Source of the DNA: Thermodesulfobacteriota bacterium
Lineage (GTDB): Bacteria > Desulfobacterota_D > UBA1144 > Nemesobacterales > UBA2774
Reading direction: 5' to 3'
Length of the DNA: 64,000 nt
Assembly (NCBI GenBank): GCA_965216785.1
Contig: OZ244197.1
Span: 3,040,001 to 3,104,000 of the forward strand
The translations under genes and the position numbers were made by a program. The notes under the pieces were generated by a model. It ran no database searches, was not told the origin of the DNA, and saw only the letters and a program-made list of their open reading frames with translations. Positions within the stretch are counted from its first letter, which is position 1. The number at the start of each line of letters is the position of its first letter. Below are positions 1 to 64,000 of the stretch, piece after piece.

Positions 1-3
1 GGA

Positions 4-1482
4 TTAAGGCCACTTATGTCTCAGCCTAAATAGGTCTAACTTCTCATAGTGTTTTTCAAGCTCAAAATTATATTTACCGCTAAGGCCTTCTCTGATGAGT
101 TTTCTGTTAGTAGGGTGCGCATGCATCACAACCCAAACGCTTTTATTCCCCAGGTTTTTAAATGTCGGGAATCTTTCTGACAGAGGTACCAATGTGATGT
201 CATCCCTGGTCTTATAATATTTCACGGATTTTTGCTCATGCTGAGGGTATACAACAATTATGTCCCCGTAACCCGCGCTGTTTTCTATCTCACTCATGAC
301 TTCACGCCACTGGTGTTTATATGTGTTTTTGTAATAAGCATCAATATTCACTGTGGAAAGGATTAGGATAACAACACCTATTGTGAGAACTACCCATCTG
401 TTTCTCAAACTATCAATACCCTTTGAGACAAGTAAATAGTAAGCGAGCGTTACACTTATGGCGTAGCGCGCAACGAACATAGGTGTGGATAAAACTGAGA
501 TAACCATGGGAATTAAAATAGGGACCGCATACCAGAGCAATAGGAGATAGACCCTGTAACTCTGTGATATGCCAAGCCCGGGGTTAACATTTTCATTAGC
601 CTTAAACACCCTCGTCATTCCCGGAATACCCGATATTCTCCGAAGTCCTATTATTGCAACAACAGCAAAGATAACAAACAGTACGAGAAGATATACAGAG
701 CCGGAATAATAGACCAGATACTGACCGAGCATCTCAAGAGTGGGCTCCTCAATCCAAAAAGAGTTCTGCATGGATGCCCTCATCTTAAGCATATGCGAAA
801 AACCGGGTATGAAGGTGAGAACAAGAATCAACTGCAGAAAAATCCACCGTTTTATACTTATTTCCCCTGTTTTTCTCTGTTTCAAAAATAGCGTGAGACA
901 AAATATATTTTGTGCGGCTATGATGAAAAGACCGAAGTAGTGCGTGTATATCATCAGAATGCTCGAAACAAGATAGAGGACGCTGTAAAAAATGCTCCTT
1001 CGAGCAGTAAGCTTCATGAGCGAGTAATAAGAAATGATGGATAGCAGTGCGATCAACGCGTACGCCCTTGCTTCCTGTGAGTACTGTATATGAAAAACCG
1101 AGACAGCAATTATAAGAGCGGCTATAATGCCGGCTCTTTTATTAAAGAGAAGTTTCCCCAGGGCATATATCGCAATTATAGAGACCGAGCCGAGTATAAC
1201 AGACATCAATCTTACAGAGAATTCCGAATCTCCGAAGACCAGAACCCAGAAATGAAGTAAAACATAATATAAAGGGGGATTCTTTTCAGCTGCGTTGTTT
1301 AGAACAGAGTTTATGATTTCAAACGCACCTCTTTTTGAAATCATTACGGAAAAAGCTTCATCAAACCAGATACTTTCGGCGGAAAGATTATAAATTCTGA
1401 GAAAAAGACCGAGAGCTAATATCAGTAGAAGCAGATAGTTATCTTTAACGAATTTCAGCAATGCACCCCCAACTCCCATCAT
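4..1482 (-). CDS. GT-C fold membrane glycosyltransferase (GT39/GT83, PMT_2/ArnT-like)
   Basis: Many TM helices; SIWFDEA acidic motif after TM1, NPPLYY, YSQEARAY motifs typical of polyprenyl-phosphate-sugar transferases. Confidence 0.85.
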   Translation of the reverse strand: MMGVGGALLKFVKDNYLLLLILALGLFLRIYNLSAESIWFDEAFSVMISKRGAFEIINSVLNNAAEKNPPLYYVLLHFWVLVFGDSEFSVRLMSVILGSVSIIAIYALGKLLFNKRAGIIAALIIAVSVFHIQYSQEARAYALIALLSIISYYSLMKLTARRSIFYSVLYLVSSILMIYTHYFGLFIIAAQNIFCLTLFLKQRKTGEISIKRWIFLQLILVLTFIPGFSHMLKMRASMQNSFWIEEPTLEMLGQYLVYYSGSVYLLVLFVIFAVVAIIGLRRISGIPGMTRVFKANENVNPGLGISQSYRVYLLLLWYAVPILIPMVISVLSTPMFVARYAISVTLAYYLLVSKGIDSLRNRWVVLTIGVVILILSTVNIDAYYKNTYKHQWREVMSEIENSAGYGDIIVVYPQHEQKSVKYYKTRDDITLVPLSERFPTFKNLGNKSVWVVMHAHPTNRKLIREGLSGKYNFELEKHYEKLDLFRLRHKWP

Positions 1483-1509
1483 TTTTCGCTGGGAACTGGA
1501 ATTAAACTG

Positions 1510-2565
1510 TTATGGCTTAACTAAAACTTTAATCGCATTATCAATTCTCTTGTCCATCAACTCGTAACCCCTGGGCGTCTCCTCTAAAGGCAGTCTGTGC
1601 GTAAGGACAAGGGTCGGGTCCAAACGGCCGTCCTCTACATGTTTCATCAAAGTAGGCATATAGGCTCTTGTAGGAGCAACTCCTCCGCGCAAATGAAGAT
1701 TCCTCAGGTAAAAGTCGGTTATATTCAGCGGGAATGGCTCCCAGAAAAGGCCCGTGATCGATACCGTACCACCAGGCCTGGTCAATTCGAGACAGGATTG
1801 CAGCGAATCCGTATTTCCCACACACTCAACAATGACGTCTGCGCCGCGCCCATCAGTCATATTCCTGACAATTTCAGATGCGTCCTCATTTTTTGAGTTA
1901 ATTACCTTAGTCGCTCCATACTTACTGGCTATGTCCAGTCTGTAGTCATGATGACCGACGGTTATTAGCTGCCCGGGCTCAAACAGAGTCGCAGCATACG
2001 TGGCGAACAATCCAACAGCCCCGTCTCCGTAAACCACCACGGTGTCCCCCGGCTTAATATCTCCGTTTAACGATCCGTGATAACCAGTGCATACATTATC
2101 TCCCAAAAGTAATGTCTTTTCGTCATAGCTGTCATCAGACAAGCTTTCGGGAGCCTTAACTAAAGTACCCTCTGCGTTGGGAACCCTCACATACTCCGCC
2201 TGACAGCCGCCCAGACCGCCAAGCAGGTCTCCGAAACCAAAACAAGCGCCTTGGACGCAGGAAGTGTGTAGGCCTTTCTCACAATAATAACATTTGTTAC
2301 AGCTGCACCAGAAAGGGCCTATCACTTTATCGCCCTTCTTAAGGTCTTTAACTTCGCTCCCGACCTCTTCGACCCTGCCCACAAATTCATGACCAACCGT
2401 ATCGCCTTCGTTTAACTGGAAGTGCCCTCTGTAGATGTGCAGATCAGAGCCACAGATTCCCCCGCTGGTTATTTTCACGATTACGTCCTTTGGATCTGTT
2501 ATAACCGGATCCGGAACATTATCTACCTCTACCTTATTAAGCCCTTTATACACTGTTGCTCTCAT
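1510..2565 (-). CDS. Zinc-dependent alcohol dehydrogenase (MDR, FDH-like subgroup)
   Basis: ICGSDLH, GHE catalytic Zn ligands; CxxCxxC structural Zn (CNKCYYC); GDGAVG nucleotide motif. Confidence 0.9.
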   Translation of the reverse strand: MRATVYKGLNKVEVDNVPDPVITDPKDVIVKITSGGICGSDLHIYRGHFQLNEGDTVGHEFVGRVEEVGSEVKDLKKGDKVIGPFWCSCNKCYYCEKGLHTSCVQGACFGFGDLLGGLGGCQAEYVRVPNAEGTLVKAPESLSDDSYDEKTLLLGDNVCTGYHGSLNGDIKPGDTVVVYGDGAVGLFATYAATLFEPGQLITVGHHDYRLDIASKYGATKVINSKNEDASEIVRNMTDGRGADVIVECVGNTDSLQSCLELTRPGGTVSITGLFWEPFPLNITDFYLRNLHLRGGVAPTRAYMPTLMKHVEDGRLDPTLVLTHRLPLEETPRGYELMDKRIDNAIKVLVKP

Positions 2566-2760
2566 TTTATATAGCCTCCGTAATGCTTTACTTCCATATA
2601 TTTAAGCTACATAAAACGAAAGTCTTTATCAATTCGTATACCAATCCGAAACAAAAAAGGGCTTTGATAGGGATTTTACATAATGGTACTATTTAGTAGT
2701 CAAGTTTCATAAACCATACGGATAGACTATAGATAGAGCTACATATAGTGAGGAGTCGAA

Positions 2761-5199
2761 ATGAGAAAGGTACAGGAACTAAAACCCGCTCAGGCTTACA
2801 AAGTTTGCGATTTAAGCACACTTGGGTTTAAAACGACAGATGAGCTACCCCCATGCACGGATTTCATAGGACAAAACAGAGCTGTAGACGCTATTCATTT
2901 CGGCCTTGGAATCGAATACGCGGGCTACAATCTATATCTCTCGGGTCCGACCGGGGTAGGAAAAACAACAACCATAGAAAGGATACTTTCAACAGTAGCC
3001 AAAGATAAACCCACTCCTCATGACTGGTGCTACGTATATAACTTCCGTGATGCCAACGAGCCTAAAGCAATTGAGCTTCCTCAGGGGAAAGGGAAGGTTT
3101 TTAAAAAAGATATGGACGATTTCCTGAATGTCCTCAAGACCGATATTCCAAGAGCCTTTGAAAGTAAGGAATTTGAAGAACAGAAGCAGTCTATTTTAAA
3201 TGAGTTTCAGAAACAAAAAAATATACTCTACGACAAACTCCAGAAAACGGCGGGTGAAAGCAACATTCAGGTGCAGTTCTCACCAACGGGAATCATCACA
3301 ATCCCTTTGATTGAAGGAAAACCTGTAACACAAGAAAACTATAACGCTCTGGATGAAGCGACGAAGGAAGAGATAAAGAAAAAGAAGGAAAAAATCGATA
3401 TAAAGGTCGCCGAATCACTAAAAGACGCGCGCAAGCTCGACCAAGAAGCAATGGACAAGGTAAAAGAGCTTGAGAAAAAGGTCGCCCTTTTCTCGGTGAG
3501 AGACCTAATTGATAATTTAAGAGAGAAATATAAAAGCCACCCGAAAGTAATAGACCATTTTGATCAGATACAAAAACATATACTCGAGAATATAGACAAT
3601 TTCCTGCCCAGTAAAAACATGCCCCAGGGCGGCATGATGCCTTTCAGCATGCCTAAGCAGGAGCCTATGTTTACTGAATACAAAGTCAATGTGTTTATCG
3701 ATAATTCTGACACACAGGGGGCTCCCATTATTTTCGAGGCCCACCCGACCTATATAAACCTGTTCGGATCCATAGAAAAAGAAGCCAGGTTCGGAGCTCT
3801 CGTAACCGACTTCACAATGATACGTGCAGGCTCTCTTGCAAAGGCGGACGGAGGGTATCTGGTGCTAGACGCGCTTGATATATTCAAATACCCCTACGTT
3901 TGGGATTCTCTTAAAAAAGCGCTGGAAAATGAAGAGCTCAGGATCGAGGACCTTTATCAGCAATACGGTTTTACAAGCACCGTGGGTATTAGACCCGAAC
4001 CCGTAAAACTACAGGTAAAGGTAATAATTGCCGGCAACTCCTACCTCTACCAGATGCTCTACGCGTACGACGAGGACTTCAGAAAGCTCTTTAAAGTAAA
4101 GGCGGACTTTGACTCGGTAGTTGAAAGAAACGATGAGTCAGTCAACTCATACTCGTGCTTTATCAAATCAATTTGTGATGGTGACGGCCTAAAACCCCTT
4201 GACAGAAGCGGCGTCGAGACGTTGATAGAATACTCTTCCAGGATCGCGGGCGACCAGAACAAGCTCTCTGTAGAGCTCGGGGGGATTACAAAAATACTTA
4301 AAGAGGCAGACTACTGGGCCAAAATGGATAACGGCAGCGAGCTTACAAAGAGGGAGCACGTAGAGAAAGCGATTGACGAGAAGATATACAGGTCGAATAT
4401 GGTAGAGGAAAAGATACGAGAGATGATCTCAAAGGGGATCATCATGGTGGATACGGAAGGGGTGGCAGTCGGGCAGATAAACGGCCTTGCGGTTTACAAC
4501 ATGGGGGACTACGCGTTCGGACGACCTTCCAAGATATCGTGTGAAACATATATGGGCACAGAAGGCGTAATGAACATAGAAAGAAAGGCGAGACTTAGCG
4601 GCAATATCCACGATAAAGGCGTACTCATACTAAGCGGTTACATAGGTAGCACCTATGCACAGAAAAAACCGCTCAGCCTCTCTGCCAGCATCGGATTTGA
4701 GCAGAGCTATGACGTAATAGACGGCGACAGCGCCTCTGCAGCGGAGCTTATTGTTCTGTTCTCCAGCCTCTCTGGTGTTCCAATCAAACAGAGCCTCGCT
4801 ATCACAGGCTCAGTCAACCAAAAAGGACAGATTCAGCCGATCGGCGGAGTTAACGAAAAAATTGAGGGGTTCTACCAGGTTTGTAAGACAAAGGGGTTCA
4901 CAGGCGAGCAGGGAGTTGTAATTCCCCATCAAAACGTCAGAAACTTGATGCTCAAAAAACAAGTTGTGCAGGATATTAAAAATGGTAAGTTTCACGTATA
5001 TCCAGTTGAAACAATCGATCAAGCCCTAGAGATACTAACCGGCAAAGAGGCCGGCGCTAGAGGCGCGAGCGGAAAATTCAAGAGAGGATCTGTGAATTAC
5101 CTGGTAGATAAAAAATTAAAAGAATATGCTGAAGACTATAGAAAATTTGGCAGACTGGGCGCCGGCAAAAAGAGTAACGGCTCAAGCTCAGAGACCTAA
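2761..5199 (+). CDS. Lon-like ATP-dependent protease (LonC/YcbZ-type AAA + Lon_C domain)
   Basis: Walker A GPTGVGKT; coiled-coil insert; GDSAS catalytic Ser and GGVNEKIEGF Lys; SD GAGGAG upstream. Confidence 0.9.
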   Translation: MRKVQELKPAQAYKVCDLSTLGFKTTDELPPCTDFIGQNRAVDAIHFGLGIEYAGYNLYLSGPTGVGKTTTIERILSTVAKDKPTPHDWCYVYNFRDANEPKAIELPQGKGKVFKKDMDDFLNVLKTDIPRAFESKEFEEQKQSILNEFQKQKNILYDKLQKTAGESNIQVQFSPTGIITIPLIEGKPVTQENYNALDEATKEEIKKKKEKIDIKVAESLKDARKLDQEAMDKVKELEKKVALFSVRDLIDNLREKYKSHPKVIDHFDQIQKHILENIDNFLPSKNMPQGGMMPFSMPKQEPMFTEYKVNVFIDNSDTQGAPIIFEAHPTYINLFGSIEKEARFGALVTDFTMIRAGSLAKADGGYLVLDALDIFKYPYVWDSLKKALENEELRIEDLYQQYGFTSTVGIRPEPVKLQVKVIIAGNSYLYQMLYAYDEDFRKLFKVKADFDSVVERNDESVNSYSCFIKSICDGDGLKPLDRSGVETLIEYSSRIAGDQNKLSVELGGITKILKEADYWAKMDNGSELTKREHVEKAIDEKIYRSNMVEEKIREMISKGIIMVDTEGVAVGQINGLAVYNMGDYAFGRPSKISCETYMGTEGVMNIERKARLSGNIHDKGVLILSGYIGSTYAQKKPLSLSASIGFEQSYDVIDGDSASAAELIVLFSSLSGVPIKQSLAITGSVNQKGQIQPIGGVNEKIEGFYQVCKTKGFTGEQGVVIPHQNVRNLMLKKQVVQDIKNGKFHVYPVETIDQALEILTGKEAGARGASGKFKRGSVNYLVDKKLKEYAEDYRKFGRLGAGKKSNGSSSET

Positions 5200-5203
5200 C
5201 TCC

Positions 5204-5950
5204 CTAGCGTGAGGGGAGTGTATGTCTTTTTTTATTATATCCGAATAAGCTCACAAAACCTCCGAACGCCGCATCGCTAAGCTTTTTTAGGCGCTCGATA
5301 TACTCCTGCGTATCCTCCATGATAACACCAGGGTCTATCTTGCCGTTAAGGGCTTCTATCTCCTTTTTATTTGCGGGAACGTTAAGCCAGCGCTCGATCA
5401 TAGGCTCATCTACTTCAAGGTGAAACTGAAAACCGTATATATTGTCTCCCAAGCGAAACGCCTGGTTCTCGCATAATGGAGAAGACGCCAAGCGCACCGC
5501 GTCCTCGGGAATTTCAAAGGTATCCCCGTGCCACTGAAATATCTTTTCGACCCCGGAAAATGTAGACATTAGCGGGTCAGAGGCTCCTTCTTCGGTGGGA
5601 GATACATCGTACCACCCTATTTCCTTCTCAGGATTCTTTTTGACTTTTGCCCCGAGGGCTTTTGCCAGGAGCTGGGACCCAAGACATATCCCGAGTATAG
5701 GGAAGCCCCTTTCCATAGCGTCTTTAATAAGCCTGACTTCGGTTTCTAAGAACGGATAGTCCCCCGTCTCATCTACGTTCATCGGTCCCCCGAGAACTAT
5801 GAGACCCTCATATCCCTCAAGGCTCGGCTCAGCATCGGGGTAGCGCTCGAAATTTACGTACTTGATCCTGAAACCCGCGTTTCTTAAAAGCGGGTCCAGA
5901 GTACCGAGTATTTCATATGCAACATGCTGAAAAACGAGTATTTTAGCCAA
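5204..5950 (-). CDS. Class I glutamine amidotransferase (GMP-synthase-like / peptidase C26-like)
   Basis: LGGPM, GICLGSQ nucleophile Cys, QFHLE His-Glu; TTG start. Confidence 0.9.
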   Translation of the reverse strand: MAKILVFQHVAYEILGTLDPLLRNAGFRIKYVNFERYPDAEPSLEGYEGLIVLGGPMNVDETGDYPFLETEVRLIKDAMERGFPILGICLGSQLLAKALGAKVKKNPEKEIGWYDVSPTEEGASDPLMSTFSGVEKIFQWHGDTFEIPEDAVRLASSPLCENQAFRLGDNIYGFQFHLEVDEPMIERWLNVPANKKEIEALNGKIDPGVIMEDTQEYIERLKKLSDAAFGGFVSLFGYNKKRHTLPSR

Positions 5951-6052
5951 CTAAATGTACCTTCCCTTGTGGATATTCCCGAAACTTTCAATCGAGAATA
6001 TTACCCTGTTCATTTGCTTATGGAAATTTATTACAAGTAACAGCGGGCGGAT

Positions 6053-6083
6053 AAAAAAAGAGACGGCACTCGGGCCGCCTCTT
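6053..6083 (-). terminator. Probable intrinsic terminator after the nucleotidyltransferase gene
   Basis: Minus strand AAGAGGCGGC-ccgagt-GCCGTCTCTT hairpin running into a T tract. Confidence 0.7.
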
Positions 6084-6132
6084 AATTTTAAGAATTTCGA
6101 ATTAATATCCCATCCGTATTGCAGGGCGGAAT

Positions 6133-6591
6133 TTACTCTCCTTTTAGATACTTCACAACATCTTCCTGTATAGACTCGTCTACCAGCTCTCTCCAATCAT
6201 CATTTCCTTCTGTGATCGAAGATCTGATCTTGGTAGCCGAAACCCAGCCTATGTTCTCAGGCGGGAAGAATTCGTTCATCTCGTAACCTACTCCCCTACC
6301 CCAGTTAACAGACTCGATGTCCGGGATTATCATCACAACTACGTCATCCCCCTTACTCTCATGATACTTTCTGATCATATCAACAGTCTGCTCTGTGGTA
6401 AAAGGGTTTTTCTCGTCCGGGGGAATATCTCTAACCATGATAAGACATGGTACACCCCTGTCTAGTTTCTGTTTAACAAGCGTTACGTGCCCGATATGAT
6501 AAGGCTGGTATCTGCCTATAAATATTGCCCTTTTGCTATTATCAGGAGCAATTTCCGGATGCCCGTGATTTGTAACATTCCATTCACTCAT
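6133..6591 (-). CDS. Small HxGH nucleotidyltransferase (cytidylyl/adenylyltransferase family)
   Basis: FIGRYQPYHIGH, KNPF and SATKIR motifs; SD GAGGTG upstream. Confidence 0.8.
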   Translation of the reverse strand: MSEWNVTNHGHPEIAPDNSKRAIFIGRYQPYHIGHVTLVKQKLDRGVPCLIMVRDIPPDEKNPFTTEQTVDMIRKYHESKGDDVVVMIIPDIESVNWGRGVGYEMNEFFPPENIGWVSATKIRSSITEGNDDWRELVDESIQEDVVKYLKGE

Positions 6592-6744
6592 TTAATTCAC
6601 CTCTCAATTATTTTCAAGATTTTGCTTCGGTATTACATAGAATAGATTAACTCTATAAGAAACATATCCAACTCATACCCCAGCAATCAGGATGTTGATT
6701 ATACCAGTTGGAGTACTTTTTTCAATCCGGAGCACTCTGCTGCA

Positions 6745-7371
6745 CTAGAGCATTTTCGCAATGGTTTTCTTCACGGCTCTTGCGAGTTTATGATGCTCCC
6801 CGGGCTCTAGATGAACACCGTCCGCAGTGCTCGTCTTAACATGCTTTGAAGAATCGAGGAATTCTACACCAGAGGTCTTAGCGCCGACTTTATAAAGTCC
6901 CGAAAGCTCTTTTGATATCTTCTCCCTTCCCTTGAAAAACAGATCCATAAGCGGGGACAGCTGCCCAAGCGGTGGAGGGGAAATCAGTAAAATCTCGGGA
7001 GCGCCGAATCCAGGACCTGCATGGCTCTTCTGGATTTTCCAGACTAGGGATAAACAGGCTGTTGTTATATTTCTAGCGTTGTAATCAAACCCAAGCCATA
7101 AGTCGTTTGTGCCGAGCATAATAATTACTATGTCAATGGGCGTGTGTGTATCGAGCACCATTTCCAGAACCTCAGCGCCGTTTCTACCTGGTAGAAACGG
7201 GCTGTCAGAATTTATAGTTCTGCCCGGAAGCGCCTCCTCTACTACCCGCACCTGCCCGTTCATTTCAAGCTCTAGTATTCCCGGCCAGCGTTGATCAAAT
7301 GCATACCTGGTCCCGTCATCAGGGTTATACCCCCAAGTAACCGAATCGCCGAAGCAAAGAACTGTTTTCAT
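6745..7371 (-). CDS. SGNH/GDSL hydrolase (arylesterase-like)
   Basis: FGDSVTWG, LPGRT, LGTND, DGVH blocks; start moved to ATG at 7371 behind AAGGGG. Confidence 0.9.
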   Translation of the reverse strand: MKTVLCFGDSVTWGYNPDDGTRYAFDQRWPGILELEMNGQVRVVEEALPGRTINSDSPFLPGRNGAEVLEMVLDTHTPIDIVIIMLGTNDLWLGFDYNARNITTACLSLVWKIQKSHAGPGFGAPEILLISPPPLGQLSPLMDLFFKGREKISKELSGLYKVGAKTSGVEFLDSSKHVKTSTADGVHLEPGEHHKLARAVKKTIAKML

Positions 7372-7411
7372 GATTTTTCCCCTTAGTGATTTCAATTAGT
7401 AGACTTTATAT

Positions 7412-8098
7412 CTAATCTGTTTCGCGCCAACTACCCTTTTTAGTCTCTTTTTCCAAACTCTTATCAAGCATATTTAAAAACGACTCCCTGTCCACCTCTC
7501 TTCCGCCCATACTCTTCATATGATCATTAGGCACCTGTGAGTCTATGAAATCAAAATCCCAACTCTTAAGTCTTTCAACCAGGTAATATAGCGCTATTTT
7601 AGACGCGTTACTCTTATCATAAAACATCGATTCCCCGAAAAATGCTCCGCCTAGAGAAACTCCGTATAACCCGCCAACGAGTGCGCCCTCATGGTATGTC
7701 TCGACACAATGAGCATAACCCCTTTTGTGAAGCTCGCAGTACGCCTCGATCATTTCATCCGTTATCCATGTGCCGTCCTGTCCCTTACGGCCTTTTTTAG
7801 CGCAGCTTTGAACAACTTCATTAAATGAAGTATCGAACTTCACCATGAACTCGCCCTGCCTGATGATCTTTTGTAATTTTTTTGTAACACTAAGCTCGTC
7901 CAAGAAAATAACTAGCCTGGGGTCGGGCGAAAACCAAAGGATCGGATCACCCTCAGAAAACCATGGGAAGATACCGCTCTTATATGCTGTAATGAGCCTC
8001 TCTGTGCTCAGGTCACCTCCAACTGCAAGCAGACCGTTTGACTCTGCGTGCACAGGGTGAGGGAATCTGATTGAATCATCGAGCAGAAAAACAGGCAT
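7412..8098 (-). CDS. aat: Leucyl/phenylalanyl-tRNA--protein transferase
   Basis: GLLAVGGDLS, GIFPW, GGLYGV, FFGESMF, ASKIAL motifs. Confidence 0.95.
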   Translation of the reverse strand: MPVFLLDDSIRFPHPVHAESNGLLAVGGDLSTERLITAYKSGIFPWFSEGDPILWFSPDPRLVIFLDELSVTKKLQKIIRQGEFMVKFDTSFNEVVQSCAKKGRKGQDGTWITDEMIEAYCELHKRGYAHCVETYHEGALVGGLYGVSLGGAFFGESMFYDKSNASKIALYYLVERLKSWDFDFIDSQVPNDHMKSMGGREVDRESFLNMLDKSLEKETKKGSWRETD

Positions 8099-8192
8099 AG
8101 AGAAATTTTATACTCAATTTAGAAATTCTAAAGTCCTTTGTTATAGCCCTGCATTAAAGTATATATTGAGCTCAATATGCTCCTATATTTCC

Positions 8193-8474
8193 TTATAACT
8201 CGCTGTGACCCAGATCTTTTTCGGGAGCAGTAATGTCGCGGACAATCTTTTTTAACTCTTTTATATCGGGGAAGCGTCCCTTGTCTTTTCTACTCCACAC
8301 GAGCTCGTCATCGACCCTTACTTCAAATATGCCCCCGGTACCCGGTGAAAGGGAAACTTCCTCTATCTCCTGCGCGAATGTCGTCAGAATCTCCTGGGCC
8401 ATCCAGCTTGCTCTCAGAAGCCAGCCGCACTGCTGGCAGTAGGTTATGTTAATCCTGCTCCCCGTTTTCTCCAT
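8193..8474 (-). CDS. Rdx (SelT/SelW/SelH) family thioredoxin-like protein
   Basis: ITYCQQCGWLLRASWMAQEIL, GGIFEV, KDLGHS signature. Confidence 0.9.
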   Translation of the reverse strand: MEKTGSRINITYCQQCGWLLRASWMAQEILTTFAQEIEEVSLSPGTGGIFEVRVDDELVWSRKDKGRFPDIKELKKIVRDITAPEKDLGHSEL

Positions 8475-11400
8475 TTTCTCCGTTCTCTTTTTCCCGGCGC
8501 TCTTCTTCTTTTGCTTTTTCCTTCTCGAGCCCCGATTCCACAGGTTTTATCAAAGTCACGGGAATATTAAGGGTCTCTTTTATAATAGTAATGAGACCTG
8601 ATTTTAACGTATGTGGCGAAAGCTGTGATATTTCAGGATCAGACCAGCTGCCTGTGATCTTTACAGGTATCGACGAGCTCTTTTCTCCGAACAGCTGACT
8701 TATGAGCGGAATCTTATCGATAACCGAATCTACTGCTAATATTGGGATTACAACAAGCTCAAGATCTAGGCTCTTCTCAACAAGGTCCACAGAGCCGCTG
8801 CATGCGACTTTCAGTGACGGACCGTCCATCGCGGCCCTGGTAATGTTCATCTTACCGTCTTTAATCTCAGCGCTTGCTGTCAGAAGGTTATAAGGAAAGC
8901 CTTCTTCCGCGAAATCTGCGCCCTTTCCTCTGAAAATCTCTCCGAAATTCAGCACAGTTAAAAATTTCGCAAGCGCGCCGTATTTCTGCACCCGTCCGTC
9001 AATTGAGGTAAGCTTGAGCTCACCTTCAAGCGATTTCACTACATTCCCGTTACTTCCGTTTGAATATATATTGCCATCGAAATCGTATTCCCCCGTAATA
9101 ATTCCCGCCTTTTCAAACAAACAATCCAAAGTCTTTTCAAAATCTTCGCTTGTGGACTTGGGCTTAAAGTCCAATTTTAGCGCCGGCGGCGTTACTTCGA
9201 AATAACCCGGGGTGGATATACCGCAGAGCAAGGCGTTTTGTATATTTACATCTATATCCTGCCCTGAAAACTCCACGTCCCCGTCAACCGAGTCCCAGTT
9301 AAACCCCTTATATGTAAATGCCTGAGAATTAAAATTCACGTTGCCATATATCGGAGAGCGGGGCTTGTTAATTTTCTCAGGCTCTGTAACCTCAGGCTCT
9401 TGCCGATCTGTCTCGGGCTCTGTCCACTCGAACGAATCCGCGTTTACGTTAATATCAAGTCTATATTCCTTAGTCCGGGCCTCTGGTCCCGCGGTAAGTC
9501 CGCCTGTTTCAACCGCCTGAGAGTTTTTAGACGACTCAATGGTAACGCTTGAGTCGGAAATCGAAACATCTCCCAGCACGCTAATCTGCTTTGGCACTTT
9601 TACCATCTGAGATACTACGTTTGAGGTATCAGCATCGATATTACCACTGAAATTTAGCTCAAGACCGAAATTATGACTTAAATAGTCCCACATATTTAAG
9701 TCGACATTAACGGATGAGCTTTGCGTTTTAAGATTTGTCTCGGAAAAAGAGATATTGTCCGGCGTAACGTTAAAACTTGAATTCTCCGTAGTAACAGTCT
9801 CGTCCAGCCCTCTCAAAAGTACACCCAGACTTTTCATCTCCCCGGATGACTCTATTTTCCATTGCCGGGGCTCTAGGACAGGACCTGAGAAGCTAAAGGG
9901 CGAGAAGTGAAGCGAGCCGCTTAAAGACTCGATATGCCCAAGGTGCTTTTCCATCTGTTCATGTGATGACAACCACGGATAAAACTCCTTCAGATCAATA
10001 TTCATTGTCTCAGAATTTATTGTTAATAGGCGTATATCTTTCCACTTAAAAGAACCTGACATGGCGTTTGAGGTGAAAGCGCCGACCGATACATTCATAT
10101 CACCCACTTCTATAAATTTATCAGTGTAGTCAAACTTTCCTCCGTCTATTTTTACCGGGTACGGCACCCTGCCGTAATCGGCCGTCAGCACATAGGAGGT
10201 CGCTGAAAAACTCACTTTCGGAGATTTTTTATTATCCCCTACTACCATCTTCCCCTGTGCCCTGCCGTCAATATTCGTTATCATTGAAAGCTCTTCCTGA
10301 AAACCCTCGTCGTGAACGAACCTTTTTAGTAAAGGCGTTATGTCGTTTAAATCTGCATCTGCCTGTATGTCCAGGTTCAGTGGCCCGACCGGCCCTTCGG
10401 TACCGACAACCAAAGACCCTCCGCTACCGCTTGAGTTCCCCATCTTAGCATTTAAATTTTCCCCTTTCAGAAGACCGTCGGCTATAAGCGCATCACCGCT
10501 CACGTCTGTGAGGTCAAGCTCTGCCCCGGGTATAAAGATTTTTCCGTCTTCCATTTTACCCTTTACAACATAGTTGCCTTTATGAAATAGGTCTTTAATA
10601 GAGCTGCCCTTGGCCGTGAGTGTAATCTCGGGTACTGTGCCGCCCTTTACTATCTTAAAGATTGTATCGACAACATGGTTATGCCCCGCTGTCAGTAGCG
10701 CTCCCTTTCTTGCAGGCTCCACTACGACATCTTTACCCTCAATATTTAAAGTCATTTCACCCTTGGTTTTGTCACTGCTAAAACTGCCTTTTGCCTTTAA
10801 GCCAGGGTTTAACAGGTTAGCTTTATTTAAATTTACTCTAGCGGTATTTTGATCCGCATATATATCTACTTGAAGATCTTTACCGGATATTTTGAGCTCC
10901 TCGCCTCCCTTAGCAAGGGTAAGCTTATGAGTCGGGCTTTTAAGTTTTAGATTAAATACCTCTAGCTCTTTTATATCAAACCCCAGTGTTAGGTCTACGT
11001 TTGACTCGCTAAATAGATTCTCTTCAGGCTTTATTAGGTTAATTACTTTATGGGGGTGGAAGCCTATGAGTCTGAGTGATCCGCGGGTATCATAGCTCTC
11101 TGTATTCACCCAGCCGTTAAAAACAATTCGATCGGATAAACTGGAATTGCCTGTGACGTACAGATTCAACTTATCGTTAGGGTAATCGATTGTAGAGTTA
11201 AAGCGGTTCAAGTATAAGTAATCATCACCATTCTTTACAATGCTCAGCTCACCGTTTTTTATCTCCAGCTTACTGTCTTTTTCATTCGTATCGAGAAAAT
11301 TAAGGACAGTAATAACCTTGGATTTAAAGCCTTTAAGCGTCAAAGGTTCCGCCGCAGGCACTTTTATCTCATCCGGGTTCTCTTCCATAAAAAATTTAAC

Positions 11401-11751
11401 AGAGGGGTTCACGATCCGCACATAATAGGGTTTTACATCCCCTTTAAGTAAAGGCAGAATTTTCGGATATACAATCAGGGTCTCAAAGCTTGCATCCAGC
11501 TTATCGGGTATAGACAATTGCCCCCCTGTTATAACAACATGGGGATGGATGATATAATTCAAGCTAATATCTTGAATTTCACCAATTCCGCCTGTTTTTT
11601 CAGACAAAACGGTCAGTATCTTACTTTTGATAAGCTCGGGGTTTACATAGCGTGTAAAAAGATACAGGCATACAGCACCGATAATAATAATAACGGTAAA
11701 CAAAGCGCCTAACCATATTGCGATTTTTCTTAACTTTCCGTGAGAATTCAT
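8449..11751 (-). CDS. AsmA-like (YhdP/TamB superfamily) envelope protein
   Basis: N-terminal TM anchor, 1100 aa beta-rich body, C-terminal GSVDL...VKITGSWSDP AsmA_2-like segment. Confidence 0.8.
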   Translation of the reverse strand: MNSHGKLRKIAIWLGALFTVIIIIGAVCLYLFTRYVNPELIKSKILTVLSEKTGGIGEIQDISLNYIIHPHVVITGGQLSIPDKLDASFETLIVYPKILPLLKGDVKPYYVRIVNPSVKFFMEENPDEIKVPAAEPLTLKGFKSKVITVLNFLDTNEKDSKLEIKNGELSIVKNGDDYLYLNRFNSTIDYPNDKLNLYVTGNSSLSDRIVFNGWVNTESYDTRGSLRLIGFHPHKVINLIKPEENLFSESNVDLTLGFDIKELEVFNLKLKSPTHKLTLAKGGEELKISGKDLQVDIYADQNTARVNLNKANLLNPGLKAKGSFSSDKTKGEMTLNIEGKDVVVEPARKGALLTAGHNHVVDTIFKIVKGGTVPEITLTAKGSSIKDLFHKGNYVVKGKMEDGKIFIPGAELDLTDVSGDALIADGLLKGENLNAKMGNSSGSGGSLVVGTEGPVGPLNLDIQADADLNDITPLLKRFVHDEGFQEELSMITNIDGRAQGKMVVGDNKKSPKVSFSATSYVLTADYGRVPYPVKIDGGKFDYTDKFIEVGDMNVSVGAFTSNAMSGSFKWKDIRLLTINSETMNIDLKEFYPWLSSHEQMEKHLGHIESLSGSLHFSPFSFSGPVLEPRQWKIESSGEMKSLGVLLRGLDETVTTENSSFNVTPDNISFSETNLKTQSSSVNVDLNMWDYLSHNFGLELNFSGNIDADTSNVVSQMVKVPKQISVLGDVSISDSSVTIESSKNSQAVETGGLTAGPEARTKEYRLDINVNADSFEWTEPETDRQEPEVTEPEKINKPRSPIYGNVNFNSQAFTYKGFNWDSVDGDVEFSGQDIDVNIQNALLCGISTPGYFEVTPPALKLDFKPKSTSEDFEKTLDCLFEKAGIITGEYDFDGNIYSNGSNGNVVKSLEGELKLTSIDGRVQKYGALAKFLTVLNFGEIFRGKGADFAEEGFPYNLLTASAEIKDGKMNITRAAMDGPSLKVACSGSVDLVEKSLDLELVVIPILAVDSVIDKIPLISQLFGEKSSSIPVKITGSWSDPEISQLSPHTLKSGLITIIKETLNIPVTLIKPVESGLEKEKAKEEERREKENGENGENGEQD

Positions 11752-11938
11752 AAATCTGACATCTGGTATATATAGAGCCGGCTGAATGAAATAATGAGTG
11801 AATTGGCCTAAAACCTACCCTTATTATGATAACCTATACTCCTATACTCCACAATCAGTTTTTCTCCCCAAATCACAATATTTAGGATTTTACTGAGCGT
11901 ACAGCAAACGACTAATATAACAGGGATTTATGTTTGAA

Positions 11939-13471
11939 TTAGGCAGAGTTAGATTGTTTGGAGTCTACGAACAGGATCGCCAAAACAGCGCCAGCCAAAG
12001 CGAGGGCCGCGGCGACCCATAGACCGGTTTTAATGCCCGTGACGTAGGCGTGGTGTATATGAGGCAGAAGCTCTCCGAACTGCTGCTGCCCGAAATCACT
12101 TATTAACTTTTCTTTACCCGCGCTCCCAACTACAAACCCCATAAGGTCCGTCATATGTCCGTCACTTATGCTTAAACCGATCGTCTCAAGGCTTGACATG
12201 AGATCCTTTCTTGCAACATCGGTGAATATCGTTGTCACGACAGCAAGACCGAGCGCGCCCCCAACTAGCTGAAACATATATACAATACCGCCAGCAAGGC
12301 TCGTTCTGGATTCCCTGACCGCTCCAACAGCCGCTGTGGTTATGGAGGGTACTGCTAAACCTAGCCCTATACCGGCTATAACTAGCGCGGGCAAGCTATC
12401 ATAATAGCTATCTCCGAATCCAAACAAGGCTACGGCGATTGTGCCCACACCTGTAAACAGCATACCAATCGTTACAGACAACTTGGCTCCGATCCTATTG
12501 AATATCGGACCCGACATAGGTGCTACGATTGCGAACATCAAGAGCATGGGCACTAGCGCCCCTCCCGCCCCAAGAGGTGAATACCCTTTAAATTTCTCAA
12601 GATACTGAGGCATATAGAGTAAAATCGTGAAGAATGCCGGTATGACCGTAAACATAATAGTGGCGTTTATCATGAACGGGAAGTTCTGCATCACGTCTTT
12701 TGGTATTAACGCTTCATTCTTCCCTCTCTCAATAGGAATGAATATCAACATAAAAACTATAAATACAATAAGGAGAGAGATAGTTTTATAAGAGCCCCAG
12801 CCCCATGTAGGGGACTGATTCAAGGCATACATGAGGGCGACAAGCGCAATTGAGATTGTCGCTATGCCAAGATAGTCGACCTTCTTTTCCCCTTTTTCCG
12901 CAATCTGCTCGTCTACATTGAAATAGGTAAGCACTCCGGCGATCAAAGCAAGCGGCACGTTTACAAACAGCACCCAGCGCCAGGACAGAAGCTCAGTTAT
13001 GCCGCCTCCGATTAACGGCCCCGCGGCGTTACCCACGCCCGCCGCGCCCAAAATCAACCCTACAGCAAGACCTTTTTGCTCGTCACTAACCGAGGAGTAC
13101 ACGATGCCCAGGATAGCGGGCCATAGAAGCGCCGCGCCTACACCCTGAATGACCCTGGCGCCTATCAATATCTCCGGGCTCCAGGCCAGTCCCCCCATAA
13201 GAGAAGCAAGCCCGAAGACAACTACACCCATGTAGAAGATCTTTCTGCGGCCAAACGTGTCGGCAAGCCTACCGCACGTTACCATCAAAACCCCGAAAGA
13301 GAGCGCGTAGCCGTTAACTACCCATTCTACGACGCCGATAGTGGTAAGAAAATCTTTTTCAATTGCTGGAAGGGCTACATTTATAGACGCAATATCAACA
13401 GCTATAACACCCACCCCTATTCCCATAGCTATGAATGTGAGTATTTGTTTTCTGGTCATTTCCGAACCCAA
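11939..13471 (-). CDS. MFS transporter, DHA2 (EmrB/QacA-like) family
   Basis: About 14 TM helices; GRLADTFGRRK motif A; ARVIQGVGAA; GPLIGG motif C. Confidence 0.9.
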   Translation of the reverse strand: MGSEMTRKQILTFIAMGIGVGVIAVDIASINVALPAIEKDFLTTIGVVEWVVNGYALSFGVLMVTCGRLADTFGRRKIFYMGVVVFGLASLMGGLAWSPEILIGARVIQGVGAALLWPAILGIVYSSVSDEQKGLAVGLILGAAGVGNAAGPLIGGGITELLSWRWVLFVNVPLALIAGVLTYFNVDEQIAEKGEKKVDYLGIATISIALVALMYALNQSPTWGWGSYKTISLLIVFIVFMLIFIPIERGKNEALIPKDVMQNFPFMINATIMFTVIPAFFTILLYMPQYLEKFKGYSPLGAGGALVPMLLMFAIVAPMSGPIFNRIGAKLSVTIGMLFTGVGTIAVALFGFGDSYYDSLPALVIAGIGLGLAVPSITTAAVGAVRESRTSLAGGIVYMFQLVGGALGLAVVTTIFTDVARKDLMSSLETIGLSISDGHMTDLMGFVVGSAGKEKLISDFGQQQFGELLPHIHHAYVTGIKTGLWVAAALALAGAVLAILFVDSKQSNSA

Positions 13472-13603
13472 GGTGTTATAATGATCATCTTATCTCATAA
13501 ATATGTTATTATTATCAGCTCTGGGTCGATATTGCAGTTGTAAAGCACGTAAATACCATAAACGTTAAATTCAAAAAATACCATATATAGAGGAGAGAGA
13601 TAT

Positions 13604-14404
13604 ATGAGAATTTTAAGTTTATTTCTATTGGCTGCGTTCATGTTTGTTTCAACGAGCGCCCTCGCAGAGGTTGTAGGTAAGGACGTAGAGTATAAATCTA
13701 ACGGCACTACGCTTAAGGGGTATCTCGCCTACGACAACAGCATAGAAGGCAAAAGACCCGGCATTTTGGTAGTGCACGAGTGGTGGGGTCATAACGACTT
13801 TGCAAGAAGTAGAGCCGATAAGCTTGCGGCGCTTGGCTACACTGCGCTTGCCGTTGATATGTACGGGGACGGTACAAAGGCAGACCACCCTGATAAAGCC
13901 GGTGAGCTTGCGACGGGAGTGCTGTCGAATATGGACGTGGCCGAAAAGAGGTTTCAGGCCGCGCTTGACCTACTTAAAGAGCAAAGCACTGTAAATCCAG
14001 AGCACGTAGCCGCGATCGGGTACTGCTTCGGAGGCGCTGTCGTTCTGAATATGGCCCTTCGTGGAGTGGATTTGGACGGAGTTGCAAGTTTTCACGGGAT
14101 TCTGCCGCAGGAAGCTCCCGAGAACGCAGAGCCAAAAGCTAAAATTATTGTTTTCCACGGTGGGGACGACCCGTTTGTCCCAAAGGAGCAGTTTGATACT
14201 TTTAAGAAAGTGATGGAAGACAGCAGCGCCGACTATACGCTAGTTGTTTACCCAGGTGTACAGCACAGCTTTACAAACCCGGGCGCTGATGAATACGGTA
14301 AGAAGTTTGAGCTGCCGCTTGTCTATGACAAAGACGCAGACGAAAAATCTTGGGAGCAGTTCCAGGCTTTCTTGAAAACGATCTTTCAGCCCGAGAATAA
14401 CTGA
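13604..14404 (+). CDS. Dienelactone hydrolase family protein with signal peptide
   Basis: HEWWG, GYCFGG nucleophile, HSFTNP; signal peptide ending ALA; SD GAGGAG. Confidence 0.9.
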   Translation: MRILSLFLLAAFMFVSTSALAEVVGKDVEYKSNGTTLKGYLAYDNSIEGKRPGILVVHEWWGHNDFARSRADKLAALGYTALAVDMYGDGTKADHPDKAGELATGVLSNMDVAEKRFQAALDLLKEQSTVNPEHVAAIGYCFGGAVVLNMALRGVDLDGVASFHGILPQEAPENAEPKAKIIVFHGGDDPFVPKEQFDTFKKVMEDSSADYTLVVYPGVQHSFTNPGADEYGKKFELPLVYDKDADEKSWEQFQAFLKTIFQPENN

Positions 14405-14419
14405 TTGAATTATAATTAT

Positions 14420-14458
14420 GGGCGGAGGAACACACTGTGTATTTCCGCCCTTCTTTAT
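14420..14458. terminator. Probable terminator hairpin between convergent genes
   Basis: GGGCGGA...TCCGCCC stem followed by TTCTTT. Confidence 0.55.
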
Positions 14459-15738
14459 ATATCCACAGATAACTGAAAACCTATGACCAGGGCGTTGGGT
14501 ATATCACCCGAGCCTCCGGGATGCACGACGTACTGTATGTCCGGCTGTAAATTCAGCCACTCTGTAATCTCAATTATATGCGTCGCTTCCAATAACAACT
14601 CGAAATCCTTACCACGAACATCCTCACTAACTTTGCCGTACGCAAAAGCAATTGCTGTTTTATCCCGGTCTCTTTTCCTAATTAGCCCCTTGTATACCAG
14701 ACCGCCCGATAAATATAATGGGAATGTGTTAATATCCTCTTGAGGCGCATACGTGATCGCTCCCCAAGGTGTTAGGCCCTGATCCGTTGATTCGCTTTCC
14801 AGGTATACCGTCTGCTCGCCGATCAGATAAAATCCGTAATTACCTTCATTATTAGTTACAGTACTGTTGACATCACCAATTTGAGTAAAGCTTAGGGTGT
14901 TATAGTAAGCGCCGAATTTATATTTACCGGGTTTTCCGTTCGAGCCGCTCTTTTGATTGAGCAAATAACCTATCTCGCCGATAAATATCGCGCCGTCCCC
15001 AAAAGTGAAATCCACACCGTGGGCGCTATCCCTGACAAGGTTGGGGTTTGAGTTGTAAACGCCCGCCATAACATAAACCTCATCAACCGGAGCACCCCTG
15101 AGCCAAGCACCCCACGAGGCCTGAGGACTACTGAAGAAGCCCGGGATATTGATAAGAAGACTCACCGGATTCTCATTAAAAGCCAAACTAACGTAGTTGT
15201 ATAATACGCTCGATGTAGCAAACTTGTCCCCCACAGCCATACGTCCGAAAGCGAAGTTTAACTTGCCTTCCAAGAGATCGGTCCTTAAAAACATCTGGTA
15301 CAGTCTTACAGACTGGCCGCTGAATATACTCGATACGTTAAAAAAGTTACCTATATCCCTATTTGTCAGGCTTTTGCCCGAGGCCCATGAGCCCGAGACA
15401 ACAAACCTGGTACCACCAATATTGAGGAGCTTCTCAAGATCAAAATTGAGAAACGCGTTCAAAAGCCCCGCGTACTGAACCCCCTTCTTTTCTCCCCCTA
15501 CCGGGTTACCGAGTATTGACGTGTAGTACCTCGCCGTTGGAGTAACGCCCGATTCGATTAATTTATCCCTAAAACCTCCCCACCCACCCGTCATAAACTT
15601 TGTCGTATCAATTTGTGCGGTTGAGTTAAGGTCCCTCCCATCAGAAAGACTGTCATTACTCGTCTGAGCTGGAGCATTTGGTGTAAATAAAATCGTTAAC
15701 AGTAATAATGCGAGCAGAAATTTGCGATGAGCTTTCAT
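14455..15738 (-). CDS. Carbohydrate-selective porin, OprB family
   Basis: Signal peptide; MTGGWGGFRDKL N-terminal motif; QPDIQYVVHPGG C-terminal motif. Confidence 0.85.
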   Translation of the reverse strand: MKAHRKFLLALLLLTILFTPNAPAQTSNDSLSDGRDLNSTAQIDTTKFMTGGWGGFRDKLIESGVTPTARYYTSILGNPVGGEKKGVQYAGLLNAFLNFDLEKLLNIGGTRFVVSGSWASGKSLTNRDIGNFFNVSSIFSGQSVRLYQMFLRTDLLEGKLNFAFGRMAVGDKFATSSVLYNYVSLAFNENPVSLLINIPGFFSSPQASWGAWLRGAPVDEVYVMAGVYNSNPNLVRDSAHGVDFTFGDGAIFIGEIGYLLNQKSGSNGKPGKYKFGAYYNTLSFTQIGDVNSTVTNNEGNYGFYLIGEQTVYLESESTDQGLTPWGAITYAPQEDINTFPLYLSGGLVYKGLIRKRDRDKTAIAFAYGKVSEDVRGKDFELLLEATHIIEITEWLNLQPDIQYVVHPGGSGDIPNALVIGFQLSVDI

Positions 15739-15836
15739 AGTGCGCTATTCCAAAACAAATATAAAGCTGTCGATACTTGACTAAAAGAGTATTCAAAGTT
15801 AATTAGACCTGAAATTTGCTGTTAAGAAAAATATTG

Positions 15837-17543
15837 TTAGAAAATACCCCAGAAGGAATCGTGTAGATCGTACCCGGTCTCGTCCCAAAGAGCGCAATTG
15901 GCATTCAGGTCAGAGACCGTTTTAATTTGATCCACAGGCGTTTTGAATACGAGCCTGTGGCCGTCATTACCGAACGGTGGCCATCTAACAATACCTGATT
16001 CGGGTTTGAGTTCTTTTGCAAAGCTGGTCCAGTAATCGATCATTAAATCCGAAAGCCTGCTTTCCTGAGGGGTAAAGCTAAAGCCCTTGTTGCTAGCAGT
16101 GTGAAACACGTAGGGCAGCTCGGCTGCGTGACAGACAGTCTCTGCGCAGGCGGGGGTTTTCGGCCAATAATTAAAAGACGATACATGATTAAAAGCGTAT
16201 GACCACGTATCGGGGGATGAGTGCTTTGCTGCATACTGCGTCGGACAGATGAACAGATAATCCGTAGCCACTCTTGAAATAACAGCCGTGTTATCGCCCT
16301 CAACGGGCGGATATTTCTCGTAAATTTTCTTTCGGAGCGCGTGATCGCGTATAATAAAATCCAGCATCAGTTTATAATCCAAAGATGAAAGAGCCTTCTT
16401 TTTTACTGCAGCTTTTGTGAGCTCGATGAATAACACACCCTCGTTTTTATTCGTGCCTATGATTATGGGAGTTTTAAGCTTCCCTTGTGATATAGCGCTA
16501 ATAGGCTGCTCTGTGATCACCTGCCCGTCTATCACAGGAGCCCATGATAACAAGTCCACTATTCCGTGAAAGATTGTAGGCCATAATAAATTCTTTTGCG
16601 CCTGAGCGTAGAGCACAACTTCTGCGAGCTTACCCCTCATACATTTAACATCGTCCTCAGCGCATCCGAGATCATGAGTGAACCTTTTCGAGATAGCGTG
16701 CGCATCTTTTAGAGTTCTGTAAGGGATCCCAAGTGGGTTACTTTCCATTATCACGGCTCTAAACAGGCCTTTTGATGCAGGTGATGAAACCAGATGGAGT
16801 CCCGTGCTCATAGCGCCCGCGCTCTCGCCGTAAATAGTGACTTTCGATGGGTCTCCGCCAAATGCGCTTATATTTTCCTGTACCCACTTAAGCGCGAGTA
16901 TCTGATCCAAAAAACCGTAATTACCGTTAATTTCCTCCCCGGTGGATTTATCCTTTAACCCGGCTAGAAACCCGAGGGCGCCGATGCGGTAGTTAAGGCT
17001 GACCACCACTACATCTCCTCTGGCTGCGGCGTATGCTCCATCGTAGGTGGGCTCAGCGCTCGATCCGTATACAAAAGCCCCTCCGTAAATAAATACCATT
17101 ACGGCCCTGGGCTCTTTAGAAGCGCTGGCCGGTGTCCAAACATTTACCGTAAGACAGTCCTCCGATTGAGGGCTAATAGCAGAACTCTGCGGGCAGGAAG
17201 GCCCGAACCGAGTCGCTTTCAAATCTCCCTCCCAGGACTTTACCGGCACAGGAGCGCGCCAGCGGTTATCCCCCGCAGTTGACTCGGCAAACGGGATACC
17301 CAGGTAGGCGTTTATTTTCTTTCCGGAAATAGGTGATACGACTTTACCGCATAAAATGCCTTGCTCGGTCTGAATGGTGCTTGTTCTACAATCTGGCAGA
17401 CCGATCCTCTCGTAGTTTTCACTGATCAGAACCTGAGTGGACTTTTCGGGAGCAGGCTTGGAGGGAGCCTGGCGGCTTGCGCAGCTGTACATAATAACTA
17501 CTACAAGGATTACGCCTGCTAAGAATACTTTCCGCAAATTCAT
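15837..17543 (-). CDS. Carboxylesterase type B, probable lipoprotein
   Basis: SEDCL, YGGAF oxyanion loop, GESAG Ser, NKNEG Glu, HAAEL His; lipobox-like MYSC. Confidence 0.9.
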   Translation of the reverse strand: MNLRKVFLAGVILVVVIMYSCASRQAPSKPAPEKSTQVLISENYERIGLPDCRTSTIQTEQGILCGKVVSPISGKKINAYLGIPFAESTAGDNRWRAPVPVKSWEGDLKATRFGPSCPQSSAISPQSEDCLTVNVWTPASASKEPRAVMVFIYGGAFVYGSSAEPTYDGAYAAARGDVVVVSLNYRIGALGFLAGLKDKSTGEEINGNYGFLDQILALKWVQENISAFGGDPSKVTIYGESAGAMSTGLHLVSSPASKGLFRAVIMESNPLGIPYRTLKDAHAISKRFTHDLGCAEDDVKCMRGKLAEVVLYAQAQKNLLWPTIFHGIVDLLSWAPVIDGQVITEQPISAISQGKLKTPIIIGTNKNEGVLFIELTKAAVKKKALSSLDYKLMLDFIIRDHALRKKIYEKYPPVEGDNTAVISRVATDYLFICPTQYAAKHSSPDTWSYAFNHVSSFNYWPKTPACAETVCHAAELPYVFHTASNKGFSFTPQESRLSDLMIDYWTSFAKELKPESGIVRWPPFGNDGHRLVFKTPVDQIKTVSDLNANCALWDETGYDLHDSFWGIF

Positions 17544-17560
17544 AATCTAACCGAAAAGGC

Positions 17561-18307
17561 TCACCTATGCTCGGGGTTCTCATAATCAAACCTGCACCCC
17601 GCGTCCCACTCAGAGCGCTGGTTGCCATGCGCCGGAATACCACCCTCGTCCTTAAGCATCTTTGCCAGGTGCATAAGGTTCCAGGTCATAAAAGTGGTGT
17701 TGCGGTTAGTGAAATCATTCTCCGGTCCACCTGAGCCCGGGTCAAGGTATGAGGGCCCTGGGCCCGCCTCCCCAAGCCACCCGGCGTCTGCCTGAGGCGG
17801 TATCGTATACCCCAGGTGCTGCAGCGAATACAGTATGTTCATCGAGCAGTGCTTGGCTCCATCTTCGTTCCCGGTTATAAGACACCCGCCTACTTTGCCG
17901 TAGTCTGCGTACTGTCCGTTCTCGTTAAGTAAATGTGAGTTCGCATACAGTCTTTCGATTACCTGCGTGCATACTGAGGTCTTCTCCCCGAGCCATATGG
18001 CAGAGCCGAGTATGAGGATATTACAAGCCTTTACCTTCTCGTAAATCATCGGCCAGTCGTCCTTATCCCATCCGTGCTCTGTCATATCGGGATAAACTCC
18101 AAAGGCAATGTCGTAATCAATTGGCCTAAGAAGCTCGACCTCAATACCGTTTTTTTCCATAATTGTTTTGGAGATTGATATAAGCCCCTCGGTATGAGAG
18201 CGCTCGGGCGATCTCTTGAGAGTGCAGTTAAGAATTAACGCTTTTAAGTCAGAAAAATCCCACTTACTCTCCTCACACATCTTAAGCTGTTTCTCGTTAA
18301 GTTCCAT
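17561..18307 (-). CDS. Flavodoxin-like / NADPH-dependent FMN reductase family protein
   Basis: NCTLKRSPERSHT, SAIWLGE, GKVGGCLITGNEDG motifs. Confidence 0.8.
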   Translation of the reverse strand: MELNEKQLKMCEESKWDFSDLKALILNCTLKRSPERSHTEGLISISKTIMEKNGIEVELLRPIDYDIAFGVYPDMTEHGWDKDDWPMIYEKVKACNILILGSAIWLGEKTSVCTQVIERLYANSHLLNENGQYADYGKVGGCLITGNEDGAKHCSMNILYSLQHLGYTIPPQADAGWLGEAGPGPSYLDPGSGGPENDFTNRNTTFMTWNLMHLAKMLKDEGGIPAHGNQRSEWDAGCRFDYENPEHR

Positions 18308-18455
18308 TTGATTCCTCCTGTTTTTGATTAAACCTTATACCGACTACATATATCGTTTAGATAGAGATACGTTCATATTATCAAAAGAGATTCATCTTTA
18401 TTAGAGCTATCAAGTAATACACTTGATTCAGACATTGTTACTATACTGCTGATTG

Positions 18456-19271
18456 TTATGTAAATATTAATGCTATGCCAATTCCTACTGCCAGGATTAT
18501 GAAGCTGAGCACAGTAACCTTTGCGATCTCAAAAGAGCTTGGCTTTTCCATATCCATGCCGCCCATCTGCATATCCCCCATGCCTTTAGCGGCATCTTCC
18601 TCCAATGCATCTTTCGGTCTCACGGTCATCATGCCGTGCTTTAAGTGATTTGAGACGAGCCACCAATTCATCGGATAGGCGGCGATGAACCCGCACAGCA
18701 GCGCCATCGACATAATGAACCAGAACGCCGGGCTGAGAGGGCTTTCACTTCCCGGAACATAAGACTTGGCGATGCTCGAGACGGGGACCATGGCGGCCAT
18801 AAGGCAGTTCATCGACACGAGCTCGGGAATGAAGGTATTGTAAAGCGCTTTCCCGTACGTGCCTCCGGCGGTGTTTTTCATAAAAAGGGCCTGGAAGATG
18901 GTCCAGCCGAATCCGAAACCCAAAACGTACTCTAATCCTATGTCGGCCAGCATGGAAAGTGAAAGCAGGCTGCCTATCACAGCGCCCGCGAGAATTCCCA
19001 CTCCGTCACCCGCCACGCAGTGCATCGTAGAGCCCAGCACCTGCCGCCAGAGCACATTTACATAACGCTCATGAACCCCGGGTAACGGCTCTCTGCAGCC
19101 GAGCGCGTAGAGGAAAGCGCCGACCGGGCCCGTGTAGGCCGTAAGTAGTATGAACCCCCACTTTAGCACTTTGGATTCAGGGGTATGACGTATATCAATC
19201 GCGACGAATATTACCGAGATAGCGGTAAGGATAAACCACAGCAACATAACACCGTTTAGCATACTCTCCAC
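18456..19271 (-). CDS. DUF4396 family membrane protein
   Basis: TMHCVAGDGVG, AYPMNWWLV..KHGM motifs; Met-rich loop; GTG start. Confidence 0.75.
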   Translation of the reverse strand: MESMLNGVMLLWFILTAISVIFVAIDIRHTPESKVLKWGFILLTAYTGPVGAFLYALGCREPLPGVHERYVNVLWRQVLGSTMHCVAGDGVGILAGAVIGSLLSLSMLADIGLEYVLGFGFGWTIFQALFMKNTAGGTYGKALYNTFIPELVSMNCLMAAMVPVSSIAKSYVPGSESPLSPAFWFIMSMALLCGFIAAYPMNWWLVSNHLKHGMMTVRPKDALEEDAAKGMGDMQMGGMDMEKPSSFEIAKVTVLSFIILAVGIGIALIFT

Positions 19272-19359
19272 CTTCCTGTTTAACTTTTACTCAGGCACCT
19301 TGTTTAATCTATCCTAATCCTCACGGGGGAAATATTCAAGTAAATTCCTACATAGGACT

Positions 19360-20370
19360 CTAATCGAGCGGCCGCCCGATAAGCATTGATTTAAATTTTC
19401 GCCAGTCTTCTGACGATACGGACCGATCGTAGTCATAAACCTCCACGTGAGAATTCTGACTGTCCGGATCGAGCTTAATTCCCCAGAGCGGTTTTACACC
19501 GTTTGGCAGCGTAGAGTATCTAACGTCCCCTATTACATTCGGATACTCTGGATGTATAACCAAAAATCCTTTTGAGAAATGATTGAAGCGGAGTACGTCC
19601 TCATATTGAACGGATTCACGTTCCATTCCAGCAAAGCCCATCGCCGTGTTGAACACCTTTATTTTGCCACCTTCGTACAGACTCGGCATGCCCGAGAGTC
19701 CGGCCCTAACAGCATCGGTATAGTAATAACCGCCGGATTGATACACAGTCCGCCATACTAGAAGATTTCCGATTGAAGGATGCACCATCACTCTTTCCAC
19801 CGTGTGTCCTCTGAGCGCGGCGACGTTAGAGATAAAATCCTCGGTCCTTTCTCTCTGATAATAGCCGAGAAGTAAATACAGTACTGCGAATAAGAGTGCC
19901 GCTCTAATAGTAAAAATCGATCTCTTATAATAGGCCGCTACAAACAATATGCCCAGAGTGAGGGTAAAAATAGGGTCGATTATAGAAATTAGTCTCCAGG
20001 AAATCCTAGCATCGGAAAACGGCCAGAAAAGACTCGTCCCGTAGCTCGTGCAAGAATCGAGAAAAGCGTGAGTGCCGTAACCGAGAGCCGCGTATAAGAA
20101 TAATTTTCCGAAGCTTATTCGGCGCCTGAAAAATATCCACAGAACGCCTGCTGCGGCCAGACCTCCTAGTGGTATGAAAACGAGCGAGTGCGTAAAATGG
20201 CGGTGATACTCAAAGAAAAGGAGCGGGTCTTCTGATGATCGTATAAGGATATCAATATCGGCCAATAGCCCTGAAAGGAAACCCACAATCAGAGCAATCC
20301 GGATCTCTTTTTTATTCGAGACGCTCCCCGGAAGCGCAGCCCCGACGAGCCCTTGACTCAGTGCGTCCAT
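19360..20370 (-). CDS. Inner-membrane metal-dependent hydrolase (YdjM-like)
   Basis: MDALSQ, ADID, HRHFTHS, HAFLD, YGTSLFWP motifs. Confidence 0.85.
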   Translation of the reverse strand: MDALSQGLVGAALPGSVSNKKEIRIALIVGFLSGLLADIDILIRSSEDPLLFFEYHRHFTHSLVFIPLGGLAAAGVLWIFFRRRISFGKLFLYAALGYGTHAFLDSCTSYGTSLFWPFSDARISWRLISIIDPIFTLTLGILFVAAYYKRSIFTIRAALLFAVLYLLLGYYQRERTEDFISNVAALRGHTVERVMVHPSIGNLLVWRTVYQSGGYYYTDAVRAGLSGMPSLYEGGKIKVFNTAMGFAGMERESVQYEDVLRFNHFSKGFLVIHPEYPNVIGDVRYSTLPNGVKPLWGIKLDPDSQNSHVEVYDYDRSVSSEDWRKFKSMLIGRPLD

Positions 20371-20423
20371 TCTACAACACCCTCTGCTTCTATTTTATGA
20401 CTTTCTGGCCTATTAACCTGAAT

Positions 20424-21185
20424 CTAAAGCGTAGTCCAGCCGCCGTCTATAACAAGGTCCGATCCTGTAACATAGCGCGCCTCGTCGCTTGCGAGATACA
20501 GAACAGCGTGCCCAACCTCAACGGCCTCCGCACGTCTGACAAGCGGGATCATCTCAGCCGCGATCTTATCGAGCTGCTCCTCTGCGTCAGGGGGATTGCC
20601 CATAAACTCGGGATCCATTTTAGTTTTTATATAACCCGGACAGACTGAGTTTACCCTTATGTGATCTCCCGCGTGATCTATCGCCATGCTCCTGGTGATC
20701 TGTCTCACCGCGCCCTTTGTGGCGTTATACGCGACACAGTCCTCCATCCCTACCATGCCAAGGACAGAGGAGTTGTTTACGATTGCCCCTCCTCCGTGTT
20801 TTGCCATAATCGGGACGACATGTCTGCTCATCAAAAATACGCCTTTAAGATTTATATTCATCGTTTCATCCCATACTTCCATAGGCGTGGTGACAACCGT
20901 ACCAGCCTTGAAAATTCCGGCGTTGTTGAACAGTATATCGATCCTTCCGTGGTGTGAGTAGAAGTCATTCACGACCCTTTCTACGTCTTCCTCATTCGAG
21001 ACGTCGCCCTGATACGCGGTAATCTTTCCGGGCCCTTTTGCTTCAGCTACGGTTTCATCGAGCCTTGATTTCGTCCTTCCCATAATTCCAACGTCTGCCC
21101 CCGACTCTGAAAACAGTAGGGCCGTAGCCTTCCCTATTCCATCGCCTCCCCCCGTGATTAATGCCGTTTTACCTTTCAGTCTCAT
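20424..21185 (-). CDS. Short-chain dehydrogenase/reductase (classical SDR)
   Basis: TGGGDGIG, NNAG, YNATK, NSVCPG motifs; SD AGGAGG. Confidence 0.95.
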   Translation of the reverse strand: MRLKGKTALITGGGDGIGKATALLFSESGADVGIMGRTKSRLDETVAEAKGPGKITAYQGDVSNEEDVERVVNDFYSHHGRIDILFNNAGIFKAGTVVTTPMEVWDETMNINLKGVFLMSRHVVPIMAKHGGGAIVNNSSVLGMVGMEDCVAYNATKGAVRQITRSMAIDHAGDHIRVNSVCPGYIKTKMDPEFMGNPPDAEEQLDKIAAEMIPLVRRAEAVEVGHAVLYLASDEARYVTGSDLVIDGGWTTL

Positions 21186-21351
21186 TTATTCGTCCTCCTA
21201 TGTATCGAGCTTGCTGAGCTTTATTCTTTATAAAGCACGCTAGTAAATTTAAATCATACCGGGCCCGATTACCAACAATTGGGGTTATAATATTATGAAA
21301 CTTGCTTCGGTATTACGAATCAAATTAAATCTTAAAGGGGAAAAACTCGAA

Positions 21352-22773
21352 ATGAAGCGACATACGATACTGAGAACATTTTATATTCTATCGATAGGCC
21401 TCCTGATTCTGATGGGCGGAGCCTCCTGTGATGAGAACAACAATATGATGTCCGATGGAGGGTCAGACAATGGAGACAAACCTCTAAACGGAGACGGCAG
21501 CCCTGAACCAACGCCAATGCCTACTCCTATGCCGACCTTCAGTCCTGTGCTCGGCTTTAAGGGCGTAGGAATTGACTATGATCCCGAGGCCAGGTGCAGC
21601 ACCAACAACTGGTCGACCGATTTCCCTGTGGCGTGCAGCCCGCAGGTAGGGTTTACCTGCCCGGGAAGTGGTATGAACACACTGGATAATTGCCCGGCTT
21701 CATGTCAGACATGCTACGACAGCGACCTAGATACTATTAAAAACACACTTAGTGTAGACACGATAACCATCTACCAGCCTAACTACTACATCCTTACAGC
21801 GGCTAAGGCCAAATCGGTAAAGGTAGTTCTCGGGCTATTTAACGACACCGTGGCGGCGCTTGCGTCAAGGCACTGCTCAAACGATATGAGTACTATGTGC
21901 GCCACGGACTCTGATTGCACAGGAGGCGGAACGTGCACGGACGACACGACGGGATGCACGTATGCGGGGTCAACTTCGGTGTGCGGGACAGCGGCGGCAG
22001 ACAGCCTGCTAAACGGAGCGTGCGGAAGCACTACCCCATGGCCCGCGGCGACCTTCTGTGAATCGTCCGGAGCCTACATAACCCCGAATGCAGACTTTAT
22101 ATCTGACGGCACAGTGATAGGCATACAGGTCGGGAACGAGGTCTTAAGCTCGGAAGACCCGACGCTCACAAAAGACGAGGTCGTAAACGCGGCCAAGGTG
22201 CTGAAGAACGCAATTAGCAGCAACAGCCTTACTGCCATACCGATGATAGTCTCGCTCGAGGTTGGGAATGAGCAGAAGTTCTGTGAGAGTGGAGCGCCAC
22301 CTGAGGGCGTTGACTTTATCGCCGCCCACCCGTACTGTGATTTTGTCGCGAGCGTCCCGCCCAGCTGGCCCGACGAGTCGGGAAATACGGCAAAAGAGGC
22401 GGCTGACATGTGCTGGACACAGGTAAAAAGCCTATTTATAGACAACGCGGTTAAGTACTGCGGCGCTGGAAATACCTATATCGGCGAGACCGGATACAAC
22501 ACCGGGTGTCCAGGAGACAGCGGAGAGTCCGGCCATTTAGCAGTAACGCCTCATTTCATTGACGATTTCGTTAGTTGGAGCTGCACTAATAATACAGGCT
22601 CGTTCCTCTTCGCTTTTGTGGACGCGTGCCCCATGGCCGGATGTAAAGCGGGGTGCGACAGCACGACTGAAGCGGGTAACGGCTATTTCGGCCTTTATCA
22701 CACGGACATGTACGATACGATGGGTACTTTAACGGCAAAATACAGCCCGCTCCCAATGCTAACTTGCCCTTAA
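21352..22773 (+). CDS. Cys-rich GH17-like (clan GH-A) glycoside hydrolase, lipoprotein
   Basis: Lipobox GASC; Pro/Thr linker; QVGNEV acid/base, AHPY, IGETGY nucleophile, YFGL; start set at ATG 21352 behind AAGGGG. Confidence 0.7.
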   Translation: MKRHTILRTFYILSIGLLILMGGASCDENNNMMSDGGSDNGDKPLNGDGSPEPTPMPTPMPTFSPVLGFKGVGIDYDPEARCSTNNWSTDFPVACSPQVGFTCPGSGMNTLDNCPASCQTCYDSDLDTIKNTLSVDTITIYQPNYYILTAAKAKSVKVVLGLFNDTVAALASRHCSNDMSTMCATDSDCTGGGTCTDDTTGCTYAGSTSVCGTAAADSLLNGACGSTTPWPAATFCESSGAYITPNADFISDGTVIGIQVGNEVLSSEDPTLTKDEVVNAAKVLKNAISSNSLTAIPMIVSLEVGNEQKFCESGAPPEGVDFIAAHPYCDFVASVPPSWPDESGNTAKEAADMCWTQVKSLFIDNAVKYCGAGNTYIGETGYNTGCPGDSGESGHLAVTPHFIDDFVSWSCTNNTGSFLFAFVDACPMAGCKAGCDSTTEAGNGYFGLYHTDMYDTMGTLTAKYSPLPMLTCP

Positions 22774-22787
22774 TGTATTAGGAGCAA

Positions 22788-24233
22788 TTAAATTCCCGGG
22801 CCGCACTCTATGCTCGATTCTTCGAGTCCGGGGCCGATGTGCAGCTTTTCATTGGCATCACGAAGCGCGGTCCTCAGCCCTTCTTCAATGACAGGGTGGT
22901 AGTAGGGCATTTCGAGCATCTCGGGTATACACATCCTATTCTGATTGGCCCAAGCAAGGAGGTGTCCGATGTGCTCAGCAGCGGGTCCGAACATCTCCGC
23001 TCCCAGAAATATTCCCGTTCCGTATTCCGCATAAATGTAGAGCAGTCCTTTGTTTTTATGCATGACGCGGCTGCGGCCCTGATTCTCAAACGACACCTTG
23101 CCGGTTACGAAGCAGCAGTTTGGCGTTTGCTTGAGCTCGTTATAGCTCTTTCCGGTGATCGCGATCTGGGGCTCGGTGAAAACAATAGTCAGAGGGACAG
23201 TCCTGTGCCCGGCATGGATTTCAGGATAAGCCGCCGCGTTCTCCCCCGCTATACGGCCCTCGTCCGCAGCTTCGTGAAGAAGCGGCAAATCGTTATTCGC
23301 GTCGCCACCGATGAATATTGAGCTGTTCCCGCACTGCATAGTGTAACGGTCGAATAGCGGTATACCTCTTTCGTCAAGTTCAAGGGATGTATTCTCTAGC
23401 CCCAAATTTTGGACATTTGGAGTCCTGCCCGTAGCAGCCAGGAGATATTCAAAATTCTCAGATTTCTCTCTGCCGGACAAGTCTTTGAATTGAACTTGCA
23501 CTTTGTCATCCTGTAAAGAGATTCCAAGGATCTCCGCGTCCGTATCCAGATAGAACTCATCTGCAAATGTCTTGGCCGCGTATTCAATTATCTCCGGATG
23601 GTTGAGCGGACCGACCAATCCGAATTTGCTCAGCATCTTCGTCCTGACTCCGAGGCGGTGGAGAGCCTGCCCTAGCTCTAGGCCGATAATGCCCGCGCCG
23701 AACACTACCACCGATTCGGGTAAATCTTCCCAGTAGAAAACGTCGTCGTTCACTATGAGCCTGTCGTCTAATCCCTCGAACATTGGGAGCACCGCGGGTG
23801 TGGAGCCTGTAGCGATTACAATAGAGCCTGCTTCAACTGTAGTATGATCGTCAACCTGAAGTGTATGGTCATCAACGAATCTTGCATATCCGTCGATCTT
23901 ATCAGCGGCGTCGATGGCATCGACCGAGTCGAGCACAAACCCGACAAAGCGGTCGCGCTCACTCCTGACTCTTTTCATTACAGCGGTTCCGTCTATAGTT
24001 GGCTCACCGTTGGGATAAACTCCGAAAGCGGGGGCTTCCCTGATGGTATGAGCGGCGTCGGCTGCTGATATTAGCAGCTTACTCGGCATACACCCTACCC
24101 TGGCGCACGTAGTGCCGTGATGCCCGCCCTCGATGATTACAGCTTTTCTACCGTGCTCTTTGGCCTTTCTAAACGCAACTAACCCAGCCGAGCCCGCGCC
24201 TATTACCGCAACGTCTGTTTTTAAATTCTTCAC
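22788..24233 (-). CDS. Dihydrolipoyl dehydrogenase-like pyridine nucleotide-disulfide oxidoreductase
   Basis: GAGSAG FAD motif, TTCARVGCMPSK redox disulfide, GAGIIG, YHPVIEE. Confidence 0.9.
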   Translation of the reverse strand: MKNLKTDVAVIGAGSAGLVAFRKAKEHGRKAVIIEGGHHGTTCARVGCMPSKLLISAADAAHTIREAPAFGVYPNGEPTIDGTAVMKRVRSERDRFVGFVLDSVDAIDAADKIDGYARFVDDHTLQVDDHTTVEAGSIVIATGSTPAVLPMFEGLDDRLIVNDDVFYWEDLPESVVVFGAGIIGLELGQALHRLGVRTKMLSKFGLVGPLNHPEIIEYAAKTFADEFYLDTDAEILGISLQDDKVQVQFKDLSGREKSENFEYLLAATGRTPNVQNLGLENTSLELDERGIPLFDRYTMQCGNSSIFIGGDANNDLPLLHEAADEGRIAGENAAAYPEIHAGHRTVPLTIVFTEPQIAITGKSYNELKQTPNCCFVTGKVSFENQGRSRVMHKNKGLLYIYAEYGTGIFLGAEMFGPAAEHIGHLLAWANQNRMCIPEMLEMPYYHPVIEEGLRTALRDANEKLHIGPGLEESSIECGPGI

Positions 24234-24296
24234 AATCGCCCTCTCTTATAAAAAGATATTAGTAGTTATCCCAAGTCCACATTAAAAACTTCAGAT

Positions 24297-24962
24297 TTAG
24301 ACTAAGAGTTTGGACCCTCTTTCCGCAGCCTTCTTCTCATCAATCTTTTTCGACTTCGGAACGTCCATGCCGCGCTGTACCGCAGGTCGGCGCCTGATTT
24401 TTGTCATCCATTTTCTCAGGTTATTAAGCCCTTCTACTTCCACGCCCGCCCAATTGTGAAGCGTAATCCACGGGTATGTCGCAATATCCGCTATAGAATA
24501 AAAATCTCCGCCCAAATACTCGTTTTCGCTTAAGCGCTTATCGAGCACTTCGTAGAGCCTTCTGGTCTCTCGCTGATAACGGCTGACAGCGTATTCTATC
24601 CTCTCCGGTGCGTAGCGGTGAAACACGTTTGCCTGTCCCTGCATAGGCCCGATCCCCGCCATCTGAAACATGAGCCATTGAATAACCGTCGAGCGTCCGT
24701 TTACATCCGTAGGTAAGAATTTTCCCGTCTTCTCCGCGAGATAGATGAGTATAGCGCCCGATTCGAATACTGAAAACCCATCGTTATCATGATCCACAAT
24801 TGTCGGGATTCGCCCGTTTGGGTTTATAGTGAGATAAAACTCGTCTTTTTGCTCCATTTTGCTGAGGCTCAGGTGCTTGAGATTGTACGGGAGCTCCACC
24901 TCTTCAAGCATTATGGATACCTTCCTCCCATTGGGTGTAGAAGCAGTGTAAAGATCTATCAT
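24297..24962 (-). CDS. Glutathione S-transferase, Nu/YfcG-like class
   Basis: STPNG, NPNGRIP, FESGAIL, GPMQGQ; start at ATG 24962 behind GGAGGT. Confidence 0.9.
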
Positions 24963-25248
24963 GTAGTAAACCTCCGGCAATATAGGATCGAAATATGTAT
25001 CCTTTATCAAGAATAACAGGTTTTAGATATTTTTTTTCAACAATTTAGTTGAGAAAATGTGAGCCCGGGATTCAATGAAGAAATACTTTAAGATAGCTAT
25101 GAGTAAAAGTATCCCTTATTGCTTTCTTGCACAGTAGAGCGCTATCCGCTTTAATGAGCGCCGCGCTTCATATATAATATCCCTAATTCAATCCCTAACG
25201 CATGCGGCACTTACGAGCAACCCGGCGTATTAAGGAGATAATTAGATA

Positions 25249-26319
25249 ATGTTCATTGATTATGACAAATTAGCGCTGGCCGCGCTAAACGGCCAGGAGA
25301 TAGACCGGGAGGTCGCCTTGGCAATTCTGGAAGATCCGGAAGTCGATTTGCTAAATCTAGCAGCCGCCGCAGGAAAGGTGCGAATGGCCTACTTCGGGAA
25401 AAAGGTCATGATCCATCAAATAAATAACATTCAAAACGGCCTATGCCCCGAGGATTGCGGATACTGCGGGCAATCCAAAGTAACAAACGCAAAGATAAAC
25501 AAATACCCTATGAAGTCCGAGGAGGATATCTTAAAAGAAGCCCAAGAGGCCAAAGCGCGGGGTGCGTACCGTTACTGTATGGTCGCGAGCGGCCGCGGCC
25601 CCTCTGACAGAGCGACAGACAAGCTCACGCGCGTGATCAGACGGATTAACGATGAAGTCGGAATCAAGACATGTCTATCCGCAGGAATAGTTAACGAAGA
25701 GCAGATTAAAGAATTAAAAGAAGCTGGTCTTGACCGCCTGAACCACAACCTCAATACGAGCGAGCGTCACACGCCGTGCATAGTAACCACGCACACATAC
25801 GAGGACAGGAAAAACACGATTATGGCCGCGAGTAAAGCGGGTCTCGATACCTGTAGCGGTATCATCGTCGGTATGGGAGAAACAAATGAGGACATACTGG
25901 ACGTTGCATATGCTCTAAAAGAGATGAATGTCCCCTCTATCCCGGTGAATTTTCTAATCCCGATCAAGGGCAACCCGCTCTACGATTTTAACCAGCTCAC
26001 GCCCGAGCGCTGCCTGCGTATTCTATGCGCGTTCAGGTTCATAAACCCAAAAGCAGAGCTTCGTATGGGCGGGGGACGTGAGGGACATCTGAGGGGCCTA
26101 CAGTCACTTGCTCTGTATCCCGCAAACTCACTGTTTGTAGAAGGCTATCTCGTAACCAGGGGAGATAAGGTGGACAAGGTTTATCAGATGATCCGAGACG
26201 CCGGATTTGAAGCGGACAATGAGGAAGGATTAGACCAAGAACTTACCTCGGCGGATAAATTCACAATAGACGATGACCCGGACATAATGAACCCAAAGAC
26301 CGCTCCCAGAGAGCAATAA
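25249..26319 (+). CDS. bioB: Biotin synthase (radical SAM)
   Basis: CPEDCGYC; NHNLNTS; CSGIIVGMGE; SIPVNFL; RMGGGRE; SD AAGGAG. Confidence 0.95.
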   Translation: MFIDYDKLALAALNGQEIDREVALAILEDPEVDLLNLAAAAGKVRMAYFGKKVMIHQINNIQNGLCPEDCGYCGQSKVTNAKINKYPMKSEEDILKEAQEAKARGAYRYCMVASGRGPSDRATDKLTRVIRRINDEVGIKTCLSAGIVNEEQIKELKEAGLDRLNHNLNTSERHTPCIVTTHTYEDRKNTIMAASKAGLDTCSGIIVGMGETNEDILDVAYALKEMNVPSIPVNFLIPIKGNPLYDFNQLTPERCLRILCAFRFINPKAELRMGGGREGHLRGLQSLALYPANSLFVEGYLVTRGDKVDKVYQMIRDAGFEADNEEGLDQELTSADKFTIDDDPDIMNPKTAPREQ

Positions 26320-26398
26320 CTTAAAGAGCAGAGCAGCATGCACCTTCGGACTGAACATTCTCCCCTCAAATACTAACGCTGGATAAGAAACCGACCTT

Positions 26399-26755
26399 AT
26401 GATAGAAATTCACACAGGTAGTTGTGAATATAAATCCTATGTCAGCTACCGTCTGGAAAAGCATGGCCGAGACTGGGTGCTGTACATAACAGGGGGCGTT
26501 CCCCACATCGGGTCTGTTGCGTGCACGGAAAGGATAGGAGACACTGCGGAAATCCATCAATTCACTCTCCGGCACCATAGAGAGGACAAAATAGTCCGCC
26601 GGGCTGTCGAAGGACTTAGGGGACTGCTGGAGGGTGAAATTCTCGTAGTTGGAGGTATCCACTACGATGATATCGAACCTGATCAAATCCGGCAGATTGA
26701 GCAAAACTGCGCCGAGCTACTCAACCGCCTCACATCAAAACTTAGAGATAACTAA
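26399..26755 (+). CDS. LpdD-like protein (prenyl-FMN-binding / PAC-like fold)
   Basis: ITGGxPHIG, HRED and GIHxDDI motifs resemble Lactiplantibacillus LpdD as recalled. Confidence 0.6.
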   Translation: MIEIHTGSCEYKSYVSYRLEKHGRDWVLYITGGVPHIGSVACTERIGDTAEIHQFTLRHHREDKIVRRAVEGLRGLLEGEILVVGGIHYDDIEPDQIRQIEQNCAELLNRLTSKLRDN

Positions 26756-26793
26756 CCTCGTCCCAAATCTGGAATTACACACCAGAATAAACT

Positions 26794-27489
26794 TTATATT
26801 ACATATTCCCTTAGCCAGTAATGAAGTGGAGCGTAATCCTTAAATATTTTATAGCAGTAATCCAGGAAGTCAGCGGAATATATTTCTTTCGGAAGCTGAA
26901 TCTCGCACAAAGCGTGTATCCCGTTATACAGAAGAAGCTCAGCGTTCGGGTGCTCGGGGTCATAACCCCTGGGTACCCTTTTATAGTGGGTGTCCCCAAC
27001 CTTATAAAGCCCGTTTTTGGTTATCTTTTTTATGATATTCCTTAGCTCTTTGCCTTTCTTGGGATCGACCACCGCGTCGCGGTAGGGTTTAAGCAGGTCT
27101 TTAGGAAATATATACAGCCCTCCGGCCACGTAGATCGAGCTCTTATTGAGCTGAAGGTAAAACCCCGGATTCTCGAGCTTTTTCCTCTTCCCTTCCCAGA
27201 AGAAAATCCCTATATGGGTTTTATAGGGGGTTTTATCCTTAGAGAATCGGACGTCTTTATAAATCCGGAAGATCGACTTATCAGTCTTGGGAATAGCGAC
27301 TATTCCGGGAGCTATTGAGTGCAGCCTCTCACCCATCCCGGAGATAAAAGAGAGTGAAGGCTGAAGGACCTTATCTTCAAATATCTCCCTGTTCTCCTCA
27401 AACCACTCCTTTCTATTATTCCTCTCAAGGTCCTTCAGGAATTTAAATGTGTCCTTACTGAACCCGCCAAATGCATCCGTTTCTGCCAA
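26794..27489 (-). CDS. DUF2461 family protein
   Basis: FLKDLERNNRKEWF, FRIYKDVRFSKDKTPYK signature. Confidence 0.9.
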   Translation of the reverse strand: MAETDAFGGFSKDTFKFLKDLERNNRKEWFEENREIFEDKVLQPSLSFISGMGERLHSIAPGIVAIPKTDKSIFRIYKDVRFSKDKTPYKTHIGIFFWEGKRKKLENPGFYLQLNKSSIYVAGGLYIFPKDLLKPYRDAVVDPKKGKELRNIIKKITKNGLYKVGDTHYKRVPRGYDPEHPNAELLLYNGIHALCEIQLPKEIYSADFLDYCYKIFKDYAPLHYWLREYVI

Positions 27490-27537
27490 GGGCGGCCTCC
27501 GTGAATTTATGAAATTATCCCGTCCAATTATAAACGT

Positions 27538-28179
27538 TTATGCTGCAGATTGAAGTGCGTCGGTATAACTCTTGTGACACCTCGTATAAAACTCCTCATT
27601 TTGCAAACGGCTCCGCCAAGCACTTATGTGTGGATAAGGCGATAAATCTATCTGTGAAGCCTCTGCCGGGTCGAGTACCGACAAGAGATTAAAGTCGGCG
27701 AGCGTGAGCTTGTCCCCCGCTATGTAGGGATTCTCGGATAATTGATTTTCAACTACAGGCAGAAACCTGTCTAAGAAGCTAAGACCGTCCGTGACCGACC
27801 TCTCATCGACTTCGACACCTACTACAGGGGCAAGCACCCTGTTAAAGAAAACCCGGTTAACACCGTTATTTACGTGTAATGACACAAAGTCAGTCCACTT
27901 GTCCACCTGGGCCCTTTCCGCTAAATCAGCTGGATATAAAGTCGAACCGTGTTTTTCAGCCAGATATTTAATTATTGACCCGCTTTCAAACAGTACAAAC
28001 CCGTCATCATCCATAACGGGCACTTTTCCCGCAGGATGCAGTTTGAGATGCTCATCCTTCATGTGCTCACCCGCCATTAAGTTAACGGGCACGTACTCAT
28101 AATCGAGCCCCATATAATTTGCGACGTATCTTACTTTATTACTTGGAAGTGAAAGCGGAAACGCATAGATTTTAAGCAT
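27538..28179 (-). CDS. Glutathione S-transferase family protein
   Basis: HPAGKVP, LFESGSI, LTLADF motifs; SD AGGAGGAG. Confidence 0.9.
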   Translation of the reverse strand: MLKIYAFPLSLPSNKVRYVANYMGLDYEYVPVNLMAGEHMKDEHLKLHPAGKVPVMDDDGFVLFESGSIIKYLAEKHGSTLYPADLAERAQVDKWTDFVSLHVNNGVNRVFFNRVLAPVVGVEVDERSVTDGLSFLDRFLPVVENQLSENPYIAGDKLTLADFNLLSVLDPAEASQIDLSPYPHISAWRSRLQNEEFYTRCHKSYTDALQSAA

Positions 28180-28211
28180 TGTTTACTCCTCCTATTACTA
28201 ATATTAGATTT

Positions 28212-28260
28212 TGGACTACTTGGTACATTTATATTGTACTAAGCAGTACATCTATGTCAA
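28212..28260 (-). promoter_or_regulatory. Sigma70-type promoter of the GST gene overlapped by two palindromic operators
   Basis: TTGACA (28260-28255), 16 bp, TACAAT (28238-28233); TGTACT-N4-AGTACA at 28235-28250 and TGGACT-N4-GGTACA at 28212-28227. Confidence 0.75.
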
Positions 28261-28283
28261 GTAAAATATTTTTAGTGGAGGAA

Positions 28284-28883
28284 TTACTTGGAAAAGGACT
28301 TTAAATAAGTAAGAGCGTGTTTGACTGTATTTTCAGCAGGCCCTGGGTCTTTATTAAATTTTGATAGCAGCAGCGCTCCCTGAAGTGAGGCCAACGAGAA
28401 GTTTGCAAGGGACTTCGGATCGGCTGTTTCTTTAAGCTTCCCTGCTTTTTTTAAGCCTTCGAAAAACTCGGTTATCTTTTGTATGGAAATATTCATGACC
28501 GCATTTACATCCTGTCTAATATCCTCATTCTCTGCCGCAAGCTCATTCCCAATGGAGCCTATCGGGCATGCCCTCTCGTAATTAAACATCTCTATGCCAC
28601 GCAAATGATCGTGAAAATAGTTTTCCAGCCCTTCCCAGCTGTCGATATCAATTCTAATTGGCCCCTGCCCGCTCTTCAGAACATTTTTATAAAACCTGAG
28701 AACTTCGCGGACAATATCCTCTTTACTTTGGAAATAATGATAGAACTGGCTCTTACCCGTACCTGAGGCTTCTAGTATCTGGTCTACGCTTGTGGCGCGC
28801 ACGCCGTTTTTATGAAAGAGCTCCCTTGCAGTCTCTACAATACGAGCCCTCGTAATATTCCCTTTTTCAGATAACTCTTGCAT
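28284..28883 (-). CDS. TetR/AcrR family transcriptional regulator (NemR-like)
   Basis: N-terminal HTH (TSVDQILEASGTGKSQFYHYFQSKE); ACPIGSIGNE C-domain Cys. Confidence 0.92.
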   Translation of the reverse strand: MQELSEKGNITRARIVETARELFHKNGVRATSVDQILEASGTGKSQFYHYFQSKEDIVREVLRFYKNVLKSGQGPIRIDIDSWEGLENYFHDHLRGIEMFNYERACPIGSIGNELAAENEDIRQDVNAVMNISIQKITEFFEGLKKAGKLKETADPKSLANFSLASLQGALLLSKFNKDPGPAENTVKHALTYLKSFSK

Positions 28884-28890
28884 ACTATTA

Positions 28891-28908
28891 TTGTACTAAA
28901 TAGTTCAA
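28891..28908. promoter_or_regulatory. Putative TetR autoregulatory operator overlapping the -10 box
   Basis: TTGTACT-AAAT-AGTTCAA, same motif as the two sites upstream of the GST. Confidence 0.7.
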
Positions 28909-28934
28909 TTTAATCAATCTATCCAGTGACCGGT

Positions 28935-29531
28935 CTATATATCTCCGTACCCAATTTTCTTACTCTTTTTAAGCCTCACGAACATGACTATATGGACGAA
29001 AATAATAACAGGCACTATAAACGTCGGCAGCAGACTGAGCGGCAGCTTGAGAAGCTCACTCATTGAAGCAGGCTCAGCCATCGCCAGTCTCCCTGCTGTA
29101 GCTACGACAAAGAGAATATCCAGAAGCCCAAGGAGGTTCCATAGGAAAAACAAAAACCAAGAGGCTTTCCCCCTCGACGGAATAAAGAGAATAAGCCCCA
29201 CGGCTAGGGCAGCTATAACAATATCGCCCCACCCTCCTAGTACCGCGAAATCGTAAGGAAGCTTTCCTTGAGCGTAGAGTATAAGAAAATAGACCCCTAC
29301 GAACCTAACTAGGTTAAAAAGAAGAAAAACTTTTACATCGATGCCGATACACCAGCTCTTAAACCCATCTACCCGCCAAAATGAGAGCAGCAAGATAATA
29401 ACCAGCCCGAAGAGAATGAACTGAGGTAAAGGCGGGCGGAGAGAGGCTAATACTCCTGACGCCCCTGCTATAAGCGCTATTATCAGCCATACACCAGCGA
29501 TCGCCGCAATATTGATCGAGCTTCTATCCAT
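28935..29531 (-). CDS. Hypothetical integral membrane protein
   Basis: About 6 TM helices; GWGDI, WNLLGLLD, PLSLLPTFIVP motifs of an uncharacterised family. Confidence 0.75.
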   Translation of the reverse strand: MDRSSINIAAIAGVWLIIALIAGASGVLASLRPPLPQFILFGLVIILLLSFWRVDGFKSWCIGIDVKVFLLFNLVRFVGVYFLILYAQGKLPYDFAVLGGWGDIVIAALAVGLILFIPSRGKASWFLFFLWNLLGLLDILFVVATAGRLAMAEPASMSELLKLPLSLLPTFIVPVIIFVHIVMFVRLKKSKKIGYGDI

Positions 29532-29540
29532 AATGTCTAC

Positions 29541-30080
29541 TCAATCCTTTAAATTAAATATCTTCAAGGGCGTGTATACGGATCCCTTGTTATTTAGCTC
29601 GCTCTTAATGAGACCTACGTGGGATATATCAAAAGCGGTCTTCTCGGGAAATGCAATCGGTTTTTTTATACTCAATTTACTCTTTACTCGTCCAACGGTA
29701 ATATGCGGAATGAACCTTCGGTTTTCCGCTTTAAAACCAAGCGCTTCCAGCTCACTCTCGATTTCGCTTTTAAGCAAGGAAAGCCCATCATTGGGCGAAA
29801 GACCAACAAATAAAACACGGGGCTTTTCTAGATTCGGGAAACCACCGAACCTTGTGATATTCATATTAAAGGGTGAGTATTTAAAACAGAGGGTTTCTAG
29901 TTTATCGGAAATCTCTGCTGCGGCACTGTCCCCGGTTTCTCCGAGAAATTTTAGCGTAACGTGAAGCTTTTCGTACTTCTCCCACTTAACACCGTCAATA
30001 CACGGCTTAAGTCCGTCTATATATTCACCTACCTTGAGCCTGACCTCATCGGGCAAAAGCCCCGCAATAAATATTCTCAA
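29541..30080 (-). CDS. thpR: RNA 2',3'-cyclic phosphodiesterase (2H family)
   Basis: MRIFIA start, HVTLKFLG and PHITVGR 2H motifs. Confidence 0.9.
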   Translation of the reverse strand: MRIFIAGLLPDEVRLKVGEYIDGLKPCIDGVKWEKYEKLHVTLKFLGETGDSAAAEISDKLETLCFKYSPFNMNITRFGGFPNLEKPRVLFVGLSPNDGLSLLKSEIESELEALGFKAENRRFIPHITVGRVKSKLSIKKPIAFPEKTAFDISHVGLIKSELNNKGSVYTPLKIFNLKD

Positions 30081-30134
30081 GATAACTCACCGGATATGAG
30101 CACAAGACTTCCCCATTAATTATCTTCCCGGGAT

Positions 30135-31394
30135 TTACTTACACCAGGTCGGGAACGACTTACCGCCGCTCTTGCCGAGCTTACGCTGGTTCTGGCCGTT
30201 TAAATACATTATGTAGAGATTTTTACCTCCCGATCTGGAAGAGCTGAATGCGAGATAATGGCCGTCGGGCGACCAGGCTGGGTTCTCGTTTCTACCCGAG
30301 GCCGAGGTCAGTCTTTCCTGGCCCGAACCGTCAGGGTTTATCGTGTAAATGTTCGCCCCGCCTTCTACCTTAACGAAAGCTATGCGGTTAACTTCCCTGC
30401 TGGGAGACCAATCTGGATCTGTGCTGTACCCGCCCGAGGTTATCTTTCTAACCCCTCTACCGCTCGCTGTCATGACGTATATCTGCGGAGAACCGGAGCG
30501 GTCAGAGACAAACGCGATCATCCCGCCGTCGGGAGACCAAGTCGGAGAGACGTCGATCGAGTGGCTCCTGGTAAGGTTCACAGCCCCCTTGCCGTTCGGA
30601 CCGGAAACGTAAATGTCTCCGTTCGCGCTGAACGCTAACTGCCTTCCGCTCGGGGACCACGCGGCGCTTTGTTCAAGCTTAAACGCCTTTGTAAGCCTTG
30701 TTTCTTTAACGCCCGAGCCAAGGGTGATCACATAAAGATCCTGGTCCCATACTTTATCGGAGTTAAATACGATCTTATCCCCCGAGGGAGAGCAATGGGG
30801 AGACATTATTAGCGAGCTATGTCTTGTGAGCTGTCTAATATTAAAACCGTCGTAGTCTGAAATAAAGAGGTTCCTCTTACTCCTTCCCCCCTGAACATAA
30901 GCAATCTTTGATGTAAAAAATCCTTTTTTTCCCGTTATCTGCTTCATTACGAGATCGGCAAACCGGTGGGCAGCCTCCCTCACCTTGCCGGGCGTTGCCT
31001 CATAAGATCTCCCGAGTATCGCTCGCTCTTCCTTAACGTTAAAGAGCCTCACGGCAAATTTTATACGACCCCCGCTCGCTTGATACTGCCCGGCGACCAG
31101 GTAATCAGCCCCCGCGTCGAATAGTGACTGAAATCCGATATTGTCTATACCACCCGCAATTGGTGTTCCCAAGCTCACGTCGAAAAGTGCGGCGTTTTCA
31201 AGATCGTTACCGAGCACCCTCGCGAATTCCTGCGCGGCCTGGTCGGGCGGGCCAACATTCGAAAGCTCGGCAATATGCACCGGCAGCTTCTGCACAATCG
31301 GACCTGTAACATCCGGGAGCTTAATCTGTGAATACGCAACCCCTGAAAACGATATAAATACACTTAAGGTTAGAAATAATATCCTGAATGCCAT
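30135..31394 (-). CDS. tolB: TolB-like beta-propeller periplasmic protein
   Basis: Signal peptide, TolB_N-like domain (AHRFAD...TGKKGFF), repeated PD40 WSP(D/S)G units; start at ATG 31394 behind GGAGG. Confidence 0.8.
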   Translation of the reverse strand: MAFRILFLTLSVFISFSGVAYSQIKLPDVTGPIVQKLPVHIAELSNVGPPDQAAQEFARVLGNDLENAALFDVSLGTPIAGGIDNIGFQSLFDAGADYLVAGQYQASGGRIKFAVRLFNVKEERAILGRSYEATPGKVREAAHRFADLVMKQITGKKGFFTSKIAYVQGGRSKRNLFISDYDGFNIRQLTRHSSLIMSPHCSPSGDKIVFNSDKVWDQDLYVITLGSGVKETRLTKAFKLEQSAAWSPSGRQLAFSANGDIYVSGPNGKGAVNLTRSHSIDVSPTWSPDGGMIAFVSDRSGSPQIYVMTASGRGVRKITSGGYSTDPDWSPSREVNRIAFVKVEGGANIYTINPDGSGQERLTSASGRNENPAWSPDGHYLAFSSSRSGGKNLYIMYLNGQNQRKLGKSGGKSFPTWCK

Positions 31395-31511
31395 ATATCC
31401 TCCGCAAATGTAAATTGATTTACTATACAAGTGATATTGGGAATAAATCTAGCTAATGAGAACAGAAAAAACCAGTGAAAATGATAAGCAGCTTAAAATA
31501 ATAGTGCGGGC

Positions 31512-32114
31512 TTATTCTTCAAGCTCGACGTTCCAGTAAGAAATGTCGACGAAATTGAGAAAAGGCTCCCACTCCTTATACCTGACAGCTCTTATGTATA
31601 TGTTTGAGAACGGGTCCCAAAGCGGCTTCTTTGGCTTACGGTTAAGTTTCATCCTGGCCTGGACAGGCGTTCTCCCGCCCTTTTTTCTGTTGCAGTCAAT
31701 ACAGCAGCACACTACGTTGTCCCAAACGCTCTTGCCACCCTGGGAACGGGGTACCACGTGGTCTATTGTAAGCTCGGCTCTTGAAAACTTGCTCCGGCAG
31801 TACTGACACATCCCGCCGTCACGCCTGAAAATATTTATACGGTTAAACTTGGCCTCTTTTCTTACAAATCCCTCGTATCTTACCAGCAGTATCACTCTTG
31901 GGGTTTTAATCGCGGTGTTTACGGTTCTTATTACGTCTTCCTGGTTATCTCTGAGCATGGATATATCGGTCCAGGAATCAAAATCGAAGGTCTCATAATC
32001 GTTCCCTACCGCTTTTGCCACGCCGCTGTAAAGCATAAGGAAAGCCCGCTTTACACTTGTAATAGTGACAGGAACAAAGTACCGATTTAGTACTAAAACG
32101 GGAGAGGATAGCAT
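31512..32114 (-). CDS. HNH endonuclease (HNH_5/McrA-like)
   Basis: VLVLN, RDGGMCQYC, TIDHVVPRSQGG, NVVCCCIDCNRKKG. Confidence 0.92.
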   Translation of the reverse strand: MLSSPVLVLNRYFVPVTITSVKRAFLMLYSGVAKAVGNDYETFDFDSWTDISMLRDNQEDVIRTVNTAIKTPRVILLVRYEGFVRKEAKFNRINIFRRDGGMCQYCRSKFSRAELTIDHVVPRSQGGKSVWDNVVCCCIDCNRKKGGRTPVQARMKLNRKPKKPLWDPFSNIYIRAVRYKEWEPFLNFVDISYWNVELEE

Positions 32115-32269
32115 ACAGTATATGGAATTTACACTTTTTTCATTAGCACTTCAAGTATATTGTGTTAAGGTTTAATTAAGTCGTTGCCGCGCTTTAACGC
32201 ATTTAAACCAGTTATTTCTTGACATATGTGAACCAACGTACAAATTATTAAGGGAAAAAAGGAAGCAAA

Positions 32270-32419
32270 ATGGAAACATTACTAAGCGGATTTGTTATTC
32301 AACTCATACTCTCGGCACTGCTGTTTGCAACCCTTATATACTTTGTATTAAAAAACGCCCGGCTCAAAAGGCAGATCGAGCAGGCAGCTTCCCCAACTGA
32401 GAATAAAGAGGACAAGTAA
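32270..32419 (+). CDS. Small single-TM protein (49 aa) directly upstream of lgt; absent from the ORF track
   Basis: Reads METLLSGFVIQLILSALLFATLIYFVLKNARLKRQIEQAASPTENKEDK; AGGAAG upstream; TAA abuts lgt ATG. Confidence 0.65.
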   Translation: METLLSGFVIQLILSALLFATLIYFVLKNARLKRQIEQAASPTENKEDK

Positions 32420-33235
32420 ATGTATCCCGAAATAATAAGCGTAGGTAATTTCACTATATCATCTTTCGGCCTTATGATAGCGGTATGCTTCATAGTGGGC
32501 TACTGGCTCATAATGTCAGAGGCTAAAAGAAAAAAACTCGACGATAAGCTTATTAGTAATATGTTCCTAGCCACCATGATCGGCGGCATCGTAGGGGCGA
32601 AGATCCTGTACATATTTGAAAACGTACCGTTATCAGAAATTATGAGCGACCCCCTCACCCACTTACTATCAAGAGGAGGGCTCACTTTTTACGGTGGTTT
32701 TATCGGTGCACTCGTTCTCGTCTGGGCAATGGCGTACAGAAACAAGATCAGCATGTGGGTAATTGGCGACATGGCCTCCCCCGCTCTTGCTCTGGCCTAT
32801 TCCATCGGAAGGATCGGCTGCCTGCTCGTAGGCGATGATTACGGCGTCCCGTCCAATTTGCCCTGGGCCATGGCATTCCCAAAGGGACTTCCTCCGACAG
32901 ACATCCCCGTGCACCCGACACAGCTCTATGAAGTAATCATAATGTTCATTGCGTTCCTATTCATATGGAGAATAAGGACCCTGCCAAGGGCCGCTGGATG
33001 GCTCTTCTCGATATATTTAATCATAGCCGGGTTTGAGAGATTCTTCATTGAATTCATAAGGAGCACCACACCTAGCCCGATCCCGCATTTGTCGGTGGCG
33101 CAGGTTACGGCTATCGGTTTAATTATAGTAGGAGCGATCAAGCTGTATTCAATTTACGCCTCGGGTGAAACTAAAAGCGGAGAGCCGGAAAGCAGCCCGG
33201 GCGGAAAGAAAATGCCGAGAAAGAAAAAAGCTTAA
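32420..33235 (+). CDS. lgt: Prolipoprotein diacylglyceryl transferase
   Basis: GGLTFYGG, GRIGCLLVGDDYG, HPTQLYE, RFFIEFIR. Confidence 0.9.
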   Translation: MYPEIISVGNFTISSFGLMIAVCFIVGYWLIMSEAKRKKLDDKLISNMFLATMIGGIVGAKILYIFENVPLSEIMSDPLTHLLSRGGLTFYGGFIGALVLVWAMAYRNKISMWVIGDMASPALALAYSIGRIGCLLVGDDYGVPSNLPWAMAFPKGLPPTDIPVHPTQLYEVIIMFIAFLFIWRIRTLPRAAGWLFSIYLIIAGFERFFIEFIRSTTPSPIPHLSVAQVTAIGLIIVGAIKLYSIYASGETKSGEPESSPGGKKMPRKKKA

Positions 33236-33306
33236 GCTTTCAGTCTCAACCCCAAACAGAATCTAAACTTTCGCATGCACCCTCACTTAGGTATCTTTTA
33301 CCCTCA

Positions 33307-34869
33307 ATGTCGGAGATAAGAAAGCGCGACCTTGCGCTAAGCGCACTCACCGGAGTACTGTTCCCTCTCTCATTCATGGTCCCTTACGCGGGAATACTGA
33401 CTTTTGTTCTGCTCGTACCTCTATTTTGGGCTATTGAGAATAAATCTGCGGGCGATTCTTTCAAACTGGGTCTTTTTGCCGGGCTGATCGCAAACTTTAT
33501 CGGTACTTACTGGCTTGTAGGTACGCTGAGTCGGTTCGGAGGCTTTCATACTATTATAAGCTTCATATTTATTGCGATCTTAAGCACGTACGCAGGGCTT
33601 TCCTACGGGATATTTTCCTATATAAGCTCAAGGCTCGGATTCTTTAAAAAACCAGGACTCTTATCGATTATTCTAATAGCGGCCGTCTGGACATCGGTTG
33701 AGTACTTTTTTCCTTTCCTCTTCCCTTACGGCATTTCAAACGCGCTATCAGACTACACGGGCTTAATTCAGATTTTTGACCTCTTCGGCATATATGGACT
33801 TAGCTTTATCATCGTTATCGTAAATTTGTCCGTCATGAGAGCGATTAAGAGCTTTACCGGACATACGAGAACACCAACAGCGGAGATAGCGCTATCGATA
33901 GCCCTTATCGCAGCCATGCTTTTGTACGGACAATTTCGCATAGGCCAAGTTGACCGCGAGATAGCCCAGGCCCAGAAGATCAAGGTCGGCATGGTACAGG
34001 CAAACTTCGATTTTCTTCAGAAAACTGAGAGTCTAGAGGAAATAGTTACCGCAAAGCATAAAGAAATGTCAGAAGATCTAAAATCTGTCGATCTTATCAT
34101 ATGGCCCGAGACTTCGATCCAAGCCTGGTTCTCAACCGACTCTGATTACCTTTTTGTAAGAGACGAGACTGGCGTCCCGAAAATAGAAGGGAAATACTTT
34201 ATAGTTGGCGGTATGTCCTTTACACCTAAAGACCCTGATGCGGAAATACTGACGGACGAGAATCTGATAAAATACAATACCGCGTTCCTAACCGACTCAA
34301 ACAGCCTTATCCTCGGGCGCTATCACAAGATAAAGCTTCTTCTTTTCGGTGAGTACCTGCCGTTCTCAACTTACATCCCCTCTCTTAAGAATTTCAGCCC
34401 CGCCTCCGGAGACTTCACACCCGGAAGCGAGCTTGAGCTCTTTGAGATAAAGGAAAAGAATATCAAGATCGCGCCAATTATCTGCTACGAGGACATTATC
34501 CCCTCGTTTAGCAAGCAGTTCGTGGACAAAGGCGCAAACCTAATAGTCAACATCACAAACGACGCGTGGTTTGGTAAAACTACTGCGCCTTATCAGCATT
34601 TGATAGTGTCCGTCCCAAGAGCGGTCGAGACTAGGAAATACCTGCTACGGTCCACCAACACCGGCATAAGCGCTATCATAGACCCTGTGGGGAGGGTTGT
34701 ATCCAAGACAGACACATTCGTTCAGACAAATCTGGTGGGCGATGTGGGTATTATGGATGGAGAAAAGACTCTATATACAAAAATAGGAGACGCTTTTCCT
34801 ATAGCCTGTTTGGTATTCTGGTTGGGGTTTGCAGTAATTGAAAGGCTAAGGGGAAAGCAAATCCCTTAG
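33307..34869 (+). CDS. lnt: Apolipoprotein N-acyltransferase
   Basis: TM N-domain; WPET, YHKIKLLLFGEY, ICYED, NDAWFG nitrilase-fold motifs. Confidence 0.95.
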   Translation: MSEIRKRDLALSALTGVLFPLSFMVPYAGILTFVLLVPLFWAIENKSAGDSFKLGLFAGLIANFIGTYWLVGTLSRFGGFHTIISFIFIAILSTYAGLSYGIFSYISSRLGFFKKPGLLSIILIAAVWTSVEYFFPFLFPYGISNALSDYTGLIQIFDLFGIYGLSFIIVIVNLSVMRAIKSFTGHTRTPTAEIALSIALIAAMLLYGQFRIGQVDREIAQAQKIKVGMVQANFDFLQKTESLEEIVTAKHKEMSEDLKSVDLIIWPETSIQAWFSTDSDYLFVRDETGVPKIEGKYFIVGGMSFTPKDPDAEILTDENLIKYNTAFLTDSNSLILGRYHKIKLLLFGEYLPFSTYIPSLKNFSPASGDFTPGSELELFEIKEKNIKIAPIICYEDIIPSFSKQFVDKGANLIVNITNDAWFGKTTAPYQHLIVSVPRAVETRKYLLRSTNTGISAIIDPVGRVVSKTDTFVQTNLVGDVGIMDGEKTLYTKIGDAFPIACLVFWLGFAVIERLRGKQIP

Positions 34870-35937
34870 AGCTTTAAGAAACGCGTCATTCTCTTTAGGT
34901 GTACCGATTGTAACTCGCATACAGTTCTCTAGCCTTCCCGGCTTATTGAAATTCCTTATTAGAATATCCCTTTCTGTGAGCTCAGAGAAAATCCGGTCTG
35001 CTTCCGCGACTCGGAATAGAATAAAGTTAGCATCTGTCGGGAACGGCTCGATACCCTCTATAGATTGTAGCTCGCCCATGACCCTGCCCCTTTCCCTGAT
35101 TATAAGCTGTATGTTCTCGGACACAAACTCATGGTTATCAAGCACAAGCTCCGCAGCCGCCTGGCTCAATGAATTGATATTATATGGGTAGCGCACCTTA
35201 TTAAGCTCCCTAACAAGCTGCGGCTTTGCGTACAGCATCCCGAGCCGAAGTCCCGCAAACCCCACTTTAGACAGCGTTCTCATGATTACGAGGTTTTCAT
35301 TGTTCTCGAGAAGGGGCATAAACGTATGTCCGCTGAAATCCGAATACGCCTCGTCCACCACGACAATCCCTTCAGCCTTTTCTATTATGCTTTTAATCCT
35401 GTCCTCCGAATATGCGTTCCCCGTCGGGTTGTTGGGAGATGCCAGGAAGATTAAATCCGGGTCCGATTTATCAATACTTTCAAGAGTACTTTGAAGATCG
35501 ATATCAAAATTCAGATCCAAAGGCACTTCCAGGGTCTCAGCCCCCATTGCGGTTGCTGTAAGGCCGTACATAGAGAATGTGGGCGTAGGGTAAAGAACCC
35601 TCCCTGTCGAGCCCGTACAGGCCAGTATTAGCATCCCTATAAGCTCGTCGGAACCGTTTCCCAACACAACTCCTTCTGTCGGAGCGCCGCTTGCCCGGGC
35701 AATCTTCTCCCTAAGCTTTGTTGCCTCGGGGTCCGGATAGCGATGAATATCTACACCTATTAAAGACTCCCCTAACTTCTCCCCTATATCCGGCGGAAGC
35801 TGAAACGGGCTTTCATTGCCGTCAAGCTTAATGCTGCAGTCGATATGCGGGACACTGTAGGCTTCCAGCTCTTTTATGTTCCGCTTAACCCTCTTTTCCA
35901 CAATGCCCGCAGCCCCTGCGTTTTTATCCTTATCCAT
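34846..35937 (-). CDS. hisC: Histidinol-phosphate aminotransferase
   Basis: KLDGNESP, GNGSDE, PNNPTG, DEAY, RTLSK PLP lysine; adjacent to hisD. Confidence 0.95.
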   Translation of the reverse strand: MDKDKNAGAAGIVEKRVKRNIKELEAYSVPHIDCSIKLDGNESPFQLPPDIGEKLGESLIGVDIHRYPDPEATKLREKIARASGAPTEGVVLGNGSDELIGMLILACTGSTGRVLYPTPTFSMYGLTATAMGAETLEVPLDLNFDIDLQSTLESIDKSDPDLIFLASPNNPTGNAYSEDRIKSIIEKAEGIVVVDEAYSDFSGHTFMPLLENNENLVIMRTLSKVGFAGLRLGMLYAKPQLVRELNKVRYPYNINSLSQAAAELVLDNHEFVSENIQLIIRERGRVMGELQSIEGIEPFPTDANFILFRVAEADRIFSELTERDILIRNFNKPGRLENCMRVTIGTPKENDAFLKALRDLLSP

Positions 35938-36008
35938 AGACGTTAATTATAATATCCTGATTTGATTATGTCCTATAATCCTGGGAAATGAAATGACGTA
36001 GTCCTGCT

Positions 36009-37298
36009 TTAAGAGTCCGTGCGAACTTTCACCGACAGAGCGTGCGCTTCGAGCTCTTCACTATAGGCAAGGTTCATAACCGCGCTGTTTAGTTCCTGGA
36101 ACCCTCGTTTTGATATAGATATTACGCTCGGCATTCTGAGAAAATCATAAACACTTAGCGGAGAAGAAAACCTTGCGGCGCCCCCAGTGGGAAGCACGTG
36201 GCTCGGCCCCGCTACATAGTCCCCAAATGCCTCGGTTGACATAGAGCCTAAAAAGACTGCGCCCGCGTGTTTTATCTTTTTAAGGAGAGTCTTGGGCTTC
36301 TTTACGCATAGCTCAAGGTGCTCTGGTGCAAGCGTGTTCGCAATCTGCGCAGCCATATCGATCGATTTTACAACGAATATCCTTCCCTTTTTCTTCACCG
36401 ATTCCCCGGCTATATCCTTTCTTTTCAGCTCTTTTAGCTGCGCAGATACCTCTTTTTTAACTTCCTTTGCGTGTTTCTGAGAATCCGTAACGAGTATAGG
36501 CACCGCCATCTCATCATGCTCGGCCTGTGCCAAAAGGTCAGCTGCCACCCAAGAAGCTGGTGCACTTCCATCGGAGATTATCAATACCTCGCTCGGCCCC
36601 GCAATCATATCTATATCCACTTCACCAAATACGAGCTTCTTAGCGATCGTTACGTAAATGTTCCCCGGCCCTACTATCTTATCCACCTTCGGCACCGACT
36701 CAGTCCCGTACGCGAGCGCCGCCACAGCCTGCGCCCCGCCTACCTTATATATAGAGTCCACTCCGGCAATCTTTGCCGCGACCAATACGGCCGGGTTTAT
36801 ATTTCCTCCCGGCGTAGGGGTTACGAGAGACAGCTCCTCCACGCCCGCCACTTTTGCCGGAATCGCGGTCATCAGTACAGTAGAGGGGTAAGCGGCTTTT
36901 CCTCCCGGCACGTAAAGACCCGCTTTTTCGATGGGCCTGATAAGCCATCCGAGCTCGTTCCCGAGATTATCCCTGTACAAATGGCTATCGGGCATTTTGT
37001 GTTTGTGGAATTCCCTTATTCTTCTGGCAGCCGAGTTCAGATCGGATATTAATTTCTTAGAAACTTGTTCGTGCGCTTTCTCTATCTCTTTTGCTGTAAC
37101 CTTTATACTTCTCTTTGTAAGCTCTACCCTGTCGAACTTTTTTGAGAATTTAAATAAAGCCCTGTCGCCCCTGCGCCTTACGTCATCAACTATTGTTCTA
37201 ACAACCGACTCAAGCTTCGGGTCGCTCACAGACACGCTCGTCCTAAGAGCCTTAATGTGCTTTTCTGAATCGTTTTTTCTAAGCTCTATTATCTTCAT
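36009..37298 (-). CDS. hisD: Histidinol dehydrogenase
   Basis: YVPGGKAAYPS, GPGN, AGPSE, QAEH, APEHL, GPSHVLPT. Confidence 0.97.
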   Translation of the reverse strand: MKIIELRKNDSEKHIKALRTSVSVSDPKLESVVRTIVDDVRRRGDRALFKFSKKFDRVELTKRSIKVTAKEIEKAHEQVSKKLISDLNSAARRIREFHKHKMPDSHLYRDNLGNELGWLIRPIEKAGLYVPGGKAAYPSTVLMTAIPAKVAGVEELSLVTPTPGGNINPAVLVAAKIAGVDSIYKVGGAQAVAALAYGTESVPKVDKIVGPGNIYVTIAKKLVFGEVDIDMIAGPSEVLIISDGSAPASWVAADLLAQAEHDEMAVPILVTDSQKHAKEVKKEVSAQLKELKRKDIAGESVKKKGRIFVVKSIDMAAQIANTLAPEHLELCVKKPKTLLKKIKHAGAVFLGSMSTEAFGDYVAGPSHVLPTGGAARFSSPLSVYDFLRMPSVISISKRGFQELNSAVMNLAYSEELEAHALSVKVRTDS

Positions 37299-37473
37299 AG
37301 CGAGAGAGGATTATACATAGGAAAGCCATTTAGCGAAAGTCCGCGGGTGTCATATCTTAACCCATTCCTGTATAGAATTACGCGGACTGAGATTTTAGTA
37401 ATATCCGGTACACTAAAAGTAACTTACATAAATTCAGACTTTGGCACATTAATGCCATATTTAAAGACACCCA

Positions 37474-37938
37474 TTGAAAGTATATAAATTACATACGAAG
37501 CAAGAGCTCAAAATAACTAAAAAAGAGGCCTGGGAGTTTTTCTCTAACCCTGGGAACCTTCCTCTTATTACACCCCCTTGGCTTGATTTCAGTATTACTT
37601 CAGAAATAGATTCCAAGATGTACCCGGGCATGATAGTTACATACACGGTAAGCCCGTTTCTAAATTTCCGCATGAGTTGGGTAACTGAAATAACACACGT
37701 AAAGGAGCCAGATTACTTCGTTGACGAGCAGCGATTCGGTCCCTATAAATTCTGGCATCACCAGCATAAATTTAGGGATATTCCAGGAGGAGTAGTGGTG
37801 GAAGACCTGGTGCATTATGCCCTGCCCCTGGATCCATTATCAAGAATAGCAAACGAGCTAATTGTGAAGAATCAGCTAAAGGAGATATTCGATTTCAGAC
37901 GCGAGTATCTTGAAAATAAATTCGGCCCATCGTATTAA
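37474..37938 (+). CDS. SRPBCC (START-like) family protein
   Basis: WEFFSNPGNL..ITPP, FVDEQRFGPYKFWHHQH, IFDFR; TTG start. Confidence 0.85.
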   Translation: MKVYKLHTKQELKITKKEAWEFFSNPGNLPLITPPWLDFSITSEIDSKMYPGMIVTYTVSPFLNFRMSWVTEITHVKEPDYFVDEQRFGPYKFWHHQHKFRDIPGGVVVEDLVHYALPLDPLSRIANELIVKNQLKEIFDFRREYLENKFGPSY

Positions 37939-38086
37939 CACTTATATTGTTACTGGACTGCAAGAGGGATCATAATACCTCGTCATTTCGAATATAGAAC
38001 AGCGATCTCCTTCAAGTTAGTTACATAATTCGAGACAAATACTGGGGACGGAGGTGAGCGCTTCACAGCGATGCCGGGGAATTAGT

Positions 38087-38114
38087 TTGACACACTTTTG
38101 ATGCAAAATATACT
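38087..38114 (+). promoter_or_regulatory. Sigma70-type promoter
   Basis: TTGACA, 16 bp, TATACT; 8 nt upstream of the ATG at 38123. Confidence 0.65.
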
Positions 38115-38122
38115 TTAACCCT

Positions 38123-39409
38123 ATGAGCGATTCCGTTATAGATATGAAACAGTATAAATATGATGAGGCCGAGAAAGAGCTCCGGGTGAAGCTTGCCGAT
38201 TATTCCGAAAAACCTGAATTTCAAGCACAGATCGCTGAAGCGTTCTATGTTTGGAAAAACGACCCCGACATGAGCAGCGAAGATATAACGGAAGACCAGG
38301 TAGACGACCTGACGTTTGAGAAGTTCTTTGACTGGTTTCTCTACGACTTTAAGCTCTTTGACACAAGTGAGAGACTGATAGAAAAATACTACAGAGAACA
38401 AGGCGGCAACCTGGACAAGTTAGAGAAAGCGATGATTAAAGACTGGTGCCAGAGTATATACAGTTATTTTGAAGTGGAGCATGTAAAACCCGGAGAAGAA
38501 TGCACAATAAGAGATATTATTACGAAAAAGCAGTATCACGTGCAAGACAAGGCGTCTTCAAAGCAGATCAAAACTTCGGATATAATAGGCGCAAGGCCCA
38601 TTAAGTGCGGAGATAACACCTATTTCTCTGCCGTAATATCCGTATACCCTGCCGCATTCAACTCACTCATTCTGGATTTCTTCAAATCGGAGTTTAAGGA
38701 ATACAAAAAATCACACGGCAAAGAAAAAACCAAAAACGACTATCTAAAAGACTGGGGTTATCAAATTGGCCACTACTTAGAGGATTTAGCGAAACACCCT
38801 AAATATGTTACCCCCGAAGGAGACGAGTTCGTACTTGCACAGGCATCTTACCACCTGAAGAACGCTGATAAAGCACTCACTAAGCTTGGAAAAATTAAAT
38901 CTCTGGATGAGATAAGCGGGAGTACCGATGACCTCAGAATTTTCAGTTGGGATAAGAGGGGCAAGAATACTATTACCGGTACGATAGAGCTAGAGAATGA
39001 CAATCTCCGCATCGAGTGCTATTCGATAGAGATGCTTTCAAAAGCTAAAGCAAAAATTGAAAAAGAGCTCAGTGGATTAATTGGGCACATAAAGGATAGC
39101 AAAAAAGAGCTCGGAAGCTTTATCCAGAGTGGTAAGGAAGCATATCCCGCGCCCAAAAAATATCCTTTGGGAATCAAAAATCGAAAGGAGCTCGATTCAA
39201 CCCTAGAGCAACATTATCAGAACTGGATAGACCAACCGCTAGGTCTGTTAGACGGCCAGACACCTAACGAAGCATTGCAAACAAAAGAAGGAAAAGACAA
39301 GTTAAGCTTAGTGTTGAGTGAGCTTGAGACTCTCTTTGAGCAAGCTAAAAAACGCGGTGAACCATATTACGATGTAAACAAATTGAGGAAACAGCTTAAT
39401 ATAAAATAA
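38123..39409 (+). CDS. Hypothetical protein of the type often fused to SEC-C motifs; C-terminal MbcA/ParS-like (DUF2384) segment
   Basis: FFDWFLYD, YSYFEV, WIDQPLGLLDGQTPNEA motifs; long open frame. Confidence 0.6.
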   Translation: MSDSVIDMKQYKYDEAEKELRVKLADYSEKPEFQAQIAEAFYVWKNDPDMSSEDITEDQVDDLTFEKFFDWFLYDFKLFDTSERLIEKYYREQGGNLDKLEKAMIKDWCQSIYSYFEVEHVKPGEECTIRDIITKKQYHVQDKASSKQIKTSDIIGARPIKCGDNTYFSAVISVYPAAFNSLILDFFKSEFKEYKKSHGKEKTKNDYLKDWGYQIGHYLEDLAKHPKYVTPEGDEFVLAQASYHLKNADKALTKLGKIKSLDEISGSTDDLRIFSWDKRGKNTITGTIELENDNLRIECYSIEMLSKAKAKIEKELSGLIGHIKDSKKELGSFIQSGKEAYPAPKKYPLGIKNRKELDSTLEQHYQNWIDQPLGLLDGQTPNEALQTKEGKDKLSLVLSELETLFEQAKKRGEPYYDVNKLRKQLNIK

Positions 39410-39513
39410 AGACGGCATACAAACCTTTGCCTTAACCAAATGCAATACTTTAGTATTAAGAAAACACCAACCGACTATACTTTTGACTAGTAAAAAATTA
39501 AGCCCTTTAATTT

Positions 39514-39543
39514 TTGACCCGCATCCAAGAACTGCTGTATACT
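39514..39543 (+). promoter_or_regulatory. Candidate promoter of the polysaccharide export operon
   Basis: TTGACC, 18 bp, TATACT. Confidence 0.5.
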
Positions 39544-39586
39544 TTAAACGAGTATGAATGAACAGATGATGGACAGGAGGAGTGAT

Positions 39587-40360
39587 ATGTTTAAAATAAG
39601 CTTTAGGTTAATATTGTCGTTTTTCGTAATTAGTACTATGTACTTATCCGTAGTGTCTTCTTATGCGCAACAACAAGATGCATTGGGCGAAATCCATGCG
39701 AAAGGACAGGAAGTTGTCATACAGTTAAGCGACGGAAGTGAGATAACTCTTGAAAACGGCGAAGAATATCCACTTTATCCTGGCACTATAATAATTACCA
39801 AGGAAGATAGCCAGGCCGTGCTTAAAGTTGAGGGCGGGACTTATGTAATAGAACAAAACTCAACATTCATTGCAAATTTGCTTAGCTTAAAGAGCACGAG
39901 TCTTAGCATTGTGGGAACAAACCCTGGAGAAGTATGCTATTGTTTTCAACCAAACGCTCCATTCTTGGTAGACACTCTCATTACCAAAACCACTCCACAT
40001 CAAGGTCAAGTACAACAAGCCAATTACAAACTGTTCGTTCAGGGAAGAACAGATTTAACAGAAGGCAATGCGGCGGCCTATCAGCTTGAAAACAAAGTAG
40101 ACTTTACCACTCCAACATCAACATTTGTTATTGAAGAGGGTGAAGAGAAATACTATCCGAAAACCGAAAGAGAAGATGACGAAGAGGATGTCTTCGAATC
40201 GCGCGACGGATGCTGCGTTCCGGGTGCGGCGGTTATACTAACGACCAGCCCCACCGAATATATCTTGCCGATCATTTTGGGAACAGCGGTAATTACCGGG
40301 ACTATTATAGGTGTAACCGATGGCGATGGTGACGGCACATCCAGTAACGTAACACCTTAA
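39587..40360 (+). CDS. Exported hypothetical protein (FecR-like beta domain) with C-terminal hydrophobic segment
   Basis: SD AGGAGG before ATG 39587; signal peptide ending SYA; C-terminal YILPIILGTAVITGTIIGV then DGDGDGTSSNVTP. Confidence 0.65.
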   Translation: MFKISFRLILSFFVISTMYLSVVSSYAQQQDALGEIHAKGQEVVIQLSDGSEITLENGEEYPLYPGTIIITKEDSQAVLKVEGGTYVIEQNSTFIANLLSLKSTSLSIVGTNPGEVCYCFQPNAPFLVDTLITKTTPHQGQVQQANYKLFVQGRTDLTEGNAAAYQLENKVDFTTPTSTFVIEEGEEKYYPKTEREDDEEDVFESRDGCCVPGAAVILTTSPTEYILPIILGTAVITGTIIGVTDGDGDGTSSNVTP

Positions 40361-40462
40361 CAGCGGGTTAATTTCTGAGAACTAGGCAAAAGGATTAATC
40401 CAAACTTAACGGGTCAACGTAATAGTATTTAGAACAAAGTGAGTTGCAAAAGGATAGCCGTA

Positions 40463-41455
40463 ATGAAATGGCATAAAAGTACAATAATCTTAATACTTTC
40501 AATCTTAATACTCACGGCCTGTGGGTCAAAGTCCAATTCGGGAGTGCAGACTCTACCAAAACCTCAGGCGAGTAAACAGATAAGTAAGGAATCACAAAAA
40601 CTAAACAGACAGATTATAGAAGAGACATTCTCTGACCATTCTACAGTAGATTATCAGATAGGCCCGGGCGACTTGCTGGACGTTAAAGTAATGCAGGCAC
40701 CGGAACTGGATTCTCAAGCCAGGGTAAATTCTCAAAACTCGGTTTCACTCCCACTTTTGGGAAACGTTGAAGTGGCGGGTCTTACCGCTGTGGGTGCGCA
40801 GCAGAAAATATCTGATTTATTGTCCCAGAAGTATATGCATGATCCTCATGTTGTTGTATCGATAGCGGAATACAAAAGTAAAAGAGTAGCGGTAATCGGA
40901 AGTGTGTTAAAACCTGGAACATATGAGCTGCTTGGAAAAGGCTCATTATTAGACGCTCTCGCTCAGGCGGGCGGGCTTGCCCCGGACGCGAGCGAAATCG
41001 CATATGTAACCAGAAAGGACGAAGCGGGAAACGAAAAGTCCGTTGAGATAGACCTCGATCTTCTTTTGGATAAAGGTGAGAGCAACTTAAATATCCCCAT
41101 TCAAATGGGAGACGTGGTCTATATACCTGAAGCGGGTGTAGTATATGTTGACGGCGCGGTCGAAAACCCCGGGTCTTTCCCTCTTCAAGAAGATATGACA
41201 GTCAGTCAGGCTGTAACGGCAGCCGGGGGATTTAACGATGTAGCGGAGGACTCAAACATTAAGCTGGTTCGAAACGTAAACGGCCAAATACAGGTTACCC
41301 CGATAGACCTCGAGCTAGTACACGAAGGAACAGAGGCGGATATTGAACTGCAGGACCAAGACGTAGTTATAGTTGGTAAAAGCGGCATCAAAAGCTTCTT
41401 GGACGCTATAAAGTTCGGGCTATTCTTCCCGCCCTTTAGCGTAGGAGTACAGTAG
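40463..41455 (+). CDS. wza: Polysaccharide export lipoprotein (Wza/OPX; Poly_export + SLBB domains)
   Basis: Lipobox LTAC; YQIGPGDLL, SLPLLGNVEVAGLT; two SLBB repeats. Confidence 0.88.
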   Translation: MKWHKSTIILILSILILTACGSKSNSGVQTLPKPQASKQISKESQKLNRQIIEETFSDHSTVDYQIGPGDLLDVKVMQAPELDSQARVNSQNSVSLPLLGNVEVAGLTAVGAQQKISDLLSQKYMHDPHVVVSIAEYKSKRVAVIGSVLKPGTYELLGKGSLLDALAQAGGLAPDASEIAYVTRKDEAGNEKSVEIDLDLLLDKGESNLNIPIQMGDVVYIPEAGVVYVDGAVENPGSFPLQEDMTVSQAVTAAGGFNDVAEDSNIKLVRNVNGQIQVTPIDLELVHEGTEADIELQDQDVVIVGKSGIKSFLDAIKFGLFFPPFSVGVQ

Positions 41456-41480
41456 GCATTAATATTTCAGGCTATTAACT

Positions 41481-43868
41481 ATGGATAACAGACACAACAG
41501 CGACGACGGCAGAAAAGGCGGACAGTTAGTCCCGGCACGCGAAGACAGAGCGCTCAGAGATTACGAACAGACACAGGAGATATTACGGGCGTACCCTGTT
41601 GAAGAGGATGATATCAGCATTCTTAGATATCTAGACGTAGTGCTCCGGCGCAAAAAGATTATAATAGCTTTTTTCGCTATAGTCGTCATCACAGCCCTTA
41701 TTGGGACATTTCTTTCAGACCCCCTTTATAAAGCGACTGCCAAACTTGAAATTTCACTAGATAATCAACGTATCGTCAACTTTGATCAGGTCGTCGAAAT
41801 TGAAGGTAAGACTAAGGAGTTCTACGAAACCCAATATTTACTATTAAAAAGTAAGTCTCTTGCTAAAGAAGTTGTGAACGATCTTAACTTATCGGAGCAT
41901 CCCGAGTTTTCGGGCTCAAATAAAGAGCCGGGACCCATATCACAAATTACGAGCGGGGTGAAGAACTCCATATCGGGCTTAATAGGCGGTATAAAGGGGC
42001 TTGTAGTTAAATCCCCTGAAGGCGCCAAGTCTATAGACCCGAAACTCTCTCAATTGAGAAAGCAAGATGGTATGTCCAGCAATTTTGTAAGCAGAATAAC
42101 GGTAGAGCCGATTGGAAAATCCAGGCTTGTGAATATAAGCTTTGAAGCTCACGACAGACAGCTCGCGGCAGACGCCGTAAACGGACTAGCTGACGGCTTC
42201 ATCGACTGGCTCCTTGACAGAAAAGTAGACGCGACCAAAAAAGGGAGGGACTTTCTTAAGAAGCAGCTAACCCAAGCTCAAGTTAATCTGGAAAGCTCTG
42301 AAGAGGAACTAAACAAATTCGCCAAGAAAAATGATATCGTTTCTCTTGATGAGAATATGAACATTATTTACCACACATTCACAACCTTAAACGACGCTTT
42401 GGCAGAAGCGCAAAAGGTCAGACTCGAGAAAGAATCGCTCTACAACCATGTTAAAACCGGAAACATCGAATCACTGCCGGTCATAATAAACGATGATTAT
42501 ATTCAGGATCTTAAATCGCAGCACGCTACTATAAAATCGGAATACAGCAGGATGAGCGCTACATTTAAGCCCGAATATCCGGCGCTTAAGGAGTTAGGCG
42601 CAAAAGTAGCTTCTCTTGAAGCTAAAATAAGCGAGGCTGAGAATAATGTTGCGGCCTCAATTGAGTCCGATTATAAAGCGGCACTCCAAAAGGAACAGAC
42701 ACTCCAGGCAAAGTATTCCGAGCAAAAAGACCTTGCTCTGGATCTGAATGAAAGGTCCGTACAGTATAATATTTTAAAGAGAGATGTTGATTCCAATAAG
42801 TCTATATATGATTCACTGCTCCAGAGATTAAAAGAAACAGAAGTGGCATCGGCAATTACAGCAAGCCATATTCAGGTCGTAGACTACGCCTCTGTACCGC
42901 TTGCTCCCTTTAAGCCCAATCTAAAGCTCAACTTGCTATTTGCGGGTTTCATAGGCATCTTCGGCGGCGTGTGCTTTGCTTTCTTCCTTGAATACCTAGA
43001 TAACACTGTAAGAACACCAGAAGAGGTAAGAGACAAATTAAGACTCCCTCTCATCGGCGGCATCTATGAGCTAGAGAAAACAGAAAAAGAGATGCTCCCG
43101 GTTGAGAAATCCTTCTTACTCGATCCGCGCTCACACATAGCCGAGGCTTTCCGTACCATAAGAACCTCTATAATGTTATCTACACCCGGGAACCCTCCGC
43201 AGACGATACTTGTTACCAGCTGTTTCCCCTCTGAGGGGAAAACAACCGTATCCATAAACCTGGCTTCGTCGTTTGCTCAAGCCGGAAGCAAAGTGCTTTT
43301 ATTAGAGGCAGACCTGCGACGCCCAAGAATCGGTAGCATACTAGAGTCAAACGGCAACGGTCTTAGCAGTTATTTAACCGGCAATGCTAGCTTGGGTGAA
43401 GTAATAAAAGAATCGGACTTACCAAACCTTTCGATACTTCCTGTGGGTGCTTTGCCTGTAAACCCTTCAGAGCTACTGGGCTCTGAGCAAATGAGAGACT
43501 TAATCGATAAACTAAGGGACGAGTTCGAGTATATTATCGTTGACGGACCGCCCTCACTTGGGTTTGTCGACTCTCACCTTTTATCTAACATTGTCGACGG
43601 AGTGGCTGTCGTAATCAGGGCGGGAAGCACGCCCCGTAAATCGATAAGGGAGTTGATCGATAAACTCTACAGTATCAGGGCAAACTTTCTTGGAGTTATC
43701 ATCAACGGAATAGAGCTTAATCAAAGCGGGTACTACTACAAATCATACAGCTACTACTACGGCGCTAACGAAGAAGATTCAAAAGAAAAAGATAACTATC
43801 TCCCGGAGCGTGTTGCAGAAGAGAATGACAATAGTGATTTCCAGTCCCCTAAAGACTCAACGTCTTGA
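41481..43868 (+). CDS. wzc: Polysaccharide co-polymerase / tyrosine autokinase (Wzc/GumC)
   Basis: Two TMs flanking a coiled coil; EAFRTIRT, PSEGKTT, EADLRRP, VDGPP; C-terminal YYYKSYSYYY. Confidence 0.92.
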   Translation: MDNRHNSDDGRKGGQLVPAREDRALRDYEQTQEILRAYPVEEDDISILRYLDVVLRRKKIIIAFFAIVVITALIGTFLSDPLYKATAKLEISLDNQRIVNFDQVVEIEGKTKEFYETQYLLLKSKSLAKEVVNDLNLSEHPEFSGSNKEPGPISQITSGVKNSISGLIGGIKGLVVKSPEGAKSIDPKLSQLRKQDGMSSNFVSRITVEPIGKSRLVNISFEAHDRQLAADAVNGLADGFIDWLLDRKVDATKKGRDFLKKQLTQAQVNLESSEEELNKFAKKNDIVSLDENMNIIYHTFTTLNDALAEAQKVRLEKESLYNHVKTGNIESLPVIINDDYIQDLKSQHATIKSEYSRMSATFKPEYPALKELGAKVASLEAKISEAENNVAASIESDYKAALQKEQTLQAKYSEQKDLALDLNERSVQYNILKRDVDSNKSIYDSLLQRLKETEVASAITASHIQVVDYASVPLAPFKPNLKLNLLFAGFIGIFGGVCFAFFLEYLDNTVRTPEEVRDKLRLPLIGGIYELEKTEKEMLPVEKSFLLDPRSHIAEAFRTIRTSIMLSTPGNPPQTILVTSCFPSEGKTTVSINLASSFAQAGSKVLLLEADLRRPRIGSILESNGNGLSSYLTGNASLGEVIKESDLPNLSILPVGALPVNPSELLGSEQMRDLIDKLRDEFEYIIVDGPPSLGFVDSHLLSNIVDGVAVVIRAGSTPRKSIRELIDKLYSIRANFLGVIINGIELNQSGYYYKSYSYYYGANEEDSKEKDNYLPERVAEENDNSDFQSPKDSTS

Positions 43869-43895
43869 TTTTCTTCCGTACGCCAAACGACAGTT

Positions 43896-45122
43896 ATGAA
43901 TCTTTCACTGCGTCCTCGCTATAAGCAAATACTAGCTGTCATAGCGATCTTAATAATTGTCGCTTTTTTAATCCATAGCTCATTTAAAACCTGGCTTGCT
44001 TACTCGTACGCTGAAGGCCCTCAGCCCGAGGGGCTCAGACTAGCATACGCAAATGATCCCGGTAATCCCGATTACTCTTTTCTAATCGCATATTACCTAA
44101 TGGAATACGATGACCAGTCTTCTTACGAATCAGCATTAGAAGAATACAAAAAAGCCCTCACCCTCTCCCCTTTCAATAATAATTACTGGTTTTATCTGGC
44201 CGAGCTTCTGCATTACGGAGGCCAACGCGAACAAGCTCTATACGCTCTTAATGAAGCTACAACTCTCTCACCGGGTACAGTGTCGCTCAGGTGGAGAGCC
44301 GGCATGCTGGCCTCTAAGCTTGGAGATCGAGAATCGGTGCTCGACAATCTTAGCGCTGTTATTGAATACGATCCCCACAGACGCAGAAAAGCCTTTGCGC
44401 TGCTCTGGCAAGCTGTAGGTAATGAGGATAAAATTTTTAACAGTATTTCAGATAACGCATTATCACCCTATTTTTATTACCTCAGAACAACCGGCAGAAT
44501 AGATCAGGCGGGCAAAGTCTTTGAAAGACTGAGAGAGCTAAATTACGATACAAGCATAGTAGCCTATAAATATGTAGCCGATCTGATTCGAAGCGGCGAC
44601 ATAGACTCGGCAAAACAAATCTGGATAGATACATATGGCGATTGGGATGGAGTATGGAACGGCAGTTTTGATGAAGATATGAAAAACGACGGATTTGATT
44701 GGAGACTGGGGGTAGTAGATGGCGTTAAGATGAAAAAAGATCTAGACTCTCACAGCGGAGATTACTCCCTCATGGTCACTTTTGATAGCAAGCACGACAT
44801 AGATTTCAGCCATCTATCTCAAGTAATTCCCGTTCAGGATGGAAGTAACTACACAGTAAATCTCTACGTTAAAACTGACGACATATTAACTTCAGAGGAC
44901 TTGCAATGGCAGGTCTATTGTTTATATACTGAGGAGCTTAACGCCCGCTCAAGTTCGATAATCGGTACGCATGACTGGAAGCCCTATACCATAACATTCA
45001 CTGCGCCAAAGGGCTGCGGGGCAATAAATCTTCGCCTAATATTGGATAAAAGCGATAAGGTCAATAAGCTCATATCGGGAACCCTGTGGGTAGATGATGT
45101 AAGCATAACAAAAAATTACTGA
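43896..45122 (+). CDS. Membrane-anchored TPR protein with C-terminal carbohydrate-binding (CBM4/9-like) domain
   Basis: N-terminal TM; TPR-like ALTLSP/ATTLSP; WNGSFD...GTHDW...GTLWVDDVSI. Confidence 0.7.
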   Translation: MNLSLRPRYKQILAVIAILIIVAFLIHSSFKTWLAYSYAEGPQPEGLRLAYANDPGNPDYSFLIAYYLMEYDDQSSYESALEEYKKALTLSPFNNNYWFYLAELLHYGGQREQALYALNEATTLSPGTVSLRWRAGMLASKLGDRESVLDNLSAVIEYDPHRRRKAFALLWQAVGNEDKIFNSISDNALSPYFYYLRTTGRIDQAGKVFERLRELNYDTSIVAYKYVADLIRSGDIDSAKQIWIDTYGDWDGVWNGSFDEDMKNDGFDWRLGVVDGVKMKKDLDSHSGDYSLMVTFDSKHDIDFSHLSQVIPVQDGSNYTVNLYVKTDDILTSEDLQWQVYCLYTEELNARSSSIIGTHDWKPYTITFTAPKGCGAINLRLILDKSDKVNKLISGTLWVDDVSITKNY

Positions 45123-45130
45123 GAGCGTTA

Positions 45131-46528
45131 TTGAACACTACTATGAGAAGAGCCCCGGAATTGATCCTCGATATCTTAATCAGCGCCGGCATAGCGATAA
45201 TACTGCTGAGTCCTTTTCCCTATGGGACCGTGGAGACGTGGTCGGTCTCCCTATTTGAAATAGTGTCGTTTCTAACTTTAGGGTTATGGTGTCTGAGAGA
45301 AGTTAGCAGCAAGAGAATAAGACTTGCAGCTTCCCCCCTATATCTTCCTATGGGTCTACTTTTTATTTTGATCGTTATTCAGCTAATACCTATGCCTTTG
45401 TCGATTTTGAAATATATTTCCCCTCATACACAAGCCATGCTCAATCAAGCTACGGAGGGGCTTAATTACATTTTCGGCGAGAGTACAATCAGCTCTTTCA
45501 CTATCAGCATAAATCCCTATGCGACTAAAGAGAAATTGTTGCTCTACTTCTCTTACGCAGCATTTTTTATAGTTACCTCAAACTACGTTGCAAGCAGAAA
45601 TCAGCTCAAAAAATATTTTTGGCTTATACTGGCGGTTGGAGTTATTCAGTCTCTAATAGGTATAGCTCAATACATAAGCAGCGCAAGCGCGCTAGCGGCG
45701 TCCGGCACATATATTAATCCAAATCACTTTGGAGGATTATTGATTTTAATTATCCCCCTTTCTCTGGGCTACATATTATATATGAGTCAAAGAACAAGAG
45801 GCGGAGATAATCTTTTTACTATTATTAGACAATCCAAATTTTCAAACCAGCTACTGCTCTTCTTCGCTACCATTTTAATGGGAACGGGGCTGATAATGTC
45901 TGAGTCAAGAGGCGCTCTTATATCTGTTTTAGCTGCGATTGCTATATTCTATATACTTCTTTCCTGGAAAAAGAAAACCCGATCTGGAACACTCTTCATA
46001 GGATTATTTCTCACAATTATTGCTATATACTCATTTTGGATAGGCATCGATCCTGTTATTGAAAAATTTGCAGAAACCTCGGAAACACTACCAAAGCGAA
46101 CATTTATTTGGAAAGACACACTGACGATAATTAAGGACTTTCCTCTGTTTGGGACGGGGCTCGGGACATACAGTCTCAGTTTTTCTTTATATAAAAATGT
46201 CGCGTACTGGCCTACCATTATACAGCACGCTCACAATGATTACCTGGAACTCTTGTCTGAAACGGGAATAATCGGATTTTTGCTAGTAATGTGGGGAATA
46301 GTAATATTCTATAAGCAGGCTATATCGAAATTTCTAAGAAATAATCCTCACAATGACCCTCTTAGGTATTACTTAGTGCTTGGAGCTATAAGCGGCTCAC
46401 TTGGAATGATGGTGCATGTGATTACGGATTTTAATTTTCAAATTCCCGCAAACGCTTACTATTTTACGTTTCTTCTTGGTATATCAACTAGTATATCTAA
46501 TGTGTCCAGGCAAAAGAAGAATGTTTAA
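45131..46528 (+). CDS. O-antigen ligase/polymerase-like (Wzy_C) membrane protein
   Basis: GTYINPNHF, SESRG, FGTGLGTY, HAHNDYLELLSETG, DFNFQIPAN. Confidence 0.88.
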   Translation: MNTTMRRAPELILDILISAGIAIILLSPFPYGTVETWSVSLFEIVSFLTLGLWCLREVSSKRIRLAASPLYLPMGLLFILIVIQLIPMPLSILKYISPHTQAMLNQATEGLNYIFGESTISSFTISINPYATKEKLLLYFSYAAFFIVTSNYVASRNQLKKYFWLILAVGVIQSLIGIAQYISSASALAASGTYINPNHFGGLLILIIPLSLGYILYMSQRTRGGDNLFTIIRQSKFSNQLLLFFATILMGTGLIMSESRGALISVLAAIAIFYILLSWKKKTRSGTLFIGLFLTIIAIYSFWIGIDPVIEKFAETSETLPKRTFIWKDTLTIIKDFPLFGTGLGTYSLSFSLYKNVAYWPTIIQHAHNDYLELLSETGIIGFLLVMWGIVIFYKQAISKFLRNNPHNDPLRYYLVLGAISGSLGMMVHVITDFNFQIPANAYYFTFLLGISTSISNVSRQKKNV

Positions 46529-46541
46529 AGCGAACATCTAA

Positions 46542-46560
46542 TATTCACAAAGTGTGAATA
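46542..46560. terminator. Hairpin between convergent operons (possible terminator)
   Basis: TATTCACA-AAG-TGTGAATA perfect stem; no clear T tract. Confidence 0.35.
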
Positions 46561-46603
46561 CTTACACAACATTTAGCAGCCCTGATATTACAATATGCTG
46601 CGT

Positions 46604-48520
46604 TTATTTTAGTGATGCTTCAGTCGCATCACCGGACTCTTCAATATCCTCACTTTGCGAATTGCTATAAGTAGGCACCAAGTTTTTTATACTTGATATA
46701 ATGATTTCATTCGAGTCGCCTCTTTCTGAAATGTTGATGAGCTCATCTACAACATTAAGATAATCCACTTGCTGAGGGTTTTTATCGTGGGCTATAAAAA
46801 TCTTTTTTCTTATTGTAACGGTTGTATCTTCCTCTGCCGTAAGAATTTCCTCATACAGTTTTTCTCCGGGCCTAAGACCTGTATAAACTATCGGTATGTC
46901 CTTATCCGGCACAAATCCGAAGGAGTGGATAATGTTTTTAGCTAAGTCCAGAATATTGACCTGCTTACCCATGTCTAATACAAAAACTTCTCCCCCCCTG
47001 CCCAGCGCGCCTGCCTGAAGCACTAAGAATACAGCTTCATGAATACTCATAAAATACCTCATCATATTTGGATGAGTAACCGTAACGGGCCCACCTCTTC
47101 TTACCTGATCCTTGAAAATAGGTATAACGCTCCCTCTGCTGTCGAGAACATTGCCGAAACGTACGGATACGAATTCGGTTTTATCGCTGCGTGTCTCCTT
47201 GAGCATATTTTCAGAGACTCTTTTCGTCGCTCCCATCACACTTGTGGGGTTTACAGCTTTGTCGGTGGATATGAAAATAAATTTCTCGACATTATTCTTC
47301 AGCGCAAGCTGAGAGGTTACCTTAGTACCTAACACATTATTAAGCACAGCTTCCCTGGCATTTTTCTCCAATAACGGCACATGCTTATACGCTGCGGCGT
47401 GAAAAACTACATTCGGACTATATTCCTTAAATATCTTTCCCATCCCGACTTCATCTTTAACGTCCGCCACGATCGACACGTTAGGCACATGCCTGAGCTT
47501 TTCGCCCATCTCCTTGTTTATATAAAATAGCTCTGTATCCCCAACATCTACAAGTACAAGGAGCTCGGGTTCAAATCCCGATATTTGCCTGCAGAGCTCA
47601 GACCCTATTGAACCTCCGGCGCCAGTGACCAACACGCGCTTACCTTTAATATATGAAAAAATACTATCCACTTCCTGGCTTACGGATTTTCTGCCCAAAA
47701 AGTCCTCTGCCGAAACCTCTTTAAAATCACCTACAGTGACTTTCCCCGCGATAACTTCAGGCAGTCCAGGCATTATCCTAATGTGATCAATCCCTGACTC
47801 CCGACAGTACTCAAGTATATCGCTGATCTGTGATGACGTTGCGGTAGGTATGGAAAGGATAATCCCTTCAATATTATATTTCGCCACTACTTTAGGTATG
47901 TCTTTGCTGCTTCCGACAACCTGAAGTCCACGAATATAATTTCCGAGCTTTCCCGGATCGTCGTCTACAAATGCCACAGGGACATAAGAATAGCTCAGAT
48001 TAGTCGGCCATTTCAGCTCATTTAGCAAATGCACACCGGCATTTCCCGCGCCGACAATAAGCACTCTCTTCCCTTCCTGCTTTTTATAATCCGATTGATA
48101 GAAGATCCTGTAACCGAATCGAAGCCCGAAGCTAAACAGAAACGTAAGTAAAAAATCAATTAACGCAACTGATCTCGGATATCCCTCCATTAATGGTAAA
48201 TCCCGGAATATAACGCTCAGCAAAGTTAATAAGCCGGCGGATAATAGAGATGCCTTCAATACTCCCTGAAGCTCGTAAAGCGAGAAGTATCTATAGGAAA
48301 TTTTATAAAGCTTAAATTGCCAAAATACTGCAAGCTTTATCGGTGCATACAAAGCGAGGAGAAATAATATCTGAGGAATAAAACCGCTCCGTATTTCCCC
48401 TAATCTTATATAATATGAAAAGAACAGTATCACGACAAAAAGCACTAAGTCCGTGGTCAATGTGATCGGGAGTTTATAGTGTCTATTTTCATCTACTAAT
48501 CGGATTATTATATTTCTCAA
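46604..48520 (-). CDS. UDP-GlcNAc 4,6-dehydratase (PglF/WbpM/CapD family)
   Basis: 4 N-terminal TMs; TGAGGSIGSE, HAAAYKHVP, STDKAVNP, MGATK, RFGNVLDSRGSV. Confidence 0.92.
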   Translation of the reverse strand: MRNIIIRLVDENRHYKLPITLTTDLVLFVVILFFSYYIRLGEIRSGFIPQILFLLALYAPIKLAVFWQFKLYKISYRYFSLYELQGVLKASLLSAGLLTLLSVIFRDLPLMEGYPRSVALIDFLLTFLFSFGLRFGYRIFYQSDYKKQEGKRVLIVGAGNAGVHLLNELKWPTNLSYSYVPVAFVDDDPGKLGNYIRGLQVVGSSKDIPKVVAKYNIEGIILSIPTATSSQISDILEYCRESGIDHIRIMPGLPEVIAGKVTVGDFKEVSAEDFLGRKSVSQEVDSIFSYIKGKRVLVTGAGGSIGSELCRQISGFEPELLVLVDVGDTELFYINKEMGEKLRHVPNVSIVADVKDEVGMGKIFKEYSPNVVFHAAAYKHVPLLEKNAREAVLNNVLGTKVTSQLALKNNVEKFIFISTDKAVNPTSVMGATKRVSENMLKETRSDKTEFVSVRFGNVLDSRGSVIPIFKDQVRRGGPVTVTHPNMMRYFMSIHEAVFLVLQAGALGRGGEVFVLDMGKQVNILDLAKNIIHSFGFVPDKDIPIVYTGLRPGEKLYEEILTAEEDTTVTIRKKIFIAHDKNPQQVDYLNVVDELINISERGDSNEIIISSIKNLVPTYSNSQSEDIEESGDATEASLK

Positions 48521-49158
48521 ATTTGAATCACTCCAAAAATTGTTCTGATGATTATTCTTATATCCGTCTGAAAGCTCATATCGTTGATATACTTTCTATA
48601 AAGTAAGATCTTCTCCGGCAGAATCTCATCTATGTAGGCTTCCTCCACATCTTCATACCCTGCGAGAATCTCTTCTTCGTTCTTAAACTCGAGCGCCGCA
48701 TAATCGGTAAGTCCGGGACTGATCTGTAATATATAAGAGTAATCGTTCTCAAATAAATCCACGTATTTTTTAGATTCAGGCCTGGGACCAACGACACTCA
48801 TCTCCCCCTTCAGCACATTATACAGCTGAGGCAGCTCATCCAGTTTATATTTCCTCAGATACTTACCCACCGCCGTTATCCTGTTATCGTCTCGAGATGT
48901 AATGGAGAGACCTTTAGCTTCAGAGCTATTTGTCATTGTCCTGAACTTGTAGAGTATAAAAGGACTTGCGTTCTTACCCATTCTTGTTTGTTTAAATAGA
49001 CCCGGCCCCTCCCCGGATAGTTTTACAAGTATCCAGATAATTACCAACACGGGTGAAAGCACTATAAGAAATGTTAAAGAAAACACAATATCAAATAGCC
49101 GCTTTCCAAATCCGATATATAAACTTTTAGATTTATACTCTATGCTTTTCACAAACAT
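48517..49158 (-). CDS. Monotopic phosphoglycosyl transferase (PglC-like)
   Basis: KRLFDI, YKFRTM, KLDELPQL, GEMSVVGPRP. Confidence 0.92.
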   Translation of the reverse strand: MFVKSIEYKSKSLYIGFGKRLFDIVFSLTFLIVLSPVLVIIWILVKLSGEGPGLFKQTRMGKNASPFILYKFRTMTNSSEAKGLSITSRDDNRITAVGKYLRKYKLDELPQLYNVLKGEMSVVGPRPESKKYVDLFENDYSYILQISPGLTDYAALEFKNEEEILAGYEDVEEAYIDEILPEKILLYRKYINDMSFQTDIRIIIRTIFGVIQI

Positions 49159-50284
49159 CCTTCACCGTTTGAATTACATATTCGATTTCTGCCTCGCTCA
49201 TACCCGGATAAATTGGGAGTGATATTATACGCTCATAGAACCATTCTGCCTCGGGGAAATTCTCCACTCCATAAGAAAACGCATTTTGATAAAATGGATG
49301 CCTATGAAGAGGAATAAAATGAACACTCGTACCTATACCATTTTCTTTTAACAATTCTATAAACTCTGCTCTATCAATATTCAATTCACCTGGGTCAATC
49401 TTTAATGCGTAAAGATGGTATGAAGAAACTCTCTCACTGTCCATGTAAGGAGTCATAAGCTGTTTAACATCCGAGAACGCCTCGGTATATTTTTGGGCTA
49501 TATGCTTTCTCATTTCCCACATTTTATCCAACTTTCTTAACTGCGAGAGCCCGAGAGAGGCTTGCAGGTCTGTCATATTGTATTTGTAGCCCGTCTCCAG
49601 CACCTCGTAGTACCAGGATCCCCCGTTTGAGTACCTTTTCCAAGCGTCTTTAGATATACCGTGCAGTCTTAGAATTCGCATTCTTTCAGCCCACTTCTCA
49701 TTCTCTGTCGTTACCATCCCCCCCTCCCCTGCGGCAAGAGGCTTGGTGGCGTAAAAGCTAAAGCACGTCATATCACCGATTGATCCAACCGGCTTATCTT
49801 TATAGTAAGCCGGCAGTGAATGTGCGGCATCTTCAATGACAAACAATTTATTGGCCTCCGCTATATCCAAGATTTGATCCATATCACATGGCAGCCCCCC
49901 GTAGTGAACCGGAATGATTGCCCGGGTTCTTGAAGTTATCGCCTTTTCTATAGCAGATATGTCAATATTCCCTGTGGTTCTGTCTATATCTACAAGTACG
50001 GGTACCGCATTACAATAACAAACAACCTCAGCTGTAGCCGTAAATGTCATTGTAGGAACTATGACTTCCTCGCCCTCCTTTAAATCTATCGCTTTTAGAG
50101 CAAGGTGAAGTGCGGACGTCCCTGAATTTACTGCAACTGCATGCTCTGAGCCTACATAGCCTGAGAATTCACGCTCAAACTCAAATGTCTTAGGCCCCAT
50201 GGTAAGCCATCCCGACCGTACGGTATCTAGCAATCCGGAGACTTCATCCTCAGTTATATATGGTTTATGAAATGGTATATCCAT
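49133..50284 (-). CDS. DegT/DnrJ/EryC1/StrS sugar aminotransferase (PglE-like)
   Basis: SGTSALH, EDAAH, FSFYATK, GEGG motifs. Confidence 0.93.
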   Translation of the reverse strand: MDIPFHKPYITEDEVSGLLDTVRSGWLTMGPKTFEFEREFSGYVGSEHAVAVNSGTSALHLALKAIDLKEGEEVIVPTMTFTATAEVVCYCNAVPVLVDIDRTTGNIDISAIEKAITSRTRAIIPVHYGGLPCDMDQILDIAEANKLFVIEDAAHSLPAYYKDKPVGSIGDMTCFSFYATKPLAAGEGGMVTTENEKWAERMRILRLHGISKDAWKRYSNGGSWYYEVLETGYKYNMTDLQASLGLSQLRKLDKMWEMRKHIAQKYTEAFSDVKQLMTPYMDSERVSSYHLYALKIDPGELNIDRAEFIELLKENGIGTSVHFIPLHRHPFYQNAFSYGVENFPEAEWFYERIISLPIYPGMSEAEIEYVIQTVKDVCEKHRV

Positions 50285-50906
50285 GATTTTATGATTGAGT
50301 ACAGAGCAATTTTCACTACTATTAGAACGTCTCCTTGAACATTCTACATAAGCTTCTTCACTAATCTCTGAACACTGCCTATATAGTAAACCAAACTATT
50401 CTAATTATACAGCAACTTAGCGGCCAATATAACGTAAAAACATTTAAAAGCAACAACTAACCACTCAAATCTAATATTCCATATTAGAATAGGCATGTAA
50501 GTCTCTATCTATACCGCAGCTCTGTCAGATAATACTTTTTTATTGTCATTATTATTCAGATTGCATCAACCCCATCTATTTTATATATAAAAGTGACCGG
50601 TATGAAAAAGATGATAAAAATGATATAAATGTAGTGTACTATGGTTAAAATAACGATGTATAATTATTATCTGTAGAATGCAGAATATAGTTGGAGTATC
50701 GTCGGAGAAGATTATATATGATTGTAGGTTCAGAAAAATGAAATGATGCTAAGAAGTTATTTCAAATTCTTGAGGTAATTGTATATGTTTATCAATAAAA
50801 ACACGGAGATTAATAATACAAAGCTTCGGAATTTGAGAACCGCAATTCTAGACCCTACACAAGATTAGCAAATTCACCAGCAGTCTGCCCTGAGAGCAAC
50901 ACCAAT

Positions 50907-51815
50907 ATGCAAAGAACACAAACACAAACTAAAGACAGCGAACCGGATACAAAAAATTCCAAAGTAACCGACGACGAAGCTAATCTTATAGATTACAAAA
51001 TTCCCACTTCAGTTCGGGAATCCCGTAAAAATGCATCATTAAACCTAAAGGAAATATGGGCATACCACGAACTTCTATATTTTCTTGTATGGCGGGATAT
51101 TAAAGTACGTTATAAACAAACCGCTTTAGGTGTAACTTGGGCCGTACTTCAACCATTTATGACCATGGTTGTATTTACGATATTCTTCGGCAAACTGGCA
51201 AAAATTTCAACAGACGGCTTTCCGGGACCTATATTTTACTTTTCCGCACTTCTTCCCTGGCAGCTTTTCGCGTATGCCTTAACAAATTCGAGCAACAGCC
51301 TGGTTTCCAACAGCGACCTTATAACAAAAGTATATTTCCCTCGTTTAATAATCCCGCTTTCCTCAACAATTGCAGGGGTTGTAGATTTTTGCATCGCATT
51401 TTTAGTGCTCATCGCAATGATGCTCTATTACGGCATCACACCGAGCTCAACAATAGTACTGCTCCCTCTATTCATAGTATTTGCCATAGCCACCGCGCTT
51501 GCCGTAAGTTTATGGCTTTCGGCATTGAATGTGAAATATAGAGACGTGCGCTTCACGGTGCCGTTTCTAACACAATTCTGGCTTTTCATCACACCGATTG
51601 CATACCCGAGCAGCCTTGTGCCTGAAAAATGGCGCATTTTATACGGACTTAACCCCATGGCCGGTGTAGTGGAGGGATTCAGATGGGCTATACTGGGAAA
51701 ATCGAGCGGTGTGGGTCCTTTAATCATAGTATCCGGGATAATTGTGATAGTCATGCTAATTGGTGGCTTAATATATTTCAGACACACTGAAAGAACTTTT
51801 GCGGACATAGTGTAA
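50907..51815 (+). CDS. wzm: Polysaccharide ABC transporter permease
   Basis: RDIKVRYKQT..G..W, KVYFPR, LNPM, FADIV C-terminus. Confidence 0.92.
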   Translation: MQRTQTQTKDSEPDTKNSKVTDDEANLIDYKIPTSVRESRKNASLNLKEIWAYHELLYFLVWRDIKVRYKQTALGVTWAVLQPFMTMVVFTIFFGKLAKISTDGFPGPIFYFSALLPWQLFAYALTNSSNSLVSNSDLITKVYFPRLIIPLSSTIAGVVDFCIAFLVLIAMMLYYGITPSSTIVLLPLFIVFAIATALAVSLWLSALNVKYRDVRFTVPFLTQFWLFITPIAYPSSLVPEKWRILYGLNPMAGVVEGFRWAILGKSSGVGPLIIVSGIIVIVMLIGGLIYFRHTERTFADIV

Positions 51816-51817
51816 AA

Positions 51818-53089
51818 ATGAACAAGACGGCTATTTCTATTTCAAATATTGGTAAAGAATACAAAATCGGCGAAAAAGTCGAATACGGAAGTTTAAGGGA
51901 AGATTTAACCAATTTTATTAGTAGTGGGGTAAAAAAGTTAGTCTCAAAACAAGACGGCTCCAACGGAGCGGAAAAGATTACAGCTCAAGATTACTTCTGG
52001 TCTCTGAAAGATATTTCTTTTGATATCGGCAGAGGAGAGATAATGGGAATTATCGGCCGAAACGGCGCCGGTAAAAGCACACTCCTTAAAATAATAGCCG
52101 GAATTACAGAGCCTACAGAGGGAAGAATAAATATCTACGGCCGCATAGCTTCTTTACTGGAAGTAGGTACCGGTTTTCATCAGGAGCTCACCGGTCGAGA
52201 GAACATATACCTAAACGGCGCGATTCTGGGCATGAGAAGAACCGAGATAGATAGTAAGTTTGATGAGATCGTCGCGTTCTCGGAAGTCGAAAAATTCATC
52301 GATACCCCGGTGAAGTTTTATTCAACAGGCATGAGAGTCAGACTAGGGTTTTCGGTTGCGGCACATTTAGAGCCTGAGATTCTCCTGATTGACGAAGTGC
52401 TTGCCGTTGGAGACGCCGCATTCCAAAAGAAATGTCTTGGCAAGCTTAATAATGTTGCTACCTCAGAGGGCAGAACGGTATTATTCGTTAGTCACGATAT
52501 GACTGCAATTTTATCTCTTTGTAATCGAACAATACTTTTAGAGAACGGTAAAGTCGTTGCACAAGGTAAGACAGATCAAGTTGTTCAACAATATCTAGGC
52601 GCAGTCGTCACAAACTCCACAGCTCCCTTAGAATTAAGAGAGGATCGCACAGGTGATGGAAGTGTATTAATTACTTCGCTCTCTATCGAAAATTCCAATG
52701 CAAATAACCCAATTAAACCCGGATGCAAGCTGAAAATTAAAATAAGCTATAAGAGTAAAGATCTGGTTAGTCATCCTCAATTTCTATTTAAAATTAGGGA
52801 CTTCAGAACCAATGCAGTTATTCTTCGTCTCGACAGCGATATGATGAGCGGGTTACCTGACGTTCTACCACCTGAGGGTGCAATAAGTTGTATCACTGAC
52901 AATATATATATTACTCCTGGAAGATGTATAGTCGATGTAGAAATAAGAAAAGGGACGCTTAGCTGTGACCTTATACAACATGCTGGACACTTCGATATCG
53001 CAACAGACGATGTATACGGAACAGGAAAAATACCAGAACGAGATCAAGCATCTTATCTGGTTAAGTACAAGTTTTTACTGGAAGAATAA
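51818..53089 (+). CDS. wzt: Polysaccharide ABC transporter ATPase with C-terminal Wzt_C domain
   Basis: GRNGAGKST, YSTGM, DEVLAVGD, VSHD; long C-terminal extension. Confidence 0.93.
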   Translation: MNKTAISISNIGKEYKIGEKVEYGSLREDLTNFISSGVKKLVSKQDGSNGAEKITAQDYFWSLKDISFDIGRGEIMGIIGRNGAGKSTLLKIIAGITEPTEGRINIYGRIASLLEVGTGFHQELTGRENIYLNGAILGMRRTEIDSKFDEIVAFSEVEKFIDTPVKFYSTGMRVRLGFSVAAHLEPEILLIDEVLAVGDAAFQKKCLGKLNNVATSEGRTVLFVSHDMTAILSLCNRTILLENGKVVAQGKTDQVVQQYLGAVVTNSTAPLELREDRTGDGSVLITSLSIENSNANNPIKPGCKLKIKISYKSKDLVSHPQFLFKIRDFRTNAVILRLDSDMMSGLPDVLPPEGAISCITDNIYITPGRCIVDVEIRKGTLSCDLIQHAGHFDIATDDVYGTGKIPERDQASYLVKYKFLLEE

Positions 53090-53151
53090 CCGAATATATG
53101 AAATGAATAATTACACAATAGAAAGCAAATAAATAATCGGGTGCAAGTACC

Positions 53152-53904
53152 GTGTCAATACTTAACAATAATTTAACAAAATTAGTTTGGTGTTTATTGC
53201 CTAGTTATCTCCGTAGCTATATCGGTACAAAGTTGAAATATAAGGGTTATATACCCATTGGCTTGATCAATTTTGGAGACTTTAGAAGACTAACTCCGAT
53301 AGGAAGCAATTACGGACATGATAGAGGCAAACCGATTGACAGATTTTATATAGAGAATTTCCTGGACTCCAATTCTTCCGACATTAAGGGTAGTGTGCTG
53401 GAGATTGAAGATAACGCATATACACTTAGATACGGAAAAGATAAAGTAACAAATAGTGATATCCTTAATCTATCTAAAGAAATAAACCCCGCGACAACGA
53501 TCGTGGCAGATCTTTCATCAGCCCCTCATATACCTTCAAATTCATTTGACTGCATTATATTTACGCAAACTCTGCAATATATATACAATGTAAACGGAGC
53601 CATTAAGACTTTACATCGAGTACTGAAGCCCGGCGGAGTCCTGCTTGCTACCATACCGGCTATTAGTCAACTGGATGCACACTGGTCTGAGCAATATTTT
53701 TGGAATTTTAGCTCTGCTTCCACCGGACTATTATTTAGAGAGCATTTTCCTGATGATAAAGTAGAAATTCACGGATGCGGCAATATATTAACTGCAATAA
53801 GCTTTCTCCATGGATTGGCATTAGACGAATTAACTGAAAAAGAGTTGAATTACCAAGATGATATATATGAGTTAATCATAACAATTAAGGCTACTAAAAA
53901 TTAA
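53152..53904 (+). CDS. Class I SAM-dependent methyltransferase (glycan-locus type)
   Basis: DRGKPIDRFYIE, VLEIED, FDCIIFTQTL, LKPGGVLL. Confidence 0.82.
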   Translation: MSILNNNLTKLVWCLLPSYLRSYIGTKLKYKGYIPIGLINFGDFRRLTPIGSNYGHDRGKPIDRFYIENFLDSNSSDIKGSVLEIEDNAYTLRYGKDKVTNSDILNLSKEINPATTIVADLSSAPHIPSNSFDCIIFTQTLQYIYNVNGAIKTLHRVLKPGGVLLATIPAISQLDAHWSEQYFWNFSSASTGLLFREHFPDDKVEIHGCGNILTAISFLHGLALDELTEKELNYQDDIYELIITIKATKN

Positions 53905-53921
53905 TAAAACTGAGCGATAAT

Positions 53922-54746
53922 ATGTCTATTTCAATCCCTATACTTATGTACCATCAAGTTAGCACTGTTACTCATCCCAATTTTCGGGAGTATACGGTAA
54001 CAACTGAAATGTTCACCTCTCAGATGAGGATTCTGAAACGTCTGGGATTTAACCCTATTACGTTCAATCAACTATACTCGTACAAAAAGGGAACCGGCAC
54101 TCTACCTAGGAAACCTATAATTATTACCTTTGACGACGTGTTGGTTGACGCTGTAGAATGTGCAGTCCCAATACTTGAAGAATTTGGATTTAAAGCGGTA
54201 TTCTATGTGCCAACCGATTTTGTTGGAAGAAAAAGCAGCTGGATGATACCTGACGTAGATGTCGAATTCCCTGTAGTAAGTTGGAAAGAAATTCGAGACC
54301 TTGCTTCAAAGGGTTTTGAAATTGGCTCTCATTCAATGACCCATCCCCATCTGGATAAAATATCATCTGAAAACTGCTACAGAGAACTTGAAGGATCTCG
54401 CAAGAAACTCGAACAGGAACTAGGAATTGAAATTAGGCATATGGCTTATCCATTTGGCGAATTCGATGAGAGTGTAAGAGAGTTAGCAAATAATGCTGGT
54501 TATTATACAGCTTGCGCTGGTGAGTCCTACATAGCCAACTCAAACACTCACTTGCTCAGCCTGCCGAGGCAAAATGTCGGTATGAGCGATAATATGGCTG
54601 AGTTTGTATTGAAGATACATTTTGGATATACGATTACTGATGTAAGGAAGATGATAACAAGCAGAACAGAAAACTTAAAAAGGCATATTCCTAAACCTGT
54701 CAGGCAAGTACTAAAAAAACTATTAAGATATCCAAATTCAGCTTAA
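53922..54746 (+). CDS. Polysaccharide deacetylase (CE4)
   Basis: ILMYH, ITFDD, HSMTH, AYPFG. Confidence 0.9.
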   Translation: MSISIPILMYHQVSTVTHPNFREYTVTTEMFTSQMRILKRLGFNPITFNQLYSYKKGTGTLPRKPIIITFDDVLVDAVECAVPILEEFGFKAVFYVPTDFVGRKSSWMIPDVDVEFPVVSWKEIRDLASKGFEIGSHSMTHPHLDKISSENCYRELEGSRKKLEQELGIEIRHMAYPFGEFDESVRELANNAGYYTACAGESYIANSNTHLLSLPRQNVGMSDNMAEFVLKIHFGYTITDVRKMITSRTENLKRHIPKPVRQVLKKLLRYPNSA

Positions 54747-54752
54747 TACATC

Positions 54753-55748
54753 ATGATTAAAGTCAGCATAATAATACCGACATACCAACGGTGTAGCTCA
54801 TTGAAGCGTGCTCTAAACGCTCTTAACTCACAATCATTCCCCTTTGATGAGTTTGAAGTAATAGTGTCAATTGATGGATCTCAGGACGGTTCCAAAGAGT
54901 TTGTCAAACAATTCAAGTCTAAATATAATCTGCAATACATATGGGAGCCGAATGAAGGCAGAGCATTTGCATGCAACAGAGGCATACGGAAAGCTAAAGG
55001 GGAAGTTCTAATAATAATAGACGATGACATGGAACCTGGATTTGAATTTGTTAGTGCGCACTTCAAAGCCCATCAATCAAACGCAATGCTCGGCATAATG
55101 GGGGCAGCTCCCATACCCCTTGATAATAATTCTTCGATTGCAGCACACTATATAGCTTCGGAATTTAATTCAAGACAGAATAAGATTTCATCACCAGACT
55201 ACAAATTCCAGATCAGAGACTTTTACGGCGGCAACCTGTCAATTCGTCTGGAGAATATTTTAAACATAGGAGGGTTTGATGAATCTTTCAAAGGATACGC
55301 CCATGAAGACATAGAGCTCGCTTACCGGTTAATTAAATCGGGCGTTACAATCATATATGATAAAGACGCATACTGCACTCAACACTATGAAGATAATTTT
55401 CGAAACCTTCTCAAAAAAACAATTTCTGCAGGTAAAAGTGCGGTCTTACTTTATAGAATGTACCCTAATTCTTTTGAAGAAAATGAGCTCGCAACTTATA
55501 ATTCAGACGGCTGGAAGTGGCGTTCGCTTCGTTTGTTCTTAATTTGGATCAGCATTATTATTCCCTTTACAACCGATATTATTGCATCATTTGTAATACA
55601 TTTCGGGAAATCATATTCAGGAATAAAAGCAAAACTATGCTATTTAGCTATGGATTATTCCCTTTGGCTTGGAGTCTGGCTAGCGCTGAGAAATGATACC
55701 GATAGAAGACAGATCATCTCCAAAATAAAATCTTTCAAAAGAAAATGA
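54753..55748 (+). CDS. Glycosyltransferase family 2
   Basis: VSIIIPTY, DGSQD, IDDD, GFDE..HEDIEL. Confidence 0.92.
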   Translation: MIKVSIIIPTYQRCSSLKRALNALNSQSFPFDEFEVIVSIDGSQDGSKEFVKQFKSKYNLQYIWEPNEGRAFACNRGIRKAKGEVLIIIDDDMEPGFEFVSAHFKAHQSNAMLGIMGAAPIPLDNNSSIAAHYIASEFNSRQNKISSPDYKFQIRDFYGGNLSIRLENILNIGGFDESFKGYAHEDIELAYRLIKSGVTIIYDKDAYCTQHYEDNFRNLLKKTISAGKSAVLLYRMYPNSFEENELATYNSDGWKWRSLRLFLIWISIIIPFTTDIIASFVIHFGKSYSGIKAKLCYLAMDYSLWLGVWLALRNDTDRRQIISKIKSFKRK

Positions 55749-55816
55749 AAAAAAATTAACATACAAAAATCATGACTCGCATTAATATTACTAATATATC
55801 AACAATGGTAGCTTAA

Positions 55817-56587
55817 ATGAACCGTAAAATCCCAATCCTAACATATCACCAAGTGGCGCCAAACCCTGAGGCGTGCTATCCGCTGCAGTCAGTAGAACCT
55901 AAGGCTTTTGCGCTCCAAATGAAAATGCTTAGTAGGCTAGGCTACAACACTATCGATCTTGATCAATTGTATGAATATAGAATGGGGAGGGGCAACCTAC
56001 CGGAAAAGCCGATTGTAATAACATTTGATGACGGTTATCAAGACTCAATAGATTATTCAATCCCTATCCTAAAGGATTACGGTTTCACTGCGATTTACTA
56101 TATACCTACCGATTATATAGGAAAAAATAGCTCATGGTTAATGCCTGAGCTAGGATTTGAATTGCCAATTGTCGATTGGGAAAGAATTAAGTGGCTTGAC
56201 TCAAACGGTTATCATATCGGAGACCATTCTGCATCTCACCCCCACCTTGACCGGATCACAAGAGATGAATGTATTAATGAGCTTGAAATCTCAAAGAACA
56301 TACTTGAAGAAAAACTCGGACATGAAGTTAAACATTTAGCGTACCCTTACGGATCATACAACAAATCAGTAATGTTAGCTGCCTCAGAGATTGGTTATAA
56401 CACCGCATGTACAATCGAAGAAGGCTTATGTAAACCCAAGTACGACCGACTTTCTCTACCCCGTATCAATATAGGGCAAAGAGATTCGATAGTAGATTTT
56501 GTTTCGAAAATACATACAGGCTTTAGCCCACAAAGCGGTGCAAAGATACTTTTCAATAAAACATTAAATATTTTCAGCATCCTATGA
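55817..56587 (+). CDS. Polysaccharide deacetylase (CE4)
   Basis: ILTYH, ITFDDG, HSASH, AYPYG. Confidence 0.9.
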   Translation: MNRKIPILTYHQVAPNPEACYPLQSVEPKAFALQMKMLSRLGYNTIDLDQLYEYRMGRGNLPEKPIVITFDDGYQDSIDYSIPILKDYGFTAIYYIPTDYIGKNSSWLMPELGFELPIVDWERIKWLDSNGYHIGDHSASHPHLDRITRDECINELEISKNILEEKLGHEVKHLAYPYGSYNKSVMLAASEIGYNTACTIEEGLCKPKYDRLSLPRINIGQRDSIVDFVSKIHTGFSPQSGAKILFNKTLNIFSIL

Positions 56588-56667
56588 ACGTAAAGCATTA
56601 TAATTCAATTAAGACCCATCCCCATGTTTTCGTACAAAATTATAATTTCATATGAGACACAATTACA

Positions 56668-57777
56668 ATGAAGCACACAGTCGTACATTACATTGACAGT
56701 AAAGAGTTCGGCGGAGCCGAGCAAATGGTTTTTACTATATTAAAAGGAATGGCCCGCAATAAATGGAAAATCGTATTGATTTACCATCCGCATGTCGGCT
56801 TGTCTCGCTTTATAGAAAAAGTAAACGAGCTTGATGTGAGCACAGTTTGCCTACCAGAAATAAAAAACTGGAGAGATATCTCCGGATTTATAAGATTTAT
56901 CAGGAAGTTAAGGCATATCAAACCCTCCGTATTCCACGCTCACTTACCATGGCATCTACGCTGCACATTCGGCATTCTCTGCGCATTTTGTGCCCGTGTT
57001 CCTGCAATCATAGCTACTCTTCATGCTTATCAAGAAAATCTAGGACGTAAAGAACTCTTCATCCAGAAAATTTTATCAATTTTAGTAGACCGCTATATTG
57101 CTGTATCGAAAAGTATTGCAAAACAATTCAAAAAAGTAACACTTTTTGAGGCCAATGTCTTAGTAATTCACAATGGGATTTGTATTGATAGATTTAGTAA
57201 GACAAACATGGACGATCCACTCAGCTCCATGAAAGCTCAAAAAGAGTTCACAACCATTCTAATGATTGCCCGCATGGATAAACACAAAGGGTACGAAGAT
57301 TTGATATCTGCTGCGGCTCTCATACCTAATGCTTACTTTATGCTTGTAGGAGACGGACCTGAGAGAAAGAAACTGGAACAAAGTGTAAAGAAATTAAATA
57401 TGCAAGATCGTGTTTTATTTCTAGGATACAGAGAAGATATACCCTCACTTCTAAGTAGTTGCGATCTATTTGTACTCCCTTCACTATTTGAAGGTCTGCC
57501 GCTAACCATACTCGAAGCGATGGCTGCCGAAAAACCGGTGATTGCTTCAAATATTAGTGGGATAGATGAAATAATTACGGACGACGAGACAGGATTTTTA
57601 GTACCCACCAAAGATCCTGAAGCCCTATCATCAGCTATAAAGATTTGTATTTCAAACCCCGATAAAGCCCAAAAAGTGGCCCAAGCGGGGAATATTCGGG
57701 TTAAAAAAGAATTCTCCGACAAGAAAATGCTCAAAGCTATATCCACATTATACGAGGAACAGTTAAATTCTGTGTAA
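56668..57777 (+). CDS. Glycosyltransferase family 4
   Basis: GGAE, HNGI, LPSLFEGLPLTILEAM. Confidence 0.92.
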   Translation: MKHTVVHYIDSKEFGGAEQMVFTILKGMARNKWKIVLIYHPHVGLSRFIEKVNELDVSTVCLPEIKNWRDISGFIRFIRKLRHIKPSVFHAHLPWHLRCTFGILCAFCARVPAIIATLHAYQENLGRKELFIQKILSILVDRYIAVSKSIAKQFKKVTLFEANVLVIHNGICIDRFSKTNMDDPLSSMKAQKEFTTILMIARMDKHKGYEDLISAAALIPNAYFMLVGDGPERKKLEQSVKKLNMQDRVLFLGYREDIPSLLSSCDLFVLPSLFEGLPLTILEAMAAEKPVIASNISGIDEIITDDETGFLVPTKDPEALSSAIKICISNPDKAQKVAQAGNIRVKKEFSDKKMLKAISTLYEEQLNSV

Positions 57778-57790
57778 AAGATAAAAACAG

Positions 57791-58564
57791 ATGAACCCTA
57801 ATAAACTCCCAATTATACAAAGCCTTTGGATCGGTGAAAAACTATCCGTAATGGAACAGCTCAGCATATCATCTTTTGTCAAAAACGGCCATCCGTTCCA
57901 TTTATATGTATACGATGATATCGAGAACATACCACATGGTACAGTTGTTAAAGATGCAAGCAAAATACTCACTCGCGACAAATTTTTCAAAAACAAACAA
58001 GAATACAGCTACGGGGCAATTTCAGATATATTCAGATATAAATTAATCCTAGAGAAGGGTAATTATTGGGTGGATACAGACGTAATATGCTTAATGCCCA
58101 TTGATGATGAATCTGAGTATGTGTTCGCACGAGCTAAACAGCGTACATTATGGAGCCCGCCAGAAGATACGTTTCAGGTGGAGTCTTGCCTTATCAAGGC
58201 ACCCTCTGGATCAGGAATAATGGAATTTTGTTATGATCAATCAATTAAAAAAAATCCTGATGAAATAGTTTGGGGAGAAATAGGACCTGATCTACTTAAA
58301 CGTGAGGTTATAAACTTCGGACTTACCAAATATGTGAAAGGCCCTAATGAATTCTGTCCTATTGATTGGCGTGATTGGAGAAGGTACATAAGCGGCTCAA
58401 TTATTTCCACATCTATAGACAAGGTTAGGATGGCGGTTTACGGCACAAAGGCAGTTCATCTGTGGAACGAAATGTGGCGTCTAAACGGCGTGGATAAAAA
58501 CAACAGCTTTCATGAAAGGAGTATATACGAGCAGTTAAAAAAACGTTATCTGAGTGACAGCTAA
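57791..58564 (+). CDS. DXD glycosyltransferase (GT32-like)
   Basis: SLWIG, SDIFRY, WVDTD, GP, HLWNE. Confidence 0.8.
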   Translation: MNPNKLPIIQSLWIGEKLSVMEQLSISSFVKNGHPFHLYVYDDIENIPHGTVVKDASKILTRDKFFKNKQEYSYGAISDIFRYKLILEKGNYWVDTDVICLMPIDDESEYVFARAKQRTLWSPPEDTFQVESCLIKAPSGSGIMEFCYDQSIKKNPDEIVWGEIGPDLLKREVINFGLTKYVKGPNEFCPIDWRDWRRYISGSIISTSIDKVRMAVYGTKAVHLWNEMWRLNGVDKNNSFHERSIYEQLKKRYLSDS

Positions 58565-58587
58565 TAGAATAAGCAAAAACAATTCAA

Positions 58588-60270
58588 ATGGAGAAAAACA
58601 CCTTATCAAGAGAATCATTGAACCTGTTAATCAGAAGAATGGATGGACGCTTCTTATCATCTAATCCATATCCAAAAAAAAGTATATGTTTTGCGAAAGG
58701 CGCGCTTTCAGATGCGGTTGATCTTATATCAGAATCTGTGGTTCATTCTGCTTCCACTGTTAGTGACTGCGAGCTTGCAGTCGCTGTAGATCCGGATCAC
58801 AAAACTCTACAAGCCGCATCGTCTTCTCTTAAGCCGGGAGGAACATGTTATATAGAATGGAATGTAACCCAACTAGTTAACCTTAAAAACATTAGGAATA
58901 AATTAGAGGCTTCAGGCTTTGATGATATCGCATTATACATTCCAAAGCCCCCTCCAAACATAGCTTCGGCAAAAACATGGATACCATTGAAATCTAAAAA
59001 TGCTATTGAGTTCTGGAGTAAGATAGAGTACAACCAACCACCTGAAAATAATGCAAAATATATCAACTATTTTCTCAAGAGATCATTTGTAAAAATATTC
59101 TCAGGCTTATTCAACACATTCCCGGGATTACTATATCCCAGAATCAAGAGCTTTATTATTTGCTCAATAGCTCACAAACCAATTCTCAATACAGACAAAC
59201 AAATACCATCGAACAGAAAGACACATTCCGAAAATAAAGGGAAAGACTTTCATAGTTACTCAATTGAACCCGATAAATCAATATTAAAGAGCTCTGATTC
59301 TTACTTTCAATCTCAACACTCATCTATCTTAATGATGACGGAAGGGTCGTTCTTACAGAACAATGTAATATTATTCGTATTTGCCGACGATAAAAGCGAG
59401 CCTACATACTTAGTCAAAATGTCTCGTCTAGCGAATTTTTCTAAAACACTGATTAATGAAGCAAACACGCTAAGCCACCTTGAGACAACCACTAAAGATA
59501 TTAACATTATCCCAAAGTTGTTGTTTTATGAAAATCTCAATGGGTACTCTTATATAGGTGAAACCTATATTAAAGGTAAAACCTTCAATAAAATTCTCAC
59601 TAATAATAATTTTAGAGAGCTTTCGATGAGAGCCACGAAATTATTAGTAGAATTTGACACTGCAACAAGAAAGAAAGCCCCTAATAATTGGAAAGACAAA
59701 CTGATAAAACCAATTTTAACAAAATTCCTCACTTCCTATGGCCCCATACTGACACCCGATCTTATAAAAAAAGCATCTAGTCTATTGAATGAAATTGAAT
59801 TAACACATACAGTTTGTACTCATGGCGATTATTCTCAAGGGAACATACTCATGAAATCGGATGGAGAATTAGCACTTATTGATTTTGAGCATAGCATAAT
59901 TCATGGTTTTCCGGTTATTGATATAATATACTTTCTTGCTCTTTTTAGCTTCGACCTTAAATCTGCCTGGGAAGGAAATAATTATTTATCATGTTATAGA
60001 GATTTGATGAATGAAACTACCGATATTGGTAGAGTGTATAAAGAATGCCTGCATTATTATTGCGAACAAGTAGGAATTCAGAAATCAATGATCCCAAAAT
60101 ATCGACTTCTTTTATGGACTATGTTTCTAAACAGGAAATATGATGAGTTAAATTTGAGCGAGAACTTCACTCCAACCGAAAAATCATTACGAGATGTATT
60201 ACATATTGACTTATGGATAGAAGAAATCACCCGTTTAAGTTATTCTCAGAGCAAAATAAAATATAGCTAA
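58588..60270 (+). CDS. Phosphotransferase (APH/kinase fold) with degenerate N-terminal methyltransferase-like region
   Basis: LKPGGTCYIE in N-half; HGDYSQGN and LIDFE kinase motifs in C-half. Confidence 0.7.
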   Translation: MEKNTLSRESLNLLIRRMDGRFLSSNPYPKKSICFAKGALSDAVDLISESVVHSASTVSDCELAVAVDPDHKTLQAASSSLKPGGTCYIEWNVTQLVNLKNIRNKLEASGFDDIALYIPKPPPNIASAKTWIPLKSKNAIEFWSKIEYNQPPENNAKYINYFLKRSFVKIFSGLFNTFPGLLYPRIKSFIICSIAHKPILNTDKQIPSNRKTHSENKGKDFHSYSIEPDKSILKSSDSYFQSQHSSILMMTEGSFLQNNVILFVFADDKSEPTYLVKMSRLANFSKTLINEANTLSHLETTTKDINIIPKLLFYENLNGYSYIGETYIKGKTFNKILTNNNFRELSMRATKLLVEFDTATRKKAPNNWKDKLIKPILTKFLTSYGPILTPDLIKKASSLLNEIELTHTVCTHGDYSQGNILMKSDGELALIDFEHSIIHGFPVIDIIYFLALFSFDLKSAWEGNNYLSCYRDLMNETTDIGRVYKECLHYYCEQVGIQKSMIPKYRLLLWTMFLNRKYDELNLSENFTPTEKSLRDVLHIDLWIEEITRLSYSQSKIKYS

Positions 60271-60273
60271 AGA

Positions 60274-61506
60274 ATGCCGATGCGAATCTTATTCATCTCA
60301 AGCTATTTCCCGGAAAATTTAAGTACAAGCATCCATGGCGTATATAAACGGATGGGCATGCTCATTGACGCTATAAAGGAAATCGCGGAAATAGACATGC
60401 TGTTCTTCGTCCCACCTGAAAATTATAAACCCGGAGCCGACATATATTATCAAAAAGAGTTCTCAGAACACTGGGATAAAGAGATCAATCTATATCTATG
60501 CCCCCGGGCCGAATTTAATGAAGAAGATGAAATTAGAAAATGGCTCTCTCTGGGCGCGGGAATTTTTAGCTTCTATAAACAAAGAGGAAAGATTGAATAC
60601 AGCGGAAGTGAACAACTAGCGGCTCTTGAGAAATGCTTAGACAGAAAACCCGGCGCGATTCTCGCGCACAGATTATCAGCCATGTGCCCGCTTCTCCTTA
60701 CAGAACATTCACTGCCCCCGGTTTTCTTTGATCTAGACGATATTGAGCATGTAGTCTTAAAGCGCTACATAGAAAACAGGAAGAATTTACGCAGTAATTT
60801 ACTAAATCTTCTTCTTCCGTCTTTAACTAAGGGAGAGTATGAAGCAGTCAAGTTAGCGTCAAAAACATTTGTTTGCTCAGAATATGACCGTAAGTATCTA
60901 TCAGAGAAATTTAAACTCCCGGGAATTGTAGTTATACCAAACTCAATTAACATCCCTAAATTAGAACCTCTGACAAAAGAGCCGAACATGCTGTTCCTAG
61001 CGTCCGATTACGACCCGAATGTCCAGGCTGCGGAGTATTTAATCCAGGAAATTTGGCCTAGAGTGCTTGAGAAAGTCCCTCGCGCCAAATTAGTGATAGC
61101 AGGCATCTCCCCTGATAAGCTAAATATAAAGCAGAGTGATGTACCGGGACTCGAGCTGCCCGGGTTTGTCAAAGATTTAGACGTGTTATACAAAAAAACT
61201 CGCTCAACCATAGTGCCCATGCTTGTCGGCGGCGGAACGCGCTTTAAGATTGTAGAATCCGCGATGTACGGCAGACCCACGGTTTCCACTACTGTCGGAG
61301 CCGAGGGGATAGAACTTACCGATCCAAAGGAGATTCTTATCCAGGATACGCCTGAATCGATTGCGGAAGCATGTGTAGAATTACTTGAAAATTATGAGCT
61401 TAGTGTGAAGATCGGCCTTTGTGCAAGGGAAAAAGCTAAAAAGCTATACGACCGTAAAAACGTCGTAAACTCCGTAAAAACAAACATCATGAACAGCTTA
61501 AAATAA
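60274..61506 (+). CDS. Glycosyltransferase family 4-like (GT-B)
   Basis: VIPNS, GFV, GGGTRFKIVESAMYG, GAEG. Confidence 0.88.
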   Translation: MPMRILFISSYFPENLSTSIHGVYKRMGMLIDAIKEIAEIDMLFFVPPENYKPGADIYYQKEFSEHWDKEINLYLCPRAEFNEEDEIRKWLSLGAGIFSFYKQRGKIEYSGSEQLAALEKCLDRKPGAILAHRLSAMCPLLLTEHSLPPVFFDLDDIEHVVLKRYIENRKNLRSNLLNLLLPSLTKGEYEAVKLASKTFVCSEYDRKYLSEKFKLPGIVVIPNSINIPKLEPLTKEPNMLFLASDYDPNVQAAEYLIQEIWPRVLEKVPRAKLVIAGISPDKLNIKQSDVPGLELPGFVKDLDVLYKKTRSTIVPMLVGGGTRFKIVESAMYGRPTVSTTVGAEGIELTDPKEILIQDTPESIAEACVELLENYELSVKIGLCAREKAKKLYDRKNVVNSVKTNIMNSLK

Positions 61507-61548
61507 CTTATATCAATCTATAACGGGGAGATTTATACTTATAGAGTT

Positions 61549-62475
61549 ATGCCTAAGGTTAGCGTAATTATACCTACTTACAACCGCGGGGATTTTCTCA
61601 AGAGCTCCGTAAACAGTGTTCTGAAACAAACATATGAGGACTACGAGCTCATTATATCAGATGATGCTTCAACGGACCATACCAGGAAGTATGTGGAGAG
61701 CATATCTGATTCGAGAGTCGTGTATATATGTAATAAAACTAACCGGGGCGTAGCTGCCACAAGGAATAGCGCGCTTAAGATTTCAAGAGGGGACTATATA
61801 GCGTTTCTTGATGACGATGATGAATGGTTACCCGAAAAACTCTCATTGCAGGTCGAAAAGATAGAGAAGAGCTCCCCTGATGTAGGCGGCGTCTATACCG
61901 GTGTGTCATACCTGGATATAGAACTCGGGGAAATAACATCCGTCTCAAACCCGCACATAAGAGGTAATATACTAAATGATATTCTCCCTGAGAATTTCCT
62001 AGTCACTTCATCCCTACTGCTCAGAAAATCATGCTTTGAAAAAGCAGGATTATTCGATGAAAGATTTCAATTCGGCGAAGATTTCGACATGTGGATCAGA
62101 ATCGCGAACTACTATAATTTTGATTTCATAAAAGAGCCATTAGTGAAATATGCGATCCACGAGTCAAAGATCACACTAAACTACCAGAAAGTGATATCAG
62201 GACTTGAATTACTGCTATCCAAACATAAGGATTTGTATTCACAAAATAAGAAGGCATACAGCGATTATACTCTCGGATTAGGGATATTCTATTGCTATAA
62301 CGGGAATACCACAATGGGAAGAATGAGCTTCATAGAGGCCATTAAGTTAAATCCCGCTAACATTAAACACTATTATAATTTTGCTCTTTCCTTGCTTGGA
62401 GCACGGGCGTTTATGAAAATAAAAATACATCGTTCCGGTCTTAGCCAGGCACTTAGAAGCTTAACCTATGGTTAA
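61549..62475 (+). CDS. Glycosyltransferase family 2 with C-terminal TPR-like helix pair
   Basis: VSVIIPTYNR, DDASTD, FLDDDD, GEDFD; AIKLNP. Confidence 0.92.
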   Translation: MPKVSVIIPTYNRGDFLKSSVNSVLKQTYEDYELIISDDASTDHTRKYVESISDSRVVYICNKTNRGVAATRNSALKISRGDYIAFLDDDDEWLPEKLSLQVEKIEKSSPDVGGVYTGVSYLDIELGEITSVSNPHIRGNILNDILPENFLVTSSLLLRKSCFEKAGLFDERFQFGEDFDMWIRIANYYNFDFIKEPLVKYAIHESKITLNYQKVISGLELLLSKHKDLYSQNKKAYSDYTLGLGIFYCYNGNTTMGRMSFIEAIKLNPANIKHYYNFALSLLGARAFMKIKIHRSGLSQALRSLTYG

Positions 62476-62523
62476 CGTTAAGCTCTCTAACAACTAATGA
62501 AAAATCTATAAAATGAGAGAAAT

Positions 62524-63666
62524 ATGACTGTTCTTCAGGTTATGGCGCTTGCCCCTAATAAAGTAGGTGGTTTCGAGGAATATATTCTGAGCTTCGCTAA
62601 AAAGATGAATGAGCTCGGGCACGATGTAATTTTTGTTTTCGGGGGAGAGCCGCATCCGTACATAAAAGAGAAACTAAGCGAGTCTAATACCGCTTACTAT
62701 GTTGAAGAGATACCACAAAGCACACTCGGTATGCTCACTATGTTTTACAGACTTCTCAAACTTATTTTGAATACCCGTCCGCACATTGTGCAAGGGCAGT
62801 TTCATCCCCATGATCACTTAGCGGTTCTCGCCGGATTCATCACCGGGAAAACCACTTATAGAACTATCCATACAACGACTTCTCAATCTGCCGGACCTCT
62901 GAAGTACCAAAGTATATTGAAGGCAAAAGCTAGCTCGTTTTTATCTAAAACCACGTTTGCGGTATCTGGTGCTGTAAGAAGAGATTTAGTAGAAAATTTG
63001 CATATACCTGCAAAAAAAATCCAAATCCTATATAACGGTGTGAATCTGGAACATTATTACCCTAAGCAAAATGATTTTTCCCTGCAAAGGGAGCTAGGCG
63101 TAGGCGAGACAACAAGAATAATTTTATGTATTGCACATGCACGGCCTACAAAGGGGCTTGAATATTTAATTACCGCTGTGCCTCCCATAATTGAAAATCA
63201 TCAGAATACTCATTTTGTTTTTTGTGGCGGGGGACCGCTTGAAAACAATATGATCACTTTAGCCGAAAAGCTCGGGGTATCGGAATATGTACATTTTCTT
63301 GGCGTGAGGAACGATGTTCAAGCGCTATTAAATTGCTCTTACCTACTAGTGATGCCGTCCTTAGCCGAGGCTTTCGGTTTAGTTTCATTGGAATCTATGG
63401 CCATGGAAAAAGCTGTTATCGCATCAAATGTAGAAGGTATAGCCGAAATCGTTCAACATGAAAAAACAGGTTTACTGGTTCCGCCGGCAGACTCGGATTC
63501 CTTAGCTAAAGCTGTTATATCTCTTTTGGATAATCCCCAAAAAACCGCTCAATTGGGGATCCGGGGCAGAAAAAGAGCTGAAGAGCATTTTGATCTTAAC
63601 AAAAGAGTGGAAAATGAAATTAATATTTACGAAGATGAGCTAGGACTTCAACTCAAAACTCGGTAG
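62524..63666 (+). CDS. Glycosyltransferase family 4
   Basis: GGFE, YNGV, KG, PSLAEAFGLVSLESMA. Confidence 0.92.
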   Translation: MTVLQVMALAPNKVGGFEEYILSFAKKMNELGHDVIFVFGGEPHPYIKEKLSESNTAYYVEEIPQSTLGMLTMFYRLLKLILNTRPHIVQGQFHPHDHLAVLAGFITGKTTYRTIHTTTSQSAGPLKYQSILKAKASSFLSKTTFAVSGAVRRDLVENLHIPAKKIQILYNGVNLEHYYPKQNDFSLQRELGVGETTRIILCIAHARPTKGLEYLITAVPPIIENHQNTHFVFCGGGPLENNMITLAEKLGVSEYVHFLGVRNDVQALLNCSYLLVMPSLAEAFGLVSLESMAMEKAVIASNVEGIAEIVQHEKTGLLVPPADSDSLAKAVISLLDNPQKTAQLGIRGRKRAEEHFDLNKRVENEINIYEDELGLQLKTR

Positions 63667-63783
63667 TTACTGGCTCTTATTCACAAAGAATTCGAGTTAT
63701 AATGTTACATAGATAGGATTTCTGTTTGTATAATTAAGCTATTAGCGGACGAACACAAAGCTTAAGGATTTATTTGGAATAAT

Positions 63784-64000
63784 ATGCTCGGCACAAATTC
63801 TCAAACACCCGCGTTGAACACAATCCTCATAATAGCGTTAGTCGCGCTGGGCGCTCTGGCAGGCATATTAATAGCTATATACGGTTTTTCACCACTCATA
63901 GTGGCGGCGCCTCTAGCGCTGGTTTTTTTCCTCATTACGGTAAACAAACCGTGGATCGCCCTCACGGCCTTTTTTCTTTTAGTACCGCTTGAGAATCTCT
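63784..64000 (+). CDS. Partial membrane protein cut by the window end (possibly a second Wzy/O-antigen-ligase-like protein)
   Basis: Open frame MLGTNSQTPALNTILIIALVALGALAGILIAIYGFSPLIVAAPLALVFFLITVNKPWIALTAFFLLVPLENL with stacked hydrophobic helices; the family call rests on context only. Confidence 0.55.
   Translation, partial: MLGTNSQTPALNTILIIALVALGALAGILIAIYGFSPLIVAAPLALVFFLITVNKPWIALTAFFLLVPLENL

Follow-up and report, generated by a model that had tools for sequence, protein, structure and literature searches.

Here, we describe a five-gene cassette in which an exported protein with a FecR-type fold (gene 1, termed X) is followed by wza, wzc, a TPR-CBM protein (gene 4, termed T) and a Wzy_C enzyme. 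Judging from sequence patterns, X could serve as the dedicated acceptor of the Wzy_C ligase and anchor the exported glycan, a reading that we favor tentatively and place somewhat short of an even chance, while X, T and the Wzy_C enzyme likely represent a conserved add-on of the Wza-Wzc channel. The five genes are co-oriented at 39587..46528 of the window (the whole 64,000-nucleotide stretch of DNA that was analysed), as noted in the initial annotation, and domain matches for genes 2–5 agree with the identities given there (Wza, Wzc, TPR plus CBM, Wzy_C). Gene 1 starts at ATG 39587, with an AGGAGG ribosome site in front. The relevant features are:

39514..39543, plus strand: sigma-70-like promoter candidate upstream of gene 1 (TTGACC-18-TATACT, consensus match only, 10/12)
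39587..40360, plus strand: gene 1 (X), 257 aa, exported, proposed glycan acceptor/anchor
39587..39667, plus strand: predicted Sec signal peptide of X, residues 1–27, ending SYA, judged by eye from the sequence
39686..40156, plus strand: FecR/PupR-type periplasmic beta domain of X, residues 34–190, with CYC at 117–119
40211..40216, plus strand: CC pair of X, residues 209–210, in one subfamily only
40262..40318, plus strand: Gly/Ala/Thr-rich, weakly hydrophobic helix candidate of X, residues 226–244
40319..40357, plus strand: polar linker and end motif of X, with Ser253 at 40343–40345
40463..41455, plus strand: gene 2, Wza/OPX lipoprotein (Poly_export and two SLBB domains, short C-terminal amphipathic segment)
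41481..43868, plus strand: gene 3, Wzc co-polymerase/tyrosine kinase (Wzz/GNVR/AAA_31)
43896..45122, plus strand: gene 4 (T), membrane-anchored TPR and CBM-like protein
45131 or 45143 (start)..46528, plus strand: gene 5, Wzy_C ligase/oligosaccharyltransferase-like, HAHNDY motif
46604..50284, minus strand: PglF-like dehydratase, initiating sugar transferase and DegT aminotransferase, whose products likely build the lipid-linked primer
50907..63666, plus strand, running past the window end: Wzm/Wzt ABC exporter, methyltransferase, deacetylases, kinase-like protein and glycosyltransferases, the likely glycan source

Scanning for promoters and terminators gave no more than expected by chance: the region contains 11 such sites, compared to 15.4 in its shuffles.

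Among 45 scorable wza loci of Dadabacteria, X and T were both present in 37 and both absent in eight, without a discordant case, although these loci are kin by descent and were selected through X, T or wza hits, so that 45/45 does not equal 45 independent events. The tie of X homologues to polysaccharide export genes and to the TPR-CBM gene, for which a check had been proposed in the initial annotation, is tight. A cassette-type Wzy_C gene with the His motif was found near 28 of the 37 X- and T-containing loci and near none of the eight others; in the retrieved stretch of the remaining nine it was not present, and X is linked more tightly to T than to the ligase. The second wza-wzc pair of the genome containing the window has neither X nor T beside it. 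Paralogous cassette loci adjoin Wzx-type clusters, and the window locus a Wzm/Wzt pathway.

A signal-peptide-like start, the beta domain, acidic linker, CC pair and the Gly/Thr-rich hydrophobic stretch are found in X, in line with the initial annotation. Residues 4–20 form a helix in the AlphaFold model and Ala27 is almost invariant in alignment A1. Residues 34–190 were modelled with a pLDDT mostly >90, and the model matched PupR (6ovm; Z 12.3, rmsd 2.9, 123 aligned) as well as 4m0h (Z 12.2). Sequence searches with X in Pfam, NCBIfam and PDB gave nothing useful, including no direct Pfam FecR match for gene 1; the description of the domain as FecR-like nevertheless holds via the homologues P0029/P0030, which exceed the FecR cut-off, and via the fold match. 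Family members range from 232 to 583 aa, with gains of NfeD-like repeats, and a scan of genome contigs returned just 11 close relatives.

The C-terminus of X reads DGDGDGTSSNVTP and, as anticipated, is conserved in homologues, which retain a Gly/Ala-type helix and a Ser close to the end. The column of Ser253, the proposed glycosylation or recognition site, holds Ser in 43 and Thr in one, i.e., Ser/Thr in 44/44 aligned X sequences (15–89% identity), and ranks with the five most conserved columns of the alignment. Across the family, the conserved Ser lies 3–7 residues before the C-terminus and is consequently not a terminal site of the TfpO/TfpM type. The end motif [AVG]S[PN][VIF] occurs in the last residues of 32/49 X ORFs, compared to 4/2664 genome ORFs, and is kept despite the large differences in protein size. 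It is absent from the full-length X of locus L118, while the X of locus L109 lacks the helix and carries ASPV directly behind the domain, in agreement with an end motif located outside the cytoplasm. Of the acidic, Pro-terminated tail described initially, neither feature is invariant: the last 16 residues are net acidic in 35/41 homologues, and a final Pro is found in only 18/41. The CC pair does not belong to the tail features: CC and the internal CYC are both present in 26 and both missing in 18 of 44 sequences, which points to internal disulfides, CC (209–210) being the probable partner of CYC (117–119). Lipidation at CC was rejected, since CC is missing in 18/44 and always accompanied by CYC.

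Further, the suggestion of a new sorting signal with multiple substrates was not borne out. No paralogous tail was detected among 5585 ORFs of at least 80 aa or 19748 ORFs of at least 35 aa, so the tail profile is single copy (X itself) in this genome, where 49 IPTL-CTERM-like tails served as positive control. The X tail alone retrieved 35 database proteins, each of which either belongs to the X family or is a fragment of such a protein, and an atlas search with the same query gave only a 0.79 match. With a single-copy tail and a tail search yielding the X family only, a general sorting tag was rejected. On a rough insertion-energy scale, membrane insertion of the X tails is less favorable than that of IPTL-CTERM helices, with a median of +2.1 (n = 19) versus 0.0 (n = 49). 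The helix of the window X, at +1.0, lies inside the span of the IPTL-CTERM values (–1.7 to +1.3), so that it may also act as a stop-transfer in the inner membrane, which would place its tail in the cytoplasm.

Gene 5 matched Wzy_C with an E-value of 1.4e-26, its closest solved relative being 7tpg (E 1.2e-5). The motif H-[AS]-H-[NS] is found in 17/19 cassette Wzy_C proteins and in 0/3 other Wzy_C proteins. It does not separate protein from lipid acceptors; a conserved His is required for TfpM activity according to the available text of PMC9829042, where O-OTases are also described to adjoin the genes of their cognate acceptors. In a tree of 22 Wzy_C sequences (FastTree, midpoint root), the three non-cassette proteins group together with a support of 0.845, which does not prove a single clade of cassette ligases. 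Within the family, cassette Wzy_C proteins are ~50% identical, while the downstream glycosyltransferases vary.

The lipid A-core acceptor of a WaaL-type O-antigen ligase would be missing here, as LpxC, WaaA, LpxB and LptD were not found. Among metagenome-assembled genomes, of which the present one is 92% complete, LpxC was absent from 119/120 Dadabacteria genomes and the WaaA domain from 33/33 genomes of the family, and neither LpxB nor LptD gave a match in this genome, which does encode BamA. Since LpxC is missing from the phylum although BamA is present, the Wzy_C ligase would be left without a lipid A acceptor. A literature search returned nothing on the absence of lipid A genes in Dadabacteria, which emerge as a candidate LPS-free diderm phylum.

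In the X monomer, residues 213–257 were unresolved, with the helix candidate 226–244 at pLDDT <50. A complex of X with T is weakly supported by modelling: T plus X scored 0.56 compared to 0.04 for the best control, runs shared at least 42% of contacts and the partner pLDDT was at least 73. The score mark was reached by 116/157 solved and 2/215 mismatched pairs, of which only 18/157 solved pairs and both mismatched ones lie at or below 0.60. The CBM_4_9 match of gene 4 is under the curated cut-off (E 1.7e-4).

Starting from the observed gene linkage, the FecR-type fold, the invariant Ser/Thr, the His motif and the missing lipid A genes, the acceptor reading can be extended into a model. X would be secreted whole into the periplasm, as suggested by the weakly hydrophobic helix and the lack of basic residues behind it, and would there be bound by the inner-membrane-anchored TPR-CBM protein, which could hold X, as weakly predicted, and also the glycan. 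An undecaprenyl-linked chain, supplied by the neighboring Wzm/Wzt pathway here and by Wzx-type clusters at paralogous loci, would then be transferred onto Ser253 by the Wzy_C enzyme. The glycosylated end of X might reach the surface through Wza, with X being kept in the envelope by its Gly-rich helix together with the FecR-type domain in the periplasm; cells lacking lipid A would thereby carry a protein-anchored sugar coat. In its most comprehensive form, a dedicated FecR-fold carrier O-glycosylated by the cassette ligase at a conserved C-terminal Ser, handed over by the TPR-CBM protein and threaded through Wza would constitute a widespread, undescribed protein-anchored capsule, replacing the O-antigen layer in Dadabacteria and working in Rhizobiales and Nitrospirota as well; taken as a whole, we consider this possible but rather unlikely.

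A serious, albeit on balance unlikely, alternative is that X stays unmodified and serves the export machine as a structural or assembly subunit, which binds the TPR-CBM protein with its end motif as a peptide-recognition site, while the Wzy_C protein acts as a polymerase or as a ligase to a non-LPS lipid. TPR domains bind C-terminal peptides, Wzc and Wza normally operate with a Wzy polymerase, X follows T strictly while the ligase accompanies only 28/37 loci, and the weak complex support concerns precisely X with T. However, the window cluster contains a Wzm/Wzt ABC exporter, for which a polymerase is not needed. Glycan-specific polymerases vary with their glycan, unlike the cassette Wzy_C proteins with their ~50% identity next to varying glycosyltransferases. 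Moreover, what is invariant at the conserved position is a hydroxyl residue and not just any residue.

Alternatively, the tail could be a private, single-substrate sorting or processing signal, with a protease or transpeptidase cutting near the helix and anchoring or releasing the FecR-type domain. The order of signal peptide, domain and C-terminal helix would fit such a role and is shared with PEP-, IPTL- and GlyGly-CTERM proteins, as would the retention of the motif on X proteins of very unlike lengths; PEP-CTERM loci also resemble the window in carrying TPR and O-ligase genes besides those for EPS export (NCBIfam hits weak and under the cut-off). In contrast to these classes, X is single copy, its motif follows the helix, a basic end is absent and no linked sortase was seen, which agrees with the initial view that the tail is unlike PEP-CTERM and GlyGly-CTERM; the IPTL-like tails of the same genome end with a charge of +1 to +5. 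Conserved neighbors in the annotated loci included neither a protease nor a sortase-like gene, and the exosortase H (XrtH) of the genome is unlinked to the X locus and has 49 substrates of its own, which makes a private signal improbable. MYXO-CTERM-type tails carry an invariant Cys just before the helix, which the X family lacks (CC missing in 18/44).

Equally improbable appears that the X helices oligomerize and thereby supply the missing part of the outer-membrane pore where the OPX protein lacks a full Wza_C helix. The window resembles Wza-Wzc systems of class 3 OPX in combining a Poly_export-SLBB lipoprotein without Pfam Wza_C hit in gene 2 with a fused Wzc kinase, and OPX proteins of class 3 have been described to need a partner for crossing the outer membrane (PMC9603273, available text). 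It differs by three extra conserved genes, the pairing with a Wzm/Wzt ABC pathway and the lack of a partner beta-barrel in the genome, as far as covered by BBP2 and GfcD queries; phmmer queries with E. coli GfcB, C and D gave nothing at E 1e-3. However, the second OPX of the genome has a similar C-terminus without adjacent X, eight other wza loci also lack X, and the X of L109 has no helix. The short C-terminus of the gene 2 product might span the outer membrane by itself.

That X senses the envelope and regulates polysaccharide export as a FecR-type signaling protein is very improbable: its fold matches the periplasmic domains of the anti-sigma proteins PupR and BDI_1681 and two-component genes adjoin some X paralogues, but a common fold proves no function, X has a signal-peptide-like start in place of a cytoplasmic anti-sigma domain, its context is wza-wzc, and neither an ECF sigma factor nor a TonB-dependent receptor was seen as conserved neighbor in the annotated loci.

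Among the systems to which the acceptor reading can be compared, GfcA/YjbE share with X the first position in a capsule export operon (gfcABCDE-etp-etk, yjbEFGH), a signal peptide, a Gly/Ala-rich hydrophobic C-terminal stretch and an acidic Gly/Ser/Thr tail. Homology was not supported: there was no significant profile match, including none to Pfam YjbE, and 17 and 209 of 1000 shuffles reached the real score. GfcA has no folded domain in contrast to the FecR-type domain of X, and the gfc operon as annotated contains no Wzy_C or TPR-CBM gene. In the available text of PMC8592465, GfcA is proposed as O-antigen carrier, experimentally untested, and is so far the only protein carrier proposed for a Wza-exported capsule; how such capsules attach to Gram-negative cells is described as still unsettled (PMC12220298, available text). 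TfpO/TfpM/PglS resemble gene 5 as Wzy_C enzymes of similar size (461 aa vs. 440–470 for TfpO) with a His motif, which likewise adjoin a dedicated exported protein with a conserved near-C-terminal Ser/Thr (PMC9829042, available text). Their acceptors are pilin-like, unlike the FecR-fold X, and the enzymes are not coupled to Wza-Wzc and a TPR-CBM protein as in the cassette. A match of X residues 30–123 to the 'cell surface anchoring domain' 5ix9 of LapA/MpIBP retention modules (Z 5.7, <8), together with weak retention_LapA matches far under the NCBIfam cut-off, is only a lead.

Literature searches in main texts, with few subscription papers, returned no description of an X-wza-wzc-T-Wzy_C cassette, and neither did the available parts of PMC11340318 (promonan) and PMC12419801 (lipocone). 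Viral contigs contained no relative of the TPR-CBM protein. Cassettes resembling this one occur in Rhizobiales and on Nitrospirota-type contigs, with weak homology between phyla: four alphaproteobacterial plasmids and E. coli gave no match to the Dadabacteria profile A5, and only weak hhalign matches to A5 and A2 were obtained for the three X look-alikes from rhizobia (probability 10–11%, E 0.003). A Dadabacteria-only tail profile did not single out rhizobial and Nitrospirota-type tails among 1523 ORFs; cross-phylum tail identity therefore rests on architecture and gene position. Rhizobiales make LPS, so lipid A loss is not required for the cassette, and in 4/7 alphaproteobacterial loci ligase, wza, wzc and T occur without adjacent X. 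If true, glycoengineering would gain a new tool in a ligase that transfers long chains to a short peptide motif. The cassette supplies candidates for the acceptor, its residue, the adaptor and the enzyme, and the rhizobial look-alikes, such as the Mesorhizobium locus of NZ_AP023244.1, make the idea testable, as Agrobacterium, Mesorhizobium and Bradyrhizobium, which carry them on plasmids, are culturable.

X, the exported protein heading the locus, its TPR-CBM partner T and a Wzy_C ligase constitute a real, conserved and apparently undescribed three-gene add-on to Wza-Wzc export. As the initial annotation held, five co-oriented genes are present:

39587..40360, + strand, X (257 aa, ATG start at 39587, signal peptide predicted)
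40463..41455, + strand, Wza/OPX
41481..43868, + strand, Wzc
43896..45122, + strand, T (TPR protein, CBM_4_9 match weak)
45143..46528, + strand, Wzy_C protein

The last four were assigned by Pfam and NCBIfam; X had no match above cut-off to a family of either collection. Downstream follow a divergently read block encoding a PglF-like dehydratase, an initiating sugar transferase and DegT, as well as a Wzm/Wzt ABC exporter, a methyltransferase, deacetylases and glycosyltransferases. The literature searched gave no account of a cassette of X, T and ligase. Upstream of X, an unnamed 428-aa gene (38123-39409) has a weak antitoxin-like match at its C-terminus; among the family's type I loci it mostly precedes X, while loci of the other subtypes do not have it there. 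The OPX end (41378-41455; loci L061, L063-L065 and L067 are listed alongside) carries a short amphipathic helix and a hairpin-like segment in place of the Wza_C helix, and oligomerised OPX C-terminal segments might make their own outer-membrane barrel.

X, T and wza were located by profile searches of 120 genomes of the phylum Dadabacteria, and 55 of about 62 distinct wza loci were fetched, leaving out the two of G000 (the genome carrying the window), G016, one of G023, two of G026 and a partial one of G030. Ten of the 55 were cut by contig ends. At 37 of the 45 scorable loci X lies directly upstream of wza and T downstream, and at the other 8 neither occurs, which bears out the proposed linkage of X homologues to polysaccharide loci; since wza loci are kin, these counts reflect co-inheritance and not independent events. 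A cassette-type Wzy_C gene, downstream or divergently upstream, was found within the fetched stretch at 28 of the 37 loci with X and T versus none of the 8 without. Outside the 45, the window locus has both genes and the second wza-wzc locus of G000 neither. It is very probable that X and T are a dedicated module of the Wza-Wzc export system. The cassette adjoins Wzm/Wzt clusters in one subfamily and is read as adjoining Wzx-type clusters in the other. A reduced locus in G008 (L106), comprising ligase, short X and short T with no wza or wzc in between, is possibly decaying.

Beyond the phylum, X is followed by wza on two of six Nitrospirota-type metagenome contigs, the other four ending too early. 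A T homologue pointed to alphaproteobacterial plasmid loci, of which seven were fetched: at three (Bradyrhizobium, Mesorhizobium, Agrobacterium) an X look-alike stands beside wza, wzc, T and ligase, and the four sphingomonad loci had no adjacent look-alike. The rhizobial proteins consist of a signal peptide, half a beta domain and a Gly-Ala helix, ending in ASP or VSR. As their homology to X is weak and a tail profile built from Dadabacteria alone misses them, the cross-phylum extension rests on architecture and position. The Bradyrhizobium look-alike (plasmid CP094621.1, L080:12333-12956) is missing from the plasmid gene table.

The conserved parts of the X tail are a Gly/Ala-rich helix candidate, a polar linker and an end motif, small-Ser-(Pro/Asn)-hydrophobic, placed 3-7 residues before the C-terminus, whose Ser column holds Ser in 43 and Thr in one of 44 sequences. 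Its strict form closes 32/49 X ORFs versus 4/2664 genome ORFs, its loose form 40/49 versus 133/2664. Nine X ORFs do not end in the loose form: truncation or a frameshift seems to account for six, Thr replaces the Ser in another, an eighth has no helix and carries the motif internally, and the ninth is devoid of it. The acidic, Pro-terminated tail noted previously is not general: with a final Pro in 18 and a net acidic end in 35 of 41 homologues, neither feature defines the tail. The CC pair occurs strictly together with an internal CYC (26 both, 18 neither, n = 44), which points to disulfides.

A general sorting role for this tail did not hold up, and a new general sorting system was rejected, as the tail profiles match X alone among 5585 ORFs of at least 80 aa and 19748 of at least 35 aa in the genome. 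A tail-only search with 7996 scored candidates gave 35 proteins, all of the X family; it prefers sequences sharing words with the query, so the lack of other matches argues only weakly for their absence. G000 itself shows how a real sorting system looks: it has 49 IPTL-CTERM-like tails, whose ends are basic, and an exosortase H above its cut-off, encoded with an associated membrane protein at G000:C1:983548-984745 (L017:1420-2617). By a rough estimate, median insertion energy was +2.1 for X tails versus 0.0 for IPTL-like helices, the window's own X helix (+1.0) falling inside the IPTL range.

Cassette Wzy_C proteins mostly rank one another above non-cassette Wzy_C in BLAST, and 17 of 19 carry an H-[AS]-H-[NS] motif versus 0 of 3 others; the nearest solved sequence is 7tpg, which we take to be a WaaL structure. 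Because an ABC-exported chain requires no polymerase, a ligase role is favoured at the window locus. Of 120 phylum genomes, one had an LpxC match, a 44-residue fragment opening a contig; the 94 of high quality had none, versus 4 of 14 control genomes with a match. A WaaA domain was found in 0/33 genomes. In G000, E. coli LpxB and LptD queries gave no match and LpxA and LpxD weak ones only (E 6e-7 and 8e-8). A lipid A-core acceptor is therefore unlikely. The BamA query matched strongly; diderm genes in G000 and the phylum sample include BamA, SurA and Lgt/Lnt-like genes, and none of lpxD, lpxA and lpxB lies next to the bamA-skp-like-fabZ cluster. The second wza-wzc cluster of G000 (G000:C1:1764599-1786250), with a flippase and devoid of X and TPR-CBM, encodes a Wzy_C protein without the His motif.

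X could be the acceptor of the glycan moved by the Wzy_C ligase, which would most simply explain why a dedicated exported protein with an invariant Ser/Thr adjoins a ligase lacking a lipid A substrate. One precedent is O-OTases with cognate acceptors (PMC9829042), another the carrier role so far only proposed for GfcA (PMC8592465). GfcA and YjbE tails look similar to that of X, but gave no significant tail-profile match. We infer secretion, binding, glycosylation, threading and anchoring of X alike, and tentatively favour its role as acceptor and anchor for the surface glycan. That X is an unmodified accessory subunit appears rather unlikely; a tail acting as private processing signal and X as pore component are both improbable, and a part in signalling is more doubtful still. 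Structure prediction, proposed earlier for X alone and with T, gave a FecR/PupR-fold domain in the monomer and a T+X complex at 0.56 versus 0.04 for the best control (contact agreement at least 42%, partner pLDDT at least 73), which lends weak support because few of the 157 solved pairs (18) passed at or below 0.60, whereas the only two of 215 mismatched pairs to pass did so in that range. In the monomer model the tail was not resolved, and the complex came without an interface, so that either tail or FecR domain could be the binding part.

The FecR-like beta domain originally assigned to X was confirmed. Searching 1.84 billion representatives with a profile gave 14 proteins; two remote members exceed the Pfam FecR cut-off, and one groups with a protein from Thermodesulfovibrionales. 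In the AlphaFold model, residues 34-190 form a confident beta domain matching PupR 6ovm (Z 12.3, rmsd 2.9, 123 aligned) and BDI_1681 4m0h (Z 12.2), far above the third-ranked match, an adhesin anchoring domain (Z 5.7). An atlas search gave, as a lead only, look-alike clusters at 0.95 in Acidobacteriota and Myxococcota. Long variants of 313-616 aa (L114:10235-11983, L117:4443-6152, L118:9993-11840, L116:3977-4915) have extra repeats between FecR domain and tail, three of the four with a Pfam NfeD match. Protein P0016 is a tandem fusion of Cys-free and Cys-containing FecR-type domains with one tail, and at L064 and L068 a PAS histidine kinase and response regulator pair sits between two X copies.
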